From Adineta vaga (lineage: Eukaryota; Animalia; Rotifera): a stretch of 64,000 bases of DNA. Location: positions 868,001-932,000 of the forward strand of contig CP075494.1 of NCBI GenBank assembly GCA_021613535.1. The letters run 5' to 3'. The position numbers and the translations under genes are program-made. A model generated the notes under the pieces. The model was given only the letters and a program-made list of their open reading frames with translations. It ran no database searches and was not told where the DNA came from. The first letter of the stretch is position 1. Every line of letters starts with the position of its first letter. This document shows positions 1 to 64,000 of the stretch, one piece after another.

Positions 1-330
1 TTTCCACTATCACCATAACATAGATATTTCCTGATAAACTATATCCTTCTGTTGTATCACCAGCGAAATCAGTCCCATACTTAACACCGTTCATCACACG
101 ATGATTATAATAATCAGCTATATAAACACATTGTTCATTATTATTATTCCCATCATTATCATCTACAACACAAATACCATATGATTGATTTGATTTAATT
201 GATTACCTTCTCCATTACCTCCAGAAATCGTTATACCATTTCATTTCCATTTTGTATTAAGATTAATATTTGGTAAAATAGATAATTGTTTTAACATCTC
301 TGTAAATGATATTTCTTCATTATTTTCCTC
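1..330 (-). pseudogene. Degraded NHL-repeat protein fragment (runs off window start)
   Basis: Minus strand reads NINLNTKWK*NGITISGGNGEGNQLNQIN, then a frameshift to YGICVVDDND...CVYIADYYNHRV. These are NHL-repeat motifs, with an in-frame TGA at 241-243. Confidence 0.7.
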
Positions 331-431
331 GATTTGTACTAAATGAACAAGAAATCGACCATCTGGGGATTTATTTACCATAAATAGCTTCAATAAGAAA
401 AATGTTGAATTCTCTTTGTTCGCAAGAAAAC

Positions 432-494
432 CATCTTGAGGGTGGGTGTGGGTGAGAATCAGATTGATGGGTAAATGTGCTTTCCACACCCTCA
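432..494. repeat. Convergent pair of interstitial telomeric tracts
   Basis: CATCT-TGAGGG-TGGG-TGTGGG-TGAG (432-456) faces CCACACCCTCA (484-494). Confidence 0.7.
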
Positions 495-830
495 TAGAAT
501 ATCAATTATTCAATTTCGAAGAGAAGAATACTTTAGTTTAGTCAAAATGAATAACTATTCATCAGCATAATATTTTTTCTTTTCATTGATTATATTGTAT
601 AAAATATCTTTGCATCGAATATGATTACCATTTATTTTAACATTTGGTGATATGCGCAGAAAATATTTAAGTGGTAGAAGAAATACTTCATATTTCTCTC
701 TCTCTCTCCCTCTCTCTTGTAACCATTTTATTATATCCATAGAGAAGTATATAAGGAACATTTTTATAAGCTATTCAACATATAAACATAAATTATATTT
801 CAATCTAAAACCGAAGAAAACATATTCTTT

Positions 831-1130
831 ATGGCTCGTATTCTTGCTCTTCTCGTTATCATCGTTCTCGTTCTTGGAATTACATTAGGTATGTGAAAAA
901 TACTGTGAATTGTTTTTCTATAAGTAAATATATTTCTATCATATATATATATAGATGTAGTTTCAGCTGGTACTTGTGGATGTCCATGGAATTCAGCACG
1001 TTGTGAAACCAATTGTATTGGTAAGAATATTGGTGCTGTAACTGGTTCATGTCGTGGATTTGGTTATACATCTTGCAAGTGCAAAGTGAATGGTAGTTGG
1101 AAATCGATTGCTGGCAGTTGCGATAATTGA
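831..1130 (+). CDS. Secreted CS-alpha-beta defensin-like peptide, 2 exons (831-888, 955-1130)
   Basis: Splicing the GT-AG intron 889-954 gives MARILALLVIIVLVLGITLDVVSA-GTCGCPWNSARCETNCIGKNIGAVTGSCRGFGYTSCKCKVNGSWKSIAGSCDN*. It has a signal peptide and the CxxxC / GxC / CxC defensin spacing with 8 Cys. Confidence 0.85.
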
Positions 1131-1556
1131 ATGTTTTTCTTTTTCGCTTTCCTATAGTTAGTTCCTTTATCTTGATGATGATGAATTTCTTCTAATAAAG
1201 CGATTCAAGACAACGTTGTCTTTATCAGAGAACAGGATCCAAAAAGATATAAGAAAACAACGAAAAAATATTTTTCAAGTATCAACACTTTGTTTTTCAA
1301 TATCAATGTAAAAGGTTAATGTCCTTGTAAACTGACAGACACATGTACTTTTATAATAAAACAAGGTATTTGGTGCCTCAACCATAATAATACAAATTGA
1401 TATATTGATCAGATGAAAATCAGTAATGCATATGCTTATTAAGTATACATTGATTGAAATATAACTGTCATATATAATATAGTGAAACGTTATTTTCATC
1501 ATTAGTCGACTCACGTTTTCACACAGCAAAAAGGTAAAACGAAGAATAATCAAAGT

Positions 1557-3376
1557 ATGTTAAATACAGATGAACAACAAGATACAGCGATAAAACCCTC
1601 GTAAGATATACCATTTAATACTTTTTGTTTTCAACTATTTAGTCATTTTTTAAACTTTTTCTTTAGAATGATGGGTTCGAAACGAGTCATGATCGGTATT
1701 GGATTATGTATTGGTTTAGTTCTACTATCGGTTGTAGTATTGATCGTAGTTTCTTTAATTCCTGTGTTTTTTGACAATACTGCATCGAGCACTACAACGA
1801 ATACTGCAAAAGGTCAGAAATAGAAAAAATATTTCCTACATCTTATTCTTATCTACTCGTATTTTGTAGAATCGGATGTAATTACAAATACTTACGCTTC
1901 AAATCTTAACATAAGTAGCACAGATGATACAACAGTTTCCAACATGGCTGATGTTGCTCGACAAGTACGTATCTAACAAAATAGTACTTTTAAGACACGT
2001 TACTTATCGTGTATCTGCTATAATTTTAGTTAGAAACAACGACTGGTGTGTCATCGAATTCGATAAACATCAATAGTATTCAATTGGGTAGTAGTAGCGA
2101 TGGTCGTCGTCGTCGTCATGATTTGCAACATGAGCGCATCAAACGTCAAACGTAAGTACATCAATTAATTCAATCCTTGGACATTTTAATATTTTTCGTT
2201 AGATTACAATGTGGTGCAAGAGCATTAGCACAAACATTTGCAAGTATTGTTATTAAACTCACCATCACTTATCCAAAATCATGCGGTATCTCACAAACCT
2301 GTAAAAAAAATTTTCTTACAAAGGCTCAGAAGCTTTTGGCCTCCTACATCACTGGTTTTCCTCTATCACTAAAATTTGCTGATGGACGAACAGTTAATAC
2401 GCAAATAATGTTTTGTAATTCAGTCATAGATTCATCATCATCTTCAACAACGTCAAATACAACATCAGGTAAATTTCAAAGCACATATGAATAAATATTT
2501 TATGAAAATATTCATACGAGATAAAGAAAAAAACGACGGCGTAATAAGTAATTTTCTCTTTATTAATTATGTAAAGGTAAATACGTCAGCAATGATGTTA
2601 TCTAATGAAAGTATAGAATGAAACGAAAGCAACTATGTAATTGCTTTCAATCATAGATAAAAATCGAAAATATTTTTGACATTTCGAATGTTAAAGATCG
2701 TATCGCAATCTAATCGTATATGCATCATTAAACATAATTTCAGAATAATGTAAATAAAAGATTAATACAGTTAGTGAAGTTGTTGTTTTTTTCTCATTCT
2801 AGGCACATCAACGACCACTACTACTTTAACTACCACCACCACATACAGAAGCGCTTTATTCGAACAACAAGCATTGTCACAGACAAATATCGATCGAACA
2901 ATTCATTGTGCTCCTGCTTTGACCATAGACGAGAATGTAACAGCAATCGCAATAAATTATGCTCAGAAGTTGTGCGATACCAACACTTTTGCACACAGTG
3001 GCAATACGTACCAAGGAAATTCACTTGGCGAAAACTTATGGGCAATCAGTTCATCGAGTGCCATCGATATAACTACAATAAATGGTAAATATAGTTTGTA
3101 AAGAATGCATAAAGATGATTTTTTATTCTAGGTTCAAGTCCAGTTACTTCATGGTATAATGAAGTAAGTAGTTACAATTTTCTTTCACCTGGTTTTGCAT
3201 CAAATACGGGACATTTTACTCAATTGGTTTGGAAATCTACTACTGTTTTTGGTATTGGTATTTGCTGTATAGCAGATCGGACGAAATGTACTGTCGTTGC
3301 TAATTATTATCCTGCTGGTAATTACGCTGGACAGTTCCCTCAAGAAGTGTTGCAACCTTCATGTTCTGGAAAATAA
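1557..3376 (+). CDS. Membrane-anchored CAP/SCP (PR-1/GAPR-1-like) domain protein, multi-exon
   Basis: N-terminal hydrophobic anchor (VMIGIGLCIGLVLLSVVVLIVVSLIPVF) and a basic RRRRH..RIKR site. CAP motifs FAHS, GENL, SWYNEV, GHFTQLVW and VVANYYPAGN. GT-AG introns, mostly 50-60 nt. Confidence 0.85.
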
Positions 3377-3840
3377 TGTAATTCTTGATCATATAACTCA
3401 ATCTGTGTTTTTATCTGTAATACTATTTTTTCAAATTTTATTGTTTCATTAAAATTCATTCTCTCTGTACATTCTTATCGCGCTTTTCCTCTTTTATTTC
3501 TCTTGTTTTCATCGACAGTTTGTGTCATGTGGTATATAAGGAAAATAAACTTGATTCATTCGTCATGTAATCGGAATTGTTTTCTAGAAAAATTTTGTTT
3601 GATTGTCAATGATATTCATATCTCTCATATAAGTGAAAAGAGTAAACTTGTTCTGATTAAATTTACTTTGTAAGAAAAGATGGGTCAAATAGTTTGCTTA
3701 GTATTCATTTTTTGTTTGTGATGTAAATACATTTCCGAGAGTTGACAAAGAAAAAAGAAATCCTGCATACATTCTCTAACTGTATGTCATTGATTTCTCC
3801 GATTGATAAAATGTTGATGAAATTGTCATTATTTTTTCAC

Positions 3841-5853
3841 ATGTATTCTCATCTTTTTCTTTTTGTTCGACTTTTCATCTTTCCAAATGCGATCGATAGT
3901 ATTCAAGTGGGATCTATTAGTAATGTAATCTTGTTTTCCTCCAATGCTACTATTATACCAATGAATGATTCATGTAACGAATGTATTTGTCTTATGCTTT
4001 TAACGATCGACATGTTAGGTGTCAATTGTTTACATAATCAAACTTGTTTATTATTTTCTAATTATTCTCTATTGTACAGTCTTAACGAAAGTTCTAATTC
4101 AAGCTTTCATTTTATTAGTTTACCTCCAGAACAAAACTATTCTACCTATGTGTCAACTCAGAATTCACAAATAAGTAAATTTGATTATTTTGACTATTAT
4201 TGACTGAAACATAGTACTTTTTATTTTAGCATTATCAACTGCATCGAACACAAGTAAATGTTAATTTCAACATATATATCAGTTTATAAAAATTCGTTTT
4301 CATATTTTAGTTCCCTGTAATTACAGTTGTGCCAATAATGGGACGTGTTCAATACTTGGGATCTGTAATTGCACAATGCAATGGTGCGTATTTGTTTAAT
4401 AACATACGATCTTTTTAAGTTATTTAAATTTAGGAGTGGAAGACAATGTGAAATACCTGTTTGTTCACCTCCATGTGAAAACTCAGGTATTTGTATTTCA
4501 CCAGATGTTTGTCAATGTTATTATGGTTGGTCAGGCAGCTACTGTCAGATAGGTTAGTTCGATATATAAAATTAAGTTTTCGAAAGAAATTGTTTGTTTA
4601 CAGTAAAAACAGTACTATGGACATTTGATAATACATTAAATGATACGAGTGGTGAATTTATTGGAACAGGTCGTAATTCTCCAACTTATGTATCTGGTAT
4701 CAATGGATATGGTTTAGCTTTGTCATTAAATGGAACTAGAAATCAATGTGTTATTATGAATCCGTATTTAAATATGAGTTATATGAGTTTTACTTGGCAA
4801 TTTTGGATTTATCCAACAATACTAATGACTGGTGATAGTATGTTTATTGGTCAATGTAGTCAACCTAATCTTGATCGATGTTTAATAATTATGACAAGAA
4901 ATAATATAATGTGGTTTGCATTTTGGGATGATGATGTCAATGGTACAATACATATTTCTGCAAATAAATGGTCTCATATGACTTTTATTTATGATCATAT
5001 ATCAAATAGAAAAAGTATTTATTTAAATGGTATTTTAGAACGTATTCAAAATTCAATTGGTCCTCTCCGAACAAATTTTACTTTTATGACTTTTGGTTGC
5101 CGAACAACTAATGGAGGTAGTACTTATACAAATTCTTTTACTGGTTACATAGATCAAATACTATACAATTCGCGAGTAAAAAATGCCAGTGAAATACTTG
5201 ATGATGCGACATTAGTTGTTTACTTTCGTTTTCTTTCAATTGCACCTTTGATTGATTCAGGACCCAATTATATTAATGGAAGTTGGGGTGGTGGAACTCT
5301 TTCGAATGTTTCGGGTATAATTGATCAAGCTATAAATTTTACTATGAATGGATCCTATTTTTTAGTAACAGGACTTGTCCTTCTAGGAGCCGATTATAGA
5401 CCATTTTCGTTTTCATTTTGGTTTCAAATAACTTCATATAATGTCGATACCAATATAATATACATATCTTCTGAAATAAATAGTAATACTTCATGTTTTC
5501 GTTTCGTTGGTTTAACCATAAATAGATCAATTGAAATTGAAATATTCAATGGTATAAATAATATCATCTTAACCGGTCCTGTAATATCTATTCAAAGATG
5601 GTATCATATTGTATATACATTTTCAGTAATGAATGGAATGAAATTGTACGTTAATGGAACACTTTATGGTTCGATTGTAACAACATATTCAACCGATAAA
5701 AATGCAAAAGTATTAATTTTTGGAAATCCATCTTTGACTAATTATTGTTCATCATTAATGAATCAACAATTCTACGGTAGTATCGATGAAGTAAGATTAT
5801 ATTCACGAGAATTAATATCAAGTGAAATTTTACAACTGTATTCAAATCCATAA
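3841..5853 (+). CDS. Secreted EGF-repeat plus two LamG/ConA-like lectin domain protein, multi-exon
   Basis: Signal peptide, EGF exons (CSPPCENSGICISPDVCQCYYGWSGSYC) and two LamG3 repeats (WSHMTFIY..SIYLNG..FTGYIDQ; WYHIVYTF..KLYVNG..FYGSIDEVRLYSREL). Confidence 0.85.
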
Positions 5854-6073
5854 ATATTGACAAAATAAAAACTTTCGATTATATACGATTATCCAAATTT
5901 TGTTTATTAATAATAATCAAATTGAAGAAATCTTTTTTTTTTCAAATATCGAACAACTTTTATACGAGTTCAATAACTAATTTAGATAAATGAAAATATT
6001 AAATTGGCAAAAAAAAGAAATGTTTATGATGATTCTATACTACATAGTTTTCTTGTTGATTTGTTATTTTGTT

Positions 6074-6980
6074 TTATTTTAATATAAATGGTATTTCAAT
6101 TTTCATTTGTCCATCTTTACCAAGTACTGATGTCATTTGATCAACTTGTGCACCAACGGGTAATGTTGTTGATCGAGAGAAACGATTACGTTTTGAATGA
6201 TTAGTTTCTTTATCAATATGTTCACCTTGAATAATTAGAAAATTATCTTTTACTGAAACATTTATTTCTTCTGGTGGACAATTTTTCACATCAAATGTTA
6301 ATTCTAATACTTTTTTATTATCACCTTTATCAACAATACGTGGATGAAATTCTCCACTTGTTAAAAATTTCAAATAATCCGCCGATAAACCATCTGATTG
6401 ATTCGATTGTATTGAATTTTCTCGTGAAATTCGATTTCCATTTCCGTTATTACGATTAGGTATTTCGATAATCAACATCTTATTATCCGATGTAACACGT
6501 GTTGTCATACGTGTAGGATCTATTATAATAATATAGACACAAAAAAAAAACCCGTTATTAATATTAAATATTTTCGTACTAACCAACATGTTTAGGTAAT
6601 GGATATGTTTTTCTAAATTGTCGAAGAGTAAAATCATCATCTTGTTGTCGATCTTCATATTTAGCTTCAACAATTAATTTATCATCTTCAATTTTTGTTT
6701 TAATTGCATTTCGATCATATCCGGTTATATCAACTTGAATAGAGAAGTTTTCTAATTTTGTTGATTTCAAATCTTTTTGATTATTTGTATTTCCTAATGG
6801 ATTTTTTGTTTGTGTTGTTGATGTTAAAGATTTATTTTTATTCGTTGCATTTGTTAATGATTGAGATTTACATATACTTCGAGGAATCTTTCGTTGAACA
6901 CAACAATAAGTTGGTAAACATGTATCAAAACAATCGAAATCCACACAAAGATAATGAGAAGTCACTTGACAACATGCCAT
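6074..6980 (-). CDS. Small heat-shock protein with two alpha-crystallin domains, 2 exons
   Basis: Exon 1 contains FSIQVDITGYD...RQFRKTYPLP. Exon 2 contains LTFDVKNCPPEEINVSVKDNFLIIQGEH...FSRSTTLP...GKDGQMKIEIP. Intron at about 6521-6582. Confidence 0.88.
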
Positions 6981-7763
6981 TGTATTAGAAATTAGAAAAT
7001 ATTTTTCTAAACAAAATAAAAATTAATTGAAAAATATTTTCTTTAAATACACATTGATATCTAATGAAGTGTAACATTTTCATTTGTTACGTCACTGTCT
7101 ACAATATTTTCTATTCTTTGTTCGTGTTTCTATTTGGAAAATATTTCTATTAATTATATTTTCAAATAAATTAAAATGTTTTTTATTTGTAAACAAATAT
7201 TCTATTACATTATTGAGTACTTTCAAAAGAATAGTAGAACAAAAAATATGTCTTTTAGACATCATAATGATCAATATCGTTGATTCTAGATTACAATCAT
7301 CAGAAAAGTTTACTTTTGAATATAAATATTGAATCATACAAGTTTTTCTTTGTTTTATTTTCAAATCGCATGTTACATATTTATATGTCATTATACTTCG
7401 TTTGTTTCTGTTTGACATTGAAATAAAATTATATATTATATTAAACGAAGCATATAAAAAATACAAACTAACGTGTTGAAAATAATTCCAAATCGTCACG
7501 GTTATCTTTCTATAGAACGAGAATAAGAGAGAAAAACTATCATATTCGATGTAGTTTTAAAACATCAACGATTTCAAAAAGATCAATACGATTTTAAGAT
7601 ATTTAGAATAAAAGTAGTACAAAATAAATTGCACTGAAATTACAAATATTAATATAAGTAATGTCGTCGTATACATTAAAAGATTAGACATGCTTCACAT
7701 CAAAAGAACAAACGATATTTCGCATTTATTAATATTAATTGAAAGATATTTTCATTTGAAAAA

Positions 7764-8723
7764 ATGTCATCAAATCCATTTTTATTCTCTCAAGATTTAC
7801 TTAATCGATATGTAATGACTGGATGTATGATTATTGGTAATATAGGTAATATTTTCAATGTCTTTATTTTCCGTAAACATCATAAAAATCCTTGTTCAAT
7901 GTATCTTTTATCTGCATCAATTATGAATGTTTTTTTTCTGACATTTATTATTTCCTTTTCTGTGCATATTTATAACTTTGGTGATCCAACAGTACAATAT
8001 CCAGTTTTTTGCAAGTTACGCACTTACTTACCACACGTATGGGGACAAATGGGTCGATATTTTATTGTTTTAGCAAGTATCGATCGTTTTGTTATAACAA
8101 ATACCAATGTTCGTTTACGAGCGCTTAGTCGACCTTCTTTAGCGAAATGGTTTCTCATCGCTTTCACAATTATTTGGCATGTATTTGGTTCTCTTGCATT
8201 AATCTTTACAAAAGTTGAAAATGGAATCTGTAGTCAATTTGGTAATGAATTAGCTTGGTATAATGCTTATAGTATATCTACGATTGGTATTATTCCACTT
8301 TTATTGACCACTATTTTTGGAGTACTTGCTCATAGAAATATGAAACAATTACGTACTCGTATTGTACCACTTGGAAATGTTCTTAATGTTGGTCTTCATC
8401 GTCGAGATCGTGAATTACTCAAGATGGTAATTGCAGAAGCATTAGTACATTTTCTTACAAATTTTCTTTATCCAATTATTATTATTGAAATAGTTGCAAC
8501 TAGTTATATGAATTCAGACAAAAGTGCTTTACGTATACAGATAGAAAATTTTATTCTACTTATTGCTCGTATTCTCTTCTATACGAGTAATGCAGCACCT
8601 TTCTATATCTTTTATACTGCATCAAAAAGTTTTCGTCACGAATTCAAAGAGACTTTTCGCAAATGTAAACAACAAACAGTTGGAGTCAGAAAAACAGTAG
8701 AAGGACTACAAATGGCACAATAA
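7764..8723 (+). CDS. Rhodopsin-like 7TM GPCR (intronless)
   Basis: Seven hydrophobic segments, GNIGN in TM1, ASIDRF (DRY equivalent), and APFYIF..SKSFR at TM7/H8. Confidence 0.9.
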   Translation: MSSNPFLFSQDLLNRYVMTGCMIIGNIGNIFNVFIFRKHHKNPCSMYLLSASIMNVFFLTFIISFSVHIYNFGDPTVQYPVFCKLRTYLPHVWGQMGRYFIVLASIDRFVITNTNVRLRALSRPSLAKWFLIAFTIIWHVFGSLALIFTKVENGICSQFGNELAWYNAYSISTIGIIPLLLTTIFGVLAHRNMKQLRTRIVPLGNVLNVGLHRRDRELLKMVIAEALVHFLTNFLYPIIIIEIVATSYMNSDKSALRIQIENFILLIARILFYTSNAAPFYIFYTASKSFRHEFKETFRKCKQQTVGVRKTVEGLQMAQ

Positions 8724-9048
8724 AATCCAAATGAAAATAATCTAGTAGAAAAAAATCGCGTTTGAAAATGTATTTCTTAGTCGTTGTCAATAATTAGTGT
8801 ACTTTTTTTTTCCAAATATTTGACAGTTAAATAAAAGACATTGATGGCTTATTGAAAACATGTACTGTTAATGTAGATTGTAGTAAAAAAATCTTTCATC
8901 TCTGAAGGCATATTTAACATCAAAGAAAAGAAGAATCGCGTATCTAAGAATAAAGTTATATCGCATTAGAATTATTGAAATTATAAGTTTAGAACAAATG
9001 GTACAGAAAATTTATTGACAAAGAAGAGTAATAGTTAATGTATTTATG

Positions 9049-10717
9049 TTAAAATTTGAATCCTCCAGTAAGGTTCATGACGTAATCAATATCCCATGCT
9101 TTGCGAATACTTTGAAGTCGTGGTACATTGTCTCCGTACAACTCTGATAGAGAAGTAGTGTCAAGAGCATAATTTGGATAACGAATTTGTATTGTAACAT
9201 TCACATTTTTTTCATCATCGAGTGCCGCTTGTAGAATAGCATCTGCTGTTAATTTAATTTCATTGATAAAATAGTCATCATCTGCAGGTAATCGCCAACT
9301 AAATTGAATAAAGATGGGAAGAAGAGGAGTAGGTGATGGATTATGTGGATAAGCGCCACCCTGTGATTTGTCGAAATATGTTGACAAAAATGGTTCTGCA
9401 GTTAGTGACATGAATGCATCGAGTTTCGAGTCAAACTTTGCAGCATTATAAATAGTCTGATTCTTGAGTTCATCGAGCAATTGAGCAGTTAAATTTGTTA
9501 CTGAGACTGTATGGAAACGACCACTAGAAATAATAACAGATTATTAGAGATCTATAATTAAACTATACTCATTCGAGTCGAAGACGGTGACTTACCGTCG
9601 ACCATCAGTAACGTAGATCGGTACTACTTTAACAAATGAAAGAAATGAACGAGTTTTGATGTTGCCAATATGAGGAATACTTGTAAACTCTTTGAATATA
9701 CTTTCGGGAGCTGTCGGAGCATCATAGAAGAGAGTAAGATCGAGAGTGATCAATCCTGTTTGATGAGTGAATGAAATCAATGCTTGTGCTTTAGGATCTT
9801 TGTTATTATCTCGAAAGTTGATAACAGCTTTTAAAACGTTATCATAGTGATGTACATCCATATAAACGAGGAGACCACCATAGACTAAAGTTTGTGGATG
9901 AGCATGCAATCTAAAATTAGTTACAATACCAAAATTGTTGAAACCACCTTTTAGTCCAAAGAAAATGTCAGGATATGAATCATTAGTCACGTACACAATT
10001 GTACCATTCGGAGTGACAAGCTAAAACAGAGATAGATGTAAATAGTGTGTCACATTCTACGATGAAAAACATCGGCAAATACAAATCAGTTGTTAACTGT
10101 ATAGGATAATTTTCTGGTGATTATTTAGTTTTTACCTCATAGCCAATAATATTATCGATAGCAAGACCAAATTGGTTTGATTTCCATGAGTAACCACCAC
10201 CAAGAGTAAATCCAGCGACACCAACACCAGAGACTCGACCACCAACAACATTGATATTGTACGGCTCAAGCGCCTTGTATACATCGTCCCAGAGAAGTCC
10301 TGGACCCACATCAACTGTCTGATTATCTGCATGAACAACAACGTTGGAAAATCGTCGCATGGCAATATGAACACCAGTTGTCGAGCTAAATCCAGGATTT
10401 GCGCTATGTCCACCACCTTTGACAGCAAAAGGAACTCGATTTTCACGGATAATTTTCATCTAGATATAATTGTTTTTACAGTATTGCTGATTATAATAAA
10501 TATCTATTTAACTTACAATCGTTGCCACATCAGCAGCTGTTGCGGGCTCGACACTGCAAGTTGGATATGTAGTCGACGATGTAGCATAGTGATTGATATC
10601 CTCAAGGTAATTTGGGTCGGGCCAATAGAATACTTGTGAATGACTTGTTTTATTTTTTATACTTTCACAAATGTCTTTAATTTTATCATCGACTCCTATA
10701 AATTCGGTTTCTATCAT
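9049..10717 (-). CDS. FAD-linked oxidoreductase (berberine-bridge/VAO family), multi-exon; 5' end unresolved
   Basis: FAVKGGGHS flavinylation motif, GVGVAGFTLGGG, LKGGFNNFGIVT and C-terminal YPNYA...YGDNVPRL. GT-AG introns separate the ORF pieces. Confidence 0.88.
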
Positions 10718-11156
10718 ACGTCAGAGTATTAGTTCATTTAAGGATAAATATAGAACACATTACTCAATAAAAAATCTACTTACTTATGAAATTCTTTGCA
10801 GCAGGAATGATTGAATAAACGCCAGCGAATGAGAGTTACATTAACAGTCCAATGTAGATGGTCCACAGACTTCTCAAGATAATAGAACATTTTCTTTATC
10901 GATGCCAGAATTAGTATTATAGAATAACTTACTTTTTGATCATCTTTGAAAATGAAAATATATAAAGGTAATGAATGAAATTTTTTCAAATGAGAACGTA
11001 TTTATAAGCGAAATTTGAAAATACTTTTCGCCTCTTTTAGCTATAACCCCTTTGAATTGATAGAGCAGAATGGGGGTTACAAAAAATAGAAACAGTTACT
11101 TATGTTTTACCTTTTTTTATTTACTATTTTGTTTCATGTGAGAACGAAAAAGCAAA

Positions 11157-11173
11157 ATCTTGAGGGTGAGAGT
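11157..11173 (+). repeat. Interstitial telomeric tract
   Basis: ATCT-TGAGGG-TGAGAG-T. Confidence 0.5.
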
Positions 11174-11664
11174 TAAGAGTATATCCTCACATACACCGAT
11201 CATGTTTGTCAGCATTGTACAATATTCCTGTTTATCAACATTTAGTGGCATAATACAAACACCTTATCCTAGTTTCTTGCTTAATATTCTCATGCCATTC
11301 GTCTGTCTAAAATTGCTATCGTATAAAACACTGCGTGGTTATATCATTTCAATTCGAAAGAGAAAAAAGAATCTTATCAAAAACATGACATCTTTTTGTC
11401 ATTTCTTTTCAATCCTTTAAAGTCGAATTCACTTACATGACAAAGATATCTTTAGTTGTATTTATTTATAATATTCATATAAAAATTTTTATGACGCACA
11501 AACATAATCTACATAGAAAAGAAATTTTTGAAGTAATTTTCATAATTAATAATTCTACAGCATTAGGAGCTTGCAGAATATTAATGAAATTCAAGATTGT
11601 AGAACTAGAAACAGCTTACTGCAAATAAATTCTTTCTTTATTCAACGATATTATAAAAAAAAAC

Positions 11665-12612
11665 ATGAATACTACAACATCAACATCATCATTCGCTTCA
11701 TACAATTTCAACAATGAAATCAAACAGATTTCTTCTTATATTTTACCGATTACAACTGTATTTTCAGCAATTGCAAATATCATTAATATTGGTGTTCTTT
11801 CTCGTCGAAATATTCGATCATCTCCATGTTCTCATTATTTTCTTTCGTTAGCTATTTCTACACTAATCTATTTAGTTATTTCACCTCTAAGTCTATTTCT
11901 CACTTATCGATTTAACATAACGTTGTCTAATACTCCATTTGGATGTTCATTTCAGCCTTTCACCATATATGCATCATCATTATTTGTTGCACTCATGTTA
12001 GTTTGTGCTTCGTTTGATCGATTTTTTTCTAGTTCATCATCTATCTATTTACGAAATTTAAGTAATATACGATTAATACAACGATTGATTATTCTCATTA
12101 GTATTCTTACTCTTATCTATTTGAGTCCAATTTTAATTATATTTCATTGGGATTATACTATTAATCGATGTTTACAATCTTCATCAACAAGTATTATTGT
12201 TTATTTATCAACTCGAGTTATTATTTATTATGTATTGTCACCAATAATTATGGTTATATTTGGTTCATTAACAATTTATAATATTCGAGTTCAAATAGGT
12301 CGTATAATACCAGTAGAACAAATAACATTTTCTCGTCGTCGAACAGAAGGTCAATTAGGTCGAATGTTAATTATTCAAGTAATTGCATATGTATTTTTTT
12401 CTTCTCCTGCTGCAGTAACATATATATTGACAACATTTATACCTTCAATGAATACAAGTTTTATTAATAACATACGAACTATTGCTATCATTTGGCAACA
12501 AGGTACTTATGTTTTCTCAACATTTCTTTATATTCTTTCGGCGAGAATGTATAGAAAAGAATTGAAGAAATTATTCAAATTCAATCGTTGTTTTAAACAA
12601 CGATTACAATAG
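11665..12612 (+). CDS. Rhodopsin-like 7TM GPCR (intronless)
   Basis: 7TM pattern with SPCSHYF and ASFDRF. Same family as 7764-8723. Confidence 0.9.
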   Translation: MNTTTSTSSFASYNFNNEIKQISSYILPITTVFSAIANIINIGVLSRRNIRSSPCSHYFLSLAISTLIYLVISPLSLFLTYRFNITLSNTPFGCSFQPFTIYASSLFVALMLVCASFDRFFSSSSSIYLRNLSNIRLIQRLIILISILTLIYLSPILIIFHWDYTINRCLQSSSTSIIVYLSTRVIIYYVLSPIIMVIFGSLTIYNIRVQIGRIIPVEQITFSRRRTEGQLGRMLIIQVIAYVFFSSPAAVTYILTTFIPSMNTSFINNIRTIAIIWQQGTYVFSTFLYILSARMYRKELKKLFKFNRCFKQRLQ

Positions 12613-13338
12613 ATTACTAATCAACTTTGAATATAGTAGAACTTTTTCTATGTTATGAGAGCGGAAATTTAAATTGTATGTTAAATTATCCAATGATGAC
12701 GTCTTTAGTATTATTGCCACCAGTGACATCATAGGTCAGCATTCCAATTATACGTGGAGCAATAAATTTTAATATCTTGGCATAATAAAAAATCTATTTT
12801 CAACTTTATAAAACTACTTCATGATAGTTACATTCATTCAAGCGACAATACAAAACTAATATTTTAAATGTAATCTTCATATTTGTTTTCTCTAATGAGG
12901 TCAATAAATGGGTGTGTTTGAGGGTTACGCACCCTAGATATTTTTGTATGAGATAAGAACAATTATCAGCTATGATGAATGAGTCTATATTGATAAAACA
13001 ATTAGTGCCATATTGAATAATAAGTTAAAAACTACAAAAGGATTTTAAATAGATGCAGCGTTTTTTTTATGCGCAAATCATTATCATAATTGTATCTTGC
13101 TTCATTTATCTCGCATTGATTCAAGAGTAAATTTACGCATATAATATAAAATGCAAATACTAATTCTGTATGCAATTGCGATACTATTTATTTGATTATA
13201 AAAACAACTTTTCATATCAAACTTGAAAATATTTTTCTTTTATTAAGAGACAATAAAGAAACTATTTCTATTAACATCAATCAGGTATATCATCATATAT
13301 ATTTTTATAGATATCTAACCAATATAGTATATTCTACT

Positions 13339-13636
13339 ATGAATACATTGACATGTTTTCTTCTTATCTTTTTTTTGGCTACAAATGTTTTAATTTATGC
13401 TCAAGAATCATCTGACTGTAAATTATCACCAGTCTCTGGTCTTTGTCATGCATTTTTTGAAATGTTTTATTTTGATTCAACGACAAAACAATGTAAAAAA
13501 TTTGTCTATGGTGGCTGTGGAGGTATAACCATTTGAATACAATAGATCATAGAAAATATTCAAAAATTTTATTTTAGGGAATCAAAATCGTTTCAAAACA
13601 TTTGAACAATGCATGAAAGTTTGTGGACAAACCTAA
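13339..13636 (+). CDS. Secreted single-domain Kunitz/BPTI protease inhibitor, 2 exons
   Basis: [61 protein letters not shown]|[19 protein letters not shown]. Intron at about 13523-13578. Confidence 0.92.
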
Positions 13637-13742
13637 TCACGAACATATTAAGTATATTTTTCTTTGTCTCTGTATTTGACTAACTGATTTATTTTAATTG
13701 ATTATTCTTTGGAAACTAAATCTGCATTAATATAGATGAGAA

Positions 13743-13790
13743 TGTGGATGTGAGTAGAGTTCAGAAGAGCATTCTCACCCATACCCTCAA
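13743..13790. repeat. Convergent pair of degenerate telomeric tracts
   Basis: TGTGGATGTGAG (13743-13754) faces CTCACCCATACCCTCA (13774-13789). Confidence 0.55.
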
Positions 13791-13824
13791 AGTTTGTATG
13801 TTTTGTCTAACTTTCACCCATTGT

Positions 13825-15519
13825 TTATCGGCAAAACCAAAATCGAATCGAATAGTTAAGATGTGGATCTCTAGTAATGATACACATAGATGATAATCGA
13901 GTTTGAAACCATTGAAGAAGTTCGTCATCTATGATTAATGATGTCCGTGACCATCTATTTTCGAAGAAATCTTCGGATATGGAGCAAACCAATGCACGAA
14001 GATGTGGCATACCATTGATAAACTCAAGAATACTTGTTCTATTTGTGACACTAATAAAAAGAACTTCACATTGATGTGCAAATGACGAGTTGGTTAATAA
14101 AGAACATTCTTCTGGTTTCAGAAAGGGTTGTGGAAAATCGCCAAAACTTCCCAATTCAAGTCGACGAACTGTTCTACTGGTCAATTTCATACGTAGAAAA
14201 TCTACAACTGAATAAACATGTATTGAATAGAGACGAGGTGCTCGATCGAGTAATGTTTGTAATTCAGATGCAATAGAGTCTTGCGCCATATGTAATTCTA
14301 TTGATTTTAAATGATTCAAAGTAGGAATAGTAGACCAAAAACGTTTAGATATTGAAAGAGATAATGCTAAAAATTGAATATTGAAAAATCGTATGGGAAA
14401 CGGTAATTTATTTTCAACATTTTCATCATAGAAAATGTCATGTATATTAGTATAGGAACAATAGTTCCATTCATCAAGACAAGTCGATTTGATACGTGCT
14501 TTCTGACCTATAAGATAACGTCTACTGAAGTTATACGGTAGAGTGTAAATAAAAATTAGATAATCTGAAGTTCGTCGACTCCATTCACATCGAACAAACC
14601 AACGATGTTGACGAAGCCAAAATATTGTTGAAAATGTTTCCATCAATTCATTGATGTTTGCATCGGATATTAGATGAACAATCAATAATGAGTTGTTTCC
14701 ATTCATATCCATTCAAAAAGAAATGTGATTGAACAACTAAATAATGTAAATGAGGCATGTTTTGTAAAATACGAATGAATTCGTTTGCGTCTGAGTAAAT
14801 GATACGAATGTTCAATGATGTAATCAACAAAGGAATCTTCGTTGAAAATGGCACAGCATCGATATCGAATCGAGCAGTTATATTAAGATTTTGAAGACAA
14901 GGGGTATATTCGAATAAACACATCAAAGAACTAGACGAAAATATAAAACCTTGGATCATAAGATATTCAACTGATAACGAAATTATTGGAAAACTATAGT
15001 GAGATCACAATTCACACTGTTTCCAATCAGAATGCAATGTGTCAATTTCGATAGAGGCCATACACTATTGATTAAGTCAACGAAATCATTCTTCTTTCCC
15101 CAATAACATTCAGTTATTCTCAAATGCGTGAGATTTTGAAGACACAACAATTCTGTCAAGATCAAACGGATTTTCTCTTGTGAACGAATTCGAATGAGTG
15201 TAAGTGATCGTAAATTAGTGAATTGGGTAAGATTAAAACCATAAGAATGAAATTGATCGGGGAGATTTGGAGTTTGATTTTCGTCTGAGAGACAAAGCGA
15301 AATAATATGATCAGTGATCGATATTAATTGATTTTCACATATAAAATCGAATTCTCCTTTGGATATATTTCGAAAATTGAAGCGATAACGTTTGGAATGA
15401 ACGATGAGTAGTGTATTGAAACGTATATTAAGATTATAAAAAGCACGAAACAGATGAACACCATCAAATAATTCGAAGAGATCGAGAAGAATTTCATTAG
15501 GTAATGATTCAAAATTCAT
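13825..15519 (-). pseudogene. F-box/LRR-like gene broken into three frames
   Basis: N-terminal F-box FESLPNEILLDLFELF...AFYNLN.RFN plus LRR-like segments. Frameshifts near 14980 and 14700, with no splice signals that I could identify. Confidence 0.7.
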
Positions 15520-15796
15520 CTTTTTCTTTTTATTCCTATTGAATCAAAACACAGAATATGTCTTGTAATGCGATAAGAAGAAAAACATGTGCTCGAATGT
15601 TTTGACGACACATTCCTATTCTCTTATTTAATAAGATGTGATGCGAATACATCCGATTACCCACACCCTCAAATGGACTGATTTCGAAACATATCGGACG
15701 AATATAATCGATAATTTATTTAATGAAAAGAAAAGAAAAGAAAACAAATCATCTATATATTTTTCATTCTTTTCTTTTTCATTCGTGTATAAACAC

Positions 15797-17440
15797 ATGG
15801 ATCATACAAAACGAAAGTTAATCTTTACAAAATCATCTGAAGATAATCCGGATGAATCAATAAATTCCATTGAAAATTTATCGAATGAAATTTTCTATGA
15901 AATATTTGATTATCTCGAAGGTTTACATATTTGCATAGCATTTACAAATCTTAATTCTCATTTTCAACAATTACTTACATGTTCATCTATTCGATATAAA
16001 ATAATTCTTAATAATTCAATAACAAAAGATTTATTTTTGAATTATTTTCAACAAATCAAAAATCAAATCTTTTCAATTTCTTTTCAAATTCCAAATAATT
16101 CTCTTAATGAATTCTTTCCTATTGATTATTCATTTAATAATCTTCAATCAATTTCAATTGAAAATATTGAAAATAATCAACTTATTTCTTTACTTATTCA
16201 TTTACATAATTTACCTTGTCTTTATTCATTAAATATCAAAATAATCGATTCAATTGAAGATTTAAATCAAATTTATCAATTCATATTTTCATTACCAAAA
16301 TTAAAATCCGCTAAACTTGATTTATATGGTGATGAATATTTCATATCAAATAATCAACAATTAAGTTCTATTGAATATCTTCATATTGCTCATTCTTATA
16401 CATTTGATGAACTTTCATCATTATTATCTTATACACCTTTACTTCGTCATCTTAAACTTTCAAAAACAAATAAAACTAATTCAAATCTTAAAGATTTATT
16501 ACCAATAAATTTAAATCATCTCATTTATCTATCGATATTTTCAAGTAATTTGAACTTTGATGAATTTACATTATTTATTCAACGAATTCATTCAAAATTA
16601 AAAATTCTCCATGTGAATTTTTCAAAGCAAGATATTCATTTTCTTCATGCTGATCGTTGGCAAAAATTACTTTCAGAAAATTTTCCTCAATTAGAAAAAT
16701 TTTCTTTACGTTATCGTGAATCAGAATTTCATGTTGAACTTCCATTAAATCAATTCATTTCATCATTTTGGATTCAATTAAATTTAATTCTCGACATTGA
16801 AATTCATAAAAATAAGAATTATTATTTCGTTCATTTATTTCGAAAGAGATGGTATGAATATTCTAAATCAACTCAATTAACAATAAAATATGTTTATTCT
16901 TATGAATCACCTGATATTCTATTAAAACAAATAAAACATCTTTTAAATTTTACACAAATTTATCATTTAAATATTGAACAAAAGATTTCGATTGAAAGAT
17001 TAATGCAAATTATACATTTATTACCTAATTTGATTTCATTAAAAATCAATTCTTTATCATTATATCGAACATCATTTCGATTTTTCGAACGAGAATATCC
17101 AACAACATCTGCATTAGAATATGCGAATAATATTAAATATGTTTATTTAGATCGAATATTTACAACGAAAGATATTTCTTTTCTTATGTCATTTTGTTCT
17201 CATATGGAATATTTTAATGTTGAATGTCTTCAAAATATGAATATTCAATTATTTCTAAGAGAAATTTTCAAGAAAATCAATGAAAATCATCTGGAATATT
17301 TACGTTTATTATGTATTTATACAACAAAAGCAGATGAACAAATGGTTAAAGAATTAAATCAAATGATTTCTGATGAAAAACTTTTATTAGATTATACAAT
17401 TCATCGAAAACTTTATAATATTTATTTAAAATGGAAATGA
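15797..17440 (+). CDS. F-box/LRR-like protein
   Basis: IENLSNEIFYEIFDYL F-box and LRR-like repeats. Long open frame, with the likely start at MDHTKRK. Confidence 0.8.
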   Translation: MDHTKRKLIFTKSSEDNPDESINSIENLSNEIFYEIFDYLEGLHICIAFTNLNSHFQQLLTCSSIRYKIILNNSITKDLFLNYFQQIKNQIFSISFQIPNNSLNEFFPIDYSFNNLQSISIENIENNQLISLLIHLHNLPCLYSLNIKIIDSIEDLNQIYQFIFSLPKLKSAKLDLYGDEYFISNNQQLSSIEYLHIAHSYTFDELSSLLSYTPLLRHLKLSKTNKTNSNLKDLLPINLNHLIYLSIFSSNLNFDEFTLFIQRIHSKLKILHVNFSKQDIHFLHADRWQKLLSENFPQLEKFSLRYRESEFHVELPLNQFISSFWIQLNLILDIEIHKNKNYYFVHLFRKRWYEYSKSTQLTIKYVYSYESPDILLKQIKHLLNFTQIYHLNIEQKISIERLMQIIHLLPNLISLKINSLSLYRTSFRFFEREYPTTSALEYANNIKYVYLDRIFTTKDISFLMSFCSHMEYFNVECLQNMNIQLFLREIFKKINENHLEYLRLLCIYTTKADEQMVKELNQMISDEKLLLDYTIHRKLYNIYLKWK

Positions 17441-17534
17441 GACTTGTTCTTATCTCTAAGAAATACTTTTAATGTTCAAATAAATCTTGAGAGTATGAAT
17501 GAGTGTTATTTTTCCATCCAAACCCACAGCCGTG

Positions 17535-17794
17535 TTAGTAAAAAGCGAGTAATAGGAAAACTAACCATTGTAGAAACTGTATTGATTTTGCAAGTTTACG
17601 AATACCGTCTGAATTTGAATGTGCATCTCGACAGAATGTTTCGTTATTACAACAATTCATGAATTTTAATACTTTGGGAGTACCTGGAGATATGTATGTT
17701 ACATACAAATCTTTATTTTTATCGAATACGAATTTTTCTTTAACGGCCATCCATAGAAAGTTGATCAAAATTTCATCTTGATTTGTATTATTGC

Positions 17795-17827
<33 letters not shown>

Positions 17828-18714
17828 GGAGATACCGTCGCGTAAATCGACGATTTCCAGTATCCAAGACATACATTTGCTGATGAACAGAATCAATTTG
17901 AATCGAATTAGGAATCAGTAAGTCGTCCGAAGCAATATTCTCATAAAGATATTCATCGTCAGCTGTAACACTCCCATTTATTGCATTATATGAGTATTTT
18001 AATATTCGTGTATATGAATCACAAATGTACATTGTATTTCGATCGGTTTCATCGACATATATGCATGTTGGACTGTGCAGTTCATCATACCGACCAGCAA
18101 TAACGTCGCTAGTATTTGGATTTTCAGATGAAAACCGTATTACTCGTTTTCCATAACTATCTAATACATACAATGTCAAATTTTTATCAACGTAGAGATA
18201 AATTCCGTTCGTCAATTTTCGATAGTAACGATATCTTGGATCATAGTAGGAAGTATTTAAAATTCTTATGTTTCCGTTGATAAGGTCGAATATTTTCACA
18301 GTGTTCTCATCGTTATAATAAAGATTATCATTTTTATCGATAAACAAACTTGTAGATGAAACATTCGATAAGATTGGAATGAGAGTTTGATTCGCTGTAA
18401 TATTAGTTGGATACATCAAAATAAGCTTATTACCAGAATCAGCAATGTATAAATTCCATTGACTATCAAATGCGAGAGCAGCTGGTCGAAATGAACTTTT
18501 ATTTGCCTTCAGATTATCACCGGTTATTATAGGTATTCCATTCTGACTCCAAGTTAAACTTGTTTCGCATGATTGTGATTGAATGGAACTGCAAAAACAG
18601 TAAGAGTTTGATTGTTATTCAGATCATCTGTACTTACTTAGTCTGACTAATGAGTAAAAGTAAAATTAGACGTGATATTATTGAAACTTGATGCATATTT
18701 GTGCAATATAGCAT
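17535..18714 (-). CDS. Secreted, probably GPI-anchored NHL-repeat beta-propeller protein, 2 exons
   Basis: A signal-peptide exon splices to SCETSLTWSQNG..., followed by NHL motifs (LYIADSGN, LYVLDSYGKRV, MYVLDTGNRR), a poly-Asn microsatellite and a hydrophobic C-terminal tail. Confidence 0.8.
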
Positions 18715-19399
18715 TTTAGAATATCGTTGAATACTATACAGATGAAATAAACGATAATAATTTTATACGATGATTTACTCAGGTGTTGTTGACAATTGAT
18801 GCGTGAGTAAACCAAATAAACTCATACCAAACCACACTTTTCGTATACAACCCCTCACGAATGTTGATCAAAACAGAATTTTTATGTAAATAGACACGTC
18901 ATCATTTCTAATAATAGATAGAAAGAAAAAAGTAATAAACAATCGTCATCACCGCCCGTGGGAATGGTGGGAATATAACTCATAAGAACGGAAAAGAAAA
19001 CGAATGCGGGGTAATAATATTTTTCAGTGAAAAATGAAAGAGAGATGATGATAAATAGTATATTTTTCGTTATTTTATTGAGCAGAGTAAATAAAATATC
19101 CAACTCACAGCGATAAATGCATCATCGATGAAAACTCACTATCGGAAATTGTAAAAGTGAAAATTGTTAGATAAGAATATGTTGATTGTTTTTATGCTTT
19201 TGAAGTGATACTCATTGACTTGAGAAAAATTTCTAGTGACAAATAACTAATTCACAACAAGATTCACTCGCTGTCATAAATAAACATGAACAAATGATAG
19301 ATTTAGACTTCAATGAAAATATAAAAACTTTTCTCTTAAATATCTTTGTTAAATAAATATTCGTCTAAATTTTATTCAAAAAGATTAGTATAATATTTC

Positions 19400-19884
19400 G
19401 ATTTAATTTCGATTAATCCAAATAAATAAACTAAAGGGTTTGTTATCATTATCGAAATCAGCAGTTATATGTAAACCATGTTTTTCTACTTCCTCTCTGA
19501 TCCAGCATATTCGATAACCATCTGAATTTCCTCGAATTTCTATGTAGGTTAATTTGGGTAAATGTTTGATTCGTTTTAGAAGTATCTAAGTTGTTCGAGA
19601 TTAACAAATATTTTACAGAATTGTTCTAATTGATCGTTATTCTCAAATGAACAAGAGCAGCAGATGTCCAATTTTTTAATAGACTCATTAAAATATTTGC
19701 ATAATTCATCATCTTTGCACCAACATACTAAATCGGACCATATGACTTGTAATGATGATAATTGTGTTACGGATTTAAATATTTCTTTAAATATATTCGG
19801 TGATTTACGTTCTAAAACACCGTCAAGATGCAAATGTTGAATATTTGATAAATTAATCATCGTTTGAAGATATCTTCATCATGA
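19400..19884 (-). pseudogene. C-terminal fragment of an F-box/LRR-like gene truncated at the mariner insertion
   Basis: MINLSNIQHLHL...FCKIFVNLEQL LRR-like sequence with a frameshift. I found no 5' half beyond the mariner. Confidence 0.6.
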
Positions 19885-19886
19885 TA

Positions 19887-21129
19887 TTAGGTTGTCAACA
19901 AAGTTCTGTCGTTTTTTTCTAAAATCTTGTAGAACAACCAAGAAAGTTCTAGAAGTTTCCATACTAAGGGTATATATATAGGACATGAATGTCTTTTGAA
20001 TGATAAAAAAAATCGTTGATATGGACGTTGATGTCGAGTCAAAGATGAATCTTTCTCATAGAGAGGTTCGAGTGCTTTTACTTCATGAATTTCGTTTGGG
20101 GCACAAAGCAACGGAAGCAGCCAGCAACATATGCGGCACGATGGGTCAGGGTCTAGTCTCCACTCGTACCGCGCAACGTTGGTTCAATCATTTCAAGAAT
20201 GGCGATTTAGAACTCGACGACTTACCTCGATCTGGTAGACCAATGGAAGTGGGTGTGGACTTTTTAAAGCAGCTTATCGAAGAAGATCCTCGACTGACTT
20301 TACGGTGTTTAGCAGAGCAGCTCGGATGCTCTCATACTACGGTGGAAAAACATTTGAACGAATTAGGCAAGACCTGGAAATATGGGGTATGGATACCTCA
20401 TGAATTATCGGCACATCAGCTGCAACAGAGAGTTGATGCATGTATGGATTTAATCACATCTCACCGCAACTACCAATGGTTATCCAATCTGATTACTGGT
20501 GATGAGAAGTGGGTGTTGTATGTTAACTACACGCGTCGACGTCAGTGGCTGAGCGCTGGTCAAACCGGCGTAGCAACACCGAAGGCTGATCTCCATCCCA
20601 AGAAATTGATGCTGAGCGTCTGGTGGGGTATCAAAGGAGTTATCCACTGGGAAGTTCTACCAAATGGTTACACCATCACTGCTGATCTGTACTGTCAACA
20701 ATTGGATCGGGTTGCAGAAAAGCTCAAGGGAAAGCAGGATCGAGTTTATTTTTTACATGACAACGCTAGACCACATGTAGCAAAGTCGACCCGTGAAAAA
20801 TTATTGAAGCTCGGCTGGATTACCATTCCTCATCCACCTTATTCCCCTGACTTGGCTCCAACAGACTACCATTTGTTTCGATCTCTTTCGAATGATTTAC
20901 GTGATAAAAAGTTCGACGACGAAAGCGATGTCAAAACGGAGCTTGTCAAGTTCTTTGATGAAAAATCCCAGGACTTCTACGAGCGCGGGATCATGTCTCT
21001 GCCAGAGCGTTGGCAACAAGTGGTAGATAGTAATGGTAAATATATATCTGAAAACTAGTTGTACTTTTGAAGTGAAAAAACAAAAATAAAATTTTTGAAA
21101 AAAACGCCAAAACTTTGTTGACAACCTAA
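19887..21129 (+). mobile_element. Full-length mariner transposon (about 1.24 kb)
   Basis: TA flanks at 19885-86 and 21130-31. TIRs of about 31 bp, TTAGGTTGTCAACAAAGTTyTGkCGTTTTTT. Confidence 0.97.
20000..21058 (+). CDS. Mariner DD34D transposase, intact
   Basis: WIPHEL, TGDEKW, HDNARPH and YSPDLAPTD motifs. There are 34 residues between the second and third Asp. Confidence 0.97.
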   Translation: MIKKIVDMDVDVESKMNLSHREVRVLLLHEFRLGHKATEAASNICGTMGQGLVSTRTAQRWFNHFKNGDLELDDLPRSGRPMEVGVDFLKQLIEEDPRLTLRCLAEQLGCSHTTVEKHLNELGKTWKYGVWIPHELSAHQLQQRVDACMDLITSHRNYQWLSNLITGDEKWVLYVNYTRRRQWLSAGQTGVATPKADLHPKKLMLSVWWGIKGVIHWEVLPNGYTITADLYCQQLDRVAEKLKGKQDRVYFLHDNARPHVAKSTREKLLKLGWITIPHPPYSPDLAPTDYHLFRSLSNDLRDKKFDDESDVKTELVKFFDEKSQDFYERGIMSLPERWQQVVDSNGKYISEN

Positions 21130-21136
21130 TATAAGA

Positions 21137-21766
21137 GAACTCTGCCAACTGCTACGCTCTGATTGACCTAATATTTTGCCGATGGGTAGGGCTCATAGAG
21201 TACGTGAAAGTCCTAAAAGGTTTCGCGCTCTTGATTGCGTCTTGCCGAGATATGGCGTTTCTAAGGTTCTTGACTGAGCCCATTGTCGTAGTCCCCTTCA
21301 AGGAGATGGAATAACCTTATTTTCGAATTTTGGCCTGAAACTTTGTGCACAGATGCATATCAATGAGACTAGCTTATCCTAAAAGTTTCAGCTTTGTCCA
21401 AAAGTCTGTAATGATTTCTGATCAAAAATAAAAATGGTGGAATTGGCCCAGTAATGGACAGGTAAATTATGTCAGCTGTTTCTCCTTGTAGAGATGAGCT
21501 GTGTGACTGAAATTTTTAGGATAAGCTAGTCTCATTGATATGCATCGTTGCACAAAGTTTCAGGTCAAAATTCGAAAATAAGGTTTTTCCATCTCCCTGA
21601 AGGGGACCACGGCAATGGGCTCAGCCGGGAACCTTAGAAACGCCATATCTCGACAAGACACAATCAAGAGCACGAAACCTTTTAGGACTTTCACGTACTC
21701 TATGAGCACTACCCATCGACAAAATATCAGCTCAATCAGAGCGTAGCAGTTGGCAGAGTTCCCCCT
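21137..21766. mobile_element. Foldback/MITE with about 255-bp inverted arms (Kolobok-like terminus)
   Basis: Arms 21137-21391 and 21507-21761 are near-perfect reverse complements. The right end reads GTTCCCCCT-TTAG. Confidence 0.85.
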
Positions 21767-21860
21767 TTAGTTTTTTTGCATCATAGCTAGAAAAAAGTCG
21801 ACCGGACTAATATATTGTCTTTTCTTCAAAAACTCTTACAGTATCTGTACTCTTTTCACC

Positions 21861-22427
21861 ATGACGCCGGCTGTGGTCTCAATCAGCGTTTCAATGCTGT
21901 TTTTTCTACTATTTCCGTACTGCTCGAGTGAAATGTCGCTACTAAAGAGCGAGAATCCAAATGCACTCGAAGATACAGTATGTGATCCTTTCACGGCAAC
22001 GATCAATGACTACCCTGGTGTTTTGACCCGTATTGAAGTTGTTCAGACAACACCTATCAAGTTAAAGGCATACTTTCGGTTGCCAAATAGCAATCAATAT
22101 ATATCAGTTGAAGGCATTGCGGGTTATGCGACAAATGTGGTACCGTCACTTCCGAACCTTGCTCTATCAGTGACGTGTCGATCTTTGAACTGTAGTCAAG
22201 TAACTGGTCGAAGCCTTGTTTCTTTGAACCCTGCGGGAACTACATGCAAGTTTACCTGCCCCGATGGATCCGTTGGACTTCAACAATGTGGTACCATTCT
22301 CGATCTTTCTGCAATAAGATGCCCAGTCGATGCGATGAGCTTTGCCGAGTGCAATTTCAACAGTTTGTTTCCGTCAACTATTCGGGGTGTTACTGTAATC
22401 TGCTCAGAATGTGGGGAAGATCCATAG
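21861..22427 (+). CDS. Secreted cysteine-rich protein of unknown function (188 aa, intronless)
   Basis: Signal peptide, 10 Cys in the mature region and higher GC than the host genes. No family recognised. Confidence 0.7.
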   Translation: MTPAVVSISVSMLFFLLFPYCSSEMSLLKSENPNALEDTVCDPFTATINDYPGVLTRIEVVQTTPIKLKAYFRLPNSNQYISVEGIAGYATNVVPSLPNLALSVTCRSLNCSQVTGRSLVSLNPAGTTCKFTCPDGSVGLQQCGTILDLSAIRCPVDAMSFAECNFNSLFPSTIRGVTVICSECGEDP

Positions 22428-22874
22428 GTGTCTTCTTTTTTTTAAAGCGAACCTTTATACGATTGATTGGCGTTGCTTTTTTGTTTGTTTTTGTCTCCTT
22501 TGAACCATTCTAGCCCATTTTTGTCAGAAACCGTATGTGCTACAACTTAGCTACAGGAACCTGAAATGTACCCTCGAATTCGTAGATATGAAATCCGATT
22601 CTTCCGGTTCATTTTCATCTTTCCTTCGTCTGCTACGACGAAAACGGTGAATGCAGCTAATTCTTACTTGATGTTGGCACAGGCGCGCAAAAAAAGAAGA
22701 AGAGAAGTGTAGATGGAGCATCAGCACATTATCACGTGAGTGTGATGCTATTCGAGGATGATAAGATATACAAACAGAGCGTTCACAAAGGTTGCCAGAG
22801 GGTGATGATCATCAAAAAGACGTTGCGCCGCTTCTCGCAAGGTGAGAGTGAGTTTATAAGAATATTCTAAGCTT

Positions 22875-22923
22875 CTTACGACGAACGTTTCGGATCTTGC
22901 TTAGGGATGCATCATCAGGTAAG
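22875..22923 (-). ncRNA. Type I hammerhead ribozyme (Athena 3'-end module)
   Basis: Minus strand: cttac-CTGATGA-t-gcatccc taagc aagatcc-GAAA-cg tt cg-TC-gtaag. Stem I is perfect and stem II imperfect. Followed by CTCACTCTCACC (22841-22852). Confidence 0.8.
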
Positions 22924-22952
22924 TTTAGAATGTAATTAATCTGCATGAGAAT

Positions 22953-22992
22953 TGAGTGTGAGGGTGAGTCAAGCTACCATAATCTAGATTTC
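22953..22992 (-). ncRNA. 3' half of a hammerhead plus telomeric tract, interrupted by a piggyBac MITE
   Basis: Minus strand GAAA-tctaga-TT-atggtagc-ttg-ACTCACCCTCACACTCAA is nearly identical to the 39071-39112 terminus. Confidence 0.7.
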
Positions 22993-23167
22993 TATATTGG
23001 TTTAACCCTTTGCGGCCGGCTATCAGAAAACAACAAGAAAGAAATGTTAATATTGCATATTCTTTGTCTTTTATGGATGAGGGTTACGCAGTTCCAGCAC
23101 CAAGTTTAAAGAACTATGACTGGGTCGTATGTGAATATGTTGCTTTTTGGCAACATCCGGCCGCAAA

Positions 23168-23695
23168 GGTGCAAACAGGTCAGAAAAGTCACTCAATCGC
23201 CGCCCACGGAAATCTAATAATTTAGTATTAGTTGTAATCTATATTGTCAAAGAAAAGCGTATTTGGTTCATCTGCTCATTTCACGGAGGGTTATGGTACA
23301 ATATATCTCGATAACACTCCAGAACTGATAAAAAAAACTATAAATTTCATCAATTTTATTAAATTTTTCTACAATCGTTCACCAATTCACTAAGATTCTG
23401 CCAAGATCTGTAATGTTTTATGACAGTCTTCATAAAAACGCTATGGTGTGCTGTATATTTTGTCGAAATCGTCCCAAATCGGCAAGAGATTGTAGAAAAA
23501 TTCAATAGAATTGATGAAATTTATAGTTTTTTTATCAGTTCTGGAGTGTTATCGAGATATATTGTACCATGACCCTCCGTGAAATGAGCAGATGAACTAA
23601 ATACGCTTTTCTTTGACAATATAGATTACAACTAATACTAAATTATTAGATTTCCGTGGGCGTCGAGTGAGTGACTTTTCTGACCTGTTTGTACC
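23168..23695. mobile_element. Foldback MITE with about 205-bp inverted arms
   Basis: GGTGCAAACAGGTCAGAAAAG... pairs with ...CTTTTCTGACCTGTTTGTACC. The arms are near-identical. Confidence 0.85.
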
Positions 23696-23717
23696 CCAGG
23701 TTGGATTAGATGTTGTA

Positions 23718-24053
23718 GTCAAGGTTTTGCTGGTCAGTTTGTTAATTCCAATAGACATTGTTTCAGCATGTATTTTGTAGAGAAATGTTTGCTCTATCTT
23801 CCTATATATTTCAAAGTTTCTTAGAAGCTTTCATTGTTGAGTAATTTGGAAGATGAAACGAACGGGACCAGATTTGCGGGACCAACCGGGACCAAGTTGG
23901 TCCCGTTCGTTTCATCTTCCAAATTACTCAACAATGAAAGCTTCTAAGAAACTTTGAAATATATAGGAAGATAGAGCAAACATTTCTCTACAAAATACAT
24001 GCTGGAACAATAATGCAACTATTGAATTAACGAAATTACCAGCAAACCTTTGA
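23718..24053. repeat. Long palindrome (about 150-bp arms) with GGGACCA repeats in the centre
   Basis: About 23718-23869 is the reverse complement of about 23898-24053. The right flank ...GCGCACATCTCTA resembles a hAT terminus. Confidence 0.8.
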
Positions 24054-24764
24054 CCGGGAACAGAAAATTTTTTTTTTGGTCCCGCGCACATCTCTAGGCT
24101 GGATGTTGCCAAAAAGCAACATGTTGATATTCTGTTGCTCGAGCATGCTGATTAATTGATCTTATAAGTCTAATAGATAGTGTAGTTAGGTACGAAAATT
24201 AGCCACTAATCACTTCTCACATAGAGTGCTTGGATAAATGATAAGGAGATCATCTCCACCCCGAGGCGGTTTTGGGTGTTTTGGAAAAATTTATCGTACT
24301 AGCCAACAATAGACTTCTTTTCTTGCAAATACATAGATTTGTGCTAAAATAAATGTTGTTAATTATCAAACACCTTAAGAAACTATATCGTATCGATGTA
24401 AGATAAATCTTACACTGACATGGATCAAATGTTGCCAAAAGGCAACATCCGGCTGGAAAGGGTTAAGTTGGAGAATCTTTGAAGCCGTGTGTTAATAATT
24501 TGTTCATTATTTTTATTTTTATTTGGCAGGAGTCTTTATATAGTATATATCTTAAATGGAAAAAGTAAGAGTTCAGTTATGGATTATATTTGATAAATGT
24601 AGAATAGAAATTTGTCAGAAACAAATATAATGATTGAAAAATGGTGGTGGATGAAGAATAGTATGAGTAAAATAAGTCAATAGAGTTGAGTTGAAGATAA
24701 GGAAAAAAAAGAAGAAAATGTTTTTAAGTCATCAAATAATATTTGTAATTATTAAGAAGGAGAA

Positions 24765-25067
24765 ATTAATTTGCTTGTGCTGGTGTAGCCTTTGAAACGT
24801 TTGATACTGTGGATTTGTTTCTTCTGTAGTGTCTTTCTATTTAAATATGAAAAAAAAATCGACAAATATGTATATTGAATAATATGGAAGTAATTTGTCA
24901 CTCACTTTGGCGTGGTTTATTTTTCAATAATGTTTCTGAAGGTTTTTTTCGTATAAGTTCACGTGCTGCATTTCGACGATTTCGATTGCCTACAATCATT
25001 TTAGCATTTTTACTAACTGATTGATCGAAGATATCTTTATGGATTTGATCTAAGCCCTGTTTCATCT
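24765..25067 (-). pseudogene. 5'-truncated Athena RT C-terminal fragment capped by telomeric repeats
   Basis: MKQGLDQIHKDIF...MIVGNRNRRNAARELIRKKP aligns with MRRDLHQVHEDIL...VTVGNKIRRNANHELIRKHP of the RT at about 34140-34270. Confidence 0.85.
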
Positions 25068-25095
25068 TGAGGGTGAGAGTGAGGGTGAGGGTGAG
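25063..25095 (+). repeat. Telomeric cap between Athena fragments
   Basis: CATCT-TGAGGG-TGAGAG-TGAGGG-TGAGGG-TGAG. Confidence 0.9.
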
Positions 25096-25528
25096 AACAA
25101 TTATCACAAAACTAGAAGTTTTTCACTATTCATAGATAATAAGATTATTGGTTGGATGGCGTTTATATAAGTTGCATTTTTGTGTGATATCTGCCAATAT
25201 AGTGGATAATTGAATAATTTGTTGTGTTAAGTTGTAATAAAGAAAAGAAGATATAAAGAATGAAGATGTAATGCATCTGGTGAGAGATGAATCAGGTTTA
25301 GGTGTGGAGCAGAAGTATAGTTGAAATAAGGTTGAATGTAGCTTTGGTCGTTGAATGATAAGTATGCGGTTTGAAATAAAAGTTTGTGTCATCTGAAATG
25401 AAAAGAGGAAATACAGTTAATGTTTTTGTTTGTCAGTGCTTGATTCTGGATTCTAAGAGAATGAAGTTAGGAAAACGTTAAGTACAAGAAATGAAAGAGC
25501 TACAAAGTATTTTGAACCTTTCACTTTT

Positions 25529-26265
25529 TTATAAGGTGTAATGTAAAAGATAATAATCGAGATATTCATCATGTTCGCGGTCGTCATCGTCGGTAAGTTC
25601 GTCGGAGTCAGTTGTGTCATTTATTTTTGTGAAGCAAGTGGAAAAATCTTCGTTAGATTGAACACGTTGTTTCACAGTTGGTCGGCGTCGTTCTATAATG
25701 TTCAACATTGTGTCATCTGGAACTGACGAAGGATTTGTCTGCTTATGGAGTAGAAAGTATTGCTTTTGTTTTTCAATGGCTTGTATGTATTCTTCCACTT
25801 TTGCTTCTGCTAATGATATTATTTTAGCGAGAGAATGGGACTTGAATACGCCAAAAGTCTGTATTATATGTGTTTTATGAACCATAAAGTGTTCTAGTAT
25901 AGAGTATGCTTCGCGTTTGTTTTCATCAAGTAGTTGACGCTTAGCTTTACTGATCATGTTAGTTAACTCTTTCGGGACCGGTGACGCTTTAAAGCGTCAT
26001 TGAAATTTTATACGATCTGGTGCAAGTGAATTCGAATTTTTCCCGGATCTCTTCGAAGTAAGAAAGATAAAGATGCGGATCATAACACAAACGTGTAAAA
26101 TAAAGCAACCGCAACATTTACTTCGAAGATACCCACCACAGATTCGAATTCACTTGCGCCAGATCATATAAAATTTCAATGACGCTTTAAATCGTCACCG
26201 GTCCCGAAAGGGTTAAGTAGTCTAGGCATATCATATTTTTCCAAAGGTCTACAGCATAGTTGATC
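25529..26265 (-). pseudogene. Athena/Terminon coiled-coil-type ORF with acidic tail, split by a MITE
   Basis: Removing the MITE and one TTAA restores ag|INYAVDLWKNMICLDYLTN-MISKAKRQLL.... Confidence 0.65.
25967..26212. mobile_element. piggyBac-family MITE
   Basis: TTAA duplication at 25963-66 and 26213-16. TIRs of about 70 bp, CyCTTTCGGGACCGGTGACG.... Confidence 0.92.
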
Positions 26266-26285
26266 TAAAGCAGATAGAAGTAATT

Positions 26286-26319
26286 TGAGGGTGAGGGTGT
26301 GGGTGTGGATGAGGGTGAG
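26286..26319 (+). repeat. Telomeric tract at an Athena 3' junction
   Basis: TGAGGG TGAGGG TGTGGG TGTGGA TGAGGG TGAG. Confidence 0.92.
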
Positions 26320-26334
26320 TTTTGAATATTAAAC

Positions 26335-26386
26335 TACCACAATCCGGATTTCGACTTTTGTTTAATAAGTCGATCATTAGGTGGTA
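26335..26386 (-). ncRNA. Degenerate type I hammerhead ribozyme
   Basis: taccac-CTAATGA-tc-gactt attaaacaa aagtc-GAAA-tccgga-TT-gtggta. The core G5 is mutated to A, so it is probably inactive. Confidence 0.75.
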
Positions 26387-27017
26387 AGAAAGAAATCTGC
26401 ATGATAGAAAATTTAATTTAACTTTTTTGAAATTATAAAAATTCCAAAGAAAATTAATTGAAATTTCCTAAAGAAGAAGAAAGTAGTTATATTCCAGGGG
26501 TGAGACTGGCGACGGTAAACTTTTTCGAGTTGACTAAAGTTCTCATCAGATGGTTTTTTGTCTCTTATATGGTTTAATAAGGAATCAAATTAAGCTAATT
26601 TACGTCTAATAAATTCAGTAATAAAACTATACTCACGATAGTAAATAATATGTAAGGTGGAGTGAGAGACATCAAGTACTGAGACACTTGATAAGTTCTT
26701 AGAATCAATTCGAACTAGACTCTAGTGATTGATCATGTAAAATTTGTTGTGGTTGAACTGTATGGTTGTATAGCATAAGATATTGGTGCTTGATTAGAAG
26801 TTGCTTTGTTTTTATTATTTTCTTTAGGTATAGGCTATACTGTTATGTGGATTAAATCTAGAATAAATGAAAAAGAGTAATGAGAAAAGTAAATATGTAA
26901 GACAATTAAAAGAAAAAGATGAGTAGTTCAATATAATAAAGTAAAGAAAAAGGAAAGTTTATTATTTTACATTGTAATCAGATGATTGTATATAGGATAA
27001 AGATAAGTTTTGGTTAT

Positions 27018-27930
27018 TCATAAGCTGGATTGAGTATTATCATCTTCGTCTTCATCACTGTACTTCGAATCAAGCTTCTCGAATTGAGAAAGAACTTCTT
27101 TAGCATATTCGTCCGATACGTCGTCATCATCTCCGCTAGTTTTAAGAATTTCGATAAATTCATCCATCAAATGGTGTTGATTTAAGAGAATAATATCTTT
27201 CAGTGAAAAATGCATATGATACTTTATTAAAGTAAGACGTTGGTGGCGTATAATTAAGTTATCAAGTGAAGTTTTATCAGAGGATAATAACGATGTTGTA
27301 GATAAAGACATGACTGAACCTATTAGTGGTTTAGTATGAATATCTAAAAGATAAAAAGTATAGATTACATACAAATAAATGAAAATACATAAAGAAAATG
27401 ATGAGAATAGTAAAATGAAATGAAGTTTATCTATGAAATAACTGATTTATGTGTTGACCTAAAATATTAGATAAAATAACAATAAGTAAATGAAAGGTTT
27501 GACTTTAAGATAAACTTACTTATGGATTGATTTCTGTTGAGACATTATTTATGGTATCAGTAGTTGTTCTAAATCGTTTTGATGGTGACTCTTCTCTATC
27601 GTCATCTGTGTCTGTATCTCTATCTGTATCCCGATTTGTATCCCCATCTGAATCTTCATTTGGATCGTCGATATCACTAGAAACCTCATACATATGAGAA
27701 TACCGTTCTTGGTTATATTCACGTTCTCCAAAAAGTGCAACTATTTTATCCATTAAGTCTGCATCGACTAAACGCTTGAAAACATCGTCGGACATGTAGC
27801 GACAACCATGTTTTTGTAGTATCCAATGTTGGTAATCTTCTCTATCAAAATACCGTGGAATACGACTAGTGACTGTAAATGCTGCTTTTATTGCTGATAA
27901 TGGTGTTGGTTGTTTAATTAATTCAGGCAT
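27018..27930 (-). CDS. Terminon-associated acidic ORF(s) of unknown function, spliced
   Basis: Two exon-like ORFs are co-oriented with the HHR at 26335. The SRIPRYF motif resembles RIPKYL and RKPMYL in the neighbouring coiled-coil ORFs. Confidence 0.5.
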
Positions 27931-28759
27931 TGTAGTAAGAAATCTAGAAAGTATGAAAATGATTAAATGAAGTTCTTAATAATAAGACATAAATATAGAA
28001 CATAACAATACAGTCTTCAGTTGTATTTCTATCAAGCTCATTGAATTCTACAGTCTCATCAAGTAGTGGTTTGAAAAATCAACATGATTGAAGCAAAATA
28101 TATATCTCAAATTAAATTGATAAATCAAATCAATAATTTCCAATATATGAATCTATGCAAGTGAGGAACGAAAGAAGAAGAATGAAAGATACAATCAAAA
28201 GTTTCTAATTTAGAAAAAAGTGGATATTTTGAGATATCAATGATTGTTCTCCTATATCCTGTTGAATGATGAAGTTTATTATGTTTTATTGGAGATAGAG
28301 TAATTGTGTATGTGTAATGAATATGTTTAATATTGGTAATAATAATAATAGAATAGTACAATAATTTCAAACAATACATACTTATTTATGATATTAAGAG
28401 AAAACTAAATGAAATTAGAAGCATTTTCTAAAGAGAAAATATTCATATACTGAGAGGGAATGCAATGATCTATCTAAGATATAGTCGCATATATATAGTC
28501 GGAAAAGAGAGAGACAGAGAGATAGTAGAGAAATTCTTGGATTTTTCTCATTGGTGGAAAAAAGTATTTCTTAGGCGAAAAAAAGCCAGAGATAATATAA
28601 ACAATTGCATGAACAGATTGAATCCATAAATGATGTCATGATGATGTCTTCATTAGTTTGATAGACCTTGAATTCTGATTGTAAAGTTCTGTATAGATTG
28701 TTATAGTATGTTTATGATTCGTTTATTAGAATTATTCGAACTACTATAGCAGAGTTGAA

Positions 28760-28813
28760 GCCAACTGAGGAGTTAGTCTTTTCGGGGACTAATGAAATCC
28801 TTTGGATCTTGGC
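28760..28813 (+). ncRNA. Type I hammerhead ribozyme, intact-looking
   Basis: gccaa-CTGAGGA-gttagtctt TTCG gggactaat-GAAA-tcc ttt gga-TC^ttggc. The predicted cut is after 28808. Confidence 0.92.
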
Positions 28814-28820
28814 ATCCGAG

Positions 28821-28865
28821 ACTCACACCCTCACCCCCAGACTCTTACCCTCACACCCTCATCCC
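28821..28865 (-). repeat. Reverse-complement telomeric tract immediately before the Terminon ORF1 ATG
   Basis: ACTCACACCCTCACCCC...CTTACCCTCACACCCTCATCCC, then T-ATG at 28867. Confidence 0.85.
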
Positions 28866-28866
28866 T

Positions 28867-30196
28867 ATGGATTTTAACGACGATGATCATGAGAATGATA
28901 TTTATGATGTTAACGTAAGCAATAATTCGATTACTTTGAAAGACAAAGCAATTTTCTATTAACAATCTAATTTATTTTTTAGCCAATCGACGAAAAAGTT
29001 CTCTCACAACAATTCGATCATTTATCTCTCATCGACATTGATAACCAACCAATTACATTAAAAGAGATCGATATCGAACTCAATAGAATTCCAAAATACT
29101 TAATGAAACAAAATCAATCATTGAAGCAAATGATATGCCATGCACTCTCTACAATACCTGTATCACCAACGACAACAGCAACATCAATAGAGTCTATGAA
29201 AAATCTACGAAAAATTACAATTTTGATACATAAAATAATGATTATCGAAACGTATCATAATCTATGGACAATTAATTGATGAACCGACAGGTTCACAATT
29301 GAACAAGTATCTCGTAAATTTACCTATATGGCCAAAAGAAATTAAAGCAATGGCATGGCAAAAAGATGTTACTACGGCTACGAATTTAGATGAGCGATAC
29401 GAAAATACAATCTGTACGAATTTTGTCAATAATCTTTTACAAGAACTTACCGAACGTTTAAAATACTATGAAATTGAATTGGAAAAGACAAAATCTACTT
29501 TCATTAATTTTACAATAAATAGTCAACAGATAATTGAAACCTATATTATTAACAATCTTCAATGGTTACGTATGAAAGTTCAACATAATATTGAACTCAC
29601 GTATTATGATTATCATATTCAAGCAATAAAATTAGAATACTTACGATATAATCCAAGTCCATATCAAGTAAATAGTTCTTTTATTTTTGTTATCTAAATT
29701 CAGTTTTCTTTGCATTCTTCATTATCGACGTTTATCTTCTTTTTAGAAACAATTAATGAAAGAACTTTGTAAAGATATGTATGAACAAGAAGTAGCTGAA
29801 GAGCAATATAAACTACTTCAACAACAAATTACCTTCTATACTTCATCAGATCAAACGTCATTATTCGAATCAATATTGTCAATTGATCATTCGTCATTAA
29901 TTCAGTCCATTCAAAATCATGCCATTCGAGAACGTTTATATGATCAATATAAAGAAATTGCTAAAGAATCAAGAACTAAAATGTTCAATCTCTACTTGAA
30001 AACGGCTGAAGATGAAAAAAACCAATGTCAATATAAATATGCAGCTAGTATAAAGAAAATGTGGTCAGAGCGTAATTCAGCTTCTGACAATGAAAAAACA
30101 CCAATGGTTATGATTGATCTCATTACTGAACATTGTAAGAAAATTAGTGAACGTATCAAATATATATACAAATTTCGAGGACAATCTATTGAATGA
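28867..30196 (+). pseudogene. Athena ORF1-like coiled-coil protein, spliced, disrupted
   Basis: MDFNDDDHENDIYDVN|PIDEK...RIPKYL...WPKEIK..., with heptad-rich helices. Stop/frameshift near 29275. Confidence 0.75.
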
Positions 30197-30341
30197 AATT
30201 ATTCACGAGAATTTGAATTGTAGATATTTGTTAATTAAATTCAATAAATCTTTCTTCTTCGATTCTTTTCAGATATATGTCTGTTTCGTGAATTTATTTG
30301 TAATATAATCTAGATATATTGATAGTCTTTTGTAACCTATT

Positions 30342-33300
30342 ATGGATGTCAATTATAATATTACACGAAATAATAATCCAGTCGTACATCAAGACGTCTT
30401 AGAAACACAGCAGCAGCGGCAGCAACAACAACTGTCACGACAACAACGAAGACAAAAATCTCATGGCAATCGACGTAATCAACGTTTCCGAAGAAAATGT
30501 CGTGCACAAAATATGAAACCAACTAAAATAGAAAAGTTAATTTAGAAACGAAATCGTGTCAAAAAGGAAAATACAAACAATAACGAGAGGAATCTACAAA
30601 CGGTAACATCGAATCAAGAAATAGTTACTGAAGGAAATACACAAGCAGTAACGGTGGTAGCAACGACGACAACAACAACACCACTCTCACAAAATGAAAA
30701 TAAACGTAAACGAGATGTTTCGTTCCTAGAACTGAAAACAAATTCGACAATAGTACCTAAATTAACAAGTTCAACATCTTTTATAGAACCTTCATCGAAG
30801 AAAAAGAAAATCAGTATTGATAATCTTAATCTATTTATGAATTATCGGTGAGTTTCTATCAGTATAATATATATAGGATACAAGTATGTGTAAAACACTA
30901 TTTTTGTTTTGTTTCTTATATTATAGAAAACCTATGTATTTGGATCGATCACCTACAGTACTTTTTCAAATGTTGCATAAAATATTAAATTATACATTAA
31001 AAACAAAAGATGAGAAAGATTTTATTTATACACGATTAAATCCATTAGACCAACACTATTGTTTAGAAATTCATCGACAATTATGGCAATCCTATTTCAA
31101 TATCGGTCAAGAGAAGCATACATTGCCAGTAAGTTTATTTTTTTGAAGAAAAAAAATCAATTCTCTCTTTTCATTCTCTTCGTACGAAGACTCAGCTTCA
31201 GATTATGACAAAGACAAATGACTTCAAATTATGTCAGCAATATTTGCTTGATTATATTGAAGCAATTAGAAGTCAATCAGAAGAATATGAAGAGGAATTG
31301 AACAGACAAATACAATCATGTCCGATAGCAGAATTAACAAGTAATCAAATTGATTGTTGTCTAAAAGAAATTGTTGATTGTCAACGAAAATATATATCGA
31401 TCAAAAACAATAGAGAAATATTTGAATTCAAAGAACGTATAAGCGAAAACGAGCTGTTGCAATCGATATGCACATTTGAATTCACAAATGAACAAGTAAG
31501 TTCTAACTCTCTGTGACTTTTTTTTCTCTCTACACGTGTGATTATTCTGATCTTTGAACATGTCTTTATTTTAGAATGAATCTTTTCAACAACTACTAAG
31601 TATACGACAACAATCAATGAAATATTATGAAGAACTTCTAATGTTTGAAACACGAATTTTATGCAAGTTTTTACCATTAGATTTCATTCAATTAGAACAT
31701 TTTATTGCACCTATAAAGTATAAACCCTTTATTCATCAGCACAAATCAATTCAATTTAATAGTAAATATCATAAAATTATACAAGATGGAAAACGATTGT
31801 GGTTAAATATTTTAATACATACTTATGAGATCAAACTACAAGAATATGATCAACAATATCAAAATGAATTTTTACGATTCGAAAACAAATCACAATTATT
31901 AACAGATACAGCCTCGACAGCAGCAACAACTGCTACACCCCTTGTTCCTATAGATGATCATTCTTCTAAATCGATAGTAGACAAAATTAAAGAATATTTG
32001 AATTATCGTACACGTAGCTTGCAACGAGAAATACATGCCAAAATTCCATCTTTTCGACGAAGATTATTACAGAATCGTCAACGTTCATCATTGATAAAAA
32101 CAGCAGTAGATGTTTCTCCTGAACCATATCTTGATTTATATTCGAATCCGTTCAATAAGTGTCAATGGAATCAACTTTCATTAGGTAAGAAAATAAGATG
32201 AATATATTCTTTTTCATTTTCATATCTATTGACATATGTAGATCCATCTTTTATAAGAATGAATCAAACTGCACTTCGTCCAAAAGACCAACAGAAGGTT
32301 GTAATCGAAACAGAATATAAAGAAATTTATCGAACAGCAAAAAATCATCTTATTTCCCGTCCGCATCATGTTTCATCTGAATCACCTTATTTCAAATTAT
32401 ACGCACATCAACTTCAGACTTATCTTAATCGTTGCTACTTTTCTCCAACATCCTACAAAGATCATATTCAAGCTTTACAACAAAAAAATATTACCAGAAG
32501 TATTCGAGAAAAAATAAAACAAAATAATCTTATTATTCGTCAAACTGATAAAGGTCATAATTTTTATATTGGTTCAGCAATCGAATTCAAGAAAAAAGTC
32601 GAAAAATTCTTTCAAGATACAAATGCTTTCATGGAATTATCTGATAATCCATTCAATGAAATTCAAAGTAAAGTTATTAACTTACTTAATCGATTACGTC
32701 AAGAAGAACCTATTTCCCAAGAACAATATAAAATAATGATGTTCGGTCGTACGAAATGTGAATTAGCTCATTTATATTGTAATCCAAAAACGCACAAAGC
32801 AAAAGTTTCTTTTCATCTTTTATCAAGCTTTCATAATTTATGGAGAATGTGACTTAGGATGATATACCGGTATGACCAATTGAAAATACTATATCTGCTC
32901 CAACTACAGATGTATCGAAATTTTCAGATAGTATCATAGGACCTATATTCAATAAAGAACGTCAATTGACAAATCTTATCGATGGTACTTCGTTTCTTCA
33001 GAGAATATTAAATTATACAAATAAAGATCTTTTAAAATCCTCAACTCTTTTTTGTACATTTGATATTCATAATCTTTGTACCATCTTACCACAAGACGAA
33101 GTTCTTGATATTCTTGTAGAATTTCTTCGAATACATGGATATAGAAGTGTTGAACGAATTTCTCTTGATACAATAAGACAACTAGCTTCGGTTGTTATTA
33201 AAGAAAATGTTTTTGTTTATGTAAAAAAAAATTTATCGACAGATTCTTGGTGGTGCAAATGGGTTCATCGTTTACTTTGACTTTGGCTAATATATTTATG

Positions 33301-34444
33301 TGGAAATGGGGAAAAGAATTCGTACGTCTACAAGATATGACTGGTGAATTTTATGGTCGGTAAATAGAAAGATTGAATAGTTGCGAATAACATTTATTTA
33401 TGAATATTTCTATACTACAGTTATATAGATGATATTTTTATCACATGGAATCGATCAGAACAAAGTTTAATTCAGCTATTAAATGAAGCAAATACATGGC
33501 ATCCAAACATTAAATTAGATTATAAAATCGGTTAAAGTCTTTCATTTCTTGACATTCTTCTAACAAATAATAATGTGGATCTACTTACATGTGTCTATGA
33601 TAAACCAGCAGCTGAACCTTATGTTGTACCATTTATCTCTGATCATCCACGACACGTCTTTATTAATATTATCCAAAATCGTCTTGCATATGCTCTCAAA
33701 TATTCATCGACTTTTGAATCATTCAATCAAGAACGCCGATACATTAAGTTAATGTTATTATATAACGGGTAACTTTTGTCTATCAGTCAATATTCTGCAT
33801 AGTACTTGTTTTGTTTTTCCTCTTCTAGTTACCCTTCAACATTCATTGAAAGTGAATTTCGAAAATTTTTTCATAAATACATTTCGCCATCATCATTACT
33901 ACCTTTTATAATTAATGAAAATCAATTTTCTGTTATGCGTAATACATTATTTCCTGAACTTGGAAATCGTCAGACACAAGTAACTGAAATCATTGCACTA
34001 GGAGAAGAAGATGACGACGACGACGCCAACGATAAAACAACAAATGTAGAACAGCAAAGAGAAATATTATTCATAAATAAACAAAAAAAGGACGAAACTA
34101 AATTGTTTATTCATTACACATATGAACATCGTTTAAAAGAAATGAGACGAGATCTTCATCAGGTTCATGAAGATATATTAAATCAGTCTACAAACCAAAA
34201 TATTAAAGTGACAGTGGGCAATAAAATTCGTCGAAATGCAAATCATGAACTAATTCGTAAACATCCAAAACGAATATTATTGAGAAATCAACCACATCTT
34301 AGTAAGTCATATGAAAATTAATGATATACTCTTTCTAATCTATAGTTCTATAATTATTTTTTTTATTACCGTTCAGAAAGACTACGTCAATTAGATCAAT
34401 CGTCAATTACCAAGAAACCTTATAATGGACAAACAGAAATATAA
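30342..34444 (+). pseudogene. Athena reverse transcriptase (long N-terminal coiled-coil plus PLE RT plus thumb), multiple introns, stops and frameshifts
   Basis: IRQTDKGHNF, LYCNPKTHK, FCTFDIHNL (motif A), frameshifted QILGGAMGS (motif B'), YIDDIF at about 33422 and KPAAEPYVVPFISDHPRH. Confidence 0.93.
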
Positions 34445-34728
34445 TTGTAAAATATACCATCTTTCGTTATATTCAATTTGCTTAACAATATTTCGCAACA
34501 ACCGCTTTATCCACAAAATAATGGAAATTATCTACAACTATACTCTGTTCTTCCATTGCTTATTATGAAAACCTATTTTCCACTTTCAAAGAAATATTCT
34601 ATATACCTATGATTTTTTAAAAATCTCTGTTATTATTCAGAACATGAAAATAAAACGAAAAGAGAGCTATATGATTCCGTTTGATTTGTATTTTCTTTCC
34701 CTTTTAAATAGTCATCTGTAACTTATTT

Positions 34729-35998
34729 ATGTATGATAGTAATGTTTTTCATTTCAGATTATCACACTTGAATAATATGGAGTATTTAAAATTTGTCTAT
34801 CCAACATATCTTCAGACGTTCAGCGAAGCTTTATATTCGGCAATACTTCCCTCAAGACCTAAAGGATATCAACATCGATCAACAAAACCTAGAAAATATG
34901 ATTTTAATCCTGTTAATCATACAATACCCGAATCTTTTCTGGAAGATGGAAAAGAATTCCTATCTACAATCAATACAACAAATCTTATAAATGATCATAG
35001 CAATAAATCTATCTCTAATTTAATTGCAACTAATGTAACTTTTCCATGGACTACGACTGATACAAATAATTCGAATTTTAATCTCCTCCAAAATGTAACA
35101 ATAGATGATTATTATTAATGCGATGCGAAGAATGAGCTGAGCATTACTGCAGTGCTTCTTGATTTTTCTTTTTTTATTTCCTGACTCCTTTCTCGACGTA
35201 CGCATCTCAAGTCCTCATTTAGTTACGCGATGATCTCGAGAACTGGACATCAGAAAAATTTCATTCAAAAACAAAATAAAAATATCGAAACTCTACTTGA
35301 AAACTCTGTAAACATAATTTATTTGTGACGTTCTATACGTATGCAGGAAGCTCAGAAAAAGACGATTTTGACTGTTAAATTTTGTGAGATAATTAAAATC
35401 AAGTTGTTAAGAAGAAAAGCTAGGCGCGAAGTTCGTTCCACAGATGTTTTACAGCTGATAGCAGCATACATGAAAAAAGATAGAACAAATGATGATTAAA
35501 ATCATCTTAACGAATGCTAATCGCATCGCATTCTGTACTAGAGTGAAGCTCGAGTACCCTCTAGTTCAAGTAGCAATACGATGAAGAAATATTTTAATTC
35601 GTTTGTTTATTTTATACGACTACAAGAATCACATCTATGGAAATATGTTCTTTATTTTACATTTATATGTGTTTTGTTGTTTATACTTCGAACAATAATT
35701 CGCCATGTTAATGCTTTTTATCGAACTTACTTTCATACATATGACTATGATAGTCATTCACATGGTATGTGGTCTTCAAATAGTTCTATTTCTCTTCTTT
35801 TTTTGTAACAAACCATGTACATTCAAAACATTTTTCTGTATAGATCATTCGACTTATTCGCAATATTCAGTAATACCAAATGAAAATGACATTTATCGAA
35901 GCAATACTGAGTTTCAACATAATGATCAATCTTCATTGGCTTCAAATCAAATATCATTAGCTGGCACAGTCATTACGCTTTTCCCTAAAACTGTATAA
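34729..35998 (+). pseudogene. Terminon cargo: single-pass membrane glycoprotein-like ORF split by a Helentron-like insert
   Basis: Excising 35110-35565 joins ...NVTIDD-SSSNTMKKYF...WKYVLYFTFICVLLFIL in frame. N-x-S/T sequons precede the TM segment. Confidence 0.6.
35110..35565 (+). mobile_element. Non-autonomous Helentron/HINE-like element
   Basis: Inserted at T|T with no TSD. Subterminal IRs ATGCGATGCGA (35118) and TCGCATCGCAT (35521), and a 3' hairpin ACTAGAG...CTCTAGT. Confidence 0.75.
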
Positions 35999-36250
35999 AT
36001 CATTTGATTTTCACATTATAATCCGACAAGAAGTCTTAGAGAAAACATGTCTCTTTTCATATCTAGAATGTGTGTAGATGTTATATAAGTAGGAGTGTCT
36101 TTTTGTACATTAGTTACGAAACATTTAATCAAACTATGTGTAATATATCAATATTCTTGTAAATAAATGAATTTAAATAAACATTAGAGTTAATATACTT
36201 TTTCTTCTTTCATCATCTTGTATACTTAAAGTCTTTACTTATTTCAGATT

Positions 36251-36955
36251 ATGAATACGAATAACAGTCAAATGAAACATACGACATCAGAACCGTTGAT
36301 TTCAAATAATGAAAATCAAACTGATATTCATTTACTGATATCTATGGAAAATGATACTGCCAATCGACCATTCTTACAATCTGCAACAGCTGATAGCGTT
36401 TCGAATCGAATATCATTGGGTCAAGCTCATTCACAATACAATAATACCCTCCGACCACGACATGCACGACGAGGTAGACGACATCAATATAAAACAGAAC
36501 AACGACGATTTTCATCGCAATATATTAATAGTGAACGATACGAACGATCGATAGAACGACAACGTCGAATTACACAACAATCACTACACCATAATAGTCA
36601 CTTTCAATATCACAATTCATTTGTCGATCGAACAGATCAAATGTCTTATGAATTATATTTGCAGACGGATGAGCATAGCAATACTAGAGGCGATTATGAA
36701 CAACAAGAACAAGCAAATGAACTCAAAGAGCTCGTTACTCAAGAACAATTAGTATAATTACAGGCTAAAATTGAGAAAATGGATCTAATTGATACATTTG
36801 ACAAAGAACAACAACAACAATTAAACAAACTTCAACGAGCAATTATTCCACAAGAAATAGCAATCGTAGAAGACGTAATCGAACAAATAAATCAAATTAA
36901 TCTGACACAAAGTACGCACCAAGAAGACGAAGAAGAAAAAGAAAAACATGAATGA
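36251..36955 (+). pseudogene. Terminon cargo: Arg/Gln-rich basic plus acidic coiled-coil ORF
   Basis: RPRHARRGRRHQYK... The frame continues past an in-frame stop at 36755-57 with E/Q-rich helices. Confidence 0.55.
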
Positions 36956-37260
36956 AATACGCAGCTAATTTATATTCGCTACAATGGGAACATCTAATGT
37001 ACTTAACTCAATAATCAAATCGAGATTATGCATTCAATCTACTTTAACACATAATTCATTAACTATTTTCCATTTCTTACAAATACTCATTCAACATTCG
37101 ATTCAAAAGTTTGCAAACAATCTATTCCTTATCGTGACTCAATGTAATATTTATATTATCTCAAACAAATATCTTCAAAGCACACAAATTATATATAGCT
37201 GATGAAAAATATCACGAAAATATTTTAAATAAATCTTCTTTCATATCCCAAGTTTCAATC

Positions 37261-38450
37261 ATGTTACAATTAATATTATTTCTTACCGTTTGTTCTTCTC
37301 TTTTATACTACTTATATCTCTAAACAGTCCCTATAAAAATGTGTAGCCATTTGATGAAAAATCTAACGATTTGAAAGAATATCTTCTTGGTAAATGTATT
37401 TACTTCTCTATCATGAAAGGTAAACAATTATTTCAGACTTTGTAGAACACTTTTAAATAAATCTAAATTTTTCCATTGAATTTTAGGCCGTAGATGATCT
37501 AATGTCATTAGTAGATCTTCGCAGTTACCATGATCTTCGATACGGTATCTTAAAGAGACTCACATTCTAAAGATTAGTTTACTTCAATTTATTTCTATAC
37601 ATCAACTTCATCCTGAATTTCTTTTTATTATTTTTAGATTTTTTGTTCATATCATATATTTCTATTGATTTCGAAACATCATGACTACCTACTATATTTA
37701 TCGCAACGATAGTCATTCCTATGGCTTTAATCGACCACTCAACCTTAGCACTGTATTCAACACCGATCTGGATGAATATTTGGCACATGTATATTTACAT
37801 CAAATGAAAATCAAACCACTTCGAGTAAATTGTACGGTAGCTCCGCTAGCTGAAGGTTGTCCTCTCGCAAATGTATCTACTTCTATGTCGAATAAAACTC
37901 AATTAGTTCCAAATTCTATAACAAATAACTACTATACAAATCTGGCACAACAACATCAACAAATTATTATCATTAGTCTGATATTGGTTTCCATGCTGTT
38001 AATATTACTTATATTTATTATAAGGAAACTTCTTTCAAAGAAAATCCGATCTGATGCACTCACATCTATCTCGAGTGGTGAGTTTTCTTTTCGATTTATT
38101 TCTTTATTCTTACAAATATACCACAGAATGAAAAGAACTATTTAAACACATATTTATATAGATATATCCAAAAATTTGCCCATAACGAATGATCCCAGAT
38201 TTATGCATTATGTTGATTGCATCTCGGAGTATTCTGATCGAATGAGTGTTGTGAACGAACAAAATAATAAATCAAACAAGAAAGTAAGTACATTTAACAT
38301 GATGCTAATTATATTTATTGTTTCAAAACTATTTTATTAAAACTTTGTAGATCATCCAATCATATGACTACGATTATCTTCCATGCCATTATCTTCAACA
38401 AAATGAAAACAAACTACCTTCAAATCCTATCCTCATGACTTCCAATTAAA
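37261..38450 (+). pseudogene. Terminon cargo: second single-pass membrane protein ORF, spliced, decayed
   Basis: Signal-like start MLQLILFLTVC.., Cys pair NCT..GCP, TM segment IIIISLILVSMLLILLIFII followed by a basic RK stop-transfer. GT-AG introns. Confidence 0.55.
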
Positions 38451-39041
38451 ACATATCTTCTCACTTTGTTCGATTTTTTCCAACATGTGTTAATTATTGT
38501 ACAGAATGACTAGTGTTTTATCATGCAAATACGTTTGATTGTCAATCACTTAAAATAAACTTATCTTTTTAACATATTATCAATTGTTTATTACCCAATT
38601 CTTATGTTCCCAAAGAATAGCACATTCATACCATCATTGTATATTCTGCTTTTAAACGTGATATATCACAAAATCGTGACACAAATTTAATCGGACTACT
38701 ACTTACGAAATGAGAACACATCAGATTAGTTGTTCAAATCAAGCCATTCGCTAGACTCAATACGATAAACCAGAACAATCATTCCCTAATCAAAACAATC
38801 TATAAATATTACCCTCTTGTAATAATTAGATATGCTATAGAATCTACAACAAAAAAATATACCATAACACTTACTCTAATCTCTCCGAGCATTAAATTAT
38901 ATCATGAATTTCCTTGTACCACTATAATTCATAAAACAACTAAATATCCCTTTTCGATTGAAACGATCCTTTTGAATATCTTCGGATATTTGAAATAGAT
39001 CGAGTTCGTTACTTTTGATTTTTTAATCGAAATGTAAATAT

Positions 39042-39088
39042 TACCATCTGATGATTCTCTTTGCCGAGATGAAATCGCGATTATGGTA
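39042..39088 (+). ncRNA. Type I hammerhead ribozyme at the Terminon 3' end
   Basis: taccat-CTGATGA-ttctc tttgcc gagat-GAAA-tcgcga-TT^atggta, with a palindromic stem III. Confidence 0.9.
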
Positions 39089-39094
39089 GCTAGT

Positions 39095-39116
39095 ACTCAC
39101 CCTCACCCTCAAGATG
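39095..39116 (-). repeat. Telomeric tract anchoring the Terminon 3' end to host DNA
   Basis: ACTCACCCTCACCCTCA-AGATG, which reads CATCT-TGAGGG-TGAGGG-TGAGT on the minus strand. Confidence 0.88.
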
Positions 39117-39501
39117 TCCATGTCTTGATTTCGGCGCATTTTGATGCACTTTGATATTATCTTTCCTTGCTTTTTTTCTATCGATGGATGGGTATATAAA
39201 CGTGTGTCTTATATTAGAACGATGCGATTATTGAGAGGAAGAAATAAATATAGGCGCAGTATCACTTCCATCAAAAAACGTCACATTCAGTAACATAAAA
39301 TGTATTTTTTGTATTATTTCTTTTTGTGTAAGGCAAAATTACGTTTGATAAATTTTCGGCGAGAACATACGAGATATATCCAATATATGTTCTTAACACA
39401 TAGAATAGGCTAACTCAATGATTTACTTGAATTTAATCCAGCAAAAAATAAGTTGATAGTCAAAGGGCTAAATGTAAAGATGTAACAACAAAGCGCATTA
39501 A

Positions 39502-39875
39502 CCCTTGTAGTAACAAGTAAGCCATTTTTGACCCATATCAAAAAGTTTGAAAGCAGAATAGAAATTTTTTGTCACTCTTTTTTTCATTCCTTGATTAGTC
39601 TTTTTTATTTCTACTATCGGATGATATGATCATTGGCATGTTGGCATTCATATGCGCACGTTCTTTCTAGAAGTGAAAAGATAATATCTTCTGATGTTAT
39701 ACTTGGTTGACGGTTCGATAATTCATAAAAAGGAAATCTTTATTTTGACTTTCTTTATCGAATCGAATATGAGGGTAGCATATTATGACTTAAATATTCA
39801 TGGAAAAATAAATAAATGATATAACAAAAGCGTATACTGCTAGTGAAATGCAAAAAAGGCTCGGTACTACTAGGG
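39502..39875. mobile_element. piggyBac-family MITE
   Basis: TTAA-CCCTTGTAGTA...TACTACTAGGG-TTAA. Confidence 0.8.
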
Positions 39876-39951
39876 TTAAACCTAACGAAAACTAATACTC
39901 TAGTTACAGATTGTTGCGCTTTAAAGGAAACAAGTTCTACGAATCATATGT

Positions 39952-40785
39952 TTATTGTTCATTCATCACTTGCGGTCTTATTCGATTAGGACAGCAACAA
40001 GACCATGGATAATGTCCATTTTTTTTCTTGTACATTGATATGAAGGCCCACAACCATGCGACAAAACCCAGGCAAAATACGATTATCAAACATATTTTGG
40101 CTAATATAGATATTTGCATTGGACCTGTGTACTTTTGAATAACTAAAAGAGCCCCTAACGGCAGAAATGGTAACCATATTCAGCAGATAGCTTTGTAGGG
40201 CTGGTCTTTGTAGGCTGATATATAGTAGACTAATGGCATAATGGAAGAGATAATACCAAGTAAACCTCCAGAAACACCAATAACGTCAATTACATCACGA
40301 GCAGTTTGGTATCTGAGGATCCATCCAAAACACCACGCTTCTTGAGCAGCGCTGGGAGACATTGCGATATCACCAGGATTACAATAGAATGAATAGTTTC
40401 CATAAAAGCATTCAACTGGATACTCGGGACACGGATCACCGATAACCACACCCACGCTGGCTAACACGCAGCCTTCAAATATGATCGTCAGAAGAGTTGC
40501 AAGTATTGAACTAGTTAAAAAGTAACTGACACAGCTCGTCCAATTGGTTGATTCTATGGCATCATCGAATTCAACGTAGATAACCGTTTCAATTTTTTCT
40601 ACCGTGTCGTTCGCCTCATTGGCAGCTGGGTTTCTATCCCGACGCACATAGTGAGTGCCAATAACTTGCTTGAAAAGAAAGTTTCGAGCCTCCTTTGTTA
40701 CCAATTTCAGAAACAGCCCAATCATTCCGAAGAAAACGACTGGAGCTACATAGGATATAACACCATAAAGGAGTCCACGGTCCAT
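39952..40785 (-). pseudogene. Multi-pass membrane protein with one in-frame TGA
   Basis: The 201-aa ORF continues in frame after TGA 40180-82 (IWLPFLPLGALLVIQ...KICLIIVFCLGFVAWLWAFISM...) to TAA at 39952. Confidence 0.7.
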
Positions 40786-40885
40786 AACTGAATAGCTAAA
40801 ACAAATGAGAAGACATTACTACTTTAGTACGTCACTATTGAGTGATCAACAGAGATGAGCAAATCAAGTCTCACTTGACTTGTTC

Positions 40886-41188
40886 GAGGGCTGTGCAAAT
40901 ACCAGTACAAATTGTACTCTGGATTTTGTTAAAAATCCTGTCTATCAGATAATGCTAGATTCACTGACTTTGTACTCCGATGTACTGTGATTTATCATCA
41001 TCTACTCTCATGTACTGGCATGTGTTGATCTACTTTAAGTCTGAAAAAGTTAGAATCAGTTAGCTTGTGCTGTCATGTACTCAGTACATGACAGTACATA
41101 ACAGTATATGAGAATACATGTGTATTCGATATGCATGTTTTATAACAAATTTCACAGTACAATTTGTATTAGTATTTGCGCAGCTCTG
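40886..41188. mobile_element. hAT-family MITE
   Basis: 8-bp TSD ACTTGTTC at 40878-85 and 41189-96. TIR sAGrGCTGyGCAAATACyArTACAAATTGTACT. Confidence 0.9.
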
Positions 41189-42769
41189 ACTTGTTCATTT
41201 CTGAGGAGTAGAAAGTGATCCTAGAAATATAAACTTTTACAGTTTTTATGTTACATGTTAATTCCTAAACTTTGGCTGCTTAACTAGAACAAAGTAGGAG
41301 AAAAACAGCAAATATATTTAGATTAGAAATGATACGCAAGAAGAAAAACACAGAATGACTGCAATTTCTTTTCTTAGTAATGAAGAAGAGATTGCAGACA
41401 AACCAGACACATTTTTTTCTCATTATTTTATATTCCAAGTCACTAATCGACGATCTCCTTCTATTTTTTCCGGGTTCTTATTTTTCTCTTCTACACACAA
41501 AATTTTTGATCTTTTCTGTTTCTAATCTGCATGGAAGACGTTTGTAAAATAGTAAAGAAAGGCGAGAACGAGGCCGTCGATTTGTAACTTGAAAAATACA
41601 GTGATAAAAAAAGAACTTCACCTAGTCTGGTTGTAATTTCCTTTTAATTAGCGGTAAAGAAAATGTCTTTCCTTCCTCGTTTTTGCATTCGATGTGATAA
41701 TCCGAACACCCATGCAATCCTCAGCGAGTTTTTTTTCTTGCTTTCTTGACGCGAGACGAGCGTATTGACACTGAACTTTTACCAACCGTAATTAAAATCT
41801 CATTATGACATTCTGTTCGAATACATGCTCTCATTCGATATAGTAGTTCTATGGATGATTAGCGCATTCTATGCATTCCAAAAACACTTCATAGTGACTT
41901 TGTATTGATAAATTATTATTGGTTCCTATATGAATGCAATAGCTTCGGATTAAAGAATCGACTTCTTATAAATGAATGAATAAGAATGCTGTTCTTAATT
42001 TAAAAAAAGAAAATGATCAATCAATTGTTTTGCGAAGCCGAGAAAAAACTGAAAAATCATCTCCAATTTTTGATGCTGGTCGAAATCTCAATCGGAAAAT
42101 CTATTTCTTGACAAAACTCTGAGGAGTACCAGGCGATATTTTATGTGATCTTCAAATCGGGAGAGACTGACCGATTACAATTCTGATATTTAGTATTATT
42201 CAAGGTATTGTGACACTCACATATAATTGTATCCTGCTTCGATAAAATCATCCAAAGATTACTTAATAATAAATTTTTATCATTTTATTATAATGCGATT
42301 TTAATAAAGAATTGCCTTCAATAGATAATATGAATCAATATGAGTTAATAGTTGGATAATTTCAATTAACATTTTAGTGAAATGACTAAATTTAATTATA
42401 TTCAACATACATTGTTAATCATCAATCCATCATTGATTTATTTTAATACAATAGAAGTAAAAGATGTTATTATGATCTTTACGTTTTCTTCAACATCAAA
42501 AACTGTTTTTCGAAATAGAAAGAAAAAATGTAAATGTAGCAGATATACGTTATAATTAATATAATCGTCAGTTGATACTTAATTCTTTTAATTTAGTAAA
42601 CTTTTGTTTTCAGTAACATTTAAAAGTGATCAAAATTCATATCACAACTATAAACATGTGTTCCTTTTGAACCTTAGACTCTTTGTTTATTCTACCGTAA
42701 TCACTCCCGATTGTATTAGGAACATCGCCTGTATTGTCTCAAAAAGATTTGAATAATTATTTTGAAACA

Positions 42770-42830
42770 TAGGGTGAGGGTGTGAGGGTGAGTATTATGA
42801 AAATGTAATCCTACGACCAATGGTTTCGAC
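42770..42830 (-). ncRNA. Truncated Athena 3' module: half hammerhead plus telomeric tract
   Basis: Minus strand gtc-GAAA-cca t tgg-TC-gtagg...ACTCACCCTCACACCCTCACCCT. The CUGANGA half is absent. Confidence 0.65.
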
Positions 42831-43713
42831 GAGCATCTAGAAGAAAGCTTTGAGTAAGTGTGGAGAAAGTATATAATTTACTTGGATTTAGTATTGTGTT
42901 TAGAGTAGAATATTGAGAATTTTTATCATTGTCATTATGATTTGTTGGGATTAGTGACATTTCATGTTGGTTGTCGTCCTTTTTTTATGAATGTTACAAT
43001 GAAGGGTAGCGAATTTCGTTAGACATCTGAAATGAAAGAAGGAAATAGTATAAAGATTCATTGGAGAAAAAGTATTATAGAAGGAAGCAAAAACTTACGG
43101 TAATATTTATTTTATGTATGAGGGAGCGAAGTATAAAGTGTTTATTAACGTTTAAAATAAGTAAGTAGAAAGGTATTTGTATATTTATTGTAGTAGTTGC
43201 TGTATCGTTGCTGTGGCTATTATCTAGTGTGTTTAAACAGTGTTAGTTAACATTTGTCTACACTGTAAAATAAATGCGGAAACTTCGGATTTTATCCGAA
43301 AGTTATGTGTTCTTCAAAAAGTAAAGACGATGACAGATTGATTTTAATTAATTTATCTAAAATAAATCATCCCTGAGCGCACTAAGGAACCACCCCTTAG
43401 GCCCTGCGGATGCCCTCTTTTTGTCCCTTAAGACGTGGCGAGGAGTTAGTTCCACCGAAGTAATTATCTGTATCAACGGGAACTGCTTTCATTGGCTTTC
43501 CATATCTTTAATGAAAGTATTTCTATGTTATAAAGTCATGTTTATTAAGTCAAAATGCGGTACTAGCTGAGGAGGATTATCTTGAGAAGGTAAAAGAGCA
43601 TCATAATGTGAACCGGTGTAATAAACACAAAGCCCTATTTTGTTTCTGTCTGATTCATATCCAAGGTATATTAAATGACCACCTGCTGTTTTCTTATTAA
43701 ATCGATCGATTAA

Positions 43714-45827
43714 CACATTCGAGGCGATTCAATTTTGGTAAAAAAAATTTTTATTTATTGATTTTCATGTATATTTATCTTCGATAAATACACTCATTGG
43801 CCTTTTCACTGAGTACAATAATTTTTTTTCTTTTGTCTTGTTAATATTCACATGTAGATTATCCTCTTTCTCATCGCATGTGGTAATTGTTTACGTTTGT
43901 TTTTTTTGTATATGTATTACGCAGTAGAAACGAGATAGTGAAATAAAATTTCGTTTTTTTCTTTTGCGTTCTCTTCGTAACATTATCTATGATTCTTTTC
44001 TCTCATTTATATCAAAATAACTGAGGTTTTACGCTGATTTATATGTCGTCTGAAGAAACGGATACAGAAAATAGTGAAAACTCACTGAGTGACGTGAGTT
44101 CATTAGATGATAATTTTGCTGCAATGCAGTTCGAATCTTCAAGTTCCGACGAAGAAGTTACTGATGATGACTTAGATTCACAAGTCTGGAATGAAATAGA
44201 ACAAGAATCGGATGGTGAATTTCTAGAAGATCATGGAATCGTCGAAGAAGTAACACCAACTTCGGAAGATAATACAATCAATCCTGTTGATTGCTATCGA
44301 CATTTTATTACTGACGAAATGATTAGTCTAATGGTTCGTGAAACGAATCGATATGCACAACAACACTTAAAAACCCAAGAACTTAGCAAACGATCAAAAA
44401 CCCTTCAATGGAAACCAACTACTCATGAAGAAATGCTAAAATTTTTGGAAATTATTATTCAGATGGGTTTGGTACAAATGCCGAAAGTGGACTATTACTG
44501 GAGTAAAAGTCAACTGTATGGATCGAAAATTATTCAAAACACAATGTCGAGAGACAAATTTGAATTACTTCTCAAGTTCTTTCATTTTTCGAACAACGAG
44601 GAAAACGATAGAAATCAAGACAGACTAGCGAAGTTGAATCCACTTTTGATCCTACTGAAAGCTAGATTCAAGTCGATTTATATGCCTGGTTCTGTCGTTA
44701 GGGTTGATGAAACAATGGTACCGTGGCGAGATCGACTCTCCTTTAAGCAATACATTCCAGGTAAAGCCCACAAATATGGAGTTAAAATGTACAAAGCAGC
44801 AGACACCAATGGATATACTTGGAATTTTGTAATTTATACAGGAAAACAAAATCCAGTGGCTAACCTCGGACACTCCCAAACAGTTACCATACAATTATTA
44901 GACGATCTTTTTGGATGTTATCGAACTGTAGTAGCTGACAATTTTTTTACGAATATTGCTTTCGCCAAACAATTATTGGAAAATGATACCTACCTCATTG
45001 GAACACTGAGAAGTAATCGTGTTAAATCCGGTAAAGCAGTTGTCCAGAAACAGCTCAAGAAAGGCGAAACTTGTGGACTGCAAAATGGCGATGGTATTAA
45101 GTTGATTAAATGGAAAGCTAAAAGAGAAGTTTTGATGATATCTACCAAACCCTCTCATACATCTTCGCTCGTGGACATTAGAAAAACTACGTCATCTAAC
45201 GAACGGGTTATGAAACCAAAAGTTGTACTCGATTACAATAAAGGAAGACAAGGTACAGATTTGTCGGATCAACTATCGGAGTACTACACATGTCTAAGGC
45301 GATTGATAAAATGGTACCAAAGGGTGGCATTTGAATTGATATTTGGAACATCAATAGTGAATAGTTATTTGATATATAAGGAAAACTATGCAACAGATGA
45401 CATAACGATCCTGCACTTCCGTGAGAGTGTCGTGCGATCTTTACTCCTTGGTGTATCTACTGAAAATCTGAAACCCGGTCCGAGACAACAATCGACAGGT
45501 CATCTGAAACGCAAACTAGCTGATCATAAGCTAGAGGAAATAGAAGGATATGCACGCAATGTTCGAAGACGCTGCACCGGCTGTTATGAAGAAGGAAGGA
45601 AAGTACAATCAAGAGAAGCGAGCTATGCGGCAGCAAAAAAAGTAAAAACTTTTTGTTCTGAATGTGATAAGTTTTTTTGTATTGAATGTTTTAACAAGAA
45701 GCATCGTGTTATGAAATAAAATATTTAACCTTTTGCCGAAGAAAAACGCAGAAGAAAGTGTTTTTCCCTACAGTTTCTTCTTAAAATATAGCGTGGCCCA
45801 CCGGTGGGCCACATCGCCTCGAATGTG
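43714..45827 (+). mobile_element. Full-length piggyBac transposon
   Basis: TTAA TSD at 43710-13 and 45828-31, perfect 15-bp TIR CACATTCGAGGCGAT, and a subterminal palindrome GTGGCCCACCGGTGGGCCAC. Confidence 0.95.
44043..45719 (+). CDS. piggyBac transposase (558 aa, intact ORF)
   Basis: DDD triad VDETM / ADNFF / TDLSD, an acidic N-terminus and a C-terminal Cys-rich domain. Confidence 0.95.
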   Translation: MSSEETDTENSENSLSDVSSLDDNFAAMQFESSSSDEEVTDDDLDSQVWNEIEQESDGEFLEDHGIVEEVTPTSEDNTINPVDCYRHFITDEMISLMVRETNRYAQQHLKTQELSKRSKTLQWKPTTHEEMLKFLEIIIQMGLVQMPKVDYYWSKSQLYGSKIIQNTMSRDKFELLLKFFHFSNNEENDRNQDRLAKLNPLLILLKARFKSIYMPGSVVRVDETMVPWRDRLSFKQYIPGKAHKYGVKMYKAADTNGYTWNFVIYTGKQNPVANLGHSQTVTIQLLDDLFGCYRTVVADNFFTNIAFAKQLLENDTYLIGTLRSNRVKSGKAVVQKQLKKGETCGLQNGDGIKLIKWKAKREVLMISTKPSHTSSLVDIRKTTSSNERVMKPKVVLDYNKGRQGTDLSDQLSEYYTCLRRLIKWYQRVAFELIFGTSIVNSYLIYKENYATDDITILHFRESVVRSLLLGVSTENLKPGPRQQSTGHLKRKLADHKLEEIEGYARNVRRRCTGCYEEGRKVQSREASYAAAKKVKTFCSECDKFFCIECFNKKHRVMK

Positions 45828-46584
45828 TTAAGAAATATCACGCAGTTGCCGGTCCATTTTATGCTTATTGTATCGGAAATTGTATTGATGAACGAAGTAG
45901 AAAGATGACCTTTACGCGCTTTTATAAAGTTAGGTGCTTATATACCGTTTGTATAAACAAATAATATTCTCCGCTACTGATTAATCGATTGTTTGAAATT
46001 TATCACACCAGAGATTATGTTGTGCTTCTCACAAGCAATTCTTATTGTGATGTTCTTTATCTTTCCTTTGTCTTCACCATCAATTTACAGCTACATTATT
46101 ATCAGAACAAATAAAACTGTTACTCCTCTATAAAAATTTGTTGTTATTCTGCGCATAAGCTCACTACTATCTTTTGCTAAAACATTGGAGGTAAGAGACA
46201 GACCACTTTCTTTTCTTTTTTTTATACTTACTCAGATTCACAAAATAAGGGTGAGGACGGAACAGTAAGATACCCGGAAACAAAAACACAACCTATTTCG
46301 TGCTACAGAAGTCGGCAGGATGTTCAGTACTTGTACTAGCGCAGTCTTCTAGAAGAAAAGGAATAAATTTGTGAGCTTATAGAATTTCTAATTCACAAAA
46401 TCGATTTGTTTGAAATATACTCTATTACGCAAAATAATTACAGTGATTGAAATAAACATTCGATTTGATCAGGAGCGAAATTACACGTGAACCTGAACAA
46501 ATCAAGACAAAGCTAGCGATATTTGTCATATCATTCATCAGCAAGCATTGATTTTAGTAGAACACAAACTTTTCGACGATCGAT

Positions 46585-48397
46585 ATGAGTCAAAACACCA
46601 ATTTCGAATTCAATAAACTCACCGACAGCTACTTTCATCATGCATCTTCAGCTTCTTTTCAATATAAAACTGTTGCCAAAAGTTTTGATCAAGTTGCCAT
46701 TCAACATCCTAATCATGTATGCTATATTTTTAAAGGTATAACACCATGAACATTTGTTTAATTTCAATGTTTATTTTTTCATTCTATTTTTGTATATAGA
46801 TAGAGGTGAAGATAAACGTTATACATATGCTATGCTTAAACAAGAAATTGATTGTGTGGCATATTCATTAATCAAATTAGGCTTTAAGAAGAACGATCGT
46901 ATTGGTATTTTCTTACCGAACTCATCCGAAAATATTATCTTCACATATGTTGCATCAAAAATTGGACTTATTCGAGTATATTGAGTCGATCAATTGTAAA
47001 AATATCTATATATATATCCTTGTATCATTTAGGTTCATATAAATCCATTTGCTGTACGTCGAGAGCTTACTCATGCTCTGAAAATAACTGGATGTAAAGG
47101 TATCGTATTACCATCGAATAATACTGCATTAAATACATTACAAGAAGCAATGTCTGATCTCGATCATCAATCAGAATTGAAGAACGTAATTACTCTTGAG
47201 CATATCATTCTTATAGGAGCCAATTCTGATACTATTAAAAATGCACATACATATGACAGTTTGATTAAAGAAGCACATATGAATACGACTGAACAACAAG
47301 CTATACTTGATGAACGTCAATTATCAATTGATCCTAGTTTACCTCTTTCTATCTTATTAACATCCGGTACGACGGGTGAATCGAAAGCAGCAGTTTTAAC
47401 AAATTTCAGTGTGATAAATATTATTGCTTCCAATTGGTATCATTTTGGATCAATATGTGAACGAAGTTGTGCGCCACTATCCATGTTCCATGTATCTGCT
47501 AGTATCTGGCTTGCAATGTTACCATCATTCAGAAAAGGTACAATTATTGTACCAGCTCTGATAGCCAATACAGAAGCAACAATGCGTGCAATTGACGAAG
47601 AAAAATGTACTTTCTTCATGAGTAATCCTACTCTTATTCGCAATATATTTTCACATCCTGATCGAGATAGATATAATTTAGGATCAATACAATATATAGC
47701 TTTAGGCTCAACAACCTTACAACCACAATTTTTACGTGAGTTAGAGTCAAAATTTGGTATTAATCGAGTGGGTCAACTTTACGGAATGACAGAAACAGGA
47801 CCACTTACAGATAGCTTTCATTGTGAAGATGATCGACGACATACATCAGTTGGTCGATGTATGCCACATGTCGAGATCAAAATAGTCGATAATGATGGTC
47901 GAGTAGTATCAATAAAATGTATAGGTGAAATATATGCTCGAAGTCGTTTTATGATGCGTAATTATTATGAAGATAAGGAGAAAACAACTGAAACGATTAC
48001 TGAAGATGGTTGGCTACGAACAGGTGATATGGGAATGATGGATGAAGACGGATATGTGTTTTTTATTGGTCGAAAAAAAGAACTAATTATTCGAGGTGGT
48101 ACGAATATTTGGCCATTTCAAATTGAAAAAACTATCGAAGAACATCACAGTGTTGCCGAAGCATACGTCTTTTCGATTTCTGATCTTGTTGAAGACGAAA
48201 ATTTATGTACATCTGTAAAGCTTAAGCCCGGTGCACAATGTGAAGTTAATGAACTCAAATCTTTTCTTGCTGATAAATTGTCTTCATACAAAATACCTAC
48301 ACACATACATTTTGTAGAGGAATTTAATCGAACTTCAATTGGGAAAGTATCAAAACCAAAATTAGCTGAAGAATTAACCAAAATATTACGTAAATAA
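46585..48397 (+). CDS. AMP-binding acyl-CoA synthetase (ACSF2-like), 3 exons
   Basis: TSGTTGESKA, YGMTE, GWLRTGD, GRKKELIIRGG and GKVSK motifs. Introns at about 46736-46799 and 46976-47032. Confidence 0.92.
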
Positions 48398-49439
48398 ATG
48401 AACGTAAAACTTCAAATATTACATATAAAAAATTTCTATTATATATTATAATCAGATTATCCATATCTACATTCTTTCTTTTACTATTCGAGAAATATTG
48501 TTTGAATAATAAAATGAAGCGAATAGAATGCTTTTTCTTGTATTTCTTTCGTTCACTGTCAAAACGGTGCGATTTATTCAAAAACAAACAAAACAGACAG
48601 TTAATAGAATTTTACTCTTCTGTCGATAGGTAGGCAAAGTTTAAAATAAACGAACAAAAAAACCATTAACTAAAAATGCAGCTTTTGCGATCAATAAAAA
48701 CTATTCTGTGTTTGATGAACGGTGAATACATGAAGAGCAATTCAGTTCTGAAACGTATGTTTTATTCAACTAAGTTTTTTTTAAAAAGGCAAGAGAGGAA
48801 TAATTTTCTTTTTTGATAAAAAATATCACAGGTGCCTTATTATAACGAGAAAAATATTAAATTTCTTTACAAAGAAGTGAATCCAAAGTTGAAATAATAG
48901 ACTCGTTACTTTTGTTTTCATTTCATCAAGCTTACGTTAAAGAGCGAAGTTATGACAACAAAATAAAAAGAAATGTTGCCATCGAGTTTTGCAACTGAAA
49001 AAAAGAGAGAATAAGAAAGACATTGTTTACGACGTCAGTTTAGACTTTTGAAAGTGTGAATGTGAGTGTGAAGATCTCAATAAAGTGACTATGACTGTTC
49101 CGTTCATACACAATGAAAACTACCTCAAGTTTCCTCTTCTGCTAACACTAATTTTTGCATTCTTTACTTCTATACAACATATTCGTTGATTCGAACAAAA
49201 AGTGGTCAATTGACTCGCATGTCAACTTCAACAAACGGAATGATCTTCAATGGTGTGGAAAAAATCCATTTCTAAAAGGTTATAACAAACAGTTAATCTT
49301 AGACTTAGAACATAAATATTATTTATGGACGCGGGTGAGTAATAGTGGATAAGAGACACACATCACTGTATCCACAGTATACACACTTAGGACAACCACG
49401 GTATGCTTCCACTAGTACGAAAGACTAGCAGAAAAGAAA

Positions 49440-49512
49440 TGACTGGAATGGGATCCGAACCCACGACCATCCGATAACATGTCGGCTGCTCTACCAACTG
49501 AGCTATCCGGTC
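49440..49512 (-). tRNA. tRNA-like sequence (TGT anticodon, probably pseudogene or SINE head)
   Basis: GACCGGA TA GCTC AGTTGGTA GAGC A GCCGA CATGTTA TCGGA TGGTC GTGGG TTCGGAT CCCAT TCCAGTC A. Cloverleaf with A/B boxes, but A33 and stem mismatches. Confidence 0.75.
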
Positions 49513-49807
49513 AATCTTAACCAGTTAATGATTAAATACATATCCTGAATATGTATACCAGAACAGTCAATGATATGTTTATTCGTCTCTACTTCTATAT
49601 AGAAATGAATCTATATAGGTACTGCACGAGGACTTAGTCTATCAGATTTGTCATTTGATATAGAACAACAGATCCTTTTATCCACGATTCGAGAATCAGG
49701 ACAGTAAAGGCTACTATATCATCCGAATCTGACAGAACTTGCTTGCAGTAATGTTTCTTGAGGGTTTGTGTGAGGGTGAGTTTAAAGAGAAAAGATTCAA
49801 AGCATAT

Positions 49808-49851
49808 CATACGACTAGTTTCGTCCTTGCTTAAGGGACTCATCAGATATA
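49808..49851 (-). ncRNA. Minimal type I hammerhead ribozyme
   Basis: tatat-CTGATGA-gtcc cttaagcaa ggac-GAAA-ctag-TC^gtatg, with a palindromic ACTAGT stem III. Confidence 0.9.
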
Positions 49852-51072
49852 TTTAGAATGAATGCCAAAGTATGTTATTTGAAGTTTCGTTTCAGTGAAA
49901 ATCGGCTTAAAGAGAGATATTCAATATTTATTCGGTGTTATAGTAATTATACGGGTTTATTGAACAAAAAACTAAATTCTAGGTTTGATATAGTTGTTGA
50001 ATACTGAGGTGTGTATTTTCCCATAGTTGAAGTTGGATGATTTGTTCTTGATTGACTGTTTCGTTCTCTTCCTCGAGTATGGTGTTTGTTGTTTGAATGT
50101 TGACATCTTGTTCAGTTTGATCGTAGAAGAAAAGGTGCTGTTCGAAGTTGGAAAGAGCCTCAAGCTGATTGATTTACTGTTGTTCCCGACGTTGTTTGGG
50201 AGTCAGTTTCTCCCAGTCATATGCATTCACAGTGTCGTCAGATAGCGAGTCGTCAAGGTAATGTGGACAGTCGTAGAATTCTTCGTATTCTTCGGATCGT
50301 GAGTTGTGATAAAATGTTGTAGTTGGCTGGTATGTCCATTGTGAAGTCAGTGTAACAGGTTGTTGTTGTCGTCGTCGTCGTCGTGTTTGATGTCTTCTTT
50401 GGGGTGGTGGAACATGGTGTGTTTGGATCTATTGTTGTTGAAGATGTTCGTTTAACTGGCGTTGTCGTCTTGTTTGTCTTTGTCGCCTTCCCAGTCTTTG
50501 TGGTTGTGTAACGGATATTTGATTTCCTAGTTGACGGTTAGAAATCATAGACGGTCGAGGCGGAATCATATTCGTCGTGTTAAACTGGATTATTGATTTA
50601 GCTTCCGTTGTGATCGGTTGATCTGCCAGGATTTCGTGAATGCTAACTAGATTTTTTTCGTCGTCGTCGAGATTTTCTGCTGGAACTGCGGCAATTTGAG
50701 TGCTGTTGTTGTTGTTGTTTTCGTTGTTTGCTCTACAAGGTAATATTCAAACAGAAAAATATGTAGTACAAAAGTTTTGTATGACTTGTGTGTAGTTGTC
50801 TGTTTTGAAAGCATATTTACGTCGCATTGTTGGACATACTACATGTATCAGAAAAGAATCACTGTAAGGTCAATTGGAATGAAATATGTAGTATCTAGAA
50901 CGATAAGGATATATATTGTTTATGGAAACCAAGAGATGGGAAAAGACATTCGTTTTGTAATAGTTATTGAAGAATATATATTCAAGAAAGAAATAGTAAA
51001 CATAAACGCGTATGAACTGATATATGTCTTTTTTTTTCTTGTGTAAGTTTGAAGAGTTGTTGTTGATGATCA

Positions 51073-52132
51073 TCACTCCATTTTGGTTAAGATTTCCCGA
51101 TGAGGTTTCTTTTGAATGAAGAAACTTTCGAGAGTACAATAAATTGTCGCAATCAGTCGCACTTTGACATCATAAACAGATGAACCAAGAAAAGCATAAT
51201 AATCTTTCCACCAATGTATGAATTCATGTCGTAGATCTGTTGACAATCTGCTATCGAACAAATATCGTGGATACATCACTTTACAATTCCATTTTTTTGG
51301 TTGCAATATAGTAGGCGCTTCTGTTGGATGTTCGAGCATTTGATTCAGTTGTTCTTCACGTCGTGTGGGTTGATGCAATAGTTTTTGATGTATACGATAA
51401 TAAAGTTGTTCATTTATACCTGTTGATGTTAGCATAACATTCTTCGAATGAAGTAAACGGTGAAATTGTTTCGTGATCAAGTTCGGTGGATAACCATTGA
51501 GTAACAATGAGATATCGATCCGGCAGAGTTCGGAATTGAAATCATGCATACTCGAACAAACACGAAGAGCATGCAATAGTGCACCATATGGTATATTTCG
51601 ATGTATATGACGTGGATGATCAGATGTATAAGACAAAACATAAGGTTCAGCAGCTGGTTTATGATAAATAGCTGTTGTTAACTTTCCATGTTCATTCTTG
51701 ATAGTAACATCAAGAAAATCGACAGATGTATCAATATGATAATTGATTTTGATGTTCATATCTCTCTTTGCTGCACGTTCAAGTTCTTGTCGAATATCAT
51801 CGTGTGTTTGATTTGTAGTCATAAAAATATCATCGATATATCTGTTAGAAAAAAAAGAACGACAAGTTTTCAAAAGATACTCATTTCGTTATTAAATTTA
51901 TTTTCTACCTGCCATAGATTTCATTACGTTCCGTTTGGTATTGGATTAGTTATTGTTCCCATTCATAAGTTACATATAAATATTGGGTAGGACTTGTGTA
52001 AATGCTGAACCCATTGCACCACCACGAATTTGTCGATAATATTTATTATTGTAAACAAAAGTATTTGTATCCAGGATTAAACGAGCCATTTTCATAATAT
52101 GATCAACAGTGAATGTACCAATTTTACCTTGT
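51073..52132 (-). pseudogene. Athena RT, palm/thumb half
   Basis: YYRQIRGGAMGSAFT, an intron, then YIDDIFMT and KPAAEPYVLSYTSDHPRH. Stop/frameshift near 51970. No endonuclease domain. Confidence 0.92.
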
Positions 52133-52136
52133 TAAA

Positions 52137-54634
52137 CCCTTTCGCGCCTGGTGTCCCATATATGGGACGGCTAGGTTTTTTCAGTATACACCCGTATTAA
52201 TATGGTTTTAGGTATAATCTTACACCAGTATTTGAGGAGTTCTATCTATTAAAAGAATAGAATGACCGATGGTGGTGATGATTTCACAGTAAATATGTGT
52301 TTCTAAATGCGAATCATCTCATATTTTGTTTCGTCTGTCGAAAAAATTGAAAGCATTAGCTTCTTAAATCTATAGGACTTGAAGTTGTACGTTTCGTCCG
52401 CAGTTCAACCCTCCATTAGTATTGAAGTAAATCGTTCCCACACACGTATTTGATTCATATTTTCTTTCGTTCTGTTTACACGCACAAAATTGCATAGCTC
52501 GTTTTCTCCCACTAGTATGTTTGAACGACGTCACTTTTCTCTCTCGCTCTATTCTTTGCAATGATGATACGTGATTTACCTCTACTGCTTTCTAGAAAGC
52601 TCTTTGTTCTTCCATACTTTTGAATATATATATAGATGCGTATATACATCTATTGACTGACACAATAATCCAGTACATATTTCATATAAAGCCATATTTT
52701 CAAGAAAACAATTGGTGAGCACAGTATATTGCACCATATATATCTGCTTATCACTTCGTATCTGAAACTCGCATACTTTCCCATACGATGGCTTTTCATC
52801 GACGCTTACATGAGCATGCAGATTCAGAAAGCAAAAACGACTTGGAAACGGATCTCGATCTTGATGAGATCGACGACTCTGAATCGATGGATATGGACGA
52901 GCCTTCGCATGAAAACTCGTCTCTAACTAATCGTTTTACTACAAGACATGGTGCATCTTCTGCAATCAGAGAGTCGATTCAGGGCGACTTTTCACCATCC
53001 CTGTATTCCTTCGACTCTTCGAAATCGGGAATAAATCGGCGTTTACCTTATAACCAACTTCAAAATCCTGCAGATTTTTTTCGAATTTTCTTTGATCAAA
53101 ACCTAATAGAGACAATCGTAAGACAAACAAACATGTATCAATCGCAAAATTCTCAAGCGTCATCTTCTCACATGGCTTCCTGGGTTGATGTTAGCGTTAG
53201 CGAGCTGTATGTTTTTCTGGCAATGACAATACTTATGTCTCAAGTAAAGAAGCACAGGATAAGAGAATATTGGTCCACTGATCCGCTCATAGAGACGCCG
53301 ATTTTCGGCACTATATATGCCAGGGACAGATACGATTCATTGTTACGATATCTTCACTTTGTCGACAACGAAAAAGTTTCTTCTAGCGATCGTTTGTCAA
53401 AGTTTGGATTAGTCCTGGATGATCTGAAGAAGAAATTTAGTAATGTCATGTATCCGTATCAAAATCTAGTGATTGATGAAAGCTTGATGCTTTGGAAAGG
53501 TCGGCTTGGCTTCAAGCAATATATTCCATCTAAACGGAGCCGTTTTGGTATCAAACTTTACATGCTGTGTGACTGCCATACAGGTTTCATCCTAGATTTT
53601 CTAGTCTATACTGGATTATCAACTTCTGTAGTGCGTGATAATACTCTAGGTGTTTCTGGTGCCATCGTGATGAAAATGATCGAAAAATACCTTTATAGAG
53701 GTCATAATTTATTCGTTGATAACTGGTATTCGAGTCCTGCATTATTCGAAATATTACACCAGAAGAAAACAGGGGCTTGTGGTAACGTGAAAGTGAATCG
53801 CCGTGGCTTACCAAATTTTCAAGCCTTCGACCTCAATGAGAATGAACAGGTTTGTTTCCATACTGACATACTTCTGGCTCTCAAATGGAAAGACAAAAGG
53901 GACGTGCATATGATTTCAACTATTCACGGGACAGAAATAACAGCTACCAAAAAAACACATTACCGAACAGGTCGTCGAATTTCGAAACCCGTTTCGGTTC
54001 AAGATTACAATGAAAACAGGGGACTTGTCGATAAATCTGACATGCAAATATCATTTTCCGAGTATCTCCGCAAGTCGCTGAAGTGGTACAAAAAGCTTTT
54101 TTTCCATTTCCTTGATATCTCGCTCTACAACGCCTGCGTACTATACAAACTGAACACTGGAGAAAAAAATGGGCCTTTCCGATTTTCGACTGAACGTTGT
54201 TCGGGCACTTATCGAAGAATTCGGCGCTCAAAAGCTGGACAGTCGCGGCAGACCATCAATTGAGACTCCTGTCCGCATAACAGCGCGACATTTTCCATCA
54301 AAAGTGGAAAGCTCGAATGACGGGCGAAGGTGTTGCTTTGTCTGCAGTCACACAAGTCGTGGTCCAAAGCAGGAAACAAAAACCAGCTACGAATGCAGGG
54401 AGTGCAACGTTGGCTTATGTGTAGTACCGTGTTTCGAAGCCTATCACACGTTGAAACATTTTTAATAAAAATTATGTTGTAAAGGGTGGATGTCATTGAG
54501 TCACGAACTTTTTAAAGATTGAGAAAGATGTTTTTCCTTCTAGATGGACGAGCCTTTCACAAACTGTAAGAAAAACTATTTTTTCGTTAGAAACGCACAC
54601 ATTTCTCACGGAAAAAAAACCCGGCGCGAAAGGG
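52137..54634 (+). mobile_element. piggyBac transposon abutting the Athena RT
   Basis: TIR CCCTTTCGCGCCkGG. Right flank TTAA, left flank TTAAA. Confidence 0.92.
52788..54465 (+). pseudogene. piggyBac transposase with a +1 frameshift in an A7 run near 54165
   Basis: DDD triad IDESL / VDNWY / VDKSD in ORF 52788. The Cys-rich C-terminus lies in ORF 54169-54465. Confidence 0.9.
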
Positions 54635-54703
54635 TTAAATAATATACTGAAGTAGCACTGAATATCATCATGAGTATAAATGGCATAATACTATAAATAA
54701 ATA

Positions 54704-55119
54704 TATGGGTGAATCCATAAGAAGCCATCCAGTTTTTGGAAAATTTAATTTTCGAATAAAATCATTGAAGAAATCTTTTTTTCACGATTTTTTTAGCGCT
54801 TCAGGCTGATCCTCGATGAAAAATAGCTAAGGAGTCATTTTCAGCTTTCTTATAAGCGGAAAGCACCAACATATAGAATATTCTTTCGGAACATACGTCT
54901 TTTTCGGTCAATTACTGTGAAAAAAAATTGATAAAATGACATGAAAACTAGTCAAATGTTCCGAGAAAATGCCCGAAAACTCGGAATTTTTGGGTAAGAG
55001 TACTTCATTTTTTTTAACCGAAAGTGTTTTCTAGTCGAGATCAGTCTTGTGAACAAAAAAAAATCGAAAAAAAAAGACCTTTCCAAAAAAGTGGATGGGT
55101 CCTCATGGATTCACCCATA
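54704..55119. mobile_element. MITE, probably Tc1/mariner-type
   Basis: TIR TATGGGTGAATCCAT.. / ..ATGGATTCACCCATA, extending imperfectly for about 40 bp or more. TA context at the left end. Confidence 0.75.
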
Positions 55120-57264
55120 TGTATTATACTATATAATTTCAATTCTAGAAAAATTTACTTGTACTTTCTCATTTTTATATAAGTAAATACAAAATTGAAT
55201 TTATTTAGCCATTTGTTTTGATTCCCCGAAAAATCAATAAGTTTTATTTCATACATGCTTGGATGGCATACAGATTACTCTATTGATTGATAGAATTCCA
55301 CTATAGAAGATATAAATTATAGTTTGATCAACATCTTCAATGAAATTTAAATTTATAAAAATATTTATTCACTGGTTTTAGAAGTTTATCAGTCATTTGA
55401 CTAAAATCTGAAACAAATCAATTGTGAACTATACAATTCGATAGAACAGAATATATTCTATCTAATCAAATGAACAGAAAAATCAAAGATATATATGACA
55501 CAACGATCCAAAAGAGTTACACAGAGATTATTATAAAAGTTCTTAGAAGAAAGTGATATTAATGTGCGAGCTATAACAAAGAGAATAATAGTACTTATAA
55601 CTGTTATTGATACAGCGCGATGACGAATTTTCTATTGTAATTGTATGTCGTAATTTACTTAATCAGTTTATCGTGTAAAGTATGAAAAGAAATATATGTA
55701 TAAGTTACACATTTATAAAAATGTACATTGAAAATAGAATTAGTTGAGCAATATCTACATTAGATAATAGTGATAATAATTCTATTAGAATCGTCAATTA
55801 ATTTAGTAGTTTCTCTTGGAAAAATTTTCAATAAATAGTGTCATATTATGTCTGTTAATTAGTTAATTGATGCTATTCACTAAAGTTTATACTACATAAG
55901 ATATCTAATTTTTGTTTCAGTTTTAAAACGAATTGCATTTTATCATAAAAATTTCAATAGTAAAATAAAAAAATACAAAACACAGTTCTTCATTCACGAT
56001 TTGCTTAGACACATGTTAATTTATTCTATAAATAATAACTAATACAATATGAAAAGAATAAATAATTTCAATCTTTTCTCATTTCATTTCATATGAAATA
56101 TTCTTCATAGAAAAAGAATGCCTTTTGTTTATACTTCTTGGATTATTAATTATTTCACCTATTACGAGATAGAAATGATATCACGACTTTCTTTTTGTTT
56201 TACTTGTTTGTTATGAAAATATGTAGTGTCGATAAGAAGATATATGATAGAATGCGTTTTTATGATTCATTCCAAGTCAATTTCAAAATATCGAAATTCT
56301 ATATGAAAGAAAGATCTGTTGTTTTCAAAAATATTCGACGTCAAAATAATAAAATAATTGCGATCATAATTAGCTTTTCTTAGGAGATTCGCGAAAAGAA
56401 AAATCAGTCATAGTATTTTTTGTCTTTTCTAACACCGTTTCAGTGGTCGAGAAACATAGTTTAGTTTCAACCTGAAAATAAGACATTTCACAAATTATTT
56501 TATGTCTATGTTTCATTGAAATTGTAGCGAAAAGGCATATATTCATATTTTTTATACTTTTGAGAGTATGAATATGTTTGAGAAGATTATATATCTTAAT
56601 CTTCATCTTTCTAAACAGTTTTGGAAAGCTTTAAGGTGTTTGTAAATAAATGATTTGAATTGCGTCCTATATGTGTGTTTAAACACATTCGTTATTCTTG
56701 TCGATTAGAAGGGTTTCACTATATAAAAATGATGATTTTTTTCATCTTTGTAATAGATGAGTAATATTGAGAAAGATGTAAATTAACGGAAATAAATAAA
56801 GAACAAATGTATTATACAGTAATCAGTGGATTTCAAATGGTTAATGTTGTTTTTCAATCACACATAATACTCTCGATTTTTCTCCACATATCATCAGTTT
56901 TATTGATAGAAATGGATGTACTTTACGATCTTTTTCTAGCTATCCTTGAAACAATGGAGTACAAACTTCTTTTCAAATAAACTTTTTGACTGGCTATTTC
57001 GTAATAATAATGTGTACAAGTGTTGTTATTACTTCAGCCTTGAAATTTACTTGTACTTTTAAAACAAACAAGCACGCTTTTCTTTTCTTTTCTTTTTTTT
57101 ACTTGAATTCCAGCAACGAAATACAACGAACTCTTTGACGTGAGATTTTGCATCGAAAGAATAAAGGTACTTTTTATTGACGTCAGCATCAGTAGTTAGT
57201 GTTGACCATAAAAAGACATCGATAAACGACAATTGTCATTCCTCAGTTGAAAAAAAAAGTCCAA

Positions 57265-57707
57265 ATGAATACATTAACAATTCTTTCTTTATTCAGTAAG
57301 TTTTAATAGTTCTTTGATAATTATTATAAACTTCTTATTTTTAGTTTTATTACCTATTTGCGCTAGTATCAGTTGTTATGTTTGCACTTCTGGTAGTTCA
57401 GGATGCGATCCAATCGATACAGCAGCTTTAGCTGCCACTGTGTCTTCCGGAAATAATGTTTGCGTAGTAAGTAGATATATTCTATTTGGATACTGTTTCT
57501 CTATAATCTACGTAGAAATACTGGAGTGGAGCTCAAATAGGCACTTATCGTCGTGGTGACAGCTCGTGTCCAGGAACTAATGTGGCAGGTATTGGTGTAT
57601 TCTGTTGTTATACAGATTTATGCAATGGAGCAATTACCAAGTACCAAACACCATTTCTCTTGGGCGCCATTTTTGCTGCTCTTTTTGCTAAATATCAATT
57701 TCTTTAA
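57265..57707 (+). CDS. Ly6/uPAR three-finger, GPI-anchored protein, 3 exons
   Basis: Signal peptide, ISCYVC..., CCYTDLCN and a hydrophobic GPI signal. Two GT-AG introns. Confidence 0.88.
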
Positions 57708-59191
57708 AGAGAATTTTCTCATAACTGTGATTTGATTTCTTTTATATTAATAATTCTGTCTATATCTAAAGTCTTTTTTTTTTCATTTTAAAACATGTTT
57801 ATGTTATTGAACATTTTATCCGTATTCAAGCAAAATAAACTGTAAGGGTTTTACAATATTGAACTCACCGTTTATCAAACGTAGTCGTTACACAGTTTCA
57901 ATGCACTCAAACAGATAGAGTAAACATTTCGAATAAAAAAGTTTCTTTCTCTACGTGTAAACAAAAATATTTCATCTCATACTTCTCTTGTTCAAGAACA
58001 AAAAGCTTTGCAAATTACTTCTTATTCGTTCTGTTTTTCTATTTTAATTCTCTTTGATTTTGAGAAAGAAATAATCCATCTTAGTGTTTGCATTTTCTAA
58101 TACGTGCAGATCTATTGTATATGAAAGAACGAAATTGATGATCAGAACATTAAAACATGCTTCTAATCTAATCTAGATGTACTGGGAATCAATTAAGATT
58201 AGACAGAATATTTTTGAATAGAACTGTTTTATGACGTGCAATTCTTTCTTTCAGCTACATAACATTTGAACATAATACACGGCTGCCAAAAATATTTTTC
58301 CAGAGGAATGTATCCTTGATGATTAGTGATATGAATACTGAAGTTTATACCAAATGACAGTCCATTAAAAATTACACTTACGTATATATCTTGATTCTCT
58401 ATAAGAGAAGAACTAATTGTAAAACTGTAGAACTTTAGAGAAGGACGGAGGTCGTTAAGACGTCAAATTTGCCCATTCCTAATTTTTTGAAATTGCGTAT
58501 ATAAATTAGTTCAGAATTGAGAACTGAGTCTTTTGGTAGCAATTTCAAGTTACTTTAAGTGTATTTGGAGTCACCTACTCCATCAGGTATTATAGGATTT
58601 TATCATATATTATTATATATCATACTGAAGCGGTATTTTGTTAATATCTCAACATCAGAATGTCGTATAGATCTGCGGTTTGTTTCACTGGAAAGAACAT
58701 GAAATTCTGCGTCGATCTCTATAAGAACAACTCTATAAAAGTATTCTTTTAGTTTTTTTTTTAATACGAATATTTTCAATGGTATTACAAAATACGACTC
58801 TTCATATAGTTTTCAAACACCGTAAAGACCTATTAGAAGATTGTTGCAGTTGATCTGTCTATACCAATCGATAGCTTTCAACTAGGGCTATCAACTGATA
58901 TAGTCGCCATCATTTAGATTTTCTGGCCAATTTTTTTCCAAGGACACACACTATTATGTTTTGACTCGTTTTTTTACATTTTTCATCAAAAAAGTAAAAT
59001 CATGTGCGCGACATTTAACTAAAGCTGTTTTTATTATTCATTTCTGATGGAGAAAAATAAACAGGACATTTCAATGCCTCAAACGTTGCATTAGAATAAT
59101 CGACTGACCTTGAGATTGACGAATAAAATAATTTTGTAATAAATGAAATTAATGAATCGTCGAGAAGATAAAAAAAAGACTTTTATGTAGT

Positions 59192-59241
59192 TGAGAGTGG
59201 GTGTGAATAATGAACAAACAAACAAACTCACACTCAAGATG
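59192..59241. repeat. Convergent pair of interstitial telomeric tracts
   Basis: TGAGAG-TGGG-TGTGA (59192-59206) faces CTCACACTCA-AGATG (59227-59241). Confidence 0.6.
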
Positions 59242-59466
59242 CTCCTTGATATATCGTTATCAAATAAAATATCATTGAAAAATTCCCTTTTTCCAACTTT
59301 ACCTTTTAGGAAGATAACAAAATATCACGAAAAACATGCTCTGTTATAATAATAAACTAAAATATCTTTCTTTTTCATTTCTCGAAAAATCTTGGTTAAA
59401 GGACAATTCAACCACTAATTTTAAAAATATCAATAAAAACAAATTAAACCGACATATGTGTTGGTC

Positions 59467-59760
59467 ATGGGTTCAGTTCTAACGACTTTAACTGAAGAAC
59501 ATCAAAATCTTGAAACATATTTTTTAATTTGGCTTGATTCATCAATTCATAAATCACAAAAAAAACTTCGATCAATAAATAATAATTTCTTAACATTTGA
59601 CAATGATCAACGATGTTTCGAATATATTCAATCTTTAACAAAAGATGATCGAATTATTTTTATTGTTAGTGGTACAGTGGGACAAATTATTTCTATTTAT
59701 GTTTATTGTATAAATAAACAAATTCATCAACGATGGGCAAATGGATTTTCTAAAGTAAAT
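59467..59760 (+). pseudogene. N-terminal fragment of the bdelloid TPR/ADP-ribosyltransferase-type family
   Basis: NLETYFLIWLDS...RIIFIVSG...ISIYVYC.NK..H.RWA..FSKV. Appears internally deleted, with no downstream exons evident. Confidence 0.55.
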
Positions 59761-60670
59761 AGACATATATATACTCGTTCGCGCAAATTCGATTGATTAA
59801 TAACACGTGCACAGCACATAAGTTATAGGTGAAAAATTATAAAAAAGAACAGATATAACGGTAGATACTAAAAATGTATTAAAAAATAAGACTATGTAGG
59901 TAGTAATGTGTGATACATTCATTACATACGTATATAAGAAAATTCGAGCATGGATAAACAAAATACACTTTATGCATTTGGGTAGCTGTCTTGAGCAAAA
60001 AATTCACACACGAAATTCAATGCAATGCACGTTTTAGTGGATCAAAAATTGAGCGAGATCTCGCCATCTGTTTGTTGTATTTTATGTTTATATTGTGAAA
60101 AATATCGCATGAAACAACACTTTATCCCATGTCTTTTTTATTATATTATATTAAATTTAATGAGATGAAATGATTATTTTAATCTTCATTATTAAGTCTT
60201 TAGAATTCAAAGTGTGTTTGTTTACTGGATCACAATAAATTATATCCAGACAAGTTTTCTTAACGTTATGAATGTATTTCATCAAGCCATGTAAGAGAAA
60301 TAAGCTGATATAGGTTGAACAGAGTGAAGATAAAAAGGCTTCGTTTTTTATCTTCTAGACACTAGCTAAGCTAAATGAATCATAAAGAAACTCAGAAAAA
60401 ATGAATCACTAGACAACGTCTAAGAAGCGTTAAAGATTAAAAAATTTAATAGAAGATGAGAGATGAGGAATTATTTCGAATCAATAACTAGCCTCTTGAG
60501 CAGTTAGAAGTAAAAATAACACTAATGTTTTAACAATACTGGACATTAGTGTTATTGATAGTGTGGATGTAAGACCAATGCAACATACACTCATTTACTA
60601 TCCTACAGGAGGACGTATGGTTGTGACTGTGAATGAAGTGTCGGTGAAGGTAAAGAAAAGATGAATCTAC

Positions 60671-60690
60671 ACTCTTACCCACACCCTCAC
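60671..60690 (-). repeat. Interstitial telomeric tract
   Basis: ACTCTTACCCACACCCTCAC. Confidence 0.55.
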
Positions 60691-61156
60691 GGTATGAGAA
60701 ATACGTAACCAGTTTTACTCCTCGTATTAATTTTAAGAAAAACGATGGAACAAACGTTCCGTTCACCATCGATAATTTTAATCAAGTTAAATTCTTCATG
60801 TAACTCAAAAGTGCATTAGGATCAGAGAAAAAGTTTCTCATTTGATCTGGATTCTATCCAGTTAATGGTGTATGAAACCGAGAATGACCATAAAAAATAA
60901 ACGCAGTTGCATTTTTTAAATATTTCTTCTTTATTCAACGATTAAGACAACTTCATTTTAGTTAACTGCCTATGATAAAATATCAAAGTGCTCGTTTCTT
61001 ATCGGTCAAAGTTTGTTGATGTTTGTTTTTTTTGTCCTCCCGATATCATTTTTCTCTTACTTGATACTATTTAAGCACGAAACAAAACAATCTTTGTTCT
61101 CATTCGTAAATTTTCGAAAACAAGAACATCTTCTAGCACTTCTTTTGTTTATTAAT

Positions 61157-62283
61157 ATGTCCTTGAAGAATTCAATTTTAATACCACCACTTCTTGTGGA
61201 TTCTGATTATGAATTTTACGTTGATGAACCAGTCTTCAATCCTGAAATTCATCTAAAACTAACTGAACCTGATTTTGTTGTGTTACTTGATGGTTTTCAA
61301 CACGTATCAAAAGCGCCACAATTGAGCAGACCTTTGTCAGAAAACAGAGAAAGCCAATTGGCCTATACTGGACCTTTTCAAGTGTTAAGTGATGAAGGAT
61401 ATGATGTGTTACAATCGATTTTGAAACGTGAAATGGCCTATCAGATATCTGATGCACGTCATCCAGCAAAAATTCGATTTGGTGGTTATCGGAGTAAGTG
61501 GTTGCAAGATTTTAATCGGTCCCCTCAGGTCTTAGAACATTTATCGCGCATAACAGGTGATGTTCAACTAATTCCAACGACTCTTCAATCAAGTTATAGT
61601 CACACAAATATTGGTTATGCAAATACAGATCGAGTTGATTACTTTCATCGTGATAGTGTTCCATATGTTTTAATTTTATTAGCAAGTGATATGAGCGAAA
61701 CAGTAGGTGGAGAATTACAACTTATTGAACGTCAACCCGAAGAAGCTTTCCATCTTCTTGAACAATATCAAGGAAAACTACCGAAGGAGTATGTTCGAAC
61801 AATTGATTATCTTGGTTCAAATTCTTGTGTATTTATGCAAGGTTAGCAAATCAAGATTCATTCATTAAAAGGTCTGTTTACTTTTCTTTAGGAAGTCGAA
61901 TTGTTCATGGCGTGACAGGCATTGAATCTTGTGCACAGCCACGAATAACGATTGTTAACTCATATATGTCCGCTGATCCCTTTGCTACTGAATGCACACG
62001 ATTCGATACATTTAGAAAAGAAAAAACAGGTCCATTGGAATTTGCTATGCATAAAATCTGGCGCTCAAGTGCCCAAATGTTTGATTTGGCATCTGGTAAA
62101 CATTCCTGGCCAACCCTGAATCAAGTGATTGAACGGTTAAATAAGTCTATTGAAGAACTTGAGCAATGTCGGGATCTTCTCATGGAGAAAACATCAGATA
62201 GAGTTGGTTTTTATGATGCAGAAAAAAAACAAATGGGTTATATTGATGCACCTCCAACATCATTGAAAAAAGGATCTAATTGA
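61157..62283 (+). CDS. Fe(II)/2-oxoglutarate dioxygenase-like protein, 2 exons
   Basis: HxD (FHRDSVP), GGEL, distal His (IVHGV) and RITIVNSY. Intron 61842-61890. Confidence 0.8.
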
Positions 62284-64000
62284 ATCGAAGTTTTTTATTC
62301 CCACGACTGAAGGGAGGATGATACGAAAGAATTAAAATGGTTTATTTATTTGTTTGTTTGTGTCAGGTTAAAGGTCATAAAATTAGATTTTTTCAGAAAT
62401 CATAATAAAACTTGACCAAAGGGTAATCGAGGTCGAGGAACACGAATATGATGTTAGGTTTTCGAAACTTTTCCGGAATCTTTTCCCGTCGACTGAAAGG
62501 AAGGTATTGTGCCGGTAACAGTGACGAAAACATACAAACTCGTTTGTATATATGTCTGTCGCAGATCAAAGATCACGGCTTGCAATATGCACCGGATCGT
62601 GAAGTCTGATACGGGGGGAGGGTATCATTGACCCCTCAAGTTCTACCGTATAATGGTACCGATATGTCGTTTTGTACGTTAAAAATGTAAATGCAGTGCG
62701 ATGCAGAAAATGCAATTGTGAATCTAACGAGTGGAGAGTTTTGGTGAGATCGGTAAAAGTGACTGGTTTTGCTTTTGGTTCAGTCCTCCCTACTATATTC
62801 TGGACTACCTCTACGAAAGAGAAATATCTTTGAAAAGTCATTCCATAATGTTTTTCAAACGGACACGTCTAGCAAATGTTTTGCGCCTTATAGCTTTTCA
62901 TCGAAATGAAACTGATAAAAGATTAGAAACTAAATACAGTTGTTGCGCTTGAAATTGAACTATGAGAAAATGATAAATCGTTAAGGAAACCTGGGAACGA
63001 CAGGCCGTGAGTGGTCGACCGACCAGTCGTTTGTTGAAAAACGTTTTTTTAAACTAAAAGTCGAGTATGGATCCTAAACTGTTTTGGATGATTTTTCAAA
63101 ATAACTGAGTCGGTTTTGTTCACGCGATGAGTACGGTAGGATATTCATCTCTCAAAACAAAACAAAAAATAAAGACAGATAAATCAACTAAAACATATCA
63201 TGTGAACGTATATCTATGTACGGCAAGTGAATGAGTGACCTTGTGTTTTAATTGTAGTTCACGTTATGGTGGTCGCGAGAATAAGCTACGAATGGCAACG
63301 AATAGCCAAGAGATGCCAGCACGAGAAAGACGGACAAACGGCTAAACGTTGATGTTAGTGGCATGATTAATGTAATGCGTCGAAGTTTCTATGCTGTGAA
63401 TACTACCGAATGACTAAATCCAGAAGAAAAAGTATTTGCTAATAAGAAATTGAACGTTCGAGCCGTGGTTTGTTTCGAGTATGCCTTGTTCATAAAACTA
63501 TACACTTCCAAAGAAAAATCTTATAGGGTAAATAATGAATCAATTCCATTTTTAGTCCTTAAGTCGATGGTTAAGCGAGTCTGCCTCGACGAGCGTTATG
63601 TGTTATATATACGGTCATTATTAACTGAAATATAGCGACCTCTTGATGCGATATTTCCTTTTAACTAAATTTTGATTGAAAAATTGCTCTATGATTTCAA
63701 TAGAACAACACTTTTTAATTTAATTACCTTTCTTTAACTGAAAATTTTGAGGAATATTTCTAAGAAAAAATTTCAAGATATGTGGCGTCCTCCAATATAT
63801 TTTACTTGACGTTGATTCTATAAGTGATGTGTTTGAACACACATATCAATACAATAATTGCTTTATTAAAGTAAATTACATTATAATCCAAAGAGGATAG
63901 AAGAAGATTATAAGGTTGATTTGTGATCTGTTTATATATACAAAACTATATATCAGTTGTGCACGATAATTGAATGATCATTGTTAATTTTTCTGTAAAT

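Follow-up and report, generated by a model that had tools for sequence, protein, structure and literature searches.

Chains of Athena/Terminon elements at bdelloid telomeres were reportedly described by Gladyshev and Arkhipova in 2007 and by Arkhipova et al. in 2017. Scars of telomere-telomere fusion are known elsewhere, for example as the head-to-head repeat arrays at human 2q13, and in L1 twin priming or endonuclease-independent L1 insertion, both ends of a break prime reverse transcription and the cDNAs are joined mid-way. PLEs deficient in endonuclease (EN) prime at deprotected telomeres or double-strand breaks and are capped afterwards (PMC3846280, PMC8557442). In A. vaga, Athena fragments and telomeric repeats have been found at deletion breakpoints, together with heritable fragments, and holocentric chromosomes have been proposed (PMC13564844); the subtelomeres of its genome are prone to rearrangement, and interstitial telomeric repeats in AV20 have been suggested to mark an ancient fusion (PMC8494291).

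The window, that is, the whole stretch of DNA that was analysed, spans 64 kb (C5:868001-932000), and the block studied here (22.8-39.1 kb) sits 0.89 Mb inward of the left end of a chromosome of 16.9 Mb. The block resembles Athena/Terminon chains in its EN-less PLE reverse transcriptase (RT), in its 3’ hammerheads followed by reverse-complement telomeric repeats (28765-28864 and 39048-39112; on the minus strand, 22841-22918 and 26285-26380), in its 5’-truncated copies with short telomeric caps, in the head-to-tail stacking of its units, in its accessory helical and transmembrane ORFs, and in the host or other DNA caught between units (PMC6431247, PMC8557442, PMC3846280). Unlike those chains, it is made of decayed pieces throughout, and its two stacks, opposite in polarity, meet at their 5’ sides with no telomeric tract between. 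Nor does it occupy the current chromosome terminus expected of an Athena/Terminon unit; it represents what was formerly a chromosome end.

Telomere-type tracts, which are mixes of TGAGGG and TGTGGG, were found exactly where the initial annotation had described them and with the polarity it gave, while shuffled sequence yields 0-0.03 such tracts. They are G-rich on the plus strand at 22841-22852, 22953-22969, 25068-25096, and 26285-26319, and C-rich on the plus strand at 28821-28864 and 39095-39112. Counted along the head-to-tail chains, the left side has four G-tracts in succession and the right side two C-tracts. Hammerhead core boxes, searched as CUGANGA...GAAA, were found beside the telomeric tracts at 22888-22918 and 26349-26380 on the minus strand and at 28765-28797 and 39048-39074 on the plus strand, with a half motif at 22977-22992 in the second minus-sense piece. 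The box of the core at 26349-26380 is mutated to CUAAUGA instead of CUGAUGA, and this hammerhead is probably dead, given the requirements of the core. Helices I and II fold in three of the five motifs, with weak fold z-scores (-0.5 to -1.7). The Rfam hammerhead models (RF00163 type I and its clan) gave no match in the block at either threshold, their sole match (49804-49852; 22.4 bits, threshold 34) lying outside it; PLE hammerheads are minimal variants missed by standard models (PMC4209133).

The left, minus-sense stack consists, from left to right, of four pieces, each held at its 3’ end by a G-rich tract, with 3’ ends at 22841, 22953, and 26285 and a cap at 25068. The first piece (22841-22952) is 5’-truncated to about 110 bp and carries its G-rich tract followed by the reverse complement of the hammerhead core, which belongs to the same family as that of the minus-sense end at 49819-49846. 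The second (22953-25067) starts with a tract and the half hammerhead, its 3’ end being 88% identical to 39071-39111, and its interior is made of nested fold-back (hairpin) elements with palindromes at 23168-23695, 23757-24011, and 23000-23176. The truncated RT annotated here is real: 24901-25067 on the minus strand aligns with the C terminus of the RT encoded in the plus-sense unit (34139-34306) at 50% amino-acid identity (E 7e-15) and stops at 25067, flush against the tract at 25068-25096, which starts with the recurrent junction ATCT/TGAGGG, a 5’ truncation capped by telomeric repeats. The third piece (25097-26284) contains a helical ORF (25529-25957), with one paralogue, 83% identical, in the subtelomere of chromosome 3, and a fold-back MITE (25960-26219, inverted repeat I3); read depth over 25920-26290 is that of high-copy DNA. 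The fourth piece presents at its 3’ end (26285-26452) a G-rich tract and then a reverse-complement hammerhead, with 71-78% identity to about ten other Athena 3’ ends. One correction concerns the third piece, the “CC ORF” of the initial annotation, which lacks a hammerhead on the 3’ side.

The right stack is plus-sense, as annotated, but it begins as a mere 3’ Athena fragment of about 180 bp (28679-28864), placed after an unrelated repeat and 74-81% identical to copies at C2:16231522, C3:1195772, and C3:444142. A 10-kb Athena/Terminon-type unit follows (28862-39112), with helical ORFs at 29299-30196 and downstream ORFs that include a transmembrane one (37681-38145). Between them, at 32202-34318, lie PLE-type RT pieces, whose motifs can be read in the frames and which are interrupted by a single frameshift (near 33200-33280) and a single stop (33533). 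The closest proteins to the N-terminal RT piece are bdelloid (Rotaria) reverse transcriptases (56% identity, E 2e-61), in one homologue RVT_1 follows directly downstream, and RT motif C gives a weak RVT_1 match (E 0.014). Neither GIY-YIG nor any other nuclease family was detected with Pfam in ten ORFs of the unit, a search that decayed remnants may escape. The right anchor is a demonstrable break, with the plus chain starting within a plus-strand MITE (39113-39290) that lacks its first 45-70 nt, including the left terminal inverted repeat present in full copies elsewhere (about 40 copies, 73-79% identity). If both stacks patched a single break, the complementary half of this MITE might be looked for on the left; it is found neither on the left flank nor elsewhere in the window, and resection could have removed it.

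Between the two stacks, whose distal (5’) ends face each other, lie about 2.2 kb without telomeric repeats. The initial annotation had the 5’ ends meeting at about 28.4-28.75 kb; they are indeed opposed, but the meeting zone comprises 2.0 kb of single-copy DNA (26453-28458) and a 220-bp subtelomeric repeat (28459-28679). In the single-copy part, frames of 151 and 142 codons are open exclusively on the minus strand (ORFs at 27520-27930 and 27018-27374); the longest plus-strand frame has 62, and 142 codons are reached in 1 of 2000 shuffles. It has no other copy in the genome at the DNA or protein level and no homologue among 5.8 billion proteins, and is either the body of the fourth minus piece or a captured DNA fragment. 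The repeat contains TATATATA, (GA)n, and ATTGG, bears TATA-like and CCAAT-like motifs, and has copies at C3:4160, C3:71734, C3:866167, and C6:13831141, where no hammerhead or telomeric tract adjoins it. Two annotated absences were borne out: no telomere-like 13-mer, with one mismatch allowed, occurs between 26320 and 28820, and no flank duplication that could represent a TSD was found around the block.

The claim that non-Athena genes lie on both sides needs correcting: the flanks are not simply genic but rich in transposable elements. The left one has an orphan ORF, a hairpin repeat, and an active mariner; the right one has the truncated MITE and, 3.7 kb further, another minus-sense Athena 3’ fragment (42770-42850), outside the block, in which a degenerate hammerhead follows a G-rich tract. 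The 3.7 kb from the start of this MITE to that fragment (39113-42769) form a body with outward-facing healed ends at both sides, and a second “double-capped” body (15673-22840) is framed by the tract at 22841 and by a tract at 15657-15672 that is C-rich on the plus strand and has no hammerhead. Across the 64-kb window there are 13 telomeric tracts and at least three convergent joints, besides the two bodies healed at both ends, and polarity flips at least five times. The flanking genes are members of multigene families whose best paralogues are 39-47% identical; no homoeologous counterpart above 47% identity was found, and none on the homoeologous chromosome. The assembly compared is haploid and offers neither an empty site nor a sister locus. 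The age of the structure is indicated by the frameshift and stop in the RT, by the mutated hammerhead core, and by the fold-back MITEs inserted later.

Across the genome, the pattern of hammerhead plus tract occurs at about 55 sites, compared with 0-2 for a control pattern. Relative to the chromosome arm, the two orientations of Athena 3’ ends are about equally frequent, so that about one in four adjacent pairs should be convergent under any mechanism. The search for other convergent Athena pairs, proposed in the initial annotation, gave convergent pairs of hammerhead plus tract 4-40 kb apart (C5:1844308/1847985, C3:2151411/2160178, C3:19714810/19727185, C3:568628/593152, and C2:16194852/16231604). 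On a smaller scale, head-to-head micro-pairs (G-tract, 4-34 nt, C-tract) number 506, against 5 in the reverse, tail-to-tail order, a ratio of about 100:1 that is expected from the head-to-head joining of telomere-tipped ends; the spacers of these pairs fall into sequence families, so part of the excess may reflect the copying of a few structures and not independent joinings.

The reading that we favour, to which we give about an even chance, is that opposed healed DNA ends were rejoined, within a recurrent process of breakage, healing, and rejoining in a dynamic subtelomere. The polarity of the stacks, the minus one anchored on the left and the plus one on the right with their distal sides facing, follows this logic as the initial annotation had argued. 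Two DNA ends of opposite polarity would each have been extended by Athena reverse transcription primed on a free 3’ end, and 5’-truncated Athena copies would have been capped by telomerase; end joining may then have united uncapped or eroded distal ends, perhaps with the capture of a DNA fragment at the joint. Such growth and capping on a free end are established biology of the Athena family and are demonstrated here for the right end, which starts in a broken MITE. That both sides of a break were capped over several rounds is plausible from published proposals (PMC13564844). The simple fusion of two chromosome termini does not agree with the repeated polarity flips in the window and with the mixed orientation of Athena 3’ ends genome-wide. 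Some observations run against the rejoining of healed ends: the joint has no telomeric repeat and hence no classical fusion signature, the third minus piece has no hammerhead, and the 2.0-kb centre is attributable to neither chain.

The same map would result if a uniform plus-sense head-to-tail chain had grown on the end of the left arm and its segment at about 22841-28458 (5.6 kb) had later undergone inversion, either because it broke out and was rejoined or because telomeric tracts in opposite orientation recombined. With the inversion undone, six units line up neatly in one plus chain, whose polarity is that expected of a left arm, most rearrangements of the A. vaga genome sit in subtelomeres (PMC8494291), and Athena ends are of mixed orientation everywhere; but the left breakpoint must coincide exactly with the unit boundary between 22840 and 22841, neither inverted microhomology nor a duplication is seen at either putative breakpoint, and the 100:1 excess of micro-pairs is left unexplained. 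We regard the inversion as possible but rather unlikely. We think it less likely again that the minus stack was made at another chromosome end and imported by break-induced replication or fragment capture, in which case the two stacks never grew together at this locus. It has been proposed earlier that ends bearing Athena can be gained from another telomere in a break-induced manner (PMC2861651), an identical 76-nt hammerhead and tract is shared by C3:92262 and 49771-49846 of the window, and the subtelomeric paralogue of the helical ORF in the third minus piece points the same way. Against an import, minus pieces 1, 2, and 4 and the central 2 kb have no second copy in the assembly, so that the donor would have been lost or the event would be very old.

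The TATA-like and CCAAT-like motifs of the 220-bp repeat, and the head-to-head inverted structures often built by EN+ Penelope elements (PMC3846280), would suit a single composite unit of Terminon type that has an antisense arm, or else a bidirectional promoter, at about 28.4-28.7 kb. However, no second copy of the joint exists in the assembly, and a joint unique in the genome is therefore not one composite element; the two arms are not homologous to each other, the internal telomeric tracts mark separate additions, and the 220-bp repeat is not beside Athena ends at its other loci. The composite element is thus largely refuted and highly improbable. An assembly chimera at 28.3-28.9 kb is the least credible of these readings, even if long-read assemblies of repeat-rich subtelomeres are generally error-prone: in four runs from four studies (2013-2022), a single short-read contig of 3467 nt crosses the joint at 26162-29628 with 0 differences and at the depth of the neighbouring contig, all four read sets deriving from one laboratory clone lineage. 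For the joint itself a chimera is refuted. Both a chimera and further copies of the junction had been named in the initial annotation as grounds for abandoning the idea of joined ends, and neither was found.

Returning to the rejoining of healed ends, the block would share with L1 twin priming and endonuclease-independent L1 insertion the use of retroelement cDNA as a repair patch from both ends of a break; unlike in twin priming, its arms come from different elements and not from one RNA, and each arm represents several successive additions. A twin-priming inversion or a PLE head-to-head inverted repeat was rejected, as homology between the arms is limited to an RT tail of 56 codons and 40 nt of the 3’ end, in positions that are not mirrored.

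As in the fusion scar at 2q13 and the suggested one in AV20, two chromosome-end structures meet with their G-rich strands directed at each other; unlike in those scars, no inverted telomeric arrays abut at the meeting point and polarity changes repeatedly along the region, which therefore does not represent a single fusion of two whole chromosomes. The telomeric repeats and Athena fragments on broken ends are like those of the neotelomeres formed at induced breaks in A. vaga (PMC13564844, 2026), where fragments can persist for generations, which would permit several additions per break side. Those neotelomeres are transient scars seen in reads, which homology-driven restoration has been proposed to remove (PMC13564844), whereas the block has retained its caps, and its ends, apparently united without homology, became fixed in the genome. 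The opposed Athena stacks inside this chromosome are most likely the fossil of broken ends that were capped and then rejoined, and this is one among the many scars of a patchwork subtelomere rather than a unique fusion of chromosomes.

The window (G000:C5:868001-932000) has a G+C content of 31.8% and belongs to a 16.9-Mb chromosome in a genome of 100.8 Mb assembled in six contigs. The published A. vaga assembly is haploid and chromosome-level, its subtelomeres are rich in transposons and prone to rearrangement, and chromosomes 2 and 5 form a homoeologous pair (PMC8494291). The block of opposed Athena/Terminon stacks analyzed here (22841-39112) lies 0.89 Mb from the left chromosome end.

The initial annotation described this block as two telomere-type chains of opposite sense, and its anatomy holds. 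Four minus-sense pieces are anchored on the left (22841-22952, 22953-25067, 25097-26284, which carries the “CC ORF”, and the 3’ end at 26285-26452), and two plus-sense pieces are anchored on the right (an Athena 3’ fragment at 28679-28864 and a 10-kb unit with a reverse transcriptase, RT, at 28862-39112). This description is based on the tracts, the hammerhead cores, the RT remains and the lack of an endonuclease. Telomere-type tracts of mixed TGAGGG/TGTGGG units are found where they had been placed, while shuffled sequence yields practically none (0-0.03). Hammerhead core boxes adjoin such tracts on both strands, as had been claimed. On the minus strand there is a core at 22888-22918 next to a telomeric tract, a half motif at 22977-22992, and a core mutated to CUAAUGA at 26349-26380; the plus-strand cores are at 28765-28797 and 39048-39074. 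These motifs were located by core-box patterns in place of Rfam models, with which no hammerhead was found in the block, either at the gathering threshold or at E values up to 10. The truncated RT reported on the left proved to be the final 56 RT residues (24901-25067, minus strand), which share 50% identity with the corresponding tail in the plus unit and directly abut the telomeric tract at 25068-25096. In the plus unit, the RT pieces bear the motifs of Penelope-like elements (PLEs), with one frameshift and one stop; the N-terminal piece matches bdelloid reverse transcriptases (E 2e-61), and none of the plus-unit ORFs scanned encodes an endonuclease. A Pfam search of 30 ORFs gave no matches for the Athena ORFs except a weak RVT_1 motif C, and for the “CC ORF” the ESM Atlas returned only proteins with a weak helical resemblance.

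Fold-back MITEs fill the second minus piece and interrupt the third. A disrupted RT, a mutated hammerhead core and these MITE insertions mark the block as a fossil. The nested fold-back elements (23000-24060 and 25960-26219) have arms of 102-169 nt with 88-99% complementarity, one of them splits a hammerhead, and 25920-26290 is a high-copy region in reads. At the scale of the whole block, a fold-back palindrome or twin priming was rejected, as the two arms have no homology to each other.

The initial annotation had considered that an assembly chimera might account for the zone where the 5’ sides of the two stacks face each other. When contigs from four runs of four studies (2013, 2015, 2021, and 2022) were placed on 25000-30500, every run contained one contig of at least 3467 nt that spans 26162-29628 with zero differences and at the depth of the next contig, which rules out an assembly chimera at the meeting zone; sharing one organism label, these read sets represent independent sequencing, not independent evolution. 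No alternative allele was seen over 3.4 kb (26472-29600) in the four read sets. The joint contig has no heterozygous position, and the locus is therefore either homozygous, in which case it would lie in a loss-of-heterozygosity tract, or hemizygous. The joint is absent from every other place in the genome, so a single composite element, for which further copies with the same junction had been anticipated, is removed from consideration.

Within the meeting zone, similarity to other Athena 3’ ends (71-78% identity) is limited to 26285-26452. The adjacent 26453-28458 is single-copy in the genome at both the DNA and the protein level. It has open frames 151 and 142 codons long, both confined to the minus strand, and the shorter length is reached in one of 2000 shuffles. 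A search of 5.8 billion proteins found no homologue for this segment, the ORF at 27520-27927 matching itself alone; a search for contigs encoding that ORF gave no record, and the ESM Atlas held no usable match for the central ORF. The following 28459-28679 is a separate subtelomeric repeat whose copies elsewhere do not adjoin Athena ends. The idea that this 220-bp repeat begins units terminated by a hammerhead, as their 5’ end, was rejected, because the cores suspected at two other loci (L003 and L004) are coding sequence. Because the central ORFs are minus-only, the repeat is separate, and the plus-sense Athena 3’ fragment begins only at about 28679, the 5’-to-5’ meeting point is somewhere in 27930-28679. 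The ORFs of the central 2 kb run in the same direction as the last minus unit, and this stretch may therefore be its body; alternatively, it may be a captured fragment.

The right chain starts within a MITE with about 40 related copies. Those of full length are 45-70 nt longer and include the left inverted terminal repeat; here, a C-rich tract replaces those nucleotides, which is direct evidence that the chain was initiated on a broken, non-telomeric end. The lost portion is absent from the rest of the window, including position 22840. The left flank contains an orphan ORF, an inverted repeat of 255 nt and a mariner that has numerous copies at 100% identity. The latter, a mariner/Mos1-type transposon at 19885-21134, encodes an intact 352-aa transposase and is probably active, given at least eight copies elsewhere in the genome that are 99-100% identical. 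The inverted repeat arms (21137-21391 and 21507-21761; 255 nt, 93% identical) adjoin it, and they match a plant miRNA precursor model below threshold, almost certainly just because they form a hairpin. DNA searches with both flanks returned transposons only. Protein searches returned distant paralogues only, the nearest host genes belonging to large families with best paralogues 39-47% identical, and none of these paralogues is on the homoeologous chromosome.

Changes of polarity are not confined to the block. The window has 13 telomeric tracts, which on the plus strand are G-rich at 440, 11161, 22841, 22953, 25068, 26285, 42770, and 49767, and C-rich at 13774, 15657, 28821-28864, 39095, and 60674. 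They form three convergent joints, and outward-facing healed ends are present at both sides of two bodies (15673-22840 and 39113-42769). One host gene, a rhodopsin-type GPCR ORF (11665-12612) lying between facing G-rich and C-rich tracts (11161-13789), is caught in a convergent joint. Genome-wide, a strict hammerhead-plus-tract pattern gave about 55 sites, against 0-2 for a control pattern; all are subtelomeric, oriented with or against the chromosome arm about equally. The search for other convergent pairs that the initial annotation had proposed found at least five more by this pattern, with partners 4-40 kb apart. The single fusion of two chromosome termini that it had entertained does not fit such mixed polarity in the window and the genome. 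An identical 76-nt hammerhead-plus-tract sequence occurs at 49771-49846 and on a different chromosome (G000:C3:92262-92337), which suggests that subtelomeres recently exchanged or duplicated sequence; 250 bp from the window copy lies a tRNA-Thr(TGT) gene (49439-49513). The window also has intact piggyBac-type (DDE_Tnp_1_7) transposase ORFs at 44043-45719 (558 aa), with a C-terminal B-box-like zinc finger, and at 52788-54263 (491 aa).

At a smaller scale, a G-tract followed after 4-34 nt by a C-tract matches 506 times genome-wide, and the reverse order five times, an approximately 100-fold excess. Examples of these micro-pairs are found at 440-494 in the window and at two other loci (L014:3748-3807 and 3996-4053; L015:3194-3245). 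The asymmetry is exactly as head-to-head joining of telomere-tipped ends predicts, because a double-capped body of 4-34 bp cannot exist. The micro-pairs cluster in subtelomeres. A few recurrent sequence families account for their spacers, and copying or a shared template may thus explain some of the excess. By eye, the spacers look like Athena subterminal sequence, a likeness on which we make no claim. Tract-initial TGAGGG is preceded by ATCT in 11 of 34 distinct repeats, with about 0.2 expected by chance; such starts occur in the window at 440, 11161, 25068, and 39112 (minus), and at loci L013, L014, L015, L030, L035, and L036. At 39112, the broken MITE supplies ...CATC, to which TTGAGGG has been added. 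The recurrent start suggests that the template has one fixed site of alignment; telomerase RNA or an Athena 3’ end could be that template.

Endonuclease-deficient PLEs use free 3’ ends as primers, either at deprotected telomeres or at double-strand breaks, and telomeric repeats then cap their truncated 5’ ends (PMC3846280, PMC8557442, PMC6431247). Deletion breakpoints have recently been reported to carry Athena fragments and telomeric repeats, and chromosome fragments to be inherited across generations; holocentric chromosomes have been proposed (PMC13564844). The block itself demonstrates the polarity of the stacks, several additions per side, a right start on a broken MITE, and a joint that is real and unique. 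We consider the chances about even that the opposed stacks are healed ends that were ligated at their distal sides, perhaps enclosing a captured fragment. An inversion inside one plus chain would be an unlikely origin of the same arrangement, the import of a ready-made stack a still less likely one, and little remains for other explanations.

Beyond the ligation of healed ends, and tentatively, the window could be a fossil record of chromosome fragments of a few kb or more, each re-ligated after Athena/telomerase neotelomeres had stabilized its two ends, with the micro-pair excess marking a regular bdelloid end-bridging pathway; taken whole, we regard this reading as improbable. One possibility for such bridging is that a reverse transcriptase jumps from a short Athena-derived template to the G-tail of the opposite end, and the recurrent ATCT-TGAGGG start would then show the template’s alignment site.

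The component parts are textbook Athena/Terminon. In the literature searched, which covered the primary Terminon/Athena work via later papers, there is no account of an internal 5’-to-5’ joint of two stacks, and the only match for head-to-head arrangement, telomeric repeats and bdelloids together concerns inverted repeats of endonuclease-positive Penelope. Bdelloid rotifers survive massive chromosome breakage. Athena-containing neotelomeres have been proposed to protect broken ends transiently, with homology then restoring them (PMC13564844). If our reading is confirmed, both sides of breaks, or two fragments, could keep such caps over several rounds of addition, ends so capped could be rejoined without homology, and the caps could remain as a lasting part of the sequence. 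In combination with the excess of head-to-head tracts across the genome, the joint would make a process proposed as transient countable and datable in genomes, and it offers an explanation of why bdelloid subtelomeres are patchworked and capture genes of host and foreign origin.
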